Shown one piece after another: positions 1 to 64,000 of a stretch of DNA of 64,000 nt. Location: NCBI GenBank assembly GCA_907165135.1, contig OU015570.1, positions 1,488,001-1,552,000 on the forward strand. The letters run 5' to 3'. Every line of letters starts with the position of its first letter. Within the stretch, counting starts at the first letter, position 1. The stretch comes from Oikopleura dioica. Its lineage: Eukaryota; Animalia; Chordata. The position numbers and the translations under genes were made by a program. The notes beneath the pieces are model-generated. The model was given only the letters and a program-made list of their open reading frames with translations, had not been told where the DNA came from and ran no database searches.

Positions 1-2724
1 GGTTGTTCGATTGGCTCTTATTTTGAGCTTGTATATTTTCGAGACTGCTCGGTTTTTAGCGTCGAAGCCGTTGCAGCATCTGACCATGGTTTCCGCCACC
101 CTAGGGTGTGCCCAACACGGGGTAAATGCAGATTCGTAGTCCCAATCGCAGGCCATTTGGAAGATTTCCCAGAGTCCCGAGATTCTTGGGTTTTTGTCCC
201 CTTGGAGTGTTCGATGAAGACTCTTCGTCGGGCCCTGGGTGACGAATTTAACGTAAGGTGCCGACCAGGTGACGAGAGCTTCTCTGAGTTTCTTGGCGTC
301 TTTTTGTGAAGGGAGAATCAGCACCGTGTTTTTCTGGCATGTGAGTTCGCTGATAATTTTCGCCACTTCCATCCATTTGTCTCCAGATTTTTTGGAGATA
401 GAATCCGCCAGTCTCGGGAGATGTTGATTCTTTCTGGCTGAGGTGTTTCCAACTACGAAAGCGTCGAATTTTCCTCCGCATCTTTCTAGCCCTGCGTGGT
501 AGATGACTATTCCAGCTGCTCCCGGATTCTCGAATCGTGGCCTTTTTAAGACTCTTCCGAACTTCCGGAGACTTTCGCTGAGGTTCGCTGCTGTGTCGTT
601 TTCTCCTTGAAAAAGGATTGCCGTGGATTTCCAAGCGTTTACGATAGAGTCGAATCCTTCGACTTCGCTGCTCTGGATTCTTTGGATGAGGTCTTCGTCA
701 GCGTCCTTAAGCATAGTTGTTTTGAAAGATTCGGAGAGTTTGTAGAAGGTTTCTTGCCATTCCTCGCTGTTGATGGACATTTTTGTGCCCTGGGGGAGTC
801 CTTTCTGTATGAAGCCGTTTGCGACTCGGCATTTCTCTGAGCAGTCTGGTTGGCGAGATTCTTTGAGTTCTTGGAATCCTTGATGTGTTTTACACCAAGT
901 CGTGCTCGCCTCCGCTTCCCCACACATTGGCCATTCGCACGATCTTTCTCTTTTTTCTGGTTGTTCTCGAAGGAATCTGAGTCTCGTGACTCCCGTGACT
1001 TCTTCTCTTTTCTGCATCCAGGTGTCGATGAAGTTGTCCAGAGTCTTGTTTGGGCTGAATCTTTTGCCATTTGCCCAGTTCCAGCCAGTTGATAAGATTC
1101 CGAGATTATGCTCGAGTGAGCGCAAGTGAGAATGGGCTTTTGTGTCTCTTACAACCTTGGCGATGATTTCCAGGATGATCTTCTGAGTTCGAAAGGGGCG
1201 GTTGACTCCGACTAAGCAGGCTCCTGAGGCGTAGAAGTTTCTCGTTGGCTTCTGGAACGCCGAGATGCATTCTTTGACGTTTTGAGTGGTCCAAGGTTTG
1301 GAGGCTAGCTTCTCAAGCGCTTCTGATTCTAACGTCGTGAGCGCTGGGTGGGCTGCAAGGGAGAGGAGGGATTTCACTTTGATATGATCAGAGTCCTCGC
1401 CGTAGTTGAAAACCCATATTTGAGGTACGACTTTGTAAGGAATCCACAGGATCCAGTGGGAATCCCCTTTTCCAACTTCTTTGACTCTAACCGTGGTATT
1501 AATCGGGTACACCTTTTTCGCCGCTGACTCCAGCCACTTTTTGAGGGACCGGGAATCTTTGAGTTCGCTCCAGTCCACGTGCCATTGGGTGGGCATTTCC
1601 TTGCAGCTTCCGTCTTGGCCAATGACTGAGTCTTGGATGAGCTGTTTTTGCACCAAGTGAAGCAGCAGTGGTGAGAGAATCTTTGTTAAGGGAGTCGGAT
1701 TCGGAATGGGTGAGTCTTCCGGCGCATATTCGCCGATTATGTCGATGATCCATGCGTTCACATTCGCCGGTTTTTTGTTTGCCCATTGGGTGTCCTCGTT
1801 TGCTTTGAGTTCCAGCCAGGCATTTTTCTGATGGCAGATCTCATGCCAGTCGCTGTGGAGAGACTTCAGCATCTTGAGCGAGTCCAGTAGTTCTTCTGGC
1901 GTGATAAAAGCGTCTGACCTTGGCATTGCGTCGAAGATCGTTTCAAGACCTTTCTTTATGAGTCTTCGGAGCCAATTGTCGTCCGTGAAGCTTGGGCGTT
2001 CGTAATTCGCCTGGGTCTTGATTTTGCTCTCACCGATTACTCGGAGGCAAACGAAATGCCAGAATCCCTCGTTCAGGATATCATGATTTTCCAGGTATTC
2101 CCACTCGCGGAACCAGTCTTGGCTCTTGATTTTCGCCCATTTGTTGAGCTCCTCCGAGATGTTGTTCGGAAAGAGTCTGCTTTTCTCCTTCGCGCTTTGG
2201 GGTTCCGAGTTACGCTGAGAGTCTAGCCTTCTAGCCACGATTTTTATTGGGCCTTTTCCTATTTTCAGGGCTTCGAGAAGACTGGAGATGGTTTCGCATT
2301 CGTCCAGTTTGACGCTTGGGTCCTTAGTCGTGCCCGCTGAGTCTGCTTTTAGAAGCTTCGTGGGGCTCTCCATTGGCTTAAATGGATATGGCTTTGATTC
2401 GAGTTGCCAAGAATCCGCGAGGTCGTTTTCTGCTTCTGCAATTTCGTCTGCGATGATGGAGAGTATGAAACCAGGCTCGTTGCTCCTGTGAGCGACCCAG
2501 AGTAACTCTTTTCCTGATGGCGCCGTGAAAATGATCTGGGCCCACGAGGAGAGCTCTGCAAAATTGAATCTCGCTTTTGAGGGAGTCTGCAGATCGAACA
2601 TCAGCCTGTGATTCGAGAGAGGCTCGTTTGCATCCGAAGGGACATAAAGTCTGACAAGTCTCGTGGCAATCTTATGCTCCGCCATTGCAGTGCGGGAAAT
2701 TCTTCTCCAGTTTATCTGACTCAT
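1..2724 (-). CDS. Large intronless ORF of unknown function, 3' end beyond window edge (>=908 aa)
   Basis: Manual triplet scan: no in-frame stop from ATG at 2724 (MSQINWRRISRTAMAEHKIATRLVRLYVPSD...) to position 1; upstream stop at 2752-2754. Not in the ORF track, presumably because it has no stop inside the window. No domain recognised with confidence. Confidence 0.75.
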   Translation of the reverse strand, partial: MSQINWRRISRTAMAEHKIATRLVRLYVPSDANEPLSNHRLMFDLQTPSKARFNFAELSSWAQIIFTAPSGKELLWVAHRSNEPGFILSIIADEIAEAENDLADSWQLESKPYPFKPMESPTKLLKADSAGTTKDPSVKLDECETISSLLEALKIGKGPIKIVARRLDSQRNSEPQSAKEKSRLFPNNISEELNKWAKIKSQDWFREWEYLENHDILNEGFWHFVCLRVIGESKIKTQANYERPSFTDDNWLRRLIKKGLETIFDAMPRSDAFITPEELLDSLKMLKSLHSDWHEICHQKNAWLELKANEDTQWANKKPANVNAWIIDIIGEYAPEDSPIPNPTPLTKILSPLLLHLVQKQLIQDSVIGQDGSCKEMPTQWHVDWSELKDSRSLKKWLESAAKKVYPINTTVRVKEVGKGDSHWILWIPYKVVPQIWVFNYGEDSDHIKVKSLLSLAAHPALTTLESEALEKLASKPWTTQNVKECISAFQKPTRNFYASGACLVGVNRPFRTQKIILEIIAKVVRDTKAHSHLRSLEHNLGILSTGWNWANGKRFSPNKTLDNFIDTWMQKREEVTGVTRLRFLREQPEKRERSCEWPMCGEAEASTTWCKTHQGFQELKESRQPDCSEKCRVANGFIQKGLPQGTKMSINSEEWQETFYKLSESFKTTMLKDADEDLIQRIQSSEVEGFDSIVNAWKSTAILFQGENDTAANLSESLRKFGRVLKRPRFENPGAAGIVIYHAGLERCGGKFDAFVVGNTSARKNQHLPRLADSISKKSGDKWMEVAKIISELTCQKNTVLILPSQKDAKKLREALVTWSAPYVKFVTQGPTKSLHRTLQGDKNPRISGLWEIFQMACDWDYESAFTPCWAHPRVAETMVRCCNGFDAKNRAVSKIYKLKIRANRTT

Positions 2725-4097
2725 TAAGAGCAGAGTGTTTCTTGAAATGGATCAAAACCTTATCCAAAATTGGAAGGTATTTGGGGTAGCCCGCTCCTAG
2801 AAAAGATTCTGAGGAGAAGAGATCCTTTCCTGGAGATTTCCTCGTTGAGGGTTTGGAGTCTTCTTTGGGAGTTCTCGATTGGGCGTGTTGGATCCGAGTC
2901 CAAAGCCACTCCCCATTTGGGGCCGAATTCCAAAGCTGCCTTGACGAAGGCCTCCTCGATCATGTCTAAATGAGAGGGTCAGCAAGTCTAGGGCTTTGAG
3001 GAAAAGAAACAGGAATTCCGAATTTCTAAGAAGAAGGTTTCTCTGAATCAAGAAGCCTGAAGCTGATTGGCTCGGCTCGGCGCGCCGCTGCGGCCGCTTC
3101 TGAGTAAGAATCCCAGAGCCTTCGAGGCGTAATTTGCCTGAGGCTGAATGATTTTATAGTCCGTGGACTTAGAGGTGAAATAAGCAGGTAGCATCGATTG
3201 ACGGTCTACCTAGAGTCTTTTTGATTCAGCTAGGAGTCTTATTGGTAATGCTTCTGCTGAGAAAAAGGCTCTATTTAAAATTCCTCTTTTTAGGTTTTAG
3301 CTGCAGGCTAAGAACCTTTTGAATGAACCTGCGTGATTTCGGGGCACCCGCTCGAAACCAGGTGCTCTCGGGCGCCTTTGACACCTTCCGCTGCTTCCTG
3401 GGAGTCCCTGCCTCTGGTTACTAGGCTTCCTGCCGCGTTCTATTTCTAGCGGGCTGCTAATCCCCTGTCCTAGATTCCTCTGAGAGTCAGTCAAAATAAA
3501 ATTGTTGTGATTCTAACAAAAATGCATCTCAAAAACAAGAATATCTCAGTATCTTCGCCTGTTATTTAGTTTCGTCATGAATCGATCCCATAGCCTAAAA
3601 ACGGCCGTCATAGACAACAGCATGATACGCTCTTGGTTTTTCGTTTATAAACTCTGGATTTATTGTTATAATTGACCAAAACTCTTCCTGGAAATCTAGA
3701 ATATATCATCATCTTCAAGTCAGTACAGACGGAACTGCACTTAAGAATCACGGTTTCTGAGAAACATTCTTTTATTGGCACCTATATACCTATATGTGAA
3801 AGCAAGCATTTACCCGGGGTCTCAACCATGTCTCTAACCCCTGTAGACATCTTTTTCCATCGACCAATCACAAGCTTGGAGGGCCTTAGTGGCGGCTTTA
3901 GCCCGGATTTGAGTCTGCTTTCACCGGTATTTTGATAGAAGATTTGATGCTCTTTCAGAAAATAAATAATGTTGCAAAAAGCTTGCTGTGGAGGGGTCAT
4001 GTGACCAAAAAACTAAAAATGGCCGATTTTTTGACACTTTCGGGCCGATTTTCACCCAATTATCATCGAGATGAGATGTTCACGTTATGGGACTTAA

Positions 4098-4544
4098 CCC
4101 GATAACGCGAGTTTGAAATTATACGATAACGAGAGCGGGAGCAGTTAGTGCACCCGGGCCATCTAGAACAATTTTAAGCAAAAAGAGGGCAAAACTGCTT
4201 GATTTCTTGGTCTGTAAGACGGCGCTTTCGTCGGAATTTTGAAAAATGCTCTGTCTAGAACTCTTGAGAACTCAATTTTGTGAGTAAAAACGCGAAAAGA
4301 ACGCGCGCTCTGTTGATGAATGTTATGTAACATTGAGTTCTCGAGACGATTTTTCAAAAATTTGACCCTATTTTGTAAAAAAGGGATTAAATAAAAAGTA
4401 TGAAAGTTTCTTAAAGTCAAACTTAGTGGGGAATAGGTGTGAGAATCTAAGTTTTTAAAATTTGGATTATCTTCAAAATTGAAGAAAATCACAATGCAAC
4501 AACTCTCTCTGGGAGCACTTAGTGCTCCCGCTCTCGTTATCGGG
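4098..4544. mobile_element. piggyBac-type MITE (TTAA TSD, CCC...GGG ends)
   Basis: TTAA|CCCGATAACG...CGTTATCGGG|TTAA; shares internal GTGCACCCGG-CCATCTAGAACA motif with the 61119-61539 element. Confidence 0.75.
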
Positions 4545-5572
4545 TTAATGTTCGTTATAGTCATTTAATAAATAATTAATGATCAAAACACGTGATATCC
4601 CGTGTTTTTCGACCCGATCTTTTAGGCGTGGAGCCTTACTATAACCAGGGCTGCACAATTTGCTAAAAATTTGGACTTTTCCAACCAACTGCCAATCCAA
4701 TCCAACCCAAACGTGGCAAATCCAACCAAATGCCAATGCCAATATAAATTGTAATTTGACGGTCAAATTGGCCATTGGAATCTAGCTTCCAATTGGCACG
4801 AGTTTTCCAATTGGACTTCAAATTTACAATTTGACTGACAATTTTAATTAGAAATGGGATTTTTATTGGAAAGTTCAGTTTTTATTCTGAGTTAAAAAAT
4901 ATTTTCCTTTCAAATAAACAAACGAGAGAGTTTGTAAGGGGTTTTACTGTTTATTTGGTATTTTCCATGAGCGAGTGAACACTTATCCAAAAAATGATGA
5001 ACTACAAGGAAAGATTGGCTGTGTTCTGGTTGATCTGAGCCATTCTTTCTTTCTACCTTTGCACGTGGTTTCTCGGTTATGATCTCCGGGGATCTTTTAG
5101 TCTCACACCAGATAGATTTCTCGATGACAGTTTGGCACCGCATCATTGATGATGCGGCATCAAGTGATCCATGTTCTCGATGATCGAGTTGCAGAAAAAT
5201 GCGTTCAACGTAGGCGACAGATCCAGGTTAATTGTCGCATGTTTTGTAGGAACAGCAATCGTCAATGAAAGTTCTTACTGTGTTCCATTTCCGATATCCG
5301 TCTTACGTTCCAGCTGGCTTGAGTCTCGACCTTCGTCTTTTTAATCATAAGTAGGGTTATTCCACAAAAGATAAGACTTCTAAAATATTGATTTTTGAAT
5401 GATTTGATCAATATAAAACTTTTAGATCCTAAGTAAATGAACATTTTGAGCATAATTTAAGTCTCATAAGAAAAAGGGTTCACGAGTTACAGGCGAAAAA
5501 TGCCTAAAAACTATGAAGAACAGGTAGAAGAAAAATTTAAATTCCACCACCGCAATTGTCGGCCTAATTTAA

Positions 5573-6333
5573 GGGTAATGATATACATCGGCGCGGCGCT
5601 GCTCTCTCGATCCGCGCTCCGCCAGAACCTATTTCTCACGGAGCCGTAAAATCTGAACGGATAAAGATTTTCTCAAAATTCAAAAAGATTTTGAATAATC
5701 AAAGTCTTTTCTACTAACACAGCAAAATTGGTAATGATTGTCAAAGGGGAACTGGCTGAAAATTGCCAGTTTCCTTCAAATGACATTTTCTTCGATATTT
5801 CTCATCCAAAATTTTTGAAAATTACACTGTCTTGTAGAGAATCGTCAGCTCTACAAGTCCTGTTTTTCAGATTTTCGTTTTAAGATCTTCGGATTTTAAT
5901 ATGCACCCTTGAAGTCAGCGCTGTGAGGTCATTGCGTGAGAAATAGAGAGCGGAGAGGCGCGAGAAGAAGTAGCCCTCTTTACAAATTGCGATGTGAAAT
6001 AATAAAAGCTTTAAACAAAAATCTGAAAAACAGGATTTGTAGAGCTGACGATTCTCTACAAGACAGTGTAATTTTCAAAAATTGTGGATGAGAAATATCG
6101 AAGAAAATGTCATTTGAAGGAAACTGGGAATTTTCAGCCAGTTCCTCTTTGACAATCATTACCAATTTCGCTGTGTTAGTAGAAAAGACTTTGATTATTC
6201 AGAATCTTTTTGAATTTTGAAAAATCTGTATCCGTTCAGATTTTACGGCTCCGTGAGAAATAGGTTCTGGCGGAGCGCGGATCGAGAGAGCAGCGCCGCG
6301 CCGATGTATACGGTATACAGTATACCATTACCC
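5573..6333. mobile_element. Foldback MITE with TTAA TSD and GG...CC ends (Kolobok-like)
   Basis: TTAA|GGGTAAT...ATTACCC|TTAA; roughly 310-bp inverted arms around a short spacer; same family as 40463-41222. Superfamily assignment rests only on TSD and termini. Confidence 0.8.
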
Positions 6334-6945
6334 TTAAGCTAGACTCCATATATTTTTTGTAGGGCGAAGTTTTTGTCTGTAATCCCATAAAAAGGCTTGA
6401 AAAGTGCAGAAAATGAGCGGCGCGACGCTCGTTTAGCGCGCGATGCGTCACCTTCCTTATTTGGAAATCCTAGGGTGGCCGCCGCGAAAAGATTAGAAAA
6501 AGGAAATTCTATTTGTATGAAATCCCTGTTCCTTGATTTTTAATTTAAAGGGCTTGGCAATGGCTGGGAGCTCTGAGGTGATCACTCTCATTTCTGTCCC
6601 AAACCCCTCCCACACCCATTGTTTGAAAAATTCTTATTAACTCAGAGTCATTGGGCGCGAGCCTGGCCCTGTGCGTTGGCAACCGCGTGGCCTTTTAAAA
6701 CGCCACGTAGTTTTTCTCGATTTTGAAGCATTTCTTAATTGATTTCTCTTACTTAAAAAACTGATTGATAGAAATTCGTTTGGGCTATCCATTGATACTA
6801 ATTTTATCTTTTATCGCCGTCGGAAATAACTGTTAATAGCCACTGAAGATTGACCAAAAACAGGAATGCGCCGCGCGCTCCCCTCAGTTTTCCCTCTTTG
6901 AAGAGAGAAGCGCGTGAGTAACGCCTATTTTGGCCGAGTCAGACC

Positions 6946-7090
6946 AGGGGTCTGGATTCGCTTTGCGAATTCGCTCATGAGCGAAGCGAAGCGAATTCAC
7001 TTCGCTTCGCTTTCGCTTTTGTAATTTCAATTCGCTTCGCTTCGCTGTCGCTTTTTACCAAAAATTTTCGCGAAAATTTCGCTCAAAAGA
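6946..7090. repeat. End of a CAGGGGTCTGGATT / TTCGC-rich repeat family (hAT-like MITE end)
   Basis: CAGGGGTCTGGATTCGC followed by TTCGC/GCGAA arrays; inverted homologue at about 26480-26568. Confidence 0.5.
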
Positions 7091-7253
7091 ATTCTTTCCA
7101 GGAGTTGAAAATTTCGCCTTTTTTGCTTAGCTTTAGCTCAATCTCAAGTGGAAATTTTGCTGAATGAGCTAAGCTGGCACATGCAAAAGCTGAAGAAATT
7201 TTACTGTTTTCAAAGTAGCTAATATTGGGTTAAACCTGAAAATATCAACAAGG

Positions 7254-7297
7254 GCAACAAGGGCAGCAAGGGTAACAAGGGCAACAAGGGCAACAAG
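7254..7297. repeat. 9-bp tandem repeat (AAGGGCAAC)n, about 5 copies
   Basis: Read directly from sequence. Confidence 0.8.
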
Positions 7298-8597
7298 TTC
7301 GGTAACCCTAACTAACCCTAGCCTATCCCCCTCGGGTGAGGTTGTTCCGTCATTTTCGCAGGTGCGCCCTAACCCTAACCTTTATTTTAGCGAAAACTAC
7401 GATTTAAATGTTTTTATCGAGAAAGGACTATTTGGGGAGCTTCAACTTTTTCTTTGACTTTCTTTAATCGAGGATTTTCAGAAGATTATCTTGAGAGCAA
7501 GGTCGAATCGACAAAAATTGTACACTTCGGGTAAGGGGGATTTTTATGCGGCTTCGCGTTTAGATAAACTTACCAACAAGAATTGCATCTTGAAAGACGC
7601 CCAGCTCTTAGATTAAATTCTTGTTGTAAAGAATAATCAATTTGGAATCTCTGTCAGGAAACATAATCTGTCTGTCGAAGCAAGAGAGATCTTTTATGGA
7701 TAGACATTCATCTTGATTATTAAACTATCATTTATATGTGATGATTTTTTTATTCCAAAATGTTTTTCGGTAAAAGAAAGAAAGAAAAAATTTTGTTGAA
7801 GTTGAAGAAGATTTGTTTCCATTCTGGACACCCTTGGACCGCCTGGGTCATTGAGGGGCGCGCTGCTTGAAAATGCCTCAAAATTTTCGAAAAAATGCTG
7901 ATTTCGTAAATATGGCTTCCTCCTACAAAAAAATTTCTTCGAATTTGAGTAGAGAATATAAAAAAACATATTATGACTTTTTTTAAATTTTAAAAAAGGA
8001 TGTTCTTGGGTGATTTTGCATTTTCGCCCAATTTCGGACCTCATTATTTCTCAACCCTTTCATAGATAATGGAATAGGAATAACTAGGGGTTAAATGGTG
8101 AAAAAATGAGCAAAATTCAAAATTTAAAAAACCATTCGAAATCGATGTATATGTATAAAACAAATCACAAGGAAGATTTTATTCTATTATTGGAAATTCA
8201 TACAACGTTGTTTTCCACAATAAATCTTAATTTTCTCTTGTTGATTACAATTTTTTCTCGATAACTTTTTATTTTAATCTCCTTTAAGTCTAAATCAAAA
8301 ATAATCTGAATCAACAGAAAAAATGCTTTCAGAATCTTATTCAACCTCTTTGTGCACTTTTGTGCAAAAAATTCAAGAGCAAATTATTTGTCACAACTCC
8401 GGAAGTCGGACTAGTAGGAGTGTTCGAATCCCGACGATGACACTATTTTTTCATACCGTTTTTCCTCGTTCTATGCCTAATTATGTTCAGGTGACTAGCC
8501 CTAAGTCATAATTATTCCTCCGGAGGACTATGATCCTTGAAAACTATTGCTGGAAGACTGGGAATTCAATTCCCTTTATTCGAAAAAATAGAAAAGG

Positions 8598-8756
8598 CCC
8601 GTACCTGGCTTTTAAATTGAAATGGGCTTGACGGCCCTTTGGTCGGTCTTAGCCCCGTACCTGGCTTTTAAATTGAAATGGGCTTGACGGCCCTTCGGGC
8701 CGTCTCAGCCCCGCACCTGGCTTTTAAATTGAAATGGACTTGAATTACGGCTAAAA
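8598..8756. repeat. 56-bp tandem unit of a dispersed repeat family
   Basis: CCCGTACCTGGCTTTTAAATTGAAATGGGCTTGACGGCCC starts at 8598, 8654 and 8710; also present at about 24744-24830 and, as single units, at about 38873-38910 and 55835-55866 (inverted). Confidence 0.75.
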
Positions 8757-9162
8757 TTTGAAGAAAAGTTTGAGATGATCAGTCTCATTTCTTTTCCAAA
8801 CCCCACCTATACCCGTTTTTCAATTTATTTCAGTTTGTCCTCCCCGATTTAAAATGATGGTTTTTGAAATTTCTATTATTTTATCTTTTTACATAAAGTT
8901 TTCTTCTTTCTTAAAAATATTCTTCCATCAGATGAGGTCTTCCGGCGTCCTTAGAGGGTCCACGTGATTAAATTATCAGATTTTTGAATGTCCACGCTTC
9001 GGTTAATCACCATACCGAAGAATTCCCTGGAAGAGATTATTTTTCATTTAATTTGCTTAAATTCTTCCATCATCTTGGTCCTCCGGGGTCCTCCAAGATG
9101 TCACATGATAAATATTTTGGAAAAATTATATGATCAGTGATTATCAGTAATCTACATTATGC

Positions 9163-9600
9163 ATAGGTCGGGTTTGGTCGGGTTGATTTGAGTTCCGACC
9201 AACTCAGCCTGAGATTTTTTTTCTTAATTTGGTCAGTGGTCGGATTTGGTCGGACAATGATCGGTTTTTGGTCGGTTTTGGTCGGTCGGTGAATGTTTTT
9301 TGGTCGGGTTGGTCGGTTATTGGTCGAAAACCTACGCATTTTCCCCTGTGAGAAAATTAACCATTCTGAAACTTTTACTGATGAATAAGAGGTTCTAATT
9401 CAGAGCCTCTGATCATTCAGAAAAATCATTTTTTATTGTCTTAAAAGCGACCCGAGTCGACCAAAAACCGACCACCGACCGACCTAAAACCGACCAAAAA
9501 ATATGGCGACCCGACCCACCAAAGCGACCACGGATTTTCCCCAATTTCTGCGAGACCGACCAACCCGACCTGGGAAAATGGTGGTCGGTGCCGAATCTAG
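9163..9600. repeat. GGTCG/CGACC-rich quasi-inverted repeat (probable MITE)
   Basis: Left half rich in GGTCGG, right half rich in CCGACC; related sequence at about 28660-28790. No TSD found. Confidence 0.4.
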
Positions 9601-11091
9601 CTTTGATGACCTTAAGTCACATGTCAAAATGATCAGTGGATCATGTGAGATCGAAATTTTCCCCGAGCTGAACAACTCACTCTCATAACTCAATAAAACA
9701 ATAGAACCGGCCAAGTAGAGTCCCCTTCCTGCAGGAAACCAAGAGAACAACTACGAGAGAAAGTTCAGATCTCTCATCTGGTGACCTCGCTACGAATTCG
9801 CGCCCCAGCAGAGAGCCAGATAAGGAAAGGGTTTTATGTTTCATGTCAGATGCTTCAACAATTATAAACAAAGCGTTACACAATACGAGTAAAGTATCAG
9901 CTGCCATAAGACAGAGTCTTCTTTTTCTTCCATTGGTACACGAAGACGAAGAAACACAGACAAATTACAGGCAGACAAATCAAATACCTACGAACGCTGA
10001 AATTGTTGAACGCCTGAAAGAACTGAATCTTGAATACATTGTTTTTATCTTTTCTACATATCGCGGACGATTCTCACTGATCCCGATCGAACTTCGAGAA
10101 ACTCCAGTCTACAGGAATCAAGTCAAAGCTTTTTCATCACTACTTCACGATTTTAAAACGAACGAAAGTCTCAGAAGAAGAACATCGCTATAAGACATTG
10201 AAGAGCTCCTACAACTTACGGACGAAGGATTACCCGGATTCGTTATTTACGCAATAAGAACAATAATCCACACGGTTACCATTAATAAACCAATCGTAAA
10301 CAGTGGATTAGAAATTGCAGTTCAAATGGAGCGAGAAAATGCCAGCGAAGGTTCTAATAATGAAACAATTTTTGAAGATGCTGTAGACGATGGTCCAGAT
10401 CAAATTGATTCTTCTTTCATCGGAAAATCCCTTTGACGATCTTTACCGACTTGCGAATGGAAAATCGAGAAACAGGGACTATTACAGGTAATTAAGGGCT
10501 TTAATTGGCCAAAAGTAGCAGTTTTAGCAAAAACTTTCACCAAAAGGGCTTTACTCAGCCTAGGTTTTCCCAAAAGGGCTGTTCTTAGAACAGAAAAAGA
10601 AGAGGCTTTAAACAGCCAAATATCAGTTTTCACCCAATTTTTAGGAAGCAAGACGTTCATGTGAATGCTCCAAGAAGCCCGACCATTTGCAAGGCCGTTG
10701 ACGATGCTGCCAGGGCCTCAGTCAAGAAAATCGAGTACAAGATTGACAAAGATCTCAACCATTACAAGTCGCTGACAGTTCGTGGCCACTATGTCTGCGT
10801 CAACAGATTTGCTGAGTCGGTTTTTGGAATCTTCAAGAAAGCTGAACAAGACAAGGCATCAGCCACAACTGAAACAGTGATTCAGCTCACGATCGCACGA
10901 AAAAAGAACCTCGAATTCTACTTGGATAACTTGTCCGACTCCAAGATCAAATCACTCTGCCAGAAAATTGATGGAAAGAAAGCCCTTCAAAACTACCGTT
11001 TGGCAAGAATCGCAACTCAGCTCAAGCTACAAGAATTCGCCGCGAAGCGCCGAGAATCGATTGCAAAGGAGAAAGCTGAAAAACAACTGAA

Positions 11092-11299
11092 TGTTGTAAC
11101 CTGCTGAATAGATGTGGAAGTCAAATGATGAGTCTCTATTGTTGTTTTATAAAAGTTGATTTTATTTTCAGATTGTGTTTTGAGAAACAGAGTGTTAGTT
11201 GGACTGAGGTCCTAATCAGAGAGAGCTCTGATCAGAATTCAAGTGATAAAAATAAAGTCGGCTCCCGAAGAGCGCCACACCCAAGGGTCGGCTACTACA
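11092..11299 (-). repeat. 3' LTR
   Basis: TGTTGTAACC...GGCTACTACA, identical by eye to 22775-22982. Confidence 0.97.
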
Positions 11300-11476
11300 C
11301 TCGGGGCTCCGGGGGAGAAAATGTGCACAGGTTCACAAAGTCGTATATTGTAAGTACAGTCAGATACAGTAATAAGAGAAAAAGGTTAGTATACAGAGAG
11401 AGAAAAAAAAAAATGAATAGGGTCTTAAATCAAAAAGGGTCATTCATCTGAGTTCATGTTGTGCATTTTTGTTCCT

Positions 11477-12778
11477 TCAGTCTTCTAGAACATCGTACAA
11501 CTGCTCGTTTTCATGATTGATAATCCGTTGGGTCCACAGTTGCAGCGAAATTCGTCTTGACGACAGATATGAAGGGACTAGAAAGAAGTTTTGTATCATC
11601 GGGACCGTCCTGCCATCCAATAATTTCACACTCGAAAGATTGACCGGTCCCAATTTGCCGATTTCTATAGTTCCTAAGTTCCCAATGCTGCGTATAGTTT
11701 GTTCGTTCCGGAACAGTGTCTTTATAAGGCATCGTTTTTGGATTGCCAGTCGTTGTTTCAGAATCACGATACAGCTTTCCGATTCATACACTACTGTGTA
11801 CTCTTGAGGAAGTGACTCCATTAGAGTCTCACAGTGCTCTAAGGCCAAGAGTGGCGCTATTAACGAGGTGCCCGGGACTTGAATAGTCTTTCTGAAATCC
11901 TGAATCTTCCTTAATGCATCCTGCTCCCGTGACGTTCTCAAATTTTGCCGCTCATAGCGTCGTCTGTTGTTCCAATGATCATTGGTTGCATCCCATTCCA
12001 TTCCTTCTGCGTTCCATTCGTTCCGTTCCTGACCATAATTATTTTTATGACCTTCGCGTTCTGAGTAATCTTCTTCTCTTTTGCGAGAATTCTTCCGTCT
12101 ACGTTCTTCTTCTTCTTCTCGTTTCCTTTTACGAGCCTCCTCTTCCATTCTTTTACGATCTTCTTCTTCTTTCCTTTTCCGTTCGTCTTCTTCCTTTCTT
12201 TTACGATCTTCTTCTTCTTTCCTTTTCCGTTCGTCTTCTTCCTTTCTTTTACGATCTTCTTCTTCTTTTCTTTTACGATCTTCTTCTTCGGCCCTTGCTT
12301 GTGCTTGTTCTCGTTCCTCTCGTTCCCGCTTTTCTTTTTGAAGTCTATCTTGCTCTTCCTTCCGGCGCCTTTCCTCCTCCGCTTGCTTTTCCGCTCTTTC
12401 ACGTTCTTTTTGTTCCTTCATTCTCCTTCTTTCTTGTAGTCTTTTCCGTTCCTCTTCTAGATCACGCTCAATTCCCGCAATGATTTCGAAATTGTCCGTG
12501 ACCAGCCCTTTAACGCAAAGCAACCGGGTCCGTAGTTCTCTTTGTTCCTCACTTACTACCATGATCTTATCAGGATGGAGATATAACATTGTTCGCTTCA
12601 CAAATTTGTTAACAGCCTGTGGCTGTATCATCGGCACTGCTAAGTTGAATCTCTCCGCAACTCCTTCTAAGAATCTTGCAATTGAGAAGCCAGGTCTAGA
12701 AATCCATCTAGCCAGGTCTGGGTGGGTCGATAAAATTCTGTCTTGATAAACAAGAGTGTTTACGGCATCTTCGTACAT
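11477..12778 (-). CDS. Fourth ORF of the LTR element: J-domain-like segment + E/R/K single-alpha-helix repeat + unknown C-terminal domain (433 aa)
   Basis: QAVNKFVKRTMLYLHPDKI resembles J-domain helix II-HPD; about 130 aa of EEEDRKRK/EEDERKRK-type repeats; uninterrupted ORF between env and the 3' LTR. Confidence 0.75.
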   Translation of the reverse strand: MYEDAVNTLVYQDRILSTHPDLARWISRPGFSIARFLEGVAERFNLAVPMIQPQAVNKFVKRTMLYLHPDKIMVVSEEQRELRTRLLCVKGLVTDNFEIIAGIERDLEEERKRLQERRRMKEQKERERAEKQAEEERRRKEEQDRLQKEKREREEREQAQARAEEEDRKRKEEEDRKRKEEDERKRKEEEDRKRKEEDERKRKEEEDRKRMEEEARKRKREEEEERRRKNSRKREEDYSEREGHKNNYGQERNEWNAEGMEWDATNDHWNNRRRYERQNLRTSREQDALRKIQDFRKTIQVPGTSLIAPLLALEHCETLMESLPQEYTVVYESESCIVILKQRLAIQKRCLIKTLFRNEQTIRSIGNLGTIEIGKLGPVNLSSVKLLDGRTVPMIQNFFLVPSYLSSRRISLQLWTQRIINHENEQLYDVLED

Positions 12779-13869
12779 CTTGGCTTTTTCTTTTTGTTTT
12801 CGGGACAGAGGTCCCTTTTTTGTTTATCTCTTACTTTTCCTTGTTGAGAGCAACTGATGTGACATCGTGATTTTTTTTTTCGAAGTGGCACATTTTACGA
12901 GGGGTGAGGCCCTTATTTGGCCTATCTTTTGATTTTGATGAGTTCTCACATAAATAATTGGCAGTGTCACAGCTGGTTGTAAATTAAAGAATGCTTTCAT
13001 GTAAAAGTCAAGGGAAATTATTTTAACATAAAAGAAGATAATTAAGTTTTACGACGGAAAGAAAATGATCTTTGATGTCGGCAAGTGGCAGTGAAAATAA
13101 TAAATTTACAATTGGCAGTGAAAATTGGAATGTACAATTGGCAGTGAAAAATATTTTGCTTTGAACTGTTTTCATGTTATAATTGAACTTTGAAGAAATT
13201 GAAGAAATTCAGCTTTGCAGTGGATTCAATAAAATCCTTCTGCACCAGCTGATGATTATGATAATGATTTTAAGAGTTAAGTTAGATTACTATATACAGT
13301 ATATACAGGTATTAAAACGATGATAATCTTTACAAGTAGGTTAAAGCAGAGTTTACAGTATGTACAGGTTTTTTTCATTTTTTCATTTCTCGTATCTTTT
13401 TATTTAATATTTATATTTTGCATTTTTTTTTTCTTTTCTTTTTCTTTTTCTTTGGCAAGCAGCATAGATAATAATAATGATAAGCACATAATTGTATATA
13501 TTTATTAAATTTTTTTATTTTTTTTAAAAAGCCTTGTTTTCATCCTGGATTTCTTGTGTTACTTTAAGCAGCATTTCATTAGCATTTAAAAAAATAATCA
13601 AATATCGTTACTCCGGTTATGGGTTGAACTTTGGTTTAGAAGCATTTAATAGTTTTCGCATCACTCATTTTTAGTGAAAATTAATAAACATTCTGTGATA
13701 ATTATAATTGATGAATATGAAGGTGCGTTCATTTTAAAAAGATAATTATAAGCAGTTTACATTTAAAGCAAGCTGGGGAGTTTTATTTCTGAATATTCTA
13801 CACAGACGTGTCTCTCATTTGATTGGTTCTGAAATTAGCAATTGTTGTTTGAGTTGTTTTCTTACACTT

Positions 13870-15192
13870 TTAGAACGAGTTCCATATGCATCTTAGGAAG
13901 ATGTATCCTAAGATTAAGATGGCAAATAGTAGTAAGTATTTAAAAACTATCCGAGCCGTTCCCTCATGTTTAGGCTCGATGTTCAAAATGGACGTTATAA
14001 GAGTTGAAGTTTTGTTTACTTGGTTTCGGTGATCTTGTTCCTGTTTAACTGCCAGAGAGGAAATTCTCTTCTGAAGCAGATGTAAATCTGTTTCCAAGAG
14101 TGGAACATCCTGCAAGTGTACCTCTAAGTCCTGAACTATATTAAGTTCAATATTTCTGGACTCTTGTGGGACGTCAAAAGGTACTCCTGAGCATGTTATA
14201 AATGTGCCAGGAGTAGTTAATATTGTCGGTGAATTTGGGGGAATCACATCGATCGTCTTCCCTAACATGTTTTCAACATCCGATTTGTATGAAACTGGAA
14301 GTGGAGTCATACTCCAAACACCTAGTCCCATTCCTCTAGGTAGTTTACTGACGAGACATGATTCTCCAGTATATGGAATTGTTTTGCAAAAAATGTTTAT
14401 AAAGTGTTCATTTCCTCCAAGGATGGCATTAATACATTTAAGATTCAAAGGCTCAAGATTGTCCGCAAGAGTGCAAATCGCATATTTGCGATTATCTTGA
14501 AGGTCACAGTTTGATTTGAAAATATGAGTCTTTGTGACTGATATGTGACGTGGTAAGTCATGAACCTGTTTTAGTTGCCTACTCTGGTCTAGAAAAGGAA
14601 ACGTTAAAATTGAGGTAATAGTCTCATTCGGAACAAATATCGGAATCAGGACTTTGATTCTTACATCGATTTTATCCTCACCAATAAGAACTGTGTCTAC
14701 TTGACATTTCATTGATTCCAGAATCTCGGGATTCGAGCAAGCAATGATCTTGGAGGGATTTAAATGGCTGCAGGCATGCGCTAACACTTTATAGTGCAAG
14801 CCATTGGGTAGTGAGCCACCCGAGCATCTCCTTATGGCGAGCTCAATTTTTGAAGCAAGGTCAGAATAGGTGAGACGAAGCTCTGTGAGCCTCAGATTGT
14901 TGACATTGTCAGTAGTGGCTACACATAAACTGTCTTTGAGAAGACTTATTTTAGCATCTTCACTTTTAATCGAAGTGGTCAAATCACTTGAGGTGACCAT
15001 TTGTTTCGCCAACTTGCTTATTTTCTCATCCTCCATTTCCCGGAGGTTCTTCACCTCTGTATTGATACTGGAGGGGAGAGAGCTCCCCATGCGACCAATA
15101 CTGGAAAATAGACATTGATCTTTTCCTTCTTGAATAGGCTGGAGAGCCAAAACAAAAATGTTGAGCTGTAAATAGAAGGTCGCCTTGCCCAT
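13870..15192 (-). CDS. env: Env-like protein, C-terminal (TM subunit) part
   Basis: Heptad-like region, Cys-rich ectodomain, C-terminal TM helix IVFKYLLLFAILILGYIFL; the biologically relevant part begins just after the RRKR site, in a frame +1 from the upstream ORF. Confidence 0.8.
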   Translation of the reverse strand: MGKATFYLQLNIFVLALQPIQEGKDQCLFSSIGRMGSSLPSSINTEVKNLREMEDEKISKLAKQMVTSSDLTTSIKSEDAKISLLKDSLCVATTDNVNNLRLTELRLTYSDLASKIELAIRRCSGGSLPNGLHYKVLAHACSHLNPSKIIACSNPEILESMKCQVDTVLIGEDKIDVRIKVLIPIFVPNETITSILTFPFLDQSRQLKQVHDLPRHISVTKTHIFKSNCDLQDNRKYAICTLADNLEPLNLKCINAILGGNEHFINIFCKTIPYTGESCLVSKLPRGMGLGVWSMTPLPVSYKSDVENMLGKTIDVIPPNSPTILTTPGTFITCSGVPFDVPQESRNIELNIVQDLEVHLQDVPLLETDLHLLQKRISSLAVKQEQDHRNQVNKTSTLITSILNIEPKHEGTARIVFKYLLLFAILILGYIFLRCIWNSF

Positions 15193-16258
15193 TTTCTGCC
15201 ATATATGTAAGCAAGTCTTTTATATGCTCAACTTGAAGCCCATACTTACAGGTGTATTGACTACAGCATTCATAGCCTTCAGCAGTGCAATCAACAACCT
15301 CGCCAAGCGAGTAGGAGTCAACTGGAGAGTTGTCCTTAATGCACGTACCTCGATGATACCTTGCATTTTTGTCCGGAAAATAGCCTATTGTTGGAAGTAC
15401 CCTTTCTCTATGTTTAGTCGTGGTGGGCTCCGTCCGTTTTGTGGTATTTGGACGGTTTGTCGTCGTTGTTGTTCGCCTTGTTGTATTTTGCCGCTTCGTT
15501 GTCTTTGGGCGTCTAGTTGTTGTTGTCGTTGGCTTTGATGTCCTGGGCTGTTTTCTTGATCGATTTCGCGATTTTACGGTCGTACGCTTTGTAGTGTATT
15601 TCGTGGTTGCCATTCTTGTTGTGGTCGATGGTTTTGTTGTCACTACGCGCGCCTCTGTTGTCGTTGTAGTTGCCCTTTTAGTCGTCGGACTCCATCTCAG
15701 CTTGTTATCTTCCGGCAGCTCTGTCGAGCGAATTGACGGTGCTGTCATTTCAATCACACGATAATTTTTATTATCTATAGTTGGTGGAGGAGTCCAGCTT
15801 GTTAATATTACATCATTCGGGTTGGGTGTCCATCTTAGTTTGTTGTCCGTTTCACTAGAAGGTTTTGTTGGCGTGATTGAGATCACCGTTTCTTGTGTTG
15901 TTCTCCTTTTCCTTGAATATCCACTTTCTTCCTTAATCTCCGCTAGGAATTGCTTTCGGAGAGCTAGGGCCTGTTTGGAGACCTCTTTAAAATTTTCATC
16001 GCTATCAATTTTAGTTTTTATGGTTTCTAGCATCTCAGCATCACAGTGAGCAAACATTGATTCCAGAATAGGAAGTTCGAACGAAAGATCTATTTTCACT
16101 GGCTGGTAGTTTTCTATTAGTAAGGTAGTATTTTGGGGTTCTTGAACAAGGGCTAAACCTAAAGGTGCGATTATCTTTGTCTTAATGTTTGTTGGGGAGT
16201 ACAATTGGTTTCTCGTTGTATTCACGATCGTTGGTGTAACGACTTCTGGCTCTTCCAT
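15026..16258 (-). CDS. env: Env-like protein, N-terminal (SU) part with mucin-like Thr-rich region
   Basis: Two furin-type sites (YSRKRR|TT and YSRRKR|SM), Thr/Pro-rich stalk, Cys cluster; lies directly downstream of pol. Confidence 0.75.
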   Translation of the reverse strand: MEEPEVVTPTIVNTTRNQLYSPTNIKTKIIAPLGLALVQEPQNTTLLIENYQPVKIDLSFELPILESMFAHCDAEMLETIKTKIDSDENFKEVSKQALALRKQFLAEIKEESGYSRKRRTTQETVISITPTKPSSETDNKLRWTPNPNDVILTSWTPPPTIDNKNYRVIEMTAPSIRSTELPEDNKLRWSPTTKRATTTTTEARVVTTKPSTTTRMATTKYTTKRTTVKSRNRSRKQPRTSKPTTTTTRRPKTTKRQNTTRRTTTTTNRPNTTKRTEPTTTKHRERVLPTIGYFPDKNARYHRGTCIKDNSPVDSYSLGEVVDCTAEGYECCSQYTCKYGLQVEHIKDLLTYMAENGQGDLLFTAQHFCFGSPAYSRRKRSMSIFQYWSHGELSPLQYQYRGEEPPGNGG

Positions 16259-16569
16259 TTGTGTTTGGAGGGGTTTCTCTTGAGCGGTTATGACTAGAAG
16301 TAATTTGAAAAAGAAACATTTTAGTTTGTTTGAAGAGATCTTTATGTGATAAGTTTTAATGATGGGCGTGGTACCGGTAACAGGCGGTATGTGTATCCTT
16401 TGACCAAGACCATAACTATCAAGGTTATTTTTACATCAAGGTCTTTGATCTCATTTTTACGACAGGTTATAATTAAAATTAATTTTATGTAATGAGTTAC
16501 TTTGAAGTGCGTTTTCCTTTTATGTTAACAAGCCGGTATCTTTTACGGTGGTATGAACTTTCGTCAAAG

Positions 16570-19500
16570 TTATTTCTTAGTCGGCTGATCAGACCGGCTT
16601 TTGCTTCTTAAATTATACCTCACCGGAGCCTTTGCTCTTTCATCGATGTCTTTGAATGTCACTCTTTTCCTTGGGGCCCCCTTTTTCTTCACTTCGGCTG
16701 TTTCGTCTTCCTTCATTTCTGTTATTTTATCACGCGACTTCTCCTCTCGCAATTCATTTTCGTCAGTTATTCTTCTTACTCTGTCGATTGCCACGGTCGA
16801 TCTTGGTGCCCGCAACCGTTTATCACCCGTGTCGTTTTCCTTCTGTATCGTGAGTGAATTTTGTTCTGGATGCAGTCTCACAATCCTATAAGTCTCACTT
16901 GACCATCGCTCCCTTGCTCGTTTTGGTATCCCAGGCTTGGGATCAGTTTTAATCCGGACTCGGTCATTTTCTTTTAGTCGAATCCGTAGAGTTTCAGCCT
17001 CCTCATTGATTGCTTCATCTAAGTCTTTTATTAGAGTCTGTCGGATCCGCGAAAGTTGGGCTGTTAGCCACTTCATGTACGCCTCTTGAGAGGAATGAAA
17101 CGCCTTCCGCGGCAGACGAATTCCGAAGTTTGGCAGTTGTCCTGTAACGATTGTAATTGGTGCGAACTTGCTCGTCCTTGCCTTCGTATGATTAACCTCA
17201 AACGCGATAAGAGCACATATCGTGTCCAGTTCTGATAGCGTCATGAGTAACGGTAGCGTGTTATTCCCTGTTAGAGTCGCAAGTCTTTCGCCGATAGTCC
17301 GATTGATCCGTTCGACTTTCCCATTGCTTCTTGAGTTTTTCGGACTTATGTATGTCAGAGCAATCCCCAAGTTGGTCATCATATCCACGAATTGTTCACT
17401 CTTGAACGTTTTTGCATTGTCACAGACCACTTCCTTCGGTAGCGACATTCTGAGCATTAATTTAGTCACTGTCTCCAATGTGTCTCCAAGTTTTTCAGAA
17501 TGAAGAGCGGCCATGTCAGTGTACCCAGAGAAATGATCTCTCACGACCATGATGTAGTAGGGTTTGCAAACAAGATTGTCCAAGTGGCAACGCTGGAAAG
17601 GTTCAGTTACCAGGTTTATCGTTTGACCAATTTTAACTGGATGACGAGCCACCGCTTTCCGACGGGTGCAGATTTCACAGGAAAGTCCAAACTCGGTGAT
17701 AGTACGCGTCATGTTCTCAAACCACAGATTGAGCAATTCCATCTTTTGCAAAATGGCCCTGTTTGTTGTATGATTATGAAATTGTGCAATCAGGCTGCAA
17801 ACTTCGTGATTTGGCACAACAATTTGATCTCCTTTGAATAAGATATTGCGTCCAATCTCCGGGTCCATCTTTGTCTTAAACCCAGGCACCTTTTCATTAT
17901 TCAAAAGCTTTCTTATCCGTTTTTGTGTTTTCTTGCAATCATGCTGTGATTTCTTGATTTTCTTTTGTAGCTCTGTTACTTTAATCTGAGCCTCCGGAAT
18001 AGTCACGTTCATTGTTGTTATTACAGTACTGGTTGATGATTCTTGTCGGTAGTCCCTCCTTGCCACATCCGTCACCTTTTCTTTATCTTCGGGGTCTACA
18101 CTAATCCAGGTATCATGGATATCTTTTACTTGTAAAATTGGCTCTTTTGACTTAGTTCCTAATCTAACTGGGGAGTTAAGATGAATCTTATTTCTTGAGA
18201 GCAAGTCAGTAAGGTGAAAATCTGCATCAGTTCCCTTAGACCACTTAACATCTATTTCAAACATATTTAAGTAGATGATTGATCTAGCAATTGGGTTTGA
18301 AGTTGTTATTTCCAGGTTCCTTGCTCCTCGTATAACATGAACTACGGACTGATTGTCCGTTATCAAAGTAAATCGTCTCCCTGTGAGCAGGTTAGCATTG
18401 AAGCGAACGGCTGAGAACGCTGACCACAACTCTTTCGTCGGAATTGACCAGGACCTTTGACCTTTTGTGAACTGACGACTGTCCACAGCAATAATCCTTT
18501 CTTGTCCATCAATCTGTTGAGACAGAACGCTTCCATAAGCATAAGTTGAGGCGTCCGATCGAAGGGTGAAACGCTGATTGAGATCTGGTTTTGTAAGCAA
18601 AACGCTGTTCGCTGTGCATCTGAGGAGTGCATCCCACGCTTCTTTTGCCTCTTTCGATTTCGGATTATATTTTGAACCAGGTTGCGCCCATTCAAACAGT
18701 TGTCGCGCCACTTCCGCAAATTTCATGAAAGTTGGGCGAAAATATGCAAACGTCGCGATCGCCTTGCGCATTGCGGTGGACGATTCCGGTATGGAGAGTG
18801 TCAAAAGTTTGTCAATTCTTGCCTTTGACGGCTTGTAGCCGTTTCGATCCACCGTGTAGCCAAATATTTCTAATTTTTCTTTGAGAAGAATTGTCTTCGA
18901 TGGGTTAAGGACAAGATTGGCATCACCAAGCTTGTTAAAGAACCGTCTGAGGACGTCGTTGTGCTCTTCAACTGTGTCTGCATAAATTGATATGTCATCT
19001 ACATAGCAGCAAATGTTTTTCTCGTTTTCCGCCAGCACACTCGTGATGAGTGACTGTAAGAACGAGGTGATAAGCCTACCGCCAAAAGGAATTCGACGAT
19101 ACTGGTAGGCTTGTCGCTGAGGCGACAGAAATGTATAGTGATGCCTGTCATCTGGGTGCAAAACGAATTGATGAAAGGCCGATGAAAGGTCTAATGAACT
19201 GTAATATCTGTGTCCCGAGAGCTCCTGTAGAATGCTCTGCAGTGGTGGTAAGGGAAAATTTTTATCCGCAATGGTAATATTATTTAGTGGACGGAGGTCC
19301 AAACAAGGTCGTAATTTATCATTGCCTTTTGGAACTATTACCCAAGACGCCGTGATGACATCCAAATTGGGTATCTGTTCAACTACTCGTTGATCTTCAA
19401 GTGAATTAATGTGATTTTGGAGAAAATCTTCGTATTTCTGGGCGACTGGAATGTACTTCCTTGGTTGAGGCTGCGAAGTAGTTTTGTTTATTTTATAGGG

Positions 19501-20379
19501 ATATCCTAAACGGAATCCTGGACCAATGTCTTTGTCATTTCTAGCAAATATATAATGGAATTCTTCCACAAATTCCTCAGTAATGCATCTAAGCCGGCCA
19601 TTGAGATGGTCTAGTTTTACTTTTACGTCCTTTGGATCAAGGTTTTGATATTTACGTAGGTGTGGTCTATTCTTAAATTCTTCAACGTCTTCGAGCAAGC
19701 GTTCCTCTTGTAACGTTGGTCGTATTAAGCAGAGCTTTGTCCCTGCCGGTATTTTTAGCACTTCCGTTGAGTCATTGATGATCATCGATTTCTCTCCATG
19801 AGAGATTACTGGGAGGTCCGTTCTATCTTTATATTTTCCGAGAAATGCCATTTGAACTCTGCCATTGGTTTCAATTGAAATACCGGTGTTATCCAGCTCT
19901 TGCTGCGCTTGTGGTTCTAAGCAAATCTGTGTCGAGATTTCCACAGTGTCAGCTGTGAGCAGCCTCAGGGCATGACTCTTTTCCGAAATTTTGTTATAGA
20001 GATAACACCATCTGGAACCAAATTTTAGATCAAAATTCGAAATAACTGAGTATGGAAGGATTATTTCTCTAGCAAGGTTATCTAATACCAAAAGTGTCAC
20101 TGATGATACAAGTGCGTCTTTGGTTCTACCATCAACGATTTTAATGTCTACCGTTATGATTTCTTCTTGTGATGTAAGTTTATCTGTGAACGCCGAAATG
20201 TCTATTGTTCTATTATGTCGTACGCCATACTCTGCAAAAGGGTGCCGTGAGTCAATAGCTCCAAGCATTGCACCTGTATCAAGCAAGACTTCTGAATAAA
20301 CCATGCCTCCCTGGTGGTTGCCACTGCTGTCAAGACAGTAAGCTTCCGCCATGAAGGCAGGAACATCTGTGAGGGTCAT
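16570..20379 (-). CDS. pol: Pol polyprotein (aspartic protease, RT, RNase H, integrase), 1269 aa, intact frame
   Basis: LLDTGA protease; LRPCLDLRPLN, SLDLSSAFHQ, YVDD (RT); RSDASTYAYGSVL, ITDNQS (RNase H); H..H...CEIC, CHLD, VVCDNA, NGKVERINRT (integrase). Domain order is Ty3/Gypsy. Confidence 0.97.
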   Translation of the reverse strand: MTLTDVPAFMAEAYCLDSSGNHQGGMVYSEVLLDTGAMLGAIDSRHPFAEYGVRHNRTIDISAFTDKLTSQEEIITVDIKIVDGRTKDALVSSVTLLVLDNLAREIILPYSVISNFDLKFGSRWCYLYNKISEKSHALRLLTADTVEISTQICLEPQAQQELDNTGISIETNGRVQMAFLGKYKDRTDLPVISHGEKSMIINDSTEVLKIPAGTKLCLIRPTLQEERLLEDVEEFKNRPHLRKYQNLDPKDVKVKLDHLNGRLRCITEEFVEEFHYIFARNDKDIGPGFRLGYPYKINKTTSQPQPRKYIPVAQKYEDFLQNHINSLEDQRVVEQIPNLDVITASWVIVPKGNDKLRPCLDLRPLNNITIADKNFPLPPLQSILQELSGHRYYSSLDLSSAFHQFVLHPDDRHHYTFLSPQRQAYQYRRIPFGGRLITSFLQSLITSVLAENEKNICCYVDDISIYADTVEEHNDVLRRFFNKLGDANLVLNPSKTILLKEKLEIFGYTVDRNGYKPSKARIDKLLTLSIPESSTAMRKAIATFAYFRPTFMKFAEVARQLFEWAQPGSKYNPKSKEAKEAWDALLRCTANSVLLTKPDLNQRFTLRSDASTYAYGSVLSQQIDGQERIIAVDSRQFTKGQRSWSIPTKELWSAFSAVRFNANLLTGRRFTLITDNQSVVHVIRGARNLEITTSNPIARSIIYLNMFEIDVKWSKGTDADFHLTDLLSRNKIHLNSPVRLGTKSKEPILQVKDIHDTWISVDPEDKEKVTDVARRDYRQESSTSTVITTMNVTIPEAQIKVTELQKKIKKSQHDCKKTQKRIRKLLNNEKVPGFKTKMDPEIGRNILFKGDQIVVPNHEVCSLIAQFHNHTTNRAILQKMELLNLWFENMTRTITEFGLSCEICTRRKAVARHPVKIGQTINLVTEPFQRCHLDNLVCKPYYIMVVRDHFSGYTDMAALHSEKLGDTLETVTKLMLRMSLPKEVVCDNAKTFKSEQFVDMMTNLGIALTYISPKNSRSNGKVERINRTIGERLATLTGNNTLPLLMTLSELDTICALIAFEVNHTKARTSKFAPITIVTGQLPNFGIRLPRKAFHSSQEAYMKWLTAQLSRIRQTLIKDLDEAINEEAETLRIRLKENDRVRIKTDPKPGIPKRARERWSSETYRIVRLHPEQNSLTIQKENDTGDKRLRAPRSTVAIDRVRRITDENELREEKSRDKITEMKEDETAEVKKKGAPRKRVTFKDIDERAKAPVRYNLRSKSRSDQPTKK

Positions 20380-20473
20380 TATTTTAAGGTTTTGGTTAGT
20401 TGTGTTGATTGTTAAAATTTACAAGAAAGGATGCGGGTTTTTTTTTTTTTTTATATCTTATTAATAAGCACGG

Positions 20474-22711
20474 TTAATAACGTCGTCCTTCTCTACTTGA
20501 GTTTCGAGAAGATTGTCTCGAGTTAGAGTTTGATCTGTAACGTGACTCTCTTGAAGTAGATCTTTCTCTAGAAGAATCTCTTGAGTTTCGCCTTGAGGAA
20601 TCTCTGCTTCTCGAGCGTGTGTAATTGCTGTTTTTTGAGCGGTCTGAGGACCGTGATTGAGATCGCCCTCTTTTATCGCCCCTCGGAAAGGGTGTGCCTT
20701 TACGCCCTCTCTCTTTACGACGCTCATGACGGCCTACCGTTTTCTGATTTGCTGTACACATTCGAGCAATGTGACCTTTAAAACCACATCGATGGCATTC
20801 AATATCTTTCAGCGATCTCCGTCTTCGGTTCCCATCTCGTCGGTCGTTGTTGTCATATCTTCTGTTAGATGTTCGCACAACACTCATTTGCGTTTTCAAC
20901 GGTTGCATTGCCTCCTCAGCCTCATTTGCCAGATTTCCAATATCTGCAAATGGTCTTGTCTTCTCATGAAGTTTGACATGTTGTGCCACCGCTTGATTTT
21001 TGAGCCCATTTGTAAAGAGGTACAGAATGTCCTCTTGTCTATCTCTCTCAGTGATTGCTGACGGAGATGGTGGGAGCACCTTTCGCGAAAGATAGAACTC
21101 TCGAATCACTCTCATGAAAAAGCTTAGTGGTGATTCAGTAGGTCCTTGTCTTAGAGAGCTAAGACTTGCTCTATGAGAAAGTGAAGATCCTCCATGAGCC
21201 CGTCGCAAATGATCAATGAATTCCGGGAGACTTCGTTTTTGCTCATTTGTCAATTCACGCAAAATGTCCATTCGACCCGAGTTTTCGAGCGAACTGTAGA
21301 TCAGTGACGCGTCTGAGAGCAGAGAGAGTTCACGAAAGAGTATCAACGAATCTATAAAGTCATTGAGATGACTTGCTTTTTGGCTCGCATCAGAAGACTT
21401 AGCCCAAACTGGCGCCTTGACGGTCGCCTTCAGCCCTTGATCCCTTCCAACTTCATATCGAGGTTCTTCAGCTCGCAGTCGCGCTCCTTCATTTGGACGA
21501 TTTCGCTCCCTGTTCAGTTCCTGGTCTCGCTGCTGTTGTTGCAGTTCAAAGAGAAGCGTCATTCGCTCCACTTGATGCTGCAGTCGTTCTATCTGCTCTT
21601 GGCTCATTCTCTCGGTCTTAGCAACCGAAGTGTCTTCTTCTAGTTTTTCTGTCTCTTCCCTTCGAGTCTCTTTACGAACTGAGTTCATTGCTTGGCCGTC
21701 GCCCCTATGTCCATCAACATTCTCAAGTTTATGACCAGGTGCCGCCATATCGTCTCTGGTATTTTTACGGTCTGCAGGTGGCTTCGTGTTATTAGCTTTA
21801 TCTCCTGATGTTTCAAGGTTTACTACCGCCGGAGACGGCTGGAGGGCCTCTTTCTTTTGATGTGGTACCGGCTCATCAAGAATTAATGGTGCGACCTGGT
21901 TTGTCCGAGGAAAGATGTTGTTGAGTATCTTCTTGGGTGAGAGGCTTCTTCCTTTTGACTTTTCCTTGTGCAGTCGCTCAAATGTCGTTGCTTTGTGCCT
22001 CATAGCATCAAGTTCGTTGGTAAGACGTCTTATCTTCTGCTCATTAAGCCCGGCATTATAACGAAGGTCCGCAATTTCATTCTCTTGCTAATCGATGGTG
22101 TCTTTCAGATCTCTCACTTGTTTCTCCATAATGATCGCTTTTTCCGAGAACTCTTTAGCGGCCTTTTCATACGCTTCATTGAAAACCAGACGCTCACGTT
22201 CTTCAAACTCATTAATGACATCTTCGACTTTCATCGCCGAGCCAGAGACAAATAACTTTTGTTTTTGTTCATCAATGTTTTCCTCTACTCTCTTAATGAA
22301 GTCATCTATACTCCTCTCAAGGATAACATGCTTGTCTCCTAATTTCTGAGTTTGTAGTCCTTCTAGTATTTTCTTATCTAATTTACTAAGGTCATCAATC
22401 AATTTTGTCACATCAGTAAGAGTACTTGGAGAATGAAGTAAATAGCATCTGTCTTTAGGTGCTTTATCCTTAGGTGCTACAACTAGTCTAGAAATATCTA
22501 ACGAGTAAAAATTAACTATTGACTGAAAATTGGATGTTGGGAAGCGCAGAGGCACTTTTGTGAGTCCTTTTTTATCTTCATACTTACTCCTAAAAAATTC
22601 ATATTTTGCCTTTGGGTCAAGCTCTGCAAGATTCTCTAGAATCGCAAGAGCGTCGACTAGGACTGTATCTAAGTCTGTTAGTGAGTAGAAAAATCTCATC
22701 TCTGTACTCAC
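20474..22711 (-). CDS. gag: Gag (746 codons including one internal TAG at 22088-22090)
   Basis: Track ORFs 22088-22711 and 20474-22003 are the same frame, separated only by TAG (..DTID*QENEIADLRY..); zinc knuckle CHRCGFKGHIARMC; RS-rich tail. Confidence 0.9.
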
Positions 22712-22752
22712 TTTTGGGTATTCTCTAAGGTTTGGCGCTGGGAAAATATCCT

Positions 22753-22770
22753 ATCCCACTTCTGACACCA
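22753..22770 (-). promoter_or_regulatory. Primer-binding site complementary to tRNA-Leu 3' end
   Basis: TGGTGTCAGAAGTGGGAT, 4 nt after the 5' LTR; matches the ...ATCCCACTTCTGACACCA end of metazoan tRNA-Leu(CAA) as recalled. Confidence 0.85.
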
Positions 22771-22774
22771 TTTG

Positions 22775-22982
22775 TGTTGTAACCTGCTGAATAGATGTGG
22801 AAGTCAAATGATGAGTCTCTATTGTTGTTTTATAAAAGTTGATTTTATTTTCAGATTGTGTTTTGAGAAACAGAGTGTTAGTTGGACTGAGGTCCTAATC
22901 AGAGAGAGCTCTGATCAGAATTCAAGTGATAAAAATAAAGTCGGCTCCCGAAGAGCGCCACACCCAAGGGTCGGCTACTACA
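22775..22982 (-). repeat. 5' LTR
   Basis: Identical to 11092-11299; followed on the minus strand by the PBS. Confidence 0.97.
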
Positions 22983-23746
22983 TGAAGAAGGAATTGAAGA
23001 AGGAAAACAAAACGCCACTCAGGACTTCGCTTCCAAAAAGAAGAAAAGTCGCCAAAGAACTATGATTTTAATAATAACAGCTGTTTTAACTGCCGAAAAC
23101 TGATCAAAATAAACTATTTATTGAAATTTCCGCTCGGTGAATTGATTCCGATTAGCGCGCGCTCAGTGTTAAACAGGTCTAAAAATAAGTGTTTGTTCTG
23201 AGAGCTTTTCAGGCTTATTAAAGGCTTAAATTGTGAGCTCTCTTAATTAATAATCACGAGCAAAAGGTTTGCTGGCAAGATTACTTTATTCAAACCATTT
23301 TTGGATCGAAATATGCAACCTGAAAGGTTAGAATAAGGGGTACCATCTTCGAAAGTTTAAAGCGATCTCTCGCGCCACCATGTGGATTAATTGAACAAGT
23401 AAATACATATTTGGAATCAGCGTAAAAAACTGTACAAGATGTTAAATTTTCGAAGTTATCGAAGCACCTTGATTTTTCCGTGAAACTATTATAATGATAT
23501 ATCCGAATTTATGATCTTAAAATATCTTTTTATAGGTTTTCGAACGCGCAGATTTCGAAAATTTCATCAAAATATCGAAATTGTGACCATTTTTGGAAAC
23601 AGCCGTTTGAATTTGAGCGAGCTAAAAGTGCGCTAGGGAAAAACTGAAAACGCCATGTGAAAGAACTCATTTCAATTTGTATGTCCATGAAGTTTCAGAA
23701 AATTATCGCAACAGGACGGTCTTTTCGACAAAAATTGTCGAGCTCC

Positions 23747-23812
23747 AGTTGGGAGGTTCTCCGGGCGCGTTCCAGTTGGGAGGTTCTCCGGGCGCGTTCC
23801 AGTTGGGGAGCT
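23747..23812. repeat. 27-bp tandem repeat (TCCAGTTGGGAGGTTCTCCGGGCGCGT), about 2.4 copies
   Basis: Read directly. Confidence 0.7.
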
Positions 23813-24053
23813 AATTGTGGACACCCTTTCTCTGCCCGGGGGCATTCCGCGCAATGCGACTCCGAGACGCGCCGATCTTTTGAGTCCTCAAGATTTGAAG
23901 ATAAAGAAGGCATCCTCCAAAAATTAAGAAAAAAAATCATGGGCTTTTTTAAACCTACATGTTTATAAAAAAAAGAATTTAAAAAAAAACGGTCGATCTT
24001 TATGGTTTTTCGACCGTTTTATTAAATTTTCTCCTCATCCCTTTTAGGGCACA

Positions 24054-24600
24054 CTCCACTTTGTGTTGGGGTCAAAACTTGGCACCTGGAGAGTAAGGGC
24101 AAGGTCTCCAACAGAGCAAACAGGATGCAAGGGCCCCACCGACAAGTGCCAACTCCCGCGGAGGCTGCTCCTAGCCACAACTCAGAGCAGCTCTCGGTGT
24201 GAGACGGTTGAGCCCTTCAGCAAATATGATCTAAGGGCACACTGGGCCTAAGATCAGGATCAAGCTCAGCCCCGGATGAGCCACAAAAGTAAAAATATGG
24301 AAGACTCAGAATAGACTTTGATGAAATTTTGCCCATTAGGGTAATCGATGGCGTAGATTACGAATCTGAAGTCAAAAAAGACTTCGAATGTACAAAAAGA
24401 AGAAAATCTCAAAATAATTCCATGTATTTTGCTTAAAGTTTATAAAGAAAGTACGCCTCAAGATCCGGAAAATACCTCACTTATTTCAAGGGCAGTAAAT
24501 ATTATAAAAAATCCTGCCTTTCGTTTTTTGTACATTCGAAGTCTTTTTTGAGTTCAGATTCGTAATCTACGCCCTCGATTGACTCCAACACAAAGTGGAG
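24054..24600. mobile_element. MITE-like element with split inverted repeats
   Basis: CTCCACTTTGTGTTGG at left and CCAACACAAAGTGGAG at right; the rest of the right arm pairs with about 24343-24400. No TSD found. Confidence 0.4.
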
Positions 24601-25245
24601 AACCCCCCTTTTAGCTCTCAAATTGTTTTTGCTCAAAAATAATTGTTATTCTAGAAGCTTTAAGTTTTATACAGTGGGCGACAAATTTCACGATGGAGGG
24701 ATTTCTCAAAGGGGAAATTTGCGCGTGTTGTTGCGCGTCTCAGCCCCGTCCCTGGCTTTTAAATTGAAATGGGCTTGACGGCCCTTCGGGCCGTCTCAGC
24801 ACCGTCCCTGGCTTATAAATTAAAATAGGTTTGACAAAGGTTGGGATAAGTAGAGAGGATAGAGATGATCAGTCTCAGTTCCGTCCCCAACCCCACCCAC
24901 ACCCGTTTTTAAATTATCGTCAGTCTATTTTTCCCGAATTAAAATTACGGGTATTTTATATTTTTTTCAAAATTCTTCCAGGACTTTTGATTTTTCCGGA
25001 AGAAAGTCCTTTGTGCGGATTTGCATGCGCAACATCGAAAATATTAGCCCTCAGTCTTGATTCACGTGATTTATAGTGCTGACCTCAAACTACAATTTCA
25101 CCTGCGTGAAAATCCACTCGCGCGCGCGGCGTTACAGCCGCGCGAATGAAATTTCACCCGTTCAAACAGACCAAGAGCCGCGCCAGCACACCAAACTTAT
25201 TTCAAACGATTTATTATCTTATCACCGCGAAATAACTTTCATTCC

Positions 25246-25947
25246 TGTGAACTAACTTTCATTCGTGTGAACTTACTTTCATTTCTGTGAACAAACATTC
25301 TACGCAAACGAAGCTGTGTTCTATTCGCGTGAATAAAGTTAAATTCACGCGAACCAAAATACTATATAAATAACTCTGCTTCTCCACTAAGACACTTATA
25401 CACTCAACTCTACTTCCACTCGACACAACTTTGATTTTTCAATAAATAATGCTCATCCGAAACTTATTGTAGTCTTAACGCAGCAGAACCCCTACAAATT
25501 GGTGACAAAGAGAAGAAACAAACCTACGATTACCAGAGATACAGAGATATTTTAAACGGGTATATTTTTATACAAGTGAAATTACAGGCAACTCTAGGCT
25601 CCAGCATTTTCCCTTAAGGAACTGATAAGCTGTGAAGAGGGACCTTAGGTACTCACTTTTAAATAATGGCGGAAACGAACTTAAAATTAACAGCAGACCT
25701 TTCTAAGAGAGAGCTACGACTGATCTATGATTCTTTTGAAGAGAAAGAATATCTAGTCTGCTTCCTATCACGGATAAGAAGTCAGTTGTCCTGAATATTT
25801 TGAGACTCAAAGCCGATTTTGTCAAGAATGACCCAAAATTTGTTTTTCGAGCTCAAGATACTGGCGTTGTTCATTTCTTAAAGAACTTTATTGAGGACTG
25901 TGATAACCAACGTTTCAGCCGACCAAATCACAAAATAAACCTTGAGC
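25246..25947 (+). mobile_element. 5' end of another LTR element: LTR-like segment, TGGTGAC PBS-like motif and frameshifted gag start
   Basis: TATATAAA (about 25363), AATAAA (25441), ...CCTACA end at 25496, TGGTGAC at 25500, ATG near 25668. Left boundary uncertain. Confidence 0.45.
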
Positions 25948-26568
25948 AGGGGTCTGGATTTTGGCCAAAAATGAAAAGCGAAAGCGAAGCGAAAGCGAAA
26001 ATTTTTCAAAAATTTTAAGCGAAAGCGAAGCGAAGCGAATCAAGTTGTTGAATCCGGGATCGATCTTGGTGAAGCCGGGATTGACTGTGGAGTAACCAAT
26101 AAGTTTTTGGCAATAGTTAAAGTTATATCATATATCATATAACTTATATGAATCATATTATATGATCAATCAATTTAAATAAATTCACGTCGCCGTTTGC
26201 CCATGTCGCCGTTTCCCCAAGTTCGGCAATCGGATATCTCTGGCGACTTGGGAAAAGTTATCCCGGAAAACGGTGACCACTCATCAGCTCAGCGTAGCTC
26301 ACAATATTATATTGTCAATATATTATTGTCAATATTGGCTACTTTGAAAACATTCAAATGATCTCAGCAAAACTCTGAATAGTGCAAATTAAGTTCAATA
26401 AGCAAAATTCTCAGTTAAGCTTTCGCTAAAGCAGATGAAAATAACAAAATATTCAACTCTTACAACGATTTCTTAAGAGCGAAATTTTTGCGAAAATTTT
26501 TGGTAAAAAGCGAAAGCGAAGCGAAGCGAATTGAAATTACAAAAAGCGAAAGCGAATCCAGACCCCTG
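25948..26568. mobile_element. hAT-like MITE (CAGGGGTCTGGATT...AATCCAGACCCCTG)
   Basis: 14-bp inverted termini and GCGAA arrays; flanks do not give a TSD. Confidence 0.45.
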
Positions 26569-27239
26569 AATAGTTTAATTGTTTGATTGTGGACCCTAAC
26601 CATGCCGCATGATTTTTTAATGGAAAAGTAAGCCGGAACTCTGTTGAGCGCCTACTTCGCCTTGATTGTCTTTCTGAAATTGAACTGATCTTTTGATTCT
26701 TTAAGGAGAAAAAGGTGATATTATCGTGCTCCGAACCATTTTCTCTAAAAATGATACCAAAAGTCTCTTTTCCAGGGATACATATATTTACACGCATCAT
26801 TCAGTTTAGCATATGATCTTGGGAAAAAGTCTGTTACCTACTGCTCTCTGCACCGAATTTTCCCTTAGGTAAATTCGCGCTTTTCTTTTCTGACTAAACA
26901 ATTTTCCGTTCAGCCAATGATAAGATTGGGAGCACAGTCTGAAGTTTGAAAGAATCCTGAAAGCCGATGGCTACGGCCCTTTTTAAGATTAAACGTTTAG
27001 GGGTGTTTAAGGGACACGGTTAGGTAGCGCCGCGCCAAACTTCAGGCGCTCGCCGTTATTCTTGTGAATGGGATTTTCCAAATATCCTTTTTGCAAATGA
27101 TATTAACAGCTCTTCAGCTTTCTCATTCAGTAAACCGGTATTCTCGGGGAGCTACGACTCGCCGGGATTTTCACTAATAATGCAAGGTCCCGGCAAGTCG
27201 TAGCTGTTCTAGAAACTCTTATATAAATACCCGGTGTTT

Positions 27240-27307
27240 CCTGGTTTGGTACATATCCTGGTTTGGTACAAATCATGGTTTGGTATGAATCCTGGTTTGG
27301 TACGAAT
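27240..27307. repeat. 17-bp tandem repeat (TCCTGGTTTGGTACAAA-like), 4 copies
   Basis: Read directly. Confidence 0.75.
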
Positions 27308-29899
27308 TTCAAAATCATAACCCTAAATCGAGGGTAAAAAATCCCAAAAATTGAAACATGAAATCATCGACTCTTGTCAATAGTGCTCGACCCCCCTTCA
27401 GCCTCAATATTTGAAATTATTTTTAGGAAGGAGATCTCATTTCTGAGATTCTTCAAGATATTTTTACTCGAGCTCATCTGGGCAAAAATTTGAAATCGCA
27501 TGCTCATTTTAAAGGTGTAAGGGAAATCCCGGCCCCTTCAAACCCTGGCGAATTGCTCAAGTAAAACCTACCACCTGGAGGCGCTTAAAGACCCCCTGCC
27601 CCTCATCAAGAATCGTGAAAAGTGGTCTCCTAAGTGAACGATTTTCTCGTATACCCTTAATTTCAATTGCAAGCTTTAGATCGAACCCTCGCCTGCAACC
27701 GTTTCTTATATCCTCTATAACTTATAGACTATAAGTTATAGAGATATCTCGATATCAAACTTTAGGTTATACAGGCCGTTAAAGGTAAGGTTTTTGGGTT
27801 TTTAATAGGGGTATACCTTTAATTTTTTCGGGATAAAGTTAAGGTCCTTAGCTACGACCGTTCCCTTTTGAGAGTTTTTGGCCAATGATTCATTGGCAAT
27901 GAACTTAAGGAGGAAAGCCTTTTAAAATTTAATCAGTCGAATTTAAGGCGAATTTTCAGATTTATATTTTCAGTTTTTTATGTCACGAATGTCACGAATA
28001 TCACGAATGTCACGATTTCCCTGAATATGTCACGAAAACCGAGACATGTTGTTTTTGTTTTCAGTTGATTCTGGAAACTTTTTTGAGAGAGCGATATTTG
28101 GGAGTATCATTTTATTCATCATTAAACTACCTATATTTAAAAGAGCAAAAAAGTCAAAAAAGCACTGAAAATTTTAAAATTTTGAAAATATAATTTTCGG
28201 AAATTATTGACGGAGGTCCTATACAAAATTTACAGAAATTTGTACCCGTCTCCATAAATTTCGCAGTATTTCGCAGTAAAGGGTATCTGTCTCGGAAAAA
28301 AACTCTGTAGTTTATGGAAGGTGAGGAGTCCACACTGATACTGATTTGAAAATGAGATAACAGCTGTGAGCTAGCGCGGCGGTTCAAAAGTAGCTTGAGG
28401 GCTAGAAGTGATGGTAATCTTGGTCGTAATCGAGAGGGATCCGAGCATCCGTCATATCAAGATACTTCCCAATACCGTGGTTTTCCATCTTAAGAGCGCC
28501 CAACTTAAGAGCGTTTTTCCCAATATTTTCCATATTTTGTCATCTGCGAAAATTCCAACTTTAGAGCGTTTTTGGGTATTTCAAATTAAATATCAGGATA
28601 TCGTTTATTTTAACCAGAAATTTAATATGAGTCATTTTCTCACGAGAGAAAAGCCTGGGTTTTCGACAACCTACTCGACCAAAAACCGACCACCGACCAC
28701 TTTCCGACCAATTGTTTAATAAAATCAATGTCGGGTCGGGTCGGTCCGACCAAAGTTCGACCGACACCCGACAATGTCGATTTGGTCGACAACCTGTTTC
28801 TTGAAGCCTTAATTTTTAATATTTTTTAAAAAATCCACCGCTAGATGAGAGTGAAGGCGTGAGCCCGACTGGACAAAGATCAAAAAGACTCGCGTTGCTG
28901 CAGAAAACTCGAAAAACTTGAAATTGACTTCTGGTTTCTGCGCTTCGATATTGCGCTCGATCCAATCCCGATTCAAACAAAAGAAGAAAAAGTGGTTGCG
29001 CAAGCTCTCAAAGAAAAAATTTTACGTTTTCAAATCTTTTGGGGTCGAATTGTATCAAATAATGGGTAGACGCTTGTAATGTCCCCGAATGTCCCGAATG
29101 TCCCTGTCTGATCATGCAAAAATATTCCAAAATAAGAACTCAATAACAACTTTTTCGTCTCTAGAGCACCATTGTTCTTGCAAAAAGTCGAAAAGAAGGC
29201 TTCGCTCCGACTAATTTGTGGTAGAAAACTCATAAAGGTTTGCGAAAAATTGTCTCTAGAACAAAATTATAATGAAATATATCCTTTGGATATTTTTAAA
29301 TTTGGTATTTATTTCCGAATCTGAGTCTAGAGTTGAAGGTAGCGCAGCTTATCAAGAAGATCATAAAATAGATCAAGGGTGGTGGCCCAGGACGAGAGTA
29401 CATTGGGTCCGTCTCATAGACTGATCCCAACATTCTTCCGCACCAGGGTCACCCAGAGGGTGCAATAGAGAGAAAATGATAACTATCAGGTGTAATAGAC
29501 GGAAAATGATAACCATCATCCTTCCGGGGGAGGGGAAAACTAAAAAGAAAAGAACAGATAGACAGCTAAAAAATGCATAGAAAAGTGAACAGAGGAACAG
29601 TTATATTTATAATTTATGTTTCGCGAATTTCTTTCGTTCTAATCGAGCATGACAGGCTTCTAGAGTTGTCAGTTTTCTACCGGCAAGGTTGGCCCTTCCT
29701 TGCATTCTCGGTGCCGCGGACTCCCTCCACGGGTCACGTCTGGACGTTGGCATCCCTACTCTCTTCGGCCATACAGTTGAATCTTTACAACCAGCTGAGT
29801 CCTTCCAGCTGGGCCTAGCACACGTGCGTCTTCCATGTAGGTTAAGGCATCCACCTGATCCTTGGCCAATCAACTCTTCCTTCTTCTCTTTTAGAACTA

Positions 29900-30960
29900 G
29901 TCGAAATCCCTACTTGTGAGAGCTCGTTGCCGAATTAATGTTTCCTCATTTGTCAATTCACATTGCACCCCTTATTGGGAATTTTCAGAATCGTAACTGC
30001 TCTCTTCATTTTCTGATTAAGATGAAAGTGTTGAGGGTGAAGTCGTTCGCGAGCTGTGCTCGGAGCTTTCCGTGTCAGAAGTCACGCTCCCGGACTCTGA
30101 GGAGGAGGACTCGGAGTCGTGCGCAGCTGAGACAAGCTCGTAAAGTGAATCCTCAAATCTATCCCGATCTCGAGTGGTCTCCTCGCATTCTTCTTGTATT
30201 ATTCGCCAGAGATTTTCGCCTCAAAGCTAGTTCGGCGCATACACATGTAAATCGCAACTTCTTCATCCAAATTGCAGTCGTTTCTGAAATCGTCGATTGC
30301 CTCTATGAAATTCTTGATGTCTTCGAGTTCCTCTTTTTTGTGCCTTTTTTATTGTTCCATATTGGCGCATACTGCATCACCGAATTTTCATGTTCGGTAA
30401 GATTCATTCTCTCTTCACTTGTGTACTTCACTTTGAGTCGGCGCGGCTCGGTTCCGTTTAATCAGCCAATGATGTTGACCTTGGTGTTTCCTTTTATGAC
30501 CAGCGAGTTGCTTGATAGTGTAGCTTTATGGTCTCGTCGGCTGCGCTGGGATATAAAATTCGATCAAGAACCTAGAATTTTATGACGCCGGTCAAGATCA
30601 GCAGAAAATTTCGAATCTTCGCGAATGGTGCGGCGCCTGTGTCGATCGTCGTGAAATTCTCAAATTTTGAAAAGGCGGCTACGCAAGTGGCAGAATAGCC
30701 GCTTTTGCAATCTTCAAGTTATCTGATGTTGTTGTCGACTCCGTCGTAGTGGCTGATGGTGTTGTTACTGTTGTAGTTGTGGCTGATGTTCCGGCTTATT
30801 CCGACACGCGAAAGAGTTGTTGTGCGCTGGCTCGTGGCAGGAAGGTGATCGGTCTCCCTCAAGATGGTGAATCTTTTCGTTGTCGCAGCCGCTGACTTGA
30901 GTTTCCACTGACATGTTCCCAACAATGTTCCCAACAAGTTCACAGAATGAGTCCATGTGC
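29900..30960 (-). pseudogene. Degenerate gag-like remnant
   Basis: KNFIEAIDDFRNDCNLDEEVAIYMCM resembles LNDFIDSLILFRELSLLSDASLIYSSL in the intact gag; stops and frameshifts throughout. Confidence 0.35.
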
Positions 30961-31299
30961 ACGAAACCGACTATAAAAAAGACTGCACCTCTTTTTACAA
31001 TTCATTCTACTTTTCTTTTTTTTGGAATAAACATCTCAGATAAAAATCACTTTGTAGTGTATAATCACTACATCAGAACAGGCTGTTCAACAGCGTTCCA
31101 AATAATGGTAAATGTGTGAGAAATAAATTTGTAGATGCCGTCTGCAAAAAATTAAATCTAAATCGTTCTTATAACAGCCCATATTGGACTCCAGTGGCAG
31201 TTTCGGTAAACCTTACATTTCACGTCTCATACGTAGTCATGGGTGAATACACATGAATGCGACGCGGTTTTCCTTGTACCACCGGCTTCACAGGTGAAA

Positions 31300-32650
31300 C
31301 CGGTTGATTGATTACTTTCTACACTGCGCCACCTAATAATTATCACCCTATAAAACTGGAACTGTTCTCAACTGCTGAGAAGTCCACCCTACAACGCAAT
31401 ACAAATCAAACTTCAACAACTTTATTTTCAACTTTACCAAAACTGATTCCTGATGAACGAAAATATGGAATTGCCTTGATGCCTCAAATCAAAATAAACA
31501 TCCAAAATTCCTTCATTTCTCCCGGAAAATTTTCTCACAACCCCAGAATTTTCAATCCTTTCCTTATGGAGAATAGGTCGCGTCGTGGTTGATATACGTT
31601 CCGTATAGATATGTAAAAAAAGTTCTCCATCCACGATTGTCACATTCAAGCTTACATATTTCTTCTTCGAGTATTCCAACAAATAAACGGTTAACAACCG
31701 TGTCATACAATGGGAGGTAGCTGATGCTATAAGCCATCATTCTGACTTTAATTTATATTTCCGATTTCCACTCTTTTGCAAGCCCATGCTTGGATCTTGC
31801 ATTTCGTTCTTGAGCTTCAAGAGTTTTAACAATCTTTTTCTAGGCGCCGATTATTGCGACCAGGGATGTCGGATTTCGAATCTCCCAGTTCGCACCGCAG
31901 AAACTCCTCGAAAAAAAATCGCAGTTCACACCACACTGCAGTCGAAAATTTTAGAAAATGTACATACCTGATCGCGACAGCAGAATCGATAAAACATTCC
32001 TTTGATTGCATGGAAGCTGCAAAAGGTAAGATTAATCTGAGCACCAAAAACCTTCGTCGTCGAAGAAATCCACCCTGACTCGAAGTCGATAAGTATGTTT
32101 TTCAAATTTTTCAGTCCACAAAGCCAAACAAGCCCATTGAGAAACAACGTGTAGTCATCGTCAGATTTTGATGGAAGCAAAGCCATGACTCTCACGGATC
32201 CAAATGTTTTGGTCTGTGAAGAGGAGTAAATTCCAGATTGCATAACCAACACAAGCTGGTATGATCGGCCTCCATTAAAATGCTTCTTCGCGACTTTGAC
32301 GATGTCAAAATTGCCATCGAATGCTTTGTGTTGGTTTCATTAAGGGGGTAGAACTAGGTTTTTCGAAAATAGCCGATTCTAGACCGGCGTTCAAAGCCAG
32401 GCGAGCTTAGATATTCAAATTCTCTCTTCAGCTGTAGATAGTGCAAACGTAGATCTAACAATATTTCTCTTAAAGAATTTAAAACCGTTCCCAGGCCCAC
32501 CGCCCTTTTCAAATTTTCAATGTCGATTGGCGCAATCCAGATCGGAAATTTAGAAAATGCTGGGTACTCAAACCCGCGCCCAGTGCACCTCCATCTTTGT
32601 TTGCCCACAGAATTCGCCATGAGAAGGGGATCGAAGCCGGAATTCGTTCC
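31300..32650 (-). pseudogene. Mutator/MULE-type transposase remnant
   Basis: One frame carries AFDGNF (32318), ALLPSKSDDDY, ILIDFESG and VFGAQINLTFCSFH, matching the MULE DDE domain pattern; RWRC motif upstream; frames disrupted. Confidence 0.7.
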
Positions 32651-34174
32651 CATTTGTTGGCGATAACGCTTGAAGTGATCTCAATTATGTTTAAGATACG
32701 ATTCTAATGCAAACTGCTGAATATAAATTACAGAAGTCAGACGAACATCTGATGGACGAGAACAAACTTTTGAATACAGACACTCACAAATATAAGTTCG
32801 AAGAATTGATCAACTACTTTAATTAAGTTATAACTAATGGTATTGAAGATCTTTCCGATAATTGATTTTGTAAAATCTTCTGCGCCTTTGAGTTTCCAAG
32901 AGAAATAACTTCATCTTAAAGCACAATCGGTTTATCACTCGAGAGAGTCTGACGAAGCTGTTGACTGCTCATTCTCAGCGGATCATGCATTAGTTTTTAT
33001 GCTTCCCATCTTTCGTAGTTGAAACGGATAACCGAGTAAGGAATGAAGCAATTATCGTCAGAGATTTCCAAGTTTTCGATTTTAACCTTATTATCATCTG
33101 GAAGATCGCGATTACCATATTCAATATTAGCGCGTGTCAAGTGCGTGCCTTTTGAAGTTCAGAAAAATCTAATTTTTGCTTATAGAAAACGACTGGTTGC
33201 TTACACTACAAGTCTGGCGATTCACGAGCGAAATACCAAGGTAAACTCATTTTTGAACATTCCTATGGCTTGCATAATGAATAGATTCTCCAAATTGAAA
33301 AAACCATCGCCATACGGATCGCGTTGCGTTTTAAAGCCAAAATGAATTTTTCGACGACACAGACGACCTCTACTTTTACACTGTAAAATTTACAGTGACA
33401 CGGAAGATACCACTGTCCATTTCGTCCTTTTTCAATGAATCTTCGATTAAAGACGTACGAATGTGGTATTCATGAAGATGATGTGCTTCTTTAGTGTGCG
33501 ATCTTCCATTTGGGTCAGAATTTTTAACATGGTAATTTTAGGAAGACAAGGATGAGAAAAAAGGAAAGAAGAACAGCTCTCACACCACCATCCTATCCAT
33601 TTGGAACTCCATCCGGACGTTTGACCTTGGGCTTTTGAACAAGCTGGATTTGCTCAAATTATGTGGGTTTATGTGGGACACTTTTGCAAAGATGATTTTC
33701 CACTTTTGTGGACATTTTCCCTGGTGAAAAAATTTTAGAGGTAAAAAAAGCGAATTTTTTCAAAGATCTATTGTTTTTTCTAAGACAAAATAAGCAAGAA
33801 AATTGCGTTTCAAGGAAGAAATTTGCTATTTATACAAAGAAACTAATGGGACGGAAAAATTTTTAAGCCTCTGCGGTCGGACATTTTTTGGAGACTCTTG
33901 CCCATTTTTGTGGACATTTTTGATAAAATTTGGGACAAAAAATGTCCACAAAAGAGAAAAATAACTGTACAATGGTTCCGCTTTTCGTAGAATAGTTCTG
34001 CGTTTGGTTTTTTAAATTTTAAATCCAGGTTTGACTAACGTACTATGCCCATTTTCACCACTTTTGAGGCTTATTATCTCTTCAACCCTTTATAGTTTAA
34101 GAAAATTTAAACAGAAAAAATTTTTAATTACTATTATCTAAAAGATATTAAAAATTGAATGCATACAATATGTA

Positions 34175-34940
34175 CCGTGGTTTTCCATTTTAAGAGCGCC
34201 CAATTTAAGAGCGTTTTCGCCAACATTTTGCAAATTATGTTATCTGCGAAAATTCAAATTTAAGAGCGTTTTTGAAGATTTTTATGCAATCAAAAAATTT
34301 TTAGACTCAAATAAATCATAAACTAAAACGTGTAATCTCTGACTGCTTTTCCGGTCATTTTAAAGTCAATGGTTTGGTAGTGTCGGCTCCTTCTGTCATT
34401 TGAACTTGAGGTTCTTCTCCAATCTCCATCGCCGACCGACCATCAGGGTCGGAGCTCTTTTGCTTTTAATCTGATTCCTAGATATTTAATTTACCTATTC
34501 CTACAAAGGCTAGAAAATGTACCCTGAGGCATGTCTTCCCCATCATTTTCCTTCGGATTATCTATTAGATCTCCATGACAGTCTTTCTCCCATCCTTTCT
34601 TTTTGAGCCTTCACCAGAATCTGCGCATATTTTTTCTTCTAAGCCAAAGACATGTGTTTTTCTTTTCTTCTCCAGGCATTTTCGTTGTTTAAATTTTGAA
34701 GAATGAAAGAGATCAGATTAAGAAAAAGCGCTCGAGCAAAATCCTGAAAAAATCACTCACGTTCTCATCTTGATATACAATTACTTTTGCTTCTAGATCT
34801 TTTCTGTTTCATACTTTCGAAATTCCCTGAAAAATGAAAATAACCACTGTCATCCTATATCGATAGAAAAATTTCCAATTTAAGAGCGTTTTAGGCAAAC
34901 CCTGTCATCTAAAAAACGCTCTTAAAATGGAAAACCACGG
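34175..34940. mobile_element. TA-flanked non-autonomous DNA transposon (Tc1/mariner-type TSD)
   Basis: TA|CCGTGGTTTTCCATTTTAAGAGCG...CGCTCTTAAAATGGAAAACCACGG|TA; truncated copies start at about 28485 and 47896. Confidence 0.85.
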
Positions 34941-36546
34941 TATTTCGGGTAGCTGATTTTTGTGCACGTACCCTAACAATTCAGTGTCTCCTTATTTTTA
35001 TCTAATTGCGAGTATGATAATTCAAAATATGAATCCCTTGTCAATATGATTTGTTGGGGAACCATTATGCCAGCCTCCAATAACAAGTAAAATATCTTTT
35101 GGAAATCTTCTGTCACTAACCAGAGTTGAAAATGTGGTTAGGAATTAACGAAGTAATGCAGAAAATTACTATATTTAACCAGATCAGGTGGTAGTTATGG
35201 TAGTATGTAGTAGTCATAGTTGAAAATATACCGAAAAACCGCGGGCGCTTAGATTTTCTGATAACGCGTGCAGATGCATGCGGGCACTTGCAAATCTCTA
35301 AAGATAATATTTTTAAGTCTTTTTCGAAAAAATTTTTGTAAGTATAGCATATTTTCGGGTAGCCACTGAGTATGGTCCGTATTATCCAAAAAAAATTTAT
35401 TAAGAAAAAAATTTGTTCTAAAATAATCAACTGTGTAGAACCGACAATAAGACAGTAATTCGCGCTTTTAATTCAATAAATCATCGAAAAACAGACAAAA
35501 CTCAACTTGAGCCCTAAAGAGCGACTAAAAGGTGCGGAAACGCAGCACTCACTTTTGCTACTTCTAGAAGAAAGAAGTTGAAAAAGTGCGGCTAGAGGTG
35601 CGGCAACCCAGCACTCATAAAGGGTGCGGAAACTCCTCACACCACTGTACCTCTTTTACTTAATAATAAAGTCAACAGTAAAACCCGAAAATCTGCCGGT
35701 TTTCGATACAAATTCCCGAAAAAAGCGGCCAAATTTTGGCTTTTTTGCCGGGTAACCAAGTTTCCTCTTCAAAAAGCGAAGCTTCGAAATTTTCGAAGAT
35801 CGGAATGATTTTCATATTTTTGATGAATTTGTTTGAGTGATTTTTAATGATAAAAACACTTGAAAAAAGCTTGAAAAACCCTAAAAATGATCAGAAATAG
35901 CATAATTTTGGCCCAATTCTGACGAAAAATTTTTTCGCTTGTTAGCGAAGTCACGCCGAGCCGCGCCAATTTCTTCTTTACACAGCTCTCGAGTATGTAG
36001 CTGCCCATAGCTCCATCACCTTCGAGTACAAAACCGGCAACAGCTTCACCACCTGCGTCTACGAAGCTGGCCGTAGCTACACCACTTTCGAATACAGAGC
36101 TGCCCACAACTCCACTATCTTCGACTCCACCGCTTACGAGTACAACGTTGGCCACATCTCCGCCGCTAGTGTCAACTGTGCCGACAGTCACATTAGTTAG
36201 CTAACTTCTCGGGCTGAAACTGGCTCGAATACGATCTCTCACTCGTCTCTTCCGTTATCGACACCGATCAAGTTTTGGTAACCTTTAGCGCTCTAGAAAA
36301 ATGGCCATGAACGTGATTCCAATCAAAGGCTTGGCTGTTGCCCAGCTTAAAAATTTCTGCCGCCGTATGGGACTATCGACGAAAATGGAATTTTTAAGCG
36401 AAGCCCACATTCCAAGTTTTATTCCGCATTTGTAGTCGCGGATAAATTTCTCAAGCGCTCTTTCGTGAAGATTCGCTATTCTTTGAACAACAGGACAGAC
36501 AAGTTTACGCGGTTGCTAAGCTAGTGGCAGATGGCTGGTATAGTGG

Positions 36547-36756
36547 TGTTTATCAATGCACATTTGCTCCGCGCTGCGCGCCACTCACATTCACTGTCCG
36601 CGAAGTTCACACATAAACACACTAAACTCAACTACCAAAAAGAATTATTTTACTCTTTTGTATCCTGCAGCAGGATTCCTGCTCCGGAATACAAATAAAC
36701 CAGTGTCAACAAACCCAATTTATGTACTTTGATAAACACGTACATATTTTGGTGAC
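36547..36756 (+). mobile_element. LTR-like segment (36547-36738) followed by TGGTGAC PBS-like motif
   Basis: TGTTTATCAA...TTGATAAACA 10-bp inverted ends, AATAAA inside; longer related sequence at about 48566-48866. Confidence 0.55.
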
Positions 36757-36969
36757 TAAAGAAAACGGAACGCCTTCAACGTAACCAAGCTAGAACCAGA
36801 AAAAGAACCAGAAGAAAGAATCAGAAAAAAATAAAAAAGATTTTATCCTGACCTTCTGCAGGCCGCCGCTTCCAAGAACAGACTCACGTAAGTACAGGTT
36901 ACTCAATAGGCTAAATTTTTGATATCATGGAGGAACTTTATAACTTTAGAACTTTATTATAAATTGGTA

Positions 36970-37358
36970 CAGTAAAAACCCGAAAATTGGCCGGTTTGCA
37001 GATACAAATTCCCGAAAAAAGCGGCCAAATTTTGGTTTTTTGCCGAATAGCCATGTCTCCCCTTCAAAAGCGAAGTTTCGAAATTTTCGAAAATCGGCAT
37101 AATTTTCAAATTTTTAATGATTTTTAGTCAATTTTTTTGTCTGAAGGCATTTTTATTAAAATTTAGTCATTTTTAATGATTAAAACACTTTAAAAAAGCT
37201 AAATATGATCAAAAATAGCATCATTTTGGGCCAATTCTGATGGAAGATTTTTTATTTTTGAAAAAGCGGTCAAATTTAAGGTTGATTACAAATTCCAAAA
37301 AGGCGGATTTAGACAAAAAGCGGCCAAATTTTGGGTGGGCAATTTTGGGTTTTCACTG
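36970..37358. mobile_element. TA-flanked MITE (CAGT...ACTG)
   Basis: TA|CAGTAAAAACCCGAAAATTG...CAATTTTGGGTTTTCACTG|TA; a left-end fragment also at about 35676. Confidence 0.75.
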
Positions 37359-37429
37359 TAGTTGATCTGACAGCTAAAGAGCTTATGCTTATTTATGACA
37401 AGCACCCGGATAAAAATACCCGCTCCCTA

Positions 37430-39488
37430 CCCGCTCGTCAGATCATTTGACAAGTCTAACGAGTTTGACGAATTCAGTGTTGTTATTTTGAATTCAGTGT
37501 TGTTATTTTGATGCTGATATTGATAATTTTTCTAAAAAAAAGAGATCAATGTTATGTCCAGGAAAGATATATTCAGCAGGCTCATTAAAGTAGATCTTGA
37601 AGACATTTCTTCGAATTTCGATTTTCTATACTATTGTTTAGTATACATAGTATACATAGTGTACATAGGTATCGGCAATTTTTCGGTCAAAGTAACAACA
37701 AAAATCATTGAATAATCATCAAGTATGTTTTACAAATAAAGCTTTTCTCTGAACGTCTTTCATTCAATGAAATTCATTGATTAACCCTATGCGTGACGCG
37801 GGTGCACTTAGTGCACCCGCTCAAGGTTCTTTGTCCATTTCTCTATCAATTTTCGCCTGAATTCAAAAATTTAAAAGAATAAGAATCACCGTCAAGAAAC
37901 ACGTCCAACCTGCATCGTAACATTTTGAAAAAATCTTCTCTAGTAAGCTCAAAACGTAAAAATGTCGTAATTTTGCTATTTTTCGTCTCGAGAACAGCTA
38001 TTTTGATGCAAGTTACGTAACTTTGAGCCCCTTTCGCCGCCGAAGAAGGGGGTATCCCGGTTTCGGAGACAATAACAACAGCGAATTTGGGCTGGTTTTC
38101 TTCGAAAATGGCAAAAAGAGCGAAAAAATGTTCTAGATGGGCCGGGTGCACTGAATGCACCCGCGTCACGCATAGGGGTAGTTCTGATCGTCACGCAAAG
38201 GGTTAAGCGCGGGTGAAGTGGTAGAAAACTCCGATTGTTTATTGAACTCAGGGAAAGATTTCTAGAATCAATATATATCAAAACAAGTCTGACGAGTTTG
38301 ACGAATTCTTTTTTTTAAATAATTTTTGACCCTTTGTTTGACGAAATTGACGAGTCTGACGAGTCTGACGAGTTTGACGAATAAAGGTCGCCCGGGGCTG
38401 CTGATTCCGGGTCCTCTCAGCCCCTATTTTTCGACTGCGGGATGTCTTGTGTTTTATCTAGAGTTCGTAAAGAGTGATACTTTTTAATTCTCTTTTTTGG
38501 TACCGATGATTTCAATGCATTGTGCTAGCCTAAAAGTCCTCACCTCTTTCTTACTTTTGCTTCAGAGCACACTCAATTAAAGTAATGATAAATGGGGATG
38601 TTTTGTCTGAGTGGTGGTGTTATTACGTAATAATATGAAAGATGTCATAAAAATTAAACTTGAATATAAAAAAAATTAAAAAAACTTAATAAACAATAAA
38701 TTGAATAAATAAGAAATTATTCTTAATTCTTAAGAATCTGCGCAAAAAATCTAAAGCTTGTCGAAGGTAGAAATTCTAAAACCTTAGATAAAATTTCAAA
38801 ATAACTTGAGCCTGAATGGGTAAGAATGATGCTGTAGCGGGACTCGAACTCACGCCGCCCGCGTCGAACCCCTTCCCTGGCTTTTAAATTTTAATGGGCT
38901 TGACTAAGGCTGGGATTAGAAGATAGGATAGAGATGATCAGTCTCAGTTCTGTCCCCAACCCCACCCACACCCATCTTTTAATTAACTTCAGTTTATTCT
39001 TCCCGAATGAAAATTATGGTTTTTGAAATACTAATTATTTTTTTCTTTTACAAAGTGTTCTTCCATCAAGTTGGTCCTCCGGGGTCCTCCAAGATGTCAA
39101 ATGATAAAAATAAAGGAAAAATTTATGTTTCCTTGCAGCAAAAATATAGTTTGTGAAAATGATTCCCCAAGAAGACAATGTCTTCTTCTATCAAAATCTT
39201 CCACCAGGTGTGGTCCTCCGAGTTCTACCGAAGTTGCACGTGATTTTTTCTCGAAACGATTTTGTTTACGTGACCAGAACTCAGTTAATCGAAGAATTCC
39301 TCGGAAAAGATAATTCTTCTTTCATTTTTAAATTCTTCCAGTAAGAGGGGTCCTCCAGGCAAAAAAGAAGGAGAAAATTGCTCGCTTGGTGTCGCTAATT
39401 CGGGCTTTAGTTTTCGGGGCAATCATCAAAAATCATCTCTTGAAATTCACTGTCATCCGAAAATCGGCCCTAAAATGGGTTTTCACTG
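37430..39488. repeat. Segmental duplicate, inverted relative to about 54773-63170
   Basis: Near-identical inverted match once the hAT, the 60-bp insert and the 9-bp-TSD MITE are removed from the second copy; it supplies the empty hAT site. Confidence 0.85.
37785..38202. mobile_element. piggyBac-type MITE
   Basis: TTAA|CCCTATGCGTGACG...CGTCACGCAAAGGG|TTAA; empty site at 51364-51367. Confidence 0.85.
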
Positions 39489-39899
39489 TATGTGTTTTGA
39501 TGTGAATAGATACGCCAATCTTTAAATTCTTCTCCAAAATATTGAGTTTCGTTCAATGACCACCAGTTCGGCCGATTTGATGAGCATGTTGCAAGGTTGA
39601 ATATTTGATGGAGTTAAATTTGCCTGAGTGATTGAACCTCTTGAGCGTTTTTGTAGCGTGAGACACGGCGTTGTCGGTTCTTGGACATTTGATTTCATCA
39701 GTTTTTGATTCCTTGCGAGCATCCTTATGATAAAAAGAGCATTGAGCTTTACTCTGTGAGCGTTGTTTTCGAAAACATATGGAACTTCAGGGCTTTATCA
39801 GTGAGAACCACATGTGACCATGGATCATTTGAGAGCAGAATTTTGGATCGAAGGAACGTTGCAAGGCTAAGGAGGGAGCACCTTCTCCTTATTATTTTT

Positions 39900-42769
39900 C
39901 TTTTTGTTTTCTAGGTCTTAATCGGGTTGTCCAAGTTTCTTCTTCAAAAGATTTTCTTTGTCGATCGGATCATCTGAGAAATCGTTTTTGAGAGCGGCTG
40001 ATTTTCGATCGTTGTCAGCGTCGGGATCACTTTCAATATATTCCGGTGTGATTATTTCCGCTTTTATTGTTTCTTCGTTGAACGACCAAAGACGTCTAAT
40101 ATGTATCGGAGATGACGGCGATATGTGCGATGTGAATTTGGGCACATAAGGATGTAGGAATCTTTTGAAATTCTATTTTTGACGTAGAACGGGCCGTCCC
40201 AGTTGATTCCTAGTTTACCACTTGTAAGATCAGGTTTATTAGTAAGGACTTATTATATCGATCCATATGAAATTTGAGGAGAGCCGGATGGAGATCTTTC
40301 AGGTATTCGTTGAGAGCCTTTACAAATGGCTCTTTTTGTCCATTTACAGAGTCGATTTTGAAGGGAACATGGAATGATCTGCCCTAAACACATTTGGAGA
40401 AAGTGAATCCAGTGATTCTCGTGTAAGGTTGTTCATATAGTAGCAGGATTCTGGCCATTTAAGGGTAATCCTATACATCGGCGCGGCGCTGCTCGCTCGA
40501 TCCGCGCCCCGCCAGAACCTATTTTTCACTAGGCCATAAAATTCGAGCGGAGTGAGATTTTTTCAAAATTCAAAAAGATTCGTAATCCTTGAACTCTCTT
40601 CTATTGCTCAAGCTAAAATGAAAAAAATCGGGAACGAGGAACTATCTGAAAACCGCCGGTTTCCTTCAAAAGACATTTCCCGCCACATTTCTCATTCAAA
40701 TTTCACGAAAATCGCATGGTCTTGTAGAGAATCGTCTGTTCTACAATTCCTCTGATTTAGATTTTCCTTTAACGTTCTCAAAAATTCTCGATGATAGTTT
40801 GAAGAGAGTGCTATTCTTCTCTGCCGGAGCGCGCCGTGAGAAATATGAAGAAGAGAGGCGCGAGGAAGCATAGCGCTGTTTTAAAATGACCATATAAAAT
40901 TATTGAGAGCGCAAAAAGAAAATCTAAATCAGAGGAATTGTAGAGCAGACGATTCTCTACAAGACCATGCGATTTTCGTGAAATTTGAATGAGAAATGTG
41001 GCGGGAAATGTCTTTTGAAGGAAACCGGCGGTTTTCAGATAGTTCCTCGTTCCCGATTTTTTTCATTTTAGCTTGAGCAATAGAAGAGAGTTCAAGGATT
41101 ACGAATCTTTTTGAATTTTGAAAAAATCTCACTCCGTTCGAATTTTATGGCCTAGTGAAAAAATAGGTTCTGGCGGAGCGCGGATCGAGCGAGCAGCGCC
41201 GCGCCGATGTATAGGATTACCCTTAAGGGACCAGTTTCTGTTGTTTCCTCCGAGTGTTTTGATGAATTTTGTGATGTCGCGATGTGATCGTTCCACCTTT
41301 TCATTTGAGCATGATCGGTAGGCAGTAGTGGTGATCTGTCTGATTTCGAATCGTTCCATTATCTCGCGGCAAAGAGGTCCGAATTCTCTCCCATTGTCAC
41401 TCACGATAATACCGTTGATTCCGTGTCGCAGAATGAGCTTGAGTAAGCCTCGAGCGACTGCGCTGTCGGTTTTGTTTGGGAGAGGTTCTCCGTCGAGATA
41501 AGAAGTAAGTTCGTCGATACATGTAAGCAGGTATCTTTTGTTGTTTGTATCAGGTCTGCCGTAGTCTACCAAATCAATGTGGCATTTCGTAAATGGAACT
41601 GATTCGACTAATCTATTCGGGATCATGCTTGGTCTAAGCTGTTTTTGTGGCTTGATTCTAAGGCATGTTGCGCAGCTTGTTGTGATTGAGCGAATGCGAT
41701 CTTGAACTTTGTGGATATAAAATCGTTTACAAAGGTTCAGTAGAGCTTTGCAACCACAATGGGCCATTAGAACGTGAAGATACTGTAGGAACTCATTAGA
41801 TAGTGACGACGGTAGAACGAGTCTTTCATTAGCGAAGAGAACATCGTTTTTCAGCTTGAATTTGCTGGGTTTGATTTCTCGGATCTTCATAATGAGATTG
41901 TTCGTAAGAGAGCACTGTTTTTGGAGAGAAGCCATTTCTTGATAATTGAAGCGTCGATTTTTGAATGAGAAACAGATTTTTGAATCATCGGTTTTTAGGA
42001 GCAGCTGTTTCGAGCATTGAAGAGTGTGAAAGAGGGATTCTGCTTAGAGCATCAGCAGTTGTCATGATCGGATCGTGACCATTATGATGAACAATTTTAA
42101 AGTTGAAGTTTTGGAGATAGTGTTGGATCGTTGCAAGTCGGTGGTCGAGTGCTTTTCTCGAGTGTTTTTGTAGAGATAGAGAAGTGATTAATGATCAGTG
42201 ACAGCGGTGAATTCGACCCCGAGGAGATAGTAATCGAAGTAACGCATACTTTCCATAAGAGCGATAAGTTCCTTTTCACGCATTGATCTTCGTGAATCGG
42301 TTTTATTAAATGGTCTTGAAAAGTAACCAAGAGCTGTCAGATTCGTTCCATCTTGACATTGGTAAAGACATGCACCCATTGCGTGTCCAGATTCGTCGGA
42401 TACCAAGGTAAGAGGCGCATTTTCCATGAAATGTCCGAGAGATGGTCGTTCCAAAAGTTTTTCTTTTATCTTTTCAAATGCATCTTGGTGTTCTTGTTGC
42501 CAGAAAAAATTGACTTTTGAGCTCGTGAGTTTATATAATGGACTCAAAATTAGTGATGCGTTCTTGACGTATTTCGCGTTGTAATTGATCATTCCAAGTG
42601 CTCGTTTTAGGGATTGACGATCAGTTGGCGGCTTAAGGTCCTTGATACACTTGATGTGCTTGTCGGTGATTGTAATTCCGTCTTTGGTGATTCGATGACC
42701 AAGAAATTCGGTTGTCGATTTGCAAAGATTCACCTTTGGACCGTGATAGCCCTCATATTCTGAGAGCAT
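39900..42769 (-). pseudogene. pol: Gypsy pol fragment (RT C-terminus, RNase H, integrase), disrupted
   Basis: EFLGHRI, LGMINY, SDESG, VTDH; H...CATC, CHIDLVD, VSDNG, KVERSHR; integrase continues (LKWPESCYYMNN) past a MITE. Confidence 0.9.
40463..41222. mobile_element. Foldback MITE, TTAA TSD, GG...CC ends (Kolobok-like), inserted in integrase
   Basis: TTAA|GGGTAATCCTATACATCGG...CCGATGTATAGGATTACCC|TTAA; long near-perfect arms; excision restores the integrase frame. Confidence 0.9.
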
Positions 42770-43870
42770 GCATGTGGCATGCTCGATTAGGATTAGCTAG
42801 CCCCGACCAAAGTACCAAAACATAATTTACGTCGTAAAGGATTAAAATGTAATCCCCTCCGTGGGCTCTGCATATAAACCGAGCACCACCACTGAGTTGC
42901 TCAGTCGTCGAATACATACTCCACAAAATTACCCTGCATTTTTATTGTCAAGAAGTCTATCCAGCATCTGCAAGCAGGGACATCAGCACTCATCAGAGAA
43001 CTAAGAAGCCCAAGAGATACACAGAGATTAGTATGATGTTTATTGTTGACTGAAGTACTCTTATATACTTCTTTAAAAACAGATTTAATTTACAAAATTT
43101 ACTTCTCTTGTGTTATAAAGAACACTGCCTAAGAAGTTTCAAATAACGGACCCCGAACTCCTCGACGACTCCGGTAAGTTTACCTCTCTGAAAAAAATCT
43201 TATCGTAAAAAAGTTAATACTATAAATCTATCATCAACTTCTGGTGCCCTAACCCTTAAAAATCAAGATTTGAATCAAATCTTTAAGTACCCTGAATTCT
43301 CGACCCCCATAGTAGCGAGTGACGTCGCGAAAAACCTTAGTTAGAAAATATTTTTCCTGTCATATAAATCCTGTCAATTTCGACCAAAGGTGTACAAAAC
43401 CAAGGTCTACGCTACAAAGGAGAAGTACATTAGGTACATTGTTGTGATTCTTAAAAGTCCCCACGGTTACTGTAGTTGAGTTATTCTAATCGCAGCAACT
43501 CTTAAAAAATCGCAAAATAAGGCTCTTTCAGCGGCAAAAGTCGCGCTAGAGACATAAGGGTAGAGCGGGCAGCAGCAGGGCATACGCTGACGAATCAGCG
43601 AGCGCGGAGCTTGAAGTGGTGGCGCACTTCAACGCGCAGCAAAACCGGTTTTCAGTTCTTACAAACAAGAAGAAAACGTTTTAGTAAGCACTTCTCAGAA
43701 AAGCACGTCGGTCTTAAGATTGGTAGTTTATTTTAGAAAGAGCGGATTACTTCGAGTGAAATCCATACTTTAAAACAAGTCATTCAGGAGAAAAGCACTT
43801 TCCAAAACGATGTTATCAACGAATTAGGGAATTAGGGAAATTAGGAAATTGGGAATTTTCAATCAAAATA

Positions 43871-45307
43871 ATGGTAGAAGTTTTACATCTTGGCCAAAGC
43901 TTCAACATTAAAATAACAAAGTCAATAAAAACTTGTTATTTAAATTGTTTTTTCCAATTACTCTTTAAAAATCAACCGGCCGAAAACCTGAATAAAGATC
44001 AGATAGTCGCTTCAATCAAAAAGAAAGCGACTTACGTTAAAATCCAAATTTTGAGACACAACGGCGAGGATCTTCTTTTTCCATTAAAATTTGCACACAG
44101 CGCACCAACAGGACTTGTGTCATACGTCCGCATTATCTTCAGCTACAATAAAGCATCTGAAAATACACTAGACACGCAAATCCGAAAATCCGACTCGGAT
44201 TTCCTGGAAGCATATACGCCGTATAAATCTGCACTTTCATTGGTAGAATCAGATTCTAATTTCAAAAATCAGCTGGATCTGAATATGAATACTGAAAGCT
44301 TCAGCCAGGAGGAATTGCGAATTGACTCCGAGCTTTCCGAAGATGATCACATAAAAGATGAATCTTTACACGCAAAAGTAAACAATATGTCATCTTTTAA
44401 ATTAAGCAAGGCACATAAAGTCACACTTTCTGATTACTCCCCGAAATTGAGAGTTGAATCATGGATAAAGCTTATCAAATCGCAATTGGAAAGGCAAAAT
44501 GTCGAAGATTTCAACATCAAAGTTGAAGCGACCATCAAAGCCCTCCCAATTGCGGATCAGATACAGATAAACATGCAACTCTCTAATCTTAAAGCTGAAG
44601 ACCGGTCAAATTTCGAAAAATTCCTCGATCTAATTCGAGTCAAATACCGGCGAAATAAAGCAGTCGCAACTAGAATGCTGCAGGAACTCAGGTTCAATAA
44701 GCCCGACGACCTCAAATCTTTTCTACAAGAAGAAACATCTTTTATTGAGGAAATTCATCCAAATGAAACTCCTCTAGTTATAAAAGCAATCAGTTGGGAT
44801 AAGTTCAAAAGCAAACTTCCCAATAATCTGACAAACGAGTCATTGTTTAGGTTCGCCTCTGAGAAGTCGCAAGAAGAGCAATTACGCATCTTAGAAAATT
44901 TATATGCGACAAGGAGTCCCTCATCGGAACTAAACTTGACTCAGAAATCGAAATCTCAAGGGAAACCGCAGGAATCCCAAGAGGACTTGAATAATTATAA
45001 GCAGAAGCATTATAAAAATCAGGGCCAAGGATTGAGTGGTCAAGGAAAAGACAAAAATAACAAATCAAACCATTGGCAAAAAGGTAAGGGCCAAAGTAAA
45101 AAAGGATCAAACCAGAATTATCGAGGAAAGCACGACAACAATAAAAAGCAGAGCAGTTATCAGAAAAAAGGGCAAGGAAGCGGGGAAAATACCAAGAGTA
45201 AGAAAAAAAGTGACGATGAGAAGCCTGTAAAATCAAGGGCACACGTTACCTGTTACAAATGTCAAGGACGTGGTCACTACAAGAGTCAGTGTCCAAGCGT
45301 TCTCTAA
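43871..45307 (+). CDS. gag: Gag of a second Gypsy element (478 aa)
   Basis: C-terminal zinc knuckle CYKCQGRGHYKSQC; precedes PR and RT. Confidence 0.85.
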   Translation: MVEVLHLGQSFNIKITKSIKTCYLNCFFQLLFKNQPAENLNKDQIVASIKKKATYVKIQILRHNGEDLLFPLKFAHSAPTGLVSYVRIIFSYNKASENTLDTQIRKSDSDFLEAYTPYKSALSLVESDSNFKNQLDLNMNTESFSQEELRIDSELSEDDHIKDESLHAKVNNMSSFKLSKAHKVTLSDYSPKLRVESWIKLIKSQLERQNVEDFNIKVEATIKALPIADQIQINMQLSNLKAEDRSNFEKFLDLIRVKYRRNKAVATRMLQELRFNKPDDLKSFLQEETSFIEEIHPNETPLVIKAISWDKFKSKLPNNLTNESLFRFASEKSQEEQLRILENLYATRSPSSELNLTQKSKSQGKPQESQEDLNNYKQKHYKNQGQGLSGQGKDKNNKSNHWQKGKGQSKKGSNQNYRGKHDNNKKQSSYQKKGQGSGENTKSKKKSDDEKPVKSRAHVTCYKCQGRGHYKSQCPSVL

Positions 45308-45346
45308 AATAATTTCAAATCTTCTCGATCTTGTATATTTCCCTAG

Positions 45347-47895
45347 AATCCGTTCAATTATTTTGATTATAAATTTGTAAAATTCCCGATCAAGATTGGA
45401 CCCGCTCTGCCAACTACCTCAATCATTATCGCCCAATATCGAGACGAAGATATTCTTCACCACGAAGTTCATAATGTTCTCCTCGATACAGGAGCCAGCA
45501 CCTGTTTTTTGCGTAAATCTGAAGTTCCAGTAGAGTTTAAGTTAGGAAAAAGCGCGGTAGGAATTAGCAATCCATTTAACGTCAATATGTGCAGCATTTC
45601 AGAAACAGTTACTTGTAATATTAATGTTCAAGGGAAGACAGTCCCTAATATAAAATTTTTAATTATACCAAATGAAAATAAAATTGATTACAACGGAGTT
45701 TTAGGCTATGACCTACTAAAAAGATTTAAATTAAATCTAAACGGCTTTCCTGAAGGACCTCTTCTACTAAATAGGTTCAGATGCACGGAAATCGACGAGG
45801 AAATCGTCGAGATTGTGAAGCGTACTAAAAATCTGCTCTTGTCGCTAAGGAGACGTCCTTTATCGGTCCGAACGAGACAGAGTACGTAAAAATCCGCCGA
45901 ACTCCAGCTTATCGTGATAAAAATGATTTGAGCATTGTAAAAACAGCGGAGATGGCTGAAGCAAAACTAGCCCTCCAGACCTACACAATCATTAAGGATC
46001 TCGACCAGTTGAAAATAAACAACAGGTCAAACAAAACGATCCTGTTGAAAAAGGGTGCAGCACTTGCAGAAGCAGCAGAATCAATGCCGCAGCAAGTGCT
46101 TAATTTCTTAGTTAAGACGAGCAAGTTACCGCAGGCCGAAAGGCGCACTCATGAGCTCGAATTTAAAGAATGGAAAAGTAAACGAGACCTGTTAGTTGAG
46201 GATATCGATATCAGCACTGAAATCAAAGCAGCCGTTTCGGCGGCGCCGATCCAATATGCTCAAGGCCTTAAGCGCATTCTTGAAGAATTCCAGTGGAATT
46301 TCTCCAGATCGCCGTCGGATGCTGGCTTGTCGCAACACTTTGTGTGCGAAATACGACTGACAGATGTCACGCCTGTTTTCCACAAGCCGTATAGTATCGA
46401 CGCGCATAAAATAGAGAGAGTCGACGAAAAATTGAAAGAAATGATCGACTCTGGGACACTAGAACCAACAGTGAGTGGCTTCAACAGCCAACTTCTGACT
46501 GTTGAAAAGAAAAACGGGAAGTTACGAGTTGTGAATAACTACTCGGCGGGAGGAAGCAATTCTATTAACTCTCAGCTTGTCCTCCCGCGCTTCCCCACGC
46601 TCCCAATTCGATCACTGTTGGCAAAGTTGTCGACAGCAATATCAAGATTGAAGGCACGATTTCCAACAGACCAAATTGTTTTTGCAGTTTGGGTCTGGCG
46701 AACGCCTTTATACCTTGGCTATACGCGAAAAAATCGTGATTACACCGCCTTCATCTTTGGAGATAAACAATTGCAATACAAAAGGATGTGTCAAGGACTC
46801 GCTTCGGCACCTTCGACCTTCCAAGCATTCGCAAGCAAAGTATTGCATGAAATAGAAGAAAATGGGAACACTTTCTTCTGTTTCAATTACCAAGATGATT
46901 TTCTCGTTGCTTGTACCGAAAGGAACCATAATAAAACCTTAGAGACCATTTTCAAGAAGATACATGAACACAACATTGTCTTCTCTTTGGCAAAATGTGA
47001 GTTTTTAAGAAATCGGTAAAATTCTTGGGATTTATCGTCGATGAAAACGGTGTGAAAACACCAGAAGCAAAAATTGAGGCACTTCTTAAGGGACTAGGCC
47101 GAGTGAGCGCCGCGCGCCATTTTCTCTTTTTTAATTTTCGCCAGGAAGCCCGAATTTTTATTTCGAATTTAATAAAATTTGGCATACAGACTAAACTTTT
47201 TATTTTTTTTCCTCTCCAACTTTTAAAATTTTCATATCTTGCCGACGAGCTGAGTTATGATCGAAAAACAGAAGCTGGAATTCAAGTGTGCATAAGTACT
47301 CGAAATATCTGGATTGACACTTTGAGACCTAGTCCATTGAAAAGCCCGTGGTCTCTTCTACAAAGTCTACTAATTAAGATTTCCTGGAAATTTATTGTTT
47401 GCTGATTACTTCGCAGGTAATCCAGGTTCTTCTCTAACGCTGCGGGAATCGCGTGCAAATAGTGCAAAACCAGCACACATCACGCCGAGCGCTCCAGGTG
47501 ACCCACAGTAATCCCTCGATAATCAGGTAAGTAGACGTTTCCGGGAAATCTCATTTAGTAGACTTTGTAGAAGAGACCACGGGCTTTTCAATGGACTAGG
47601 TCTCAAAGTGTCAATCCGGATATTTCGAGTACTTATGTACACTTGAATTCCAGCTTCTGTTTTTCGATCATAACTCAGCTCGTCGGCTAGATATGAAAAT
47701 TTTAAAAGTTGGAGAGGAAAGAGAATAAAAGTTTAGTCTGTATGCCAAATTTAATTAAATTCGAAATAAAATTCGGGCTTCCTGGCGAAAGTTAAAAGAG
47801 AAAATGGCGCGCGGCGCTCACTCGGCCTAGTCCCTTAACCTAAAAATGCCTGAAACCGCTAAACAAGCAATGTCATTTATAGGCAGCCTCAATTA
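45347..47895 (+). pseudogene. pol: Pol 5' part (protease, RT), frameshifted, interrupted and truncated
   Basis: LLDTGAS, KLRVVNNY, MCQGL, YQDD; the first RT Asp region is garbled by frameshifts; MITE at 47090; ends at IGSLNY where a TA element begins. Confidence 0.9.
47090..47834. mobile_element. Second foldback MITE family, TTAA TSD, GG...CC ends (Kolobok-like)
   Basis: TTAA|GGGACTAGGCCGAGTGAGCG...CGCTCACTCGGCCTAGTCCC|TTAA; roughly 300-bp arms; removal restores KIEALLNLKMPETAKQ. Confidence 0.9.
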
Positions 47896-48867
47896 CCGTG
47901 GTTTTTCATTTTAAGAGCGCCCAATTTAAGAGCGTTTTCGCCAACATTTTGCAAATTATGTTATCTGCGAAAATTCAAATTTAAGAGCGTTTTTGAAGAT
48001 TTTTATGCAATCAAAAAATTTTTAGACTCAAATAAATCATTAACTAAAACGTGTAATCTCTGACTGCTTTTCCGGCCATTTTAAAGTACTACAAACTCAA
48101 CAGAGTCGACCTGATCCGACCGATGACTCAGTTCACGTTCGCCGTCCTCGCTCAGATAAGCTCCCAACTACGGTCAATGATCAACTACTGGCCAATCAAA
48201 ACACTATAGAGGATTCAGTATGGAAGGATCGTCTTCGCTCAAGACAAAACAAGTAAAGTGGGCCGCTCATCTCATTTTATAAAGCTCAAATTAATTCGAA
48301 TACATGAGTATAAAAGCCCTGCTCCCAAAAGATATATCGCCGCTAAAAATGAATTTCACAACTTCAACGATATAATGCACACAAGGAAAGAGTCAAGTTC
48401 CGCTCAATCGCTGCTGAAGATAAACGCAGGCCTCTGTGGACTTGCGCCCGCATATACAGTGAAAACCCATTTTAAGGCCCCTTTTTGGATGACAGCGAAT
48501 TTCAAAAGTGGCCTTAAAATGGATATTTTTTGCCTTTCGTCGGATGACAACAAATTTTATCAATTCACGTTTGCTCCGCGCTGCGCGCCATTCACTGTCC
48601 GCGAAGGTTTATCCACCGCGCCGTGAAAGCGCCCGCCGCGCCCCGTGAAAGCTCAAGCCACATTCCTCAAACTGCTCAGCCACACTTCACAGAATATCTC
48701 AACACAAACGATAGAACACTCCACCACGTCTTACGAAACACTATATAAGAAACATTTCTCTGTTCACACATCCACACACAAAACTCAACTACCAACAAAA
48801 CTAACTTTACTCTTTTGTATCCTGCTCCCGAATACAAATAAACCAGTCTCAACAAACCCAATTTACA

Positions 48868-49387
48868 GTGAAAACCCATTTTAGGGCCGATTTTCGGATG
48901 ACAGCGAATTTCAAAAGTGGCCTTCAATTGGATATTTTTCTCTCGAGTCGGATGACAACAAATTTTCATTCTTGGGATAAAAAATGATGAATGAGGGTTT
49001 GAGGGTTATCGCATATTTCTTTTGCTCAAAGAAAGTATAAATCATGGACTTTTTCCAAATGTGTCCTTTGATTTGAACTCAAGGTGATTCTTTTTTCATT
49101 ATCTCAAAAATAATATTCGAAAAGCACGTCTGAAAAAAGATAAACATGACAAATGCTAAGAAAAAGATATGAAAAGATTCGAGTGAAGACGTCAAAGAAT
49201 AGTGACGTGAAAGTGACAATTACTAAGCTCTTTCGATAAAAAAATGGTCTTTAAATTCGTCTGCGTGTTTATACTCGCCTATATAATGATAGATTGGAAC
49301 TCTTGGACTCAAATCTAAGTGAAAATTTAAAAAGGATCGAAAGAAATCATCGTGAATTAAAATAATCGAGAAAAAATCATCAAAGGG
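48868..49387. repeat. Direct repeat of 54773-55295 (left end of CAGTGAAAACCC family)
   Basis: Near-identical about 520-bp block; another left end at about 48458. Confidence 0.85.
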
Positions 49388-49755
49388 TAGTGTGCCATCC
49401 GCTACTAGTTGCCGCCTAAATGAGACCCTCGCGACAACCAGTAGCAGTGAAAACGGGCGCTTTCTCTTCAGCGCTCAAGCGTTAGTTGCCCTTTCTCGGC
49501 GGGTTATGCGCCCTAGATTCCCCTTGGCGGGGGCCTAAGCGGCAACTATTAGCGGTGAGCGCGGAGGATAAAAATGCGACCCACGCGACAACTAGTAGCA
49601 GTGAAACGGACCGGCAACTAGTAGCGGAGTACCAAAAAGAGAATTAAAAAGAATCACTCTTTACGAACTCTAGATAAAACGAGGACCGACATTTTAATCA
49701 CTTTGACATTTTAATCACTTCTGCACTTTATTCACTTTTGCATTTTAATCACTTA

Positions 49756-51230
49756 CCTTGCCAGTGATTAAAATGCAAAAGTGATTAAAATGCGGAAGTG
49801 ATTAAAATGTTGTTTTCAGAACATAATTCTTCGAAAGTGATTAAAATGCTAGAGTGATTAAAATGTCGGTATTTTTTTCAAAGATGCAAACAACGACGCC
49901 TGAAAAATTTTCGACGATCCCCCTCCTGGAAACATTTTTTTGAAAATTGTTTTTAGTCGGGTCAGGAACATAAACCCAACGGAAAACCAAAACCAAAAAT
50001 AAAACTCGAGCCGAAATTTGAACTTAACCAATAGACTCTAGCTAAGATTGATTAGTACTAATAAATCATTAGGGTCCTTTAAACTACAGACTATAGAATT
50101 AAGGTTGTCCGCTTTTGAAAAAAAAAAAAATAATTTTTGGTCTTTTTTATGCAAATTTCGTAAGAAGACAACATGATCAAACTTGCAGACCACTGATCTG
50201 TTTTTTGAGGACCGAAAGGACCCCACATCCTAACTTCTAGGTCGGAAAGTAGACCAATTGATCCAAGATCAAGCTATTGAAAGTAAATAAGTGCTCAGAC
50301 GTGCTAAGAGCACTTGAGCGCGAATCTCAGACTTTCGTGAGCATGAGCACAGCTGAGCTCGCGAGTGCTCAATTCAACTGAGCTTGAGCACGACTGAGCA
50401 CGACACGTTGGAATTTCATTGAGCTTGAGCACGCTGAGCATGTTCAGACTTTTCAAACCCTGCTCCCGGCCTTTTGCATTCTGCTGCCGTGATAACGGAC
50501 CTAATGAAGCTTCCACAAAACGAAAAAAAACGAAAAAGTGAACTGCAAGGTAATTAATCTATGAAAATGAAAAATAATGCGAAAAAATATTCTGTTAATT
50601 TTGCTCGCGAGCTGCTCGCGGGTCAAATCCATGGCGAGCATGAGAGCAGCCAGTCCCGCTCGTCTAGCTCCCTAGCATTGCCGACACAACCCCTCGTGCT
50701 CTCTTCGCTCGCGAGCGGTTTCAAATTGGGGCTCACGCTCTTTTGGCTCTCGAGCCAACTTCATTTTCATGCTCCCGCTCCCCTGCTCTGAGAGCATTGC
50801 TCTCATTTGATAAATTTTCGCTCTCGCTCTTCGCGCTCGCAAGCATTTGCGAGCATTTCAAACATTGCTGGCACCGACTACTGACTATTCCGAAGAAGTT
50901 TATTGGACGCTTTAAACCGAGACTATCTATAAAGTATTCAAATCAAATGGCTTGATTAAAATTTTGGTCCGAGTTTTGTTTTATTTTTTGCATTTGCGTT
51001 GGGTTTATGTTCCTGATTCGGCTTAAAAAATTTTTTCAAAAAAAAAAATTCTCTAGGAGGGGGGTCGTCGAAAATTTTTCAGGCGTCGTTGTTTGCATCT
51101 TTGAAAAAAATACCGACATTTTAATCACTCTAGCATTTTAATCACTTTCGAAGAATTATGTTCTGAAAACAACATTTTAATCACTTCCGCATTTTAATCA
51201 CTTTTGCATTTTAATCACTGTCAACGTAAG
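49756..51230. mobile_element. Element with about 260-bp inverted arms carrying CATTTTAATCACT arrays
   Basis: About 49756-50020 is the reverse complement of about 50965-51230; no TSD resolved. Confidence 0.55.
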
Positions 51231-52587
51231 TCAAACAAAGGGTCCAAAATTATTAAAAAAAGAATTCGTCAAACTCGTCAGACTTGTTTTGATATAAATT
51301 GATTCTAGAAATCATTCCCTGAGTTCAATAAACACTCGGAGTTTTCTACCACTTCACCCGCGCTTAATCAATGAATTTCATTTAATAAAAGACGTTAAGA
51401 GAAATGCTTTATTTGTAAAACATACTTGATGATTATTCAATGATTTTTGTTGTTACTTTGACCGAAAAAATTGCCGATACGGTATCGGCGATACCTATGT
51501 ACAGTTAACTAGTGTATGGAGTAGCAGATTTTTTATGCCTGAATAGTAATGTTATAATTAAGTAGCGGTAGAATTGAGTGGTGAAGCAACGTGATACTAC
51601 ATTTCCAACTCTGTCACAAACAACGTACATTTCCGAATCTGATCTTAAAAATAATTGTTTGCATATTATCGAGATTAGTTCGTTAATCATGTAACAGGAT
51701 ATGTCGAGTCTAAGTCGACATTTACAAAGTATAGGTTTTTGAATATGGGAATTCATAAATGATGCTGTTCAATGGGAAACTGGGCTGTTGAAACGGATCA
51801 TGACTGAATTTACTCTGAAATAAAATGAGATAATGAAAGACAAAGGAAAACGAATTGATACCGTCGAAAAAGCATATTTAACTTAAAAGATTCGTTGTTT
51901 TATTCGGGGACGCGTTTCAGCAACAAAAATGCCTTCATCAGCCCGAGTACAGAAATTAACTTAACAGCTCAGGAAAAAAAGAATACTCTCACCTAAGAGT
52001 GGACAATTTCGAATGAGATCGAAAAAAGAAAATAAAAATTCGTTCTCGCGGCAGGTGAATGGAGCGCCAGAGAAAGCGAATTTTAAATGCTTCATTACAG
52101 AAATTTAACTTCAGCAAAGTTGACTTGCTTTTTCAAGCTAGGGTCGTTAAAATTAATTGAGAAGGCTTCACGCAAGATGCGATCTTTATAATAAGGTTGG
52201 TTTGAGATAACAGTCACCAATGTGTTTTTCATTTTGATCAGTGAATTTTCATTTTCTGTTTTCTATTTTCGATCTATTTAAAAAATCGATCTAAATAAAA
52301 AATCTTATTTTATACTAAAATTAACGGGTATAACGCGTTTCTCAAGTTCTCTTTCAAATGATTTTTGAAAAAAAAATTTTTAATTTTTCTTGCTCGAAAA
52401 AATTTCAAGCAATTTTGTTGGGACATTTTTCTTTAGGCTCTGTATCAAATTTCTGGACATTTTTAAGGAAAATGGGGGACAAAAAATGTCCAGAAATATC
52501 ATAATTGACTGTATGGAAGAGGTTTCGGGAAAAACGACCGAAATATAAATCATTTTCAAAGGGTCAAATATGATAAATATTTCGATA

Positions 52588-52652
52588 TGGCCTCATTTTA
52601 AAAAAGGCTTCATTTTAACAAGGCCTCATTTTATAAAGGCCTCATTTTAAAA
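52588..52652. repeat. 16-bp tandem repeat (AAGGCCTCATTTTAAA-like), 4 copies
   Basis: Read directly. Confidence 0.75.
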
Positions 52653-52655
52653 ATA

Positions 52656-52872
52656 CCGCGATTGGCAGTCCTGACTGACTGATTTTTGAAAGATGCACAT
52701 TGACGTTACAATTCTCCATGCTCAAAACATAGGAGATTTACAACGTAGATTGCGTAGGCGTCACTGGTTTGACGGAACTCTAAAAGAAGAGACACTAGAG
52801 TCAAATTTTAATTGGTTGATTAGCTATTTCACTCGAAAATCAGAATCAGTCAGTCAGAAATTCCAATCGCGG
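52656..52872. mobile_element. TA-flanked MITE (217 bp)
   Basis: TA|CCGCGATTGG...CCAATCGCGG|TA with subterminal CTGACTGACTGA inverted repeats. Confidence 0.75.
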
Positions 52873-53136
52873 TATCTTTAGGTTTATAAATACTTGATTG
52901 CCCAAAAAAAAGATCAAAAGCTGATTTTTTCTGCGACCATCCTAGATATAATCCATTGCCCATATCATATGATTGATATGAACCCATGGGCCATATGATT
53001 CATATAATATCAGTATGCTTATCATTTTTTCTTGTTCATCAAAACTGAAATTTCATCTTTGATTCAAAAGATCGGGTACGGGAGTGTCTAGTTGAGTTTA
53101 TAAAAAATAGCTGGGGACAATCGTTAAAAAAAATTA

Positions 53137-53297
53137 CAGTGGATTGCGCAGGTAGTTGCCCCCTAAAGAGCGGGTGAAGGGTAAACCAATCCTGCAATCA
53201 CTTTGAGCGAGTCAAGAAAGGAACAATAGAAACAGCGCGGGCAAAGGGGCAACCAAAGCTGCAATCGTAAAGGGGCAACCAACTGCGCAACCCACTG
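53137..53297. mobile_element. TA-flanked MITE (161 bp)
   Basis: TA|CAGTGGATTGCGCAG...CTGCGCAACCCACTG|TA. Confidence 0.75.
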
Positions 53298-53437
53298 TAA
53301 CGTGAAACGTGCCAAGTAGAATATAAAGTAATCTTGTATAATGCTAAAGATAATTTAAACAATTTATAAACAAATATAAACATAAATTAATATAAATATG
53401 TGACATCGTGTAGATAAATGTGAGTTTATTGCAGTTT

Positions 53438-53473
53438 GCTGAACGTTTTCGGTCGGTAGACCATCATCAGAGC
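53438..53473 (-). ncRNA. Minimal type I hammerhead ribozyme (Penelope-associated)
   Basis: Minus strand GCT-CTGATGA-T-GGTC(TACC)GACC-GAAA-ACGTTC-AGC: core boxes, 4-bp stem II, palindromic AACGTT stem III, UUC cleavage triplet, 3-bp stem I; AATAAA follows at 53430-53425. Confidence 0.75.
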
Positions 53474-53724
53474 TTGTTCCTTGATAAACTTGAAAAATCT
53501 TAAAGGAAAGCGTACCTTCTTTTCTTAGACTGCAGAACTGATTTAAAAACCAAAAATAACTTGTCCCAGACTAGTGTTCTAGAAAACGAAATGATAACTT
53601 TTTATGGTAATCGATCTTTTTATCAGAGGCTCCTTACCAGGTTCGAAAATGCCTCTGATCGGTAAAACAATTGAATATATTTAAATCTTATAATCCACCA
53701 GTCCTTTAAGGACAGTGCATTTAA

Positions 53725-54066
53725 TCAAATTATATAAACTTGTTGATGTTGAATTTGTTTGTTCAACGGAGGATTATGAAGTCGAATTTCTAATGCTTCC
53801 ATTTGTACTCTCTTTTTGTATGCTAAGTTTCGGTGTAAGACTGAAAACATTTTACTAAGATAGTCGAATCTAGATTTTAAATTGTTCTGCTCATATTCAT
53901 CATTGAATCGAGTTTGGAAAATTTCACAGTTTTCAGTATGACAGAAAACAGCTGTTTGTTTGGACCTTTGTTGGTGGTCAATAATTCTAGATTTAAGGCA
54001 TTCACTCTCACCGATGTAAACTGCGCCGCAGTGACATTCAAATCGGTAAACAGTATTAACAGCCAT
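53725..54066 (-). mobile_element. Penelope-like element 3' fragment: GIY-YIG endonuclease
   Basis: VYRFECHCGAVYIGESECLKSRIIDH ... R..MEALEI..HNPPLNKQ is the PLE GIY-YIG pattern; no RT seen upstream. Confidence 0.85.
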
Positions 54067-56335
54067 TATATTTTTTATTATTTATAGGAATTATTGAGTA
54101 AAAAGTGATTTTCTTAAATGAATCTGGAACGAAAATGAAAAAAATAAAAGAATATCCAATCGTGAGCTTGTTGAATTCTAACAAAGAAATACAGTGTATT
54201 TACTTGTAGCATCACATTGCGTTAACACGAAATTGTCGCCATCGCAATGCTTTGTTTTAATTAAACAGTCGGATTCCCCTACGGTTCTCAAGGTAGACTA
54301 CGCGATGATGGACGAACTGAGCCAAGGGGCGCCGTCACCAAGTAAGACACTTTACTTAAGTAAAGTAAGATGTTTAATTCGAAACTCAAGAATCCTCGAC
54401 TCTGGTTGCGAATCTGTTCTGGCGATGCTGTGGAGTGTGACTGACATGGATATCGATCGGTTCACCCTTCGACTTTATGCAGATTGGTTTTCCGGCGTAC
54501 GCAACTCTTCCAAAGAGCCTGGACCCTGTATATCGCGATACATAAACGAAGCCGCTCGAGGTTTGCATTATTCTGGATAAACAGGAGCTATAACGGGTTT
54601 TTCTAGCGTGTAAACTTGGAGCTGCAAATGCTGGTGCATGCGTAAATTACGGACTCATTCCTGCTTGTTACAATATTCCAGAGAATTGGGACCGCGGACT
54701 GCCTGCCAAAATCAATTACAAGTAGTCTTTTAGAAAGACTCGTTTCAGCTTTTATATTGTAGTATTAACCTACAGTGAAAACCCATTTTAGGGCCGATTT
54801 TCGGATGACAGCGAATTTCAAAAGTGGCCTTCAATTGGATATTTTTCCCTCGAGTCGGATGACAACAAATTTTCATTCTTGGGATAAAAAATGATGAATG
54901 AGGGTTTTAGGGTTATCGCATATTTCTTTTGCTCAAAGAAAGTATAAATCATGGAATTTTTCCAAATGTGTCCTTTGATTTGAATTCAAGGTGATTCTTT
55001 TTTTCATTATCTCAAAAAAAATATTCGAAAAGCACGTCTGAAAAAAGATAAACATGACAAATGCTAAGAAAAAAGATATGAAAAGATTCTAGTGAAGACG
55101 TCAAAGAATAGTGACGTGAAAGTGACAATTACTGAGCTCTTTCGATAAAAAATGGTCTGTAAATTCGTCTGCGTGTTTATACACGCCTATATAATGATAG
55201 ATTTGAACTCTTGGACTCAAATCTAAGTGAAAATTTAAAAAGGATCGAAAGAAATCATCGTGAATTAAAATAATCGAGAAAAAATCATCAAAGTGTACCG
55301 ATGATTTTTGATGATTGCCCCGAAAACTAAAGCCCGAATTAGCGACACCAAGCGAGCAATTTTCTCCTTCTTTTTTGCCTGGAGGACCCCTCTTACTGAA
55401 AGAATTTAAAAATGAAAGAAGAATTATCTTTTCCGAGGAATTCTTCGATTAACTGAGTTCTGGTCACGTAAACAAAATCGTTTCGAGAAAAAAAATCACG
55501 TGCAACTTTGGTAGAACTCGGAGGACCACACCTGGTGGAAGATTTTGATAGAAGAAGACATTGTCTTCTTGGGGAATCATTTTCACAAACTATATTTTTG
55601 CTGCAAGGAAACATTAATTTTTCCTTTATTTTTATCATGTGACATCTTGGAGGACCCCGGAGGACCAACTTGATGGAAGAACACTTTGTAAAAAGAAAAA
55701 ATAATTAGTATTTCAAAAACCATAATTTTCATTCGGGAAGAATAAACTGAAGTTAATTAAAAGATGGGTGTGGGTGGGGTTGGGGACAGAACTGAGACTG
55801 ATCATCTCTATCCTATCTTCTAATCCCAGCCTTAGTCAAGCCCATTAAAATTTAAAAGCCAGGGAAGGGGTTCGACCAGTGTTTGAAAAAAGAATGTGCG
55901 CGGGCTGCGAGCGGGCGAGCGGGGCGCGGGCGGGCGCGCTCGTCCATCCGACCACCTGAAAATTTGACAAATTTTGCCCGCGCCCATCCGCCCATCAAAA
56001 AATCAAGCCTCATACTGCTCGCACGCGCACGTACCGCTCGTGCTCCCCGCTCGCCCGCCCTCCCCTCCCATGCTCGCCCCTCGCCCATGAGTGGATGTGA
56101 GCGGACCGGGTATTATCAAGGAAAACGGACTCATTTTACACAGAATGAGGACTTATTTTACCTAGAACGAGGACTTTTTTTACATAGGACGAGGACTTAT
56201 TTTACATAGAACGAAGACTCTTTTAGATAGAGCAAAAAATTAAATTTCTGAGTATTTTTGATGCTCTTTTATTAATACAGTCAGGCTGATTTCAATTCAC
56301 TGATTTTGTGAATTGAAGAAAATGTACAGGAAGAA

Positions 56336-59013
56336 TCAAAGCACCTGATCTTCGACATTCGTGTTCTTGGCATTTGTTTGAAGAATCTTCAAGCAGACCT
56401 TTTTAAACTCGGCGGCAGTGACATATTGTCTGAGTTTTTTCGTCGTGACGATTTTGATTCGATTTCTTTTTGGATTCGCAGTGTATCCTGAGAGAGACGA
56501 AAACTCTCTCTCAATCTCACTTGAGGAGAGTGGGCACGACAGAACCTAAAATAAGAAAGTAAAAAAATGTTTAACTCGGATAAAATTACTTTTGTTGCCA
56601 CTTTGGCAAGCCGAGGAAATCGTGAGATGATTCCTGGATCGGTCCAAAAATTTCTCATTGAGATCGAGGCAAAATGCATGTGTTCTTCTGTGACTTTTCC
56701 TTCAGAAGGGCGATAAAAATCATCGCGAGAGACGGTTGTTTGGTATTTTTTGATTTCTTTTTCGATACCTTATTACATATTGGTACTTGAAAGGGAAAAA
56801 TTTGTTACCTTGAGTGATATCAAGTTCATTCGCTTCTTCAACGATGTCAAAGTCATCGACATGGTTTGCTCGCTGACTATCTCGAAGGAGAGGTTCATTT
56901 TGCGAGTCATCAGGCTCCATGAGTTTGTAAAGTTCTTCGCAGGCACTGACAGCGTGTCTTTCCCATTTGAGAACGGCTTTTGCAATATTTTTTCCGTTCT
57001 CTTTGTAGAAGACATCTTGAGAGGACAGCAAATGGTTTACAAGATTCGAGAAGCGAACCTTTTTGCATGGAGGATAAAGTAAATTTGCAACAAGATTCGC
57101 TTCAGTTGATCGACAAGGATCATTGCGAGAGAACTTCTCCCCGTTTTTGACGAATGATTCGAAGAACATGTTCGATATTTTGCTGAATGCCGCCTTGGAA
57201 AGTTTTGCCATATGAGCCTAGAGAAGGTTTCTGTTTGAGATCATCTCATTTTTTTTACCTTTGTGTCAGCGTCTGTAATTCCTTCTGTCATGGTGGAGAG
57301 TTTAATCATGAGCCGCTCAAGAAGTGGAAATCCATCAGGGAGTGCTGCGCTTGTAGATTCACAGGCGCGAATGAACTCAAGAAGAAGCGTTGCAACTCTC
57401 GCGAAGCTTTCAACATAACCCCAGGATGGCAGCTCACAGCCGTCGAGAAGGTAGTGGAATTTGTGGTCGGGTTTCGAGAGTTCGATAAGTTTTTCTTTCC
57501 AAAAATAGACGACTTTGTACTGCTCGCTCAGCAAATTCCATCTTATTCCGTTTGTGCTCTGAATAAGAATCAAAAAGCGTCTCTATGAAAAAACTAACCG
57601 GTATAAGTGGAAAGGTCTCTCGATTGGACTTTGGATCGAGCTCGCGCCATTTTTTCTTATCAGAGTCGGTCATCGTTTCCTTCCAAAAGAAATCTCTCAA
57701 GGATCTGGGAGCTTCCGGAGAAAGCTTCAATCGTCGTGCTGCTTCCGGAGTCAGCCTTTTCTTTTGAAAAAGCAGAAAATTAGCGAAGGACTCGTGAGTT
57801 GTCGGTTCCATTCCAAAGAACTCTTCGCTATATTCTTGAAGTTGTTGTCCAGCTCTGTTGAATCTGAAAATCGATATAGTATTTTTAATAAAAATGGATA
57901 AAAATTACGTGTGAGCGTAGCAAATAACTCCAAGATGTGAGATAGTAGAAACGACACAATCTTCGGCAGCATCCGCTACGAACGGAATCAGGGACACTTT
58001 GTGCTCAGGAACACCAATCTTCAGAAGAGCTTCGCTTTAAAAAGTTTTTAAGAGTCATAACTTCTCGATAAAACCTACGTTGTCATGTCGATCAAGACAT
58101 CGGAACTCTGACTCTCTGTTGGATCATATCCAACTAGGTAGCTCTTTCGCTTCCGAGTGTCTGGATCTGTCGCCGACAACAATGTTCCATGCGCTTTATC
58201 CTCGAAATCTGAGGTTTTTTGTCCGAGATGTTTATCATCAGTTTCAGCGGAAACATGATTTGTTTCCAGGAGCTCTGAAATATATTAAAACCTTTTCGAT
58301 TCTTTAAACTTCAACCTGGGATGTGTTCACGAAGAAACTGTTCCATTTCCTCTGATGATTTTTCGTATTCCTTTTTCGCGTAGTAAGCAGACGGTACGAG
58401 GCTATTGAATGATTCTTTAGAGGTGGCGCCCGCTTCAGATCCCTTCTCATAATAGAATTGGAGAAGTTCCTTTAGTGATTCACTAAATAACCAGTTTTTA
58501 AGAGAATTTTTAAAAGCCTTATCACCTCTCCAAGAATTTGATTGGAACTTGACATTTCGCTCCGACTTTAGCGAAATGCTTCGCAGCTTCGATCTTCTCC
58601 GATTTGTCGTGAAGTTTAGGTCGCTTCACAAAGTTAGCGATTCCAAGCTGTCCTGGAGTTACTCTCCGTCGCTCATCCCTTCGTTCCGGATTATGACATG
58701 AGTTTATATGTCGAACGACTTTAAATTTTGTTCGAATTTAAAAATAACTAGAATAAAACGTACCATTATAAAGCTTGAGGCTTTTCGATTCTGGGTACCA
58801 AGCTAGAATGGGCGCGTTGTCTGATGAGCAGGGGCCAGAGCAGACAATTTGCCCATTCCATTGTTCTTCTTGGATTACTTTCTTGAATTCCAGATGACTT
58901 TGCCAGTGCTTTACTTCTGTTATATCAGTAATGATTGCATCAAGATCCGGATAGGCACCCGGTGGGATGAGTTCGAGGCGATCATTCGGCGACAATTTTC
59001 TCTTTTTTGACAT
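56336..59013 (-). CDS. hAT transposase, 10 exons, 764 aa (predicted splice model)
   Basis: Exons 59013-58764, 58718-58526, 58482-58316, 58274-58079, 58034-57909, 57863-57599, 57558-57259, 57217-56809, 56768-56590, 56545-56336 (2295 nt, phase-consistent, all GT-AG). BED-type finger (CSGPC...NVVRHINSCH), FVADAA, CYAH, IRWN, FPRLAKVATKVLSCPLSSSEIEREFS..RNR. Confidence 0.9.
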
Positions 59014-59431
59014 TTATTTCTCTTTCAACAAATTGATGTGAATCGGACAATCAGAATCGAAATAATGAGAAAAAGTCTTTTTGCTCATTCGAAAATATCG
59101 CATCTAGAGAAAACTTTTCTCTTATTCTCGAAAAGAGAAAAAACTCGCTTGTTTATTTCTTCATTTTCTATGTAAAAAGAGGCCCTTTTCAGTGTAAAAT
59201 AAGTCCCATTTCTGTGTAAAATAAGTCCCTTTTCTGTGTAAAATAAGTCCTTTTTCTATGTAAAATATGTCCCTTTTCTGTGTAAAATAAGTCCTCAGTC
59301 TATGTAAATTACGTCCCAAGCACTTTCTCTTCGACTAAAAGTTTTTTCCAGATTTGATTATCATTTCGAGAATTGAAGTAGTCACTTTGACAAGATCAGA
59401 GAAATCAGACGTCAGAAGAAGACAAGAGAAA

Positions 59432-60148
59432 ATGCCCCGCGCTGACAAAAAAGTCCGAATTCAATGGTAAAATTTTCACGAAAAAAAAGTGATAATAACT
59501 ATTTTCAGCGGCGTAGGAAGCTGCGGAAAAAAGCTCCTGAGAGGCTCATTTGATCGACATTTCAAAGAAACGCACAAAGACTTGGACTACAAAAAGAGAA
59601 ACGACTACATCAAGTTTCAGCTTGAAAAGATTCCACGCACTCTTATTGGCTACCGATCCGTAAAATTGGACGAAAAAGATTTCTTTAGCTCTAAAATCAT
59701 GAAATTGTTTAAAGGTAATTTTTGTCATCTTTTCATTTAAATCAAAGCTTGAATCTAGACGGAAGCAGCAAACAGATAAAACTGCGCCAGATCAAAAAAG
59801 AAGAGAACAAAAAGCTTTTGAGAAAATACATCTTCTCCGCACGAAAAAGAGCTTTTGCTCGAAAAGATCGACAAAAGCTTCGTACCTACAATATATTCGC
59901 ACATCGCTATTTCTATGAGGAACAATTGTATATTGATCCCATTTACGAAAAAGAGGATGGTTTTGAATGGTTATTCATATTTTACTTGCATTTATAAAAC
60001 AATTTTTAGTGAGCTATTCACCGGCGATTGCAACGAAGACAAAATCAACGAGTGCCGACAATGCGAAAAAAGCGTCTGTTTGAATTGCTGGAAGAAGTCT
60101 TGTGCGCCAAATTTTACCTGTCCATTTTGCCGAAATCCCCATTTCTAA
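59432..60148 (+). CDS. Passenger gene inside hAT: C2H2-type finger + RING-like Cys domain, 4 exons, 196 aa (predicted splice model)
   Basis: Exons 59432-59466, 59509-59714, 59759-59969, 60010-60148 (591 nt, GT-AG introns of 42, 44 and 40 nt). CGVGSC-x11-HFKETH; CELFTGDC-x7-CRQC-x4-CLNC-x10-CPFCR. Confidence 0.8.
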
Positions 60149-61118
60149 AGATAAAATTTTTAATTGATAAATAAATACAGCGAAAAACTGAAAAAAACGA
60201 TTTCTATGGTAAGAATTAACCGCCCCGGGAGGGTGAGCGGGCGGGCGCGGGAGGGTGCCCGCGCACATCCGCCCATCCAAAAATCTGGCCTTTGCGTGCC
60301 CGCTCCCATCCGCCCTTCCAAAAAAATGGACCCTTCGCGCCCGCGCTCGTCCGACCATCCGATTCTCAGGCTTTTTTCAAACACTGGGTTCGACGCGGGC
60401 GGCGTGAGTTCGAGTCCCGCTACAGCATCATTCTTACCCATTCAGGCTCAAGTTATTTTGAAATTTTATCTAAGGTTTTAGAATTTCTACCTTCGACAAG
60501 CTTTAGATTTTTTGCGCAGATTCTTAAGAATTAAGAATAATTTCTTATTTATTCAATTTATTGTTTATTAAGTTTTTTTAATTTTTTTTATATTCAAGTT
60601 TAATTTTTATGACATCTTTCATATTATTACGTAATAACACCACCACTCAGACAAAACACCCCCATTTATCATTACTTTAATTGAGTGTGCTCTGAAGCAA
60701 AAGTAAGAAAGAGGTGAGGACTTTTTAGGCTAGCACAAGAGCACCCGCGTGCGGCAAAGGGCAGGTATCCATATATGGATACCTCGATTTTTTCGGGGCA
60801 ATGCATTGAAATCATCGGTACCAAAAAAGAGAATTAAAAAGTATCACTCTTTACGAACTCTAGATAAAACACAAGACATCCCGCAGTCGAAAAATAGGGG
60901 CTGAGAGGACCCGGAATCAGCAGCCCCGGGCGACCTTAATTCGTCAAACTCGTCAGACTCGTCAGACTCGTCAATTTCGTCAAACAAAGGGTCCAAAATT
61001 ATTTAAAAAAAAGAATTCGTCAAACTCGTCAGACTTGTTTTGATATATATTGATTCTAGAAATCTTTCCCTGAGTTCAATAAACAATCGGAGTTTTCTAC
61101 CACTTCACCCGCGCTTAA

Positions 61119-61539
61119 CCCTTTGCGTGACGATCAGAACTACCCCTATGCGTGACGCGGGTGCATTCAGTGCACCCGGCCCATCTAGAACATTTTTTCG
61201 CTCTTTTTTGCCATTTTCGAAGAAAACCAGCCCAAATTCGCTGTTGTTATTGTCTCCGAAACCGGGATACCCCCTTCTTCGGCGGCGAAAGGGGCTCAAA
61301 GTTACGTAACTTGCATCAAAATAGCTGTTCTCGAGACGAAAAATAGCAAAATTACGACATTTTTTACGTTTTGAGCTTACTAGAGAAGATTTTTTCAAAA
61401 TGTTACGATGCAGGTTGGACGTGTTTCTTGACGGTGATTCTTATTCTTTTTAAATTTTTGAATTCAGGCGAAAATTGATAGAGAAATGGACAAAGAACCT
61501 TGAGCGGGTGCACTAAGTGCACCCGCGTCACGCATAGGG
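61119..61539. mobile_element. piggyBac-type MITE
   Basis: TTAA|CCCTTTGCGTGACG...CGTCACGCATAGGG|TTAA; inverted copy of 37785-38202. Confidence 0.85.
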
Positions 61540-61838
61540 TTAATCAATGAATTTCATTGAATGAAAGACGTTCAGAGAAAAGCTTTATTTGTAAAACATA
61601 CTTGATGATTATTCAATGATTTTTGTTGTTACTTTGACCGAAAAAATTGCCGATACCTATGTACACTATGTATACTACGTATACTAAACAATAGTATAGA
61701 AAATCGAAATTCGAAGAAATGTCTTCAAGATCTACTTTAATGAGCCTGCTGAATATATCTTTCCTGGACATAACATTGATCTCTTTTTTTTAGAAAAATT
61801 ATCAATATCAGCATCAAAATAACAACACTGTCACGAAA

Positions 61839-63099
61839 GGTGTTTCCTTACACCGACCATATCCTTACACCGACCAAATCCTTACACCGACCAAAATCCT
61901 TACACCGACCATTTTCAGAGTTTGGTCGATGTAAGGAATTGGTCGGTGTAAGAATTTGGTCGGTGTAAGGAAATCCGTAACGAAATATTTTCTCAGACAT
62001 AAAATGAGAGAGTGGTCGCAGAGAACTTATTAGTCGACCCCCCACTGAGCAAAATTTTTCGGAAATTTTTTTTTTCTCTTTTGATGATGGAAAGTTGGAG
62101 GCATTACATAATTATATTATTAAATAATTGAAGGCAATAAAGCGGATCTGATGTCCAAAAATCGAAATAATTCTGAAAATGGCTGTTCAGCCAAAAACTC
62201 TCGCGGCCACCTTACAAAAATTTTTGCAACGTCCCCGCCCTACACCGGTTGTAGGTGGTCATGTGGGTACCGGTACCCCTGTTCGCTCACTGTCTTGAAT
62301 GTGGGTACCAGTACCCACGATAGTTCTCTTCACTGAGCGTGGGTACCGGTACCCACGGTCACTTTTGTTGGCTAACGTGGGTACCCTTTTTCGTCAATAT
62401 ATTTTCTAGAAAGAAAAATCATGATTGTGTTTATACCGATAGAAGGCTTTTCCCCATTTAAAATCGGTCGTAGAGAAAGAATCTCATATCAAAAACGGTT
62501 TAAGCGACAGATGAACAAAAACAAATGGAGGAGTGTCCGCTCCGCGGATGGATTATAAGAAAACTCATGCCTTGGTCAAGCCACATTTTTGCAGTTTTCT
62601 CATTTCTAGAGCTGATTTATTTTCGAAAAGCTTGGTACCCACGTTAGCCGAGAATGCTGAACGTGGGTACCGGTACCCACGTTCGAAGAGAGAGTCGAAT
62701 GTGGGTATGGTACCCACATGACCGCATACCACCCCTACACCCTCACAAAGATGCTCTAAATGCGGAGGTTTGAGTCTTGAAACGGCCTTTTTCAGCATTA
62801 TTGCGATTTTCGGTCTTCAGACCCGCCTTAAATAAATTACCCCAACTCTCCATAATAAATAGAAAAAAAAATTCTCCGAAAATTTCCGCTTGGTGGGGGT
62901 CGACTAAAAACTTTTTCTGTGACCACTCTTTCAGTTTTCGTCTTTGAAAATATTTTGTCGCAAATTTCCTTACACCGACCAAATCCTTACACCGACCAAA
63001 ATCCTTACACCGACCATTTTCAGAATTGGGTCGGTGTAAGGAATTGGTCGGTGTAAGGATTTGGTCGGTGTAAGGATATGGTCGGTGTAAGGAAACACC
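61839..63099. mobile_element. Mutator-type non-autonomous element (9-bp TSD)
   Basis: GTCACGAAA|GGTGTTTCCTTACACCGACC...GGTCGGTGTAAGGAAACACC|GTCACGAAA; subterminal CCTTACACCGACC arrays at both ends. Confidence 0.85.
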
Positions 63100-63624
63100 G
63101 TCACGAAATTCTAAAAACCTGAATTCGTCAAACTCGTTAGACTTGTCAAATGATCTGACGAGTCTGACGAGTTTGACGAATTTAGGCTCAACCGAATAAT
63201 ATAAGTTTTTTCAAGTGACATTGCAACTTTCAGATATTGAATAGAAGTTGAAAGAAAGTGGCCTTAAAATGGATTTTTGTGGATGACAGATTTTGGTGAT
63301 TTTCCGAAAAAGTGGCCTTAAAAGGGCCGGCCTTAAAATGGGTTCTCACTGTAGTTATCCAGGCAACTTCTGTAGTAGCTTTATTGTTCAGTTAATGTTT
63401 TCTAATGCTTTTCAATTTTAATTTAAGTCCGATATCGCTCGGAACTATCATTCTAAACTCCCAACTTCTTCATTCTTCTCTGTTCTCTCTAACACTCACT
63501 GTACTTGGCCACATTCCTTTATTTACTGTACTGCCGAACATGCACGAAATTTTCAATATATTATATATACTTGCCTCAAAAATTGATTCTTTTTCATCCA
63601 CAGAATGTGATTTAAAACAAGAAA

Positions 63625-64000
63625 ATGAGTTTGCGACAAAAAATGTTGCCAAAGTCGGGCCTTATTCGAAATGATTTATACGCAGTTTGCTTCTTGCTCC
63701 TGCTCTACTTTCTCCAGGGCGTTCCTTTAGGTCTCGGCGCGTCTATCCCCCTTCTCCTGCAAAAGGCGGGCGTGACCTATGCGCAGCAAGCCGTTTTCAC
63801 CTTTGCGGGTTATCCCTTTTCTTTCAAATTTCTCTGGGCAGGCTTGGTCGATTCGGTTTATTTTTACCGCATTGGGCGGCGCAAATCCTGGCTTTTTCCA
63901 GTCCAGCTCCTGATCGGCACTTTTCTCCTCTTCCTCTCTGCAAGAATCGATTCTGTTATGGAAAACAAGCAGGTCGTTCCACTGGCGGTTTGTTTCTTCA
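63625..64000 (+). CDS. SLC33A1: Acetyl-CoA transporter 1 (MFS, SLC33A1 family), 5' part, runs off the window
   Basis: MSLRQKMLPKSGLIRNDLYAVCFLLLLYFLQGVPLGLGASIPLLLQ...YPFSFKFLWAGLVDSVYFYRIGRRKSWLFPVQ matches the family motifs LYxLQGIPLGL and PFSLKLLWAPLVD...GRRKSW. Confidence 0.9.
   Translation, partial: MSLRQKMLPKSGLIRNDLYAVCFLLLLYFLQGVPLGLGASIPLLLQKAGVTYAQQAVFTFAGYPFSFKFLWAGLVDSVYFYRIGRRKSWLFPVQLLIGTFLLFLSARIDSVMENKQVVPLAVCFF

Follow-up and report, generated by a model that had tools for sequence, protein, structure and literature searches.

The question raised by this locus is what a fourth open reading frame (ORF4) is doing downstream of the env-like gene of an LTR retrotransposon in Oikopleura dioica. 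The initial annotation of this 64,000-nucleotide stretch of DNA (the window) proposed an answer, reading the product as a J-domain-like module joined by a single-alpha-helix linker to an unknown domain. We examined the element, the reading frame and each of the three parts in turn. ORF4 is confirmed as a 433-aa frame between env and the 3′ LTR, inside identical LTRs; the only correction needed is that it lies on the minus strand. It is carried by an 11.9-kb Ty3/gypsy-type element at 11092–22982, also on the minus strand, with the following layout.

11088–11091 (minus): target-site duplication on the 3′ side, TTCA in element orientation, read directly
11092–11299 (minus): 3′ LTR, 208 nt, with TG...CA ends, 100% identical to 22775–22982
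11300–11476 (minus): untranslated stretch from the ORF4 stop to the 3′ LTR, 37% GC
11477–12778 (minus): ORF4, 433 codons plus stop, ATG at 12778 and stop at 11477–11479
12779–13869 (minus): AT-rich non-coding spacer from the env-like region to ORF4, 1091 nt, 29% GC
13870–16258 (minus): env-like region, one part, with a Thr-rich mucin-like portion, Cys-rich portions, a multibasic motif and a C-terminal TM anchor
16570–20379 (minus): pol, with a protease motif, RT, RNase H and integrase in Ty3/gypsy order
20474–22711 (minus): gag region, one part, a coiled-coil-like N-terminal extension and gag with a CCHC knuckle (Pfam zf-CCHC)
22754–22770 (minus): putative primer-binding site, beginning TGG 4 bases past the 5′ LTR, read from the sequence
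22775–22982 (minus): 5′ LTR, 208 nt, 100% identical to the 3′ LTR
22983–22986 (minus): target-site duplication on the 5′ side, the identical 4 bases TTCA

Since ORF4 is enclosed by identical LTRs that are themselves flanked by the 4-bp TTCA duplication, it is part of the element and was copied along with it. It sits within the LTRs and outside gag, pol and env, as an accessory ORF does. TG...CA LTRs, a 4-bp target duplication and the pol order RT–RNase H–integrase place the element in the Ty3/gypsy (Metaviridae-type) group. Pfam matches in pol were RVT_1 (1.5e-22), RT_RNaseH_2 (6.7e-18) and rve (1.9e-6), and identity between pol and the nearest proteins found was only 21–31%. The env-like region holds 20 Cys in all; its C-terminal TM segment has a KD19 of 2.54, and a hydrophobic N-terminal stretch could be seen by eye. 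We found no relative of this region in Pfam or PDB, and its sequence matched no env family.

The identity of the LTRs spans only 208 nt, which bounds the age of the element accordingly and points weakly to a young, recently transposed copy. The element is not obviously intact: a single in-frame stop interrupts the 746-codon gag region, and one frame change divides the env-like region between two reading frames. We did not find an obvious polypurine tract in the untranslated stretch at 11300–11476. There is no second copy of the element in the window, and ORF4 was seen in one copy. The other ORFs scanned in the window gave Pfam matches to retroelement domains only, apart from two weak, sub-threshold matches to unrelated families. 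There were no tRNA or Rfam matches in the window, and none of its proteins was present in a collection of 15e9 proteins.

The stop in the gag region and the frame change in the env-like region would be consistent with an ORF4 that is itself non-functional, either a decaying remnant or a frame that its low-complexity, GA-rich repeat happens to hold open. That repeat does create spurious ORFs on the opposite strand and in another frame. Outside the repeat, however, 287 codons of ORF4 are open (P = 1.6e-8 by chance), and the other two sense frames across the same interval hold 25 and 24 stops. We regard a non-functional frame as very improbable.

Neither a TM segment nor a signal peptide was present when ORF4 was searched for them. 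The product would be a soluble, three-part protein: about 100 residues at the N-terminus would be helical, about 143 would form the ER/K helix, and the C-terminal region, about 185 residues long, would mix helix and strand. The features within the frame are as follows.

12467–12778 (minus): N-terminal region, residues 1–104, predicted helical with low confidence
12716–12766 (minus): second HPD, residues 5–21 (HPD at 19–21), preceded by a stretch resembling that before the main HPD
12557–12625 (minus): J-like motif, residues 52–74, a basic helix then HPD-K, with HPD at 68–70 (12569–12577)
12038–12466 (minus): ER/K-rich segment, residues 105–247, predicted single alpha helix, about 21 nm if fully helical
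11480–12037 (minus): C-terminal region, residues 248–433, a polar N/W/R-rich lead-in, then about 150 residues that mix helix and strand

The single-alpha-helix linker described by the initial annotation corresponds to a strong ER/K sequence pattern across residues 105–247. This segment is 82% charged and 8% hydrophobic, with 0 Pro and 1 Gly, and its acidic and basic blocks alternate; it lacks both a hydrophobic seam and helix breakers. Opposite-charge i/i+4 pairs number 86, against 46.8 ± 4.9 in shuffled sequences, and none of 5000 shuffles reached 86; like-charge pairs number 11 against 46. Single-alpha-helix (SAH) domains are familiar from myosin VI, myosin X and caldesmon. ORF4 shares with them blocks of about 4 acidic then about 4 basic residues, dense i/i+4 pairs of opposite charge, hardly any hydrophobic residues and an absence of proline. 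Its 143 residues place it at the long end of the SAH range, and the segment, a predicted helix, is partly made up of a recent tandem repeat with a 24-nt (8-codon) unit (7.5 copies at 12108–12289, found with TRF). We infer from this pattern that residues 105–247 form a single alpha helix, although the tandem repeat could be recent slippage rather than a selected spacer. PDB matches of the ER/K part (8hcy, Sec3, myosin VI) were set aside as compositional rather than family relations. Among them is a weak match to unconventional myosin-VI chain 8w41_A at residues 893–1000 (E = 0.43), presumably the single-helix region of myosin VI.

The N-terminal motif quoted by the initial annotation is also present, at residues 56–72, and a K-R pair at 61–62 precedes its HPD at 68–70. 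An HPD thus follows a candidate basic helix II, a motif that is weak by itself. ORF4 contains two HPD tripeptides, where 0.007 would be expected from its own composition. We considered whether the two AVN...HPD units arose by duplication within the N-terminal region. The local score of 27 had p = 0.034 against full shuffles and p = 0.34 when HPD was held fixed, and we rejected the duplication as not significant.

If the motif is taken at face value, residues of about 35–105 would be a genuine J domain of auxilin-like type, though a highly diverged one. Its HPD loop would activate host Hsp70, the ER/K segment would serve as a spacer, and the C-terminal domain would pick the client, in particle assembly or uncoating. 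In favour of this reading, the K-R pair before L-HPD-K, together with hydrophobic positions that match in part, lines up in register with helix II of E. coli J domains and with 3ag7_A. The latter, an auxilin-like J domain (Arabidopsis JAC1), was the best PDB match of the N-terminal query (E = 0.23; query 48–74 against chain 49–75 of 106). It has the basic helix and L-HPD-K in common with ORF4, at a similar distance from the N-terminus in its 106-residue chain. NCBIfam ActJ, which from its name we take to be a J protein, matched residues 55–85 below threshold (E = 0.16). A single-sequence AlphaFold2 model of residues 1–115 had a pLDDT of 41 and is unusable as a structure. Its low-confidence helices fall at 2–11, 15–18, 20–26, 33–43, 53–64 and 77–114, and helix 33–43, helix 53–64, a loop at 65–76 and a helix from 77 onward would fit a J topology. 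A J domain followed by a linker and a client domain is also the usual layout of J proteins, and ORF4 has the domain–linker–domain arrangement of many of them.

Direct searches did not bear out the J-domain claim. PF00226 had no match at E ≤ 10 in ORF4 or in its N-terminal 110 residues, yet the same profile detected the E. coli J proteins DjlA (41.8 bits), HscB (24.9), DjlB (21.1) and DjlC (19.3). These controls covered most of the 63-position model (HscB 2–62, DjlB and DjlC 2–51, DjlA 4–56). A home-made J profile gave ORF4 4.0 bits over positions 20–38 only, that is, helix II and HPD, and left helices I, III and IV unmatched. With HPD masked, the score fell to −2.8 bits. The real sequence scored above 96% of HPD-fixed shuffles, and 3.9% of them reached its score. 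True J proteins left out of this profile scored 13.8–15.1 bits over about 50 positions in two of three cases, while DjlC reached only 2.6 bits. The hhalign comparison of ORF4 with J domains covered 19 columns at a probability of 1.9%, and an exhaustive phmmer search returned no J protein at E ≤ 0.001.

In all, the similarity to J proteins is limited to 19–27 residues, helices I, III and IV cannot be made out, and there is no significant profile match. The matches to 3ag7_A and ActJ are sub-threshold and restate the very motif that the initial annotation had chosen, so they are not independent evidence. HPD also recurs without a J context, in the second copy within ORF4 and once in the RT of pol. 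We treat the J-like motif as a lead rather than a domain assignment, and the J-domain reading is not supported by the sequence comparisons. A divergent J domain at residues of about 35–105 seems improbable to us, and recruitment of Hsp70 by ORF4 is correspondingly doubtful.

The C-terminal domain, which had been called unknown, indeed has no detectable family in Pfam, NCBIfam, PDB or a word search of 238–758 aa proteins. Residues 248–433 are non-repetitive, and a single-sequence AlphaFold2 model of residues 270–433 (pLDDT 38) was unusable. The same holds more widely: neither the whole of ORF4 nor its N- and C-terminal parts found a family in sequence searches of Pfam, NCBIfam or PDB. For residues 1–110, exhaustive phmmer of 1.84e9 representative proteins gave no credible homologue, with no J protein at E ≤ 0.001. 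Two matches in that search, P0001 and P0002 (E of about 5e-4), are internally repetitive proteins whose scores were summed over 4–6 repeats, and we discarded them as spurious; their best single stretch gave 32 bits. Word-index searches found no homologue of residues 270–433 among proteins of 238–758 aa, and none of residues 1–110 among proteins of 60–192 aa. A tblastn search of the N-terminal part against phage records produced only noise at E ≥ 3.

The lack of relatives bears on where ORF4 came from. It could be a passenger, a host gene or retrocopy that the element acquired, for instance through template switching, in the interval from env to the 3′ LTR. Its capture would be recent enough for the frame to be still open, and it would have no role in the life cycle of the element. 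The spacer that separates it from env is 29% GC, compared with 40–46% in the coding parts, and carries four AATAAA hexamers and A-runs, as well as a 26-nt tandem repeat at 13082–13150. Such a spacer, AT-rich and with hexamers resembling polyadenylation signals, is just as compatible with a captured passenger. ORF4 also has its own ATG and is related to no retroelement protein family, and expansion of a tandem repeat is typically seen in charged cellular proteins that evolve fast.

On the other hand, the searches revealed no cellular homologue, either of the N-terminal domain among the 1.84e9 proteins or of the C-terminal part among those of 238–758 aa. The N- and C-terminal parts of ORF4 are 44–45% GC and 30–33% A, and gag and pol are 43–46% GC and 33–34% A. 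Because this base composition resembles that of gag and pol, nothing marks ORF4 as foreign. Codon usage did not discriminate, as the correlation of ORF4 with gag and pol was r = 0.47 in frame and 0.53 in an out-of-frame control. We searched for signs that ORF4 is a nested insertion, namely flanking repeats or a poly-A tail, and found neither. Finally, 2.4 kb of useless cargo would be costly for a recently transposed element. On balance, we think it unlikely that ORF4 is only a passenger.

The explanation that we favour, though by a modest degree of belief, is that ORF4 is a genuine, lineage-specific accessory gene of an env-bearing Ty3/gypsy element, without detectable relatives, encoding a rigid-spacer adaptor or a regulatory factor. 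Its product would be made from its own subgenomic message, spliced or internally initiated, on the model of the accessory proteins encoded 3′ of env in complex retroviruses, or of CERV from Cer1. The ER/K helix would keep the two end domains about 21 nm apart and would also supply eight K/R clusters. One end would hold a component of the element (RNA, the Gag particle or the Env tail) and the other end a host factor. The frame itself, its position within the LTRs, the charge pattern and the absence of membrane segments and homologues were observed, whereas the expression of ORF4, its role as an adaptor and its partners are inferred. A nuclear location and a role in RNA export are conceivable as well, and here we are purely speculating.

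Accessory genes of complex retroviruses lie between env and the 3′ LTR, are typically lineage-specific, and are expressed from subgenomic spliced messages. ORF4 occupies the same genomic position, but in an element of Ty3/gypsy type (Metaviridae-like) rather than in a member of the Retroviridae. A parallel among Ty3/gypsy elements is CERV, from Cer1 of C. elegans, which is lineage-restricted and has no obvious homology outside Caenorhabditis (PMC10309623). Like ORF4, CERV has its coding sequence close to the 3′ LTR of its element, is not a membrane protein and has no known homologues elsewhere; the likeness is one of position and description (PMC10309623). CERV is a regulatory accessory factor, neither structural nor enzymatic, and ORF4 may be of the same kind (PMC10309623). 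The two differ in that the CERV ORF takes the env position and makes up half of a spliced product, whereas ORF4 follows an env-like gene (PMC10309623).

Additional genes are found in other LTR elements. Those of bdelloid rotifers carry varied third ORFs, among which an env-like fusion glycoprotein, a GDSL esterase/lipase and a DEDDy exonuclease have been highlighted (PMC5408684), and plant LTR retrotransposons carry additional ORFs, or aORFs (PMC7264820). Like ORF4, these are extra ORFs inside the LTRs, beyond gag and pol, diverse and often without an annotated function (PMC5408684, PMC7264820). The highlighted rotifer types are recognisable proteins, however, whereas ORF4 belongs to no family and is additional to an env-like gene (PMC5408684).

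Among animals, env-carrying Ty3/gypsy elements ('errantiviruses') are widespread (PMC13524379). They have in common with the present element the LTRs, a CCHC gag, a PR-RT-RH-IN pol, and a membrane-anchored, glycoprotein-like gene after pol (PMC13524379). The env-like region described here matches by sequence neither of their env types, F-like or gB-like (PMC13524379). A term search of that paper did not bring up any additional gene following env (PMC13524379).

Our literature search for a retrotransposon combined with a J domain or DnaJ domain found no paper, and we know of no retroelement J protein. An element encoding its own divergent, auxilin-like J-domain co-chaperone, with a helix of about 21 nm linking it to a client-binding domain, would be the first that we know of; we give this little credence. 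Were the J-like motif to prove true, this would be a retroelement that supplies an Hsp70 recruiter itself, in the manner of some DNA and RNA viruses, a claim that present evidence does not justify.

The extra genes of LTR retroelements show how new functions are gained on the way to complex retroviruses, as with RNA export by CERV and the acquired enzymes. ORF4, a fourth gene located downstream of env in a Ty3/gypsy element whose pol is so distant from recorded proteins, would be an addition to a small list. It also offers what is predicted to be a natural long ER/K helix.

The initial annotation placed a 433-residue ORF (ORF4) between env and the 3' LTR of an LTR retrotransposon. We found this ORF at 11477-12778, on the minus strand, which corrects the orientation. 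As had been described, it lies inside identical LTRs. The element, of Ty3/gypsy type, measures 11.9 kb (11092-22982, minus strand); its two LTRs are 208 nt each, 100% identical, have TG...CA ends and are bordered by a 4-bp duplication, TTCA. In element order, it contains the following:

Putative primer site, starting TGG
20474-22711, minus strand: gag region with a CCHC knuckle and, in the gag frame, a coiled-coil-like N-terminal extension
After gag: pol, with RT, RNase H and integrase in Ty3/gypsy order
13870-16258, minus strand: env-like region with a Thr-rich mucin-like part, many Cys, a multibasic (furin-like) motif and a C-terminal membrane anchor
12779-13869: non-coding spacer between the env-like region and ORF4 (1091 nt, 29% GC), with four AATAAA, A-runs and a 26-nt tandem repeat at 13082-13150
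11477-12778, minus strand: ORF4, 433 codons, separated from the 3' LTR by 177 nt

The element is not clearly intact. A single in-frame stop interrupts the 746 codons of the gag region; either it is read through or this copy is defective. Two overlapping frames, implying one frame change, are needed to read the env-like region, which had no sequence match to any env family. Gag and pol do not overlap: they form two ORFs in different frames, 94 nt apart (20379-20476), so the translation route of pol is not evident, and neither the usual frameshift nor the usual read-through route to Gag-Pol is apparent. The closest relatives of pol share 21-31% identity with it, and their named sources include Schistosoma, turtle, fish, a green alga and plants.

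The surroundings of the element seem to be rich in repeats, with these neighbors in the window:

34173-48087: remains of other Ty3/gypsy-type elements
41129-42769, minus strand: RNase H and integrase ORFs of those remains
43871-47019, plus strand: gag with CCHC and partial RT of those remains
34173-34366 and 47894-48087: 194-nt repeat pair, 98% identical
48864-49389 and 54771-55297: direct repeat pair, 97-98% identical, 5.9 kb apart; these may be the LTRs of a further young element
8590-8865, 24737-24955 and 38871-39024: short repeat family with 56-nt internal units, flanking the element on either side and recurring at 38.9 kb
10661-11107, plus strand: K/E-rich ORF reaching into the 3' LTR

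An older ORF, belonging to a host gene or to a different mobile element and comprising 10661-11107 and sequence beyond 22983, may have been the site of insertion.

The probability that the 287 non-repeat codons of ORF4 stayed open by chance is 1.6e-8, and the remaining two sense frames contain 24-25 stops. The 433-codon frame has probably been under selection in the recent lineage, and we regard a non-functional ORF as highly improbable. LTR identity over only 208 nt bounds the age of the element loosely, and a handful of post-insertion changes in 11.5 kb would be compatible with it. An open frame in a single copy therefore says little about selection acting on that copy; the 64-kb window holds no second copy of ORF4.

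An N-terminal region, a stretch rich in E, R and K, and a C-terminal part free of repeats make up the translation. Within residues 105-247, 82% of positions are charged and 8% hydrophobic; Pro is absent and Gly occurs once. Opposite-charge i/i+4 pairs number 86 (46.8 ± 4.9 in shuffles, 0/5000 of which reach 86), and like-charge pairs number 11 against 46 expected in shuffles. Such a charge pattern characterizes the sequences of ER/K single alpha helices. At the sequence level this bears out the earlier reading of the run as a single alpha helix, which would span ~21 nm at 0.15 nm per residue. Part of the stretch is made up of a 24-nt tandem repeat (7.5 copies, 79-90% matching), which makes a recent change in its length probable.

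The initial annotation also pointed to a J-domain-like motif, which we located at residues 56-72, with HPD, the tripeptide by which J domains activate Hsp70, at 68-70. All family tests run were negative or sub-threshold. PF00226, the Pfam J-domain profile, gave no match at E ≤ 10 to ORF4 or to residues 1-110. For calibration, four divergent J proteins of E. coli K-12 scored 41.8 (DjlA), 24.9 (HscB), 21.1 (DjlB) and 19.3 bits (DjlC), spanning most of the 63-position model. A home-made profile built from 83 bacterial J domains gave ORF4 4.0 bits, over model positions 20-38 only (helix II and HPD; residues 55-73), a score reached by 0.5% of full shuffles and by 3.9% when HPD was held fixed. Masking HPD reduced it to -2.8 bits. 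J proteins left out of that profile scored 13.8 (HscB) and 15.1 bits (DjlB) over ~50 positions; DjlC scored only 2.6. Aligning ORF4 to three E. coli J domains with hhalign yielded 19 columns (P = 0.026, probability 1.9%).

An exhaustive phmmer search of 1.84e9 representative proteins with residues 1-110 returned no J protein. Its sole two matches were dismissed as having repeat-inflated scores. One, a 586-aa repeat protein with ~138-residue units and two H-P motifs in each, matched residues 25-81 (E = 4e-4); its best single stretch reached 32 bits, and we judged the match to be chance. The best PDB match of the N-terminal query was 3ag7_A, an auxilin-like J domain, whose in-register alignment had a sub-threshold E = 0.23, and NCBIfam ActJ matched at E = 0.16, also sub-threshold. 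These two are not independent evidence, since both are driven by the L-HPD-K stretch already singled out in the initial annotation. Further HPD tripeptides occur at ORF4 residues 19-21 and pol residue 408 (0.007 expected in ORF4 by composition). The former is preceded by a stretch like that before the main HPD (AVN...L..HPD; 12716-12766, residues 5-21), a likeness that is not significant with HPD fixed (p = 0.34). The AlphaFold2 single-sequence model of this region (pLDDT 41) has helices at 33-43, 53-64 and 77 onward with HPD in a loop, a J-compatible topology to which we give no weight. That ORF4 has a real Hsp70-activating J domain, and is a true divergent J co-chaperone, we consider quite unlikely; our estimate is no lower because the flanks score marginally above chance (p ~0.04) and orphan proteins of such elements are quick to diverge.

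Sequence searches found no relatives of ORF4: its C-terminal part had no match among proteins of 238-758 aa, and none of the window's proteins is present in a collection of 15e9 proteins. Our preferred reading, held with moderate confidence, is that ORF4 is a genuine, lineage-specific accessory gene of the element. Its product would be soluble and three-part, with a stiff ER/K helix keeping two end regions apart, and may be translated from a message of its own and serve as an adaptor or regulatory factor. An internal promoter or a splice acceptor could lie in the spacer, which might alternatively be a scar left by a capture event. The AT-rich, AATAAA-bearing sequence upstream of ORF4 would suit a captured passenger gene, but the base composition of ORF4 is like that of gag and pol and no insertion marks surround it, making this origin unlikely.

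Complex retroviruses carry accessory genes 3' of env, and ORF4, read as an accessory gene of the element, would resemble them. It would likewise resemble CERV, a protein of the C. elegans Ty3/gypsy element Cer1 (PMC10309623), and the third ORFs, of various kinds, in rotifer elements (PMC5408684). Literature searches turned up no paper that brings together retrotransposon and J-domain or DnaJ-domain terms. Ty3/gypsy elements that carry an env are now recognized to occur widely among animals (PMC13524379). LTR elements with extra ORFs have been described before; ORF4 is a new, unrelated example, in an unusual place after env.

What the first reader, a model, noticed from the sequence alone, without database searches (positions are those of the whole stretch)
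59432..60148. Two-gene hAT: a divergent spliced passenger encoding C2H2 + RING-like fingers
Seen: within the TIRs, 418 bp from the transposase ATG and head-to-head with it, a four-exon ORF whose splicing creates two of the ligand cysteines (TG|C and TG|T), which supports the model. Established: hAT elements usually encode only a transposase; C-x2-C...CPxCR ends are typical of RING E3 ligases; accessory anti-silencing genes are known in other superfamilies (VANC in Mutator-like VANDAL elements). Inference: a nucleic-acid-binding ubiquitin ligase that could counter host silencing or control transposase turnover.
Basis: partly seen in the sequence, partly recalled or inferred. Interest (0 to 1): 0.8.

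Follow-up and report, generated by a model that had tools for sequence, protein, structure and literature searches.

The report
hAT transposon with zinc-finger/RING-like gene
A cut-and-paste (hAT) transposon of the tunicate Oikopleura dioica carries, next to its transposase, an intact second gene for a small zinc-finger protein with a RING-derived end; the gene recurs in related transposon families, which is unusual for hAT elements, but its ubiquitin-ligase or anti-silencing role is untested.

Summary
A 4,510-bp hAT element (55877-60386) has 16-bp inverted ends, an 8-bp target duplication (GGTTCGAC) and an intact multi-exon transposase on the minus strand. 418 bp from the transposase ATG and head-to-head with it lies a four-exon gene of 196 codons (59432-60148).

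Both cysteines created by splicing are confirmed by relatives. Cys12 is contiguous in two other element families of this genome. The second (TG|T) is contiguous in family C, and a cDNA-like marine contig of a close relative has the homologous intron spliced out.

The gene is not a captured host fragment. Every homologue in the genome lies inside a hAT element: families B and C, with seven transposase-bearing copies that each carry the gene downstream. It is better conserved between families A and B than their transposases are.

The N-terminal finger is C2H2-like. The C-terminal eight-cysteine domain is RING-derived: profile searches hit almost only RING fingers, and relatives keep the canonical C-x-H. 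Its first zinc knuckle is aberrant, no Pfam cut-off is reached, and AlphaFold models were unusable.

Ligase activity, DNA binding and anti-silencing are inference. The scan had already noted this gene on other DNA of this genome (families B/C); this window adds a third, divergent, head-to-head family.

The parts
55869..55876 (.). left copy of the 8-bp target-site duplication GGTTCGAC
   Evidence: read; identical to 60387-60394
55877..55892 (+). left terminal inverted repeat CAGTGTTTGAAAAAAG
   Evidence: pair I17, 100% complementary to 60371-60386
55900..56110 (.). left G+C-rich subterminal region with ~40-bp repeats, shared with the right end
   Evidence: families D2, D4, D5; retained in the MITE-like derivatives
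56127..56231 (-). left array of the 22-bp repeat (4.8 copies), inverted relative to 59164-59317
   Evidence: (D3, I1-I9); retained in the MITE-like derivatives
56336..59013 (-). hAT transposase gene, multi-exon with ~45-nt introns, no internal stops in the exon path; BED-like C..C/H-x4-H at the N-terminus, CYAHT motif, C-terminal dimerisation motif
   Evidence: open stretches, sequence; last exon 56339-56545 hits PF05699 at E=0.0015, 18.7 bits, profile columns 41-75 only
59164..59317 (+). array of six to seven 22-bp repeats (unit TTTTCTGTGTAAAATAAGTCCC) between the two divergent start codons
   Evidence: (D1); unit is 16/21 identical to the 21-bp repeat of family B
59432..59466 (+). passenger exon 1 (MPRADKKVRIQ + TG of Cys12)
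   Evidence: the N-terminus aligns with MPRKKEEFPIC-C of family C and Cys12 of B
59509..59714 (+). passenger exon 2: rest of the C2H2-like finger (C-x4-C-x11-H-x4-H) and a basic stretch
59759..59969 (+). passenger exon 3: basic middle region, the best conserved part (41% identical to family B, E=2e-13)
60010..60148 (+). passenger exon 4: RING-derived Cys-rich domain ending CPFCRNPHF, then stop
60220..60370 (.). right G+C-rich subterminal region (41-bp repeats)
   Evidence: (D2, D4, D5); the right-hand 187 bp are retained in the MITE-like derivatives
60371..60386 (-). right terminal inverted repeat
   Evidence: pair I17
60387..60394 (.). right copy of the target-site duplication GGTTCGAC
   Evidence: read

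Best explanation
The stretch is an intact, spliced accessory gene of a hAT transposon in Oikopleura dioica.

The gene encodes a 196-aa protein with three parts: an N-terminal C2H2-type zinc finger, a basic middle region, and a C-terminal eight-cysteine domain derived from a RING finger. It belongs to the element, not the host. It is shared by at least three element families of this genome (A in this window, plus B and C) and by relatives in a sister lineage. It always lies just inside the right end and reads outward.

The most likely mechanism is inferred, not shown. The finger and basic region bind repeated motifs of the element itself, namely the 21/22-bp repeat arrays that families A and B share. 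The RING-derived domain recruits a partner there: either an E2 enzyme (ubiquitin ligase) or the transposase or a host factor (plain zinc scaffold). By this route it would regulate transposition or expression of the element.

My odds:
- real, selected, element-borne accessory gene: about 0.85
- DNA-binding adaptor acting on the element's own repeats: about 0.5
- catalytically competent E3 ligase: about 0.35
- anti-silencing factor: about 0.1
For: The hAT hallmarks and an intact transposase are present. The four exons have GT..AG introns of 40-44 nt and no stops.

Homologues of every exon are found only inside hAT elements. Family B is L040:2993-9065, with TIR CAGGGTGTCAAATCGCG.., TSD GTGTTAGC and PF05699 at E=2.9e-9. 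Family C is L063:1494-7431 plus an inverted twin. All seven B/C-like transposase copies have the passenger finger about 1 kb downstream.

All zinc ligands are conserved at 27-55% amino-acid identity, while the DNA is unalignable. Intron positions differ between families: the TG|T intron is present in A and B and absent in C, as expected of an old gene under selection.

Between A and B, tblastx finds the passenger and the 22-bp repeats but not the transposase.

The homologous intron is removed in the cDNA-like contig L070 and retained in L068. L070 is cDNA because its 451-aa host ORF is split into six pieces in this genome.

RING derivation: the profile of six family members hits 55 PDB sequences at E<=1. 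All but the last-but-one and weakest (a thyroid hormone receptor, E=0.99) are RING-type. RNF4 scores 2.7e-7, Pirh2 4.4e-4, and RING1B is matched over the whole domain. The relative P0002 has the canonical C-G-H and hits nine Pfam RING models at E of 1e-4 to 0.16. ESM-Atlas neighbours with a family are all in the RING clan.

The aliphatic residue two positions after the first Cys (L/I), an E2-contact position in RINGs, is kept in all four lineages.
Against: No RNA data exist for this copy. Only one full copy of family A is in the genome. Its MITE-like derivatives (at least 6, 91-95% identical) lack both genes, so the gene is not needed in cis.

No Pfam model reaches its cut-off on any passenger exon of A, B or C. 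The first RING knuckle is C-x6-C instead of C-x2-C, followed by a short 7-8-residue loop. The Pro after Cys7 and the Arg after Cys8 are lost in family C, and the Pro also in the marine relatives.

Both AlphaFold models have pLDDT about 50, and the Foldseek hits, though all RING, have E>=1.

The big HMMER search found one credible relative among 1.84 billion representatives, so the family is narrow and the alignment shallow. DNA binding to the repeats is pure inference. The BED-like fingers of the two transposases share a V-x-R-H-I motif and could equally explain the shared repeats.
Confidence: 0.6

Rival explanations
1. The RING-derived end is a non-catalytic zinc scaffold. The protein is a Harbinger-type helper that binds the element ends and the transposase (recruitment, nuclear import or complex assembly) and involves no ubiquitin.
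For: The first zinc knuckle is aberrant, and the Pro and Arg that canonical RING E3s use for E2 contact and activation are not conserved in family C. No Pfam RING cut-off is reached. The repeat motif is shared between families whose passengers are similar but whose transposases are barely alignable.
Against: All eight ligands and the aliphatic E2-contact position after Cys1 are conserved. A, B and the marine relatives keep the Arg after Cys8. Profile hits are to active E3 RINGs.
Confidence: 0.35
2. It is an anti-silencing factor like VANC of VANDAL elements, or a ligase that destroys a host silencing protein. In either case it protects its own family from repression.
For: Families B and C share TIRs and 86-91% identical transposase DNA, yet their passenger region has no blastn similarity (40-49% amino-acid identity over the matched exons). 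Such family-specific diversification is seen in arms-race genes. Its position behind a repeat array suggests element-specific targeting.
Against: The whole 1.5-kb module, including introns and flanks, is unalignable. This fits module exchange between element lineages better than fast protein evolution. There is no similarity to VANC or any known anti-silencing protein, and no data on silencing in this animal were examined.
Confidence: 0.1
3. It is a passively carried, captured host gene fragment (Pack-TE-like cargo) or a decaying pseudogene with no role for the element.
For: Only one full copy of family A exists. One rearranged fragment elsewhere (C4:5670896-5671224) is decayed, with CPFC changed to SPFW. 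The non-autonomous derivatives spread without the gene.
Against: No host paralogue was found with any exon at E<=10; all hits lie in hAT elements. ORFs are intact, and ligands are conserved across three families and a sister lineage at 27-55% identity with intron turnover. Co-occurrence with B/C-like transposases is 7 of 7.
Confidence: 0.05

Closest known systems
RING finger E3 ligases (C3HC4 / C4C4 types, e.g. RNF4, Pirh2/RCHY1, RING1B, CNOT4)
   Same: Ligands 3 to 8 are in register (C-x2-C or C-x-H, then x3-4, C-x2-C, x10, C-P-x-C-R). An aliphatic residue lies two positions after Cys1. Profile hits are almost only RINGs, and relatives keep C-G-H.
   Different: The first knuckle is C-x6-C and the first loop has only 7-8 residues. 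The domain is all-Cys in A, B and C. It is below every Pfam cut-off. The Pro and Arg are not universal. Fold and activity are unproven.
Two-gene DNA transposons: PIF/Harbinger (transposase + Myb-like DNA-binding protein), MuDR/VANDAL (mudrB; VANC), CACTA (TnpA + TnpD)
   Same: A cut-and-paste element carries a conserved second gene with a predicted DNA-binding module, absent from the non-autonomous derivatives. (This comparison is from established knowledge, not tested here.)
   Different: The superfamily differs (hAT, normally single-gene), and so does the protein (C2H2 finger plus RING-derived domain). There is no sequence similarity to any of those helpers. The orientation relative to the transposase differs between families: head-to-head in A, tandem in B and C.
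RAG1 N-terminal zinc dimerisation domain (RING + C2H2 finger attached to a transposase-derived recombinase)
   Same: A RING-type module and a C2H2 finger are combined and associated with a hairpin-forming DDE recombinase. (Resemblance recalled from memory; a lead only.)
   Different: Here they are encoded by a separate gene, in the opposite order (finger first). RAG1 did not appear among the PDB profile hits at E<=1.
Same accessory gene in families B and C of this genome
   Same: Same three-part protein, same position just inside the right end, same ligand pattern.
   Different: Family A has different TIRs and a transposase barely alignable with B/C. Its arrangement is head-to-head behind a 22-bp array rather than tandem behind a 30-bp CCAAT array. 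Its finger is C-x4-C split by an intron.

Membership tests
hAT superfamily (the element) | 8-bp target-site duplication | tested here: met
   GGTTCGAC lies at 55869-55876 and 60387-60394. Families B and C also have 8-bp TSDs.
hAT superfamily (the element) | short terminal inverted repeats | tested here: met
   16 bp, 100% complementary, starting CAGTG (I17).
hAT superfamily (the element) | transposase with the hAT C-terminal dimerisation domain (PF05699) | tested here: inconclusive
   The last exon alone gives E=0.0015 and 18.7 bits against a cut-off of 21.4. It covers profile columns 41-75 only, because the domain is split by an intron. A is not among the genome-wide hits at E<=0.01. Families B/C score 37-39 bits, over the cut-off. 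The CxAHT motif was read by eye.
RING finger | eight zinc ligands spaced C-x2-C-x9-39-C-x1-3-H/C-x2-3-C-x2-C-x4-48-C-x2-C | tested here: not met
   Ligands 3-8 fit approximately (C-x2-C-x4-C-x2-C-x10-C-x2-C in A; C-x-H-x2-C-x2-C in the marine relatives). Ligands 1-2 are C-x6-C followed by only 7-8 residues.
RING finger | significant match to a curated RING model (Pfam gathering score) | tested here: not met
   A, B and C: no RING family at E<=1 (A has one at E=1.4). Relative P0002: nine RING families at E of 1e-4 to 0.16, the best 20.3 bits against a cut-off of 21.
RING finger | homology to solved RING domains by profile | tested here: met
   55 PDB sequences at E<=1. All but the last-but-one and weakest (a thyroid hormone receptor, E=0.99) are RING-type. 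RNF4 scores 2.7e-7 as a tandem and 4.4e-4 as a single domain; Pirh2 scores 4.4e-4.
RING finger | cross-brace fold binding two zinc ions | tested here: inconclusive
   AlphaFold2 gave pLDDT 50.5 and 49.8. The second model shows a beta-hairpin followed by a helix, as in RINGs. Foldseek top hits are all RING but with E>=1.
RING finger | E2 binding and ubiquitin-ligase activity | not testable with these tools
   Only residue conservation could be read. The L/I after Cys1 is kept in all lineages. Pro after Cys7 is present only in A and B (the marine relatives have Met). Arg after Cys8 is present in A, B and the marine relatives. Family C has lost both.
Classical C2H2 zinc finger | C-x2-4-C-x12-H-x3-5-H with a match to known fingers | tested here: inconclusive
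   A has C-x4-C-x11-H-x4-H; B and C have C-x2-C-x12-H-x4-H. The profile hits a CTCF finger at E=0.0037. There is no Pfam hit.
Element-borne accessory gene (as opposed to captured host fragment) | co-occurrence with the transposase across copies and families, and no host paralogue | tested here: met
   7 of 7 B/C-like transposase copies carry it, and family A carries it. All genome hits of every exon lie in hAT elements. Three other hAT loci on C3 show no passenger hit.

The most novel reading that the evidence does not exclude
A clade of hAT transposons in larvaceans has evolved its own DNA-targeted RING-type ubiquitin ligase as an exchangeable module. The module acts at the element, for example to clear the transposase or host chromatin or repair factors from the hairpin-ended break. 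This could adapt cut-and-paste transposition to an animal that, by published accounts recalled from memory and not checked here, lacks classical end-joining. Alternatively the ligase destroys a host silencing factor. It would be the first catalytic accessory protein of a hAT element, and a free-standing parallel to the RING plus C2H2 module of RAG1.
Probability: 0.12. Interest if true: 0.85.

Novelty: new variant of a known kind. Interest (0 to 1): 0.62.

Why it matters
hAT elements are textbook single-gene transposons. A conserved, spliced second gene that is exchanged as a module between element families shows that they can acquire helper proteins, as Harbinger, Mutator and CACTA elements did.

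The protein combines a DNA-type finger with a RING-derived domain. It therefore offers a directly testable link between transposition and ubiquitin signalling in a chordate with an extremely compact, fast-evolving genome.

If the helper proves necessary for, or stimulates, mobility, it would also matter for using these elements as genetic tools in Oikopleura.

Tried and rejected
- I first read the genome as nematode-like because of the ttttcag acceptors and 40-45-nt introns. I dropped this after earlier scan notes named Oikopleura. The assembly statistics match OKI2018_I69: 64.3 Mb, 19 scaffolds, longest 17.1 Mb.
- Pfam on every passenger exon of A, B and C gave nothing significant.
- A word-based protein search with the family B first-exon stretch found nothing.
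- The big HMMER search with the C-terminal profile gave only P0002, plus a repeat protein (P0001) that I regard as spurious.
It worked with A plus P0002.
- Two AlphaFold runs were unusable, and Foldseek on the second was not significant.
- A PDB profile search with the middle region found nothing meaningful.
- PDB searches with two transposase exons of A found nothing useful.
- dN/dS among the three family B copies was abandoned, because there are only 4 exon substitutions.
- A tRNA-like insertion site was suspected from the flank, but ARAGORN finds none.
- The literature searches found no description of a hAT accessory RING or zinc-finger gene.

Full report
**1. What is there**

The window is G000:C3:1488001-1552000 of a 64,281,565-base, 19-contig genome. 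Its size, scaffold number, longest scaffold (17.09 Mb) and the 16.16-Mb contig C5 (published scaffold N50 16.2 Mb) match the Oikopleura dioica OKI2018_I69 assembly described in PMC8008620. Earlier notes of this scan gave that lead. It replaced my first guess of a nematode.

The element has these features:
- It is bounded by a perfect 16-bp inverted repeat (CAGTGTTTGAAAAAAG, 55877-55892 and 60371-60386).
- It is flanked by the direct 8-bp duplication GGTTCGAC. It is 4,510 bp long.
- Inside each end lies a G+C-rich region with ~40-bp repeats, then an array of a 22-bp repeat (56127-56231 and, inverted, 59164-59317).
- The minus strand carries a multi-exon transposase from the ATG at 59013 to the stop at 56336. 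I traced its exon path through ~45-nt GT..AG introns without stops.
- The transposase has a C..C/H-x4-H finger at the N-terminus and the CxAHT motif typical of hAT transposases.
- Its last exon matches the hAT dimerisation domain PF05699 at E=0.0015. This is below the cut-off because only half of the domain lies in that exon.

**2. The passenger gene**

The gene starts 418 bp from the transposase ATG on the other strand. It has four exons: 59432-59466, 59509-59714, 59759-59969 and 60010-60148. The introns are 42, 44 and 40 nt, and the reading frame is 196 codons.

The first junction (TG|C) makes Cys12 and completes C-x4-C-x11-H-x4-H. The third junction (TG|T) makes Cys151, the first of eight cysteines: C-x6-C-x7-C-x2-C-x4-C-x2-C-x10-C-x2-C, ending CPFCR.

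Every search used single exons by reference, and the joined step was left out.

**3. Copies in the genome**

Family A has a single full copy. It also has at least six MITE-like derivatives, 91-95% identical. These keep the left 312 bp, the 22-bp repeats and the right 187 bp, but neither gene. One decayed fragment at C4:5670896-5671224 has the left TIR fused to the 3' part of the passenger, with CPFC broken.

Protein-level searches with exons 3 and 4 found two further families.
- Family B (L040:2993-9065, 6,073 bp) has the TIR CAGGGTGTCAAATCGCG.. and the TSD GTGTTAGC. Further copies lie on C1.
- Family C (L063:1494-7431) has an inverted twin 8.8 kb away.

Both are bona fide hAT elements (PF05699 at 37-39 bits). 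Both carry a homologue of the passenger just inside the right end, reading outward as in A, but in tandem with the transposase rather than head-to-head.

Genome-wide, all seven B/C-like dimerisation-domain hits have a passenger finger about 1 kb downstream. No exon of the passenger hits anything outside hAT elements at E<=10. Three other hAT loci on C3 show no passenger.

**4. Support for the splice model and for selection**

- Cys12 lies at the same distance from the start Met in B and C, where it is encoded without an intron. A and C even share the MPR start.
- The TG|T split recurs at the same place in B.
- In C the intron lies 19 codons upstream, and the cysteine is read straight through (..YEC-PLMTDNC..).
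- All four finger ligands and all eight C-terminal cysteines are conserved at 27-55% identity, although the DNA is unalignable.

Outside this genome, a HMMER search of 1.84 billion representatives gave one credible relative, P0002. A metagenome scan gave four JGI contigs.

Contig L070 carries a 451-aa uninterrupted host ORF that is split into six pieces at 69-94% identity in this genome. It is therefore cDNA from a close relative. It lacks exactly the 40-nt GT..AG intron that contig L068 retains, which produces TG|C, a Cys, at the homologous position. The homologous intron is thus spliced in vivo in a sister lineage. I have no RNA evidence for the window's own copy.

**5. Modular history**

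B and C share TIRs and 86-91% identical DNA over the transposase and the 30-bp repeat array, and 89% over the last 110 bp. The 1.5 kb holding the passenger has no blastn similarity, and the proteins are 40-49% identical over the matched exons.

Conversely, A and B have transposases that tblastx does not connect and blastp links only through short motifs. Their passengers are 41-55% identical over the aligned parts of exons 3 and 4, and their 21/22-bp repeat units match at 16 of 21 positions.

Simple co-divergence cannot give this pattern. The passenger behaves as a module exchanged between element lineages. Because introns and flanks are also unalignable, exchange fits better than fast protein evolution alone.

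**6. What the protein is**

N-terminus: a profile of the three finger exons hits a classical C2H2 finger of CTCF (E=0.0037). Pfam is silent.

Middle: this basic region is the best conserved part and has no known relative.

C-terminus: the evidence for a RING origin is as follows.
- Pfam gives nothing significant for A, B or C.
- The marine relatives have the canonical C-G-H in place of C-x2-C. They hit nine Pfam RING models at E of 1e-4 to 0.16, just under the cut-offs and only over the last three quarters of the models.
- A six-sequence profile hits 55 PDB sequences at E<=1. All but the last-but-one and weakest (a thyroid hormone receptor, E=0.99) are RING-type. These include RNF4 (2.7e-7), Pirh2 (4.4e-4), RING1B, TRAF6, COP1 and TRIMs.
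- Several of these alignments place the family's first Cys on RING Cys1.
- ESM-Atlas neighbours with a family are all in the RING clan (a lead only).

The domain is therefore RING-derived, but its first knuckle is C-x6-C with a short loop.

Of the residues RING E3s use for the E2, the aliphatic residue after Cys1 is kept everywhere. The Pro after Cys7 is present only in A and B, and the Arg after Cys8 in A, B and the marine relatives; both are lost in C.

Two AlphaFold runs gave pLDDT about 50. Foldseek on the second lists only RINGs, at E>=1. The fold question stays open.

**7. How it most likely works (inference)**

I take the protein to be an element-specific adaptor. The finger and basic region bind repeats of the element. 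The RING-derived domain brings in an E2 or another partner. The effect is on transposition or on expression of the element.

My odds are given under Best explanation. The main rival is a non-catalytic helper of the Harbinger Myb-like type. Anti-silencing in the VANC manner is possible but unsupported. Passive cargo is largely excluded.

**8. Novelty**

Searches of the held literature found no description of a hAT accessory gene of this kind, nor any account of hAT elements in Oikopleura beyond passing mention.

Multi-gene DNA transposons are known in other superfamilies, so I class this as a new variant of a known kind.

The scan had already noted the same gene on other DNA of this genome, in families B/C (s1-534459, s1-534445, s1-534406, s1-371387). 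Those notes differed on the RING question. My tests support RING ancestry but not ligase function.

This window adds four things:
- a third, strongly diverged family with a head-to-head layout;
- confirmation of both junction cysteines;
- cDNA evidence for splicing of the homologous intron;
- the evidence for module exchange.

Noticed in passing
L063:1494-7431 and its twin (G000:C4:376493-382430 and C4:391232-397170): Two 99.98% identical family C elements lie in inverted orientation 8.8 kb apart, with swapped target duplications (TGCTCCAG / AACAGGGA on one, the complements on the other). This is the pattern expected if recombination between the two copies inverted the segment between them.
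   Followed up: partly
window 60934-63186: A nest of at least four concentric inverted-repeat structures sits just downstream of the element. The outer arms are CGTCAAACTCGTCAGAC repeats. Inside them is a 56-nt perfect pair of CCTTACACCGACC repeats, then a GTCGACCCCCCAC pair, then GGTACCGGTACCCAC palindromes. It looks like MITEs or foldback elements inserted into one another.
   Followed up: partly
L066, L068, L070 (JGI contigs Ga0314674_10145816, Ga0314710_10011699, Ga0314681_10018663): About 1-kb non-autonomous relatives with G+C-rich inverted ends carry a chimeric ORF. The ORF joins a transposase-like N-terminus (MSQKRKFD.., as in family B) to the RING-like end of the passenger. In L068 and L070 they sit downstream of different host ORFs on cDNA-like contigs, so they are transcribed by read-through, with the intron either kept or spliced out.
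   Followed up: partly
L040:7014-7446 (family B) and L063:5905-6140 (family C): A 30-bp repeat containing CCAAT, 14.5 copies in B, lies directly upstream of the passenger gene in families B and C. Family A has instead a 22-bp repeat array between its two divergent genes.
   Followed up: partly
G000:C1:630000-642000 and C1:726000-738000: Two regions about 96 kb apart each hold two tandem B/C-like two-gene elements with near-identical hits. This suggests a large segmental duplication containing the elements.
   Followed up: no
L002 (G000:C4:5669407-5672640): The decayed family A fragment sits at the centre of a long, nearly perfect palindrome of host-like sequence. The arms run several hundred bases on each side and include a coding-like stretch.
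   Followed up: no
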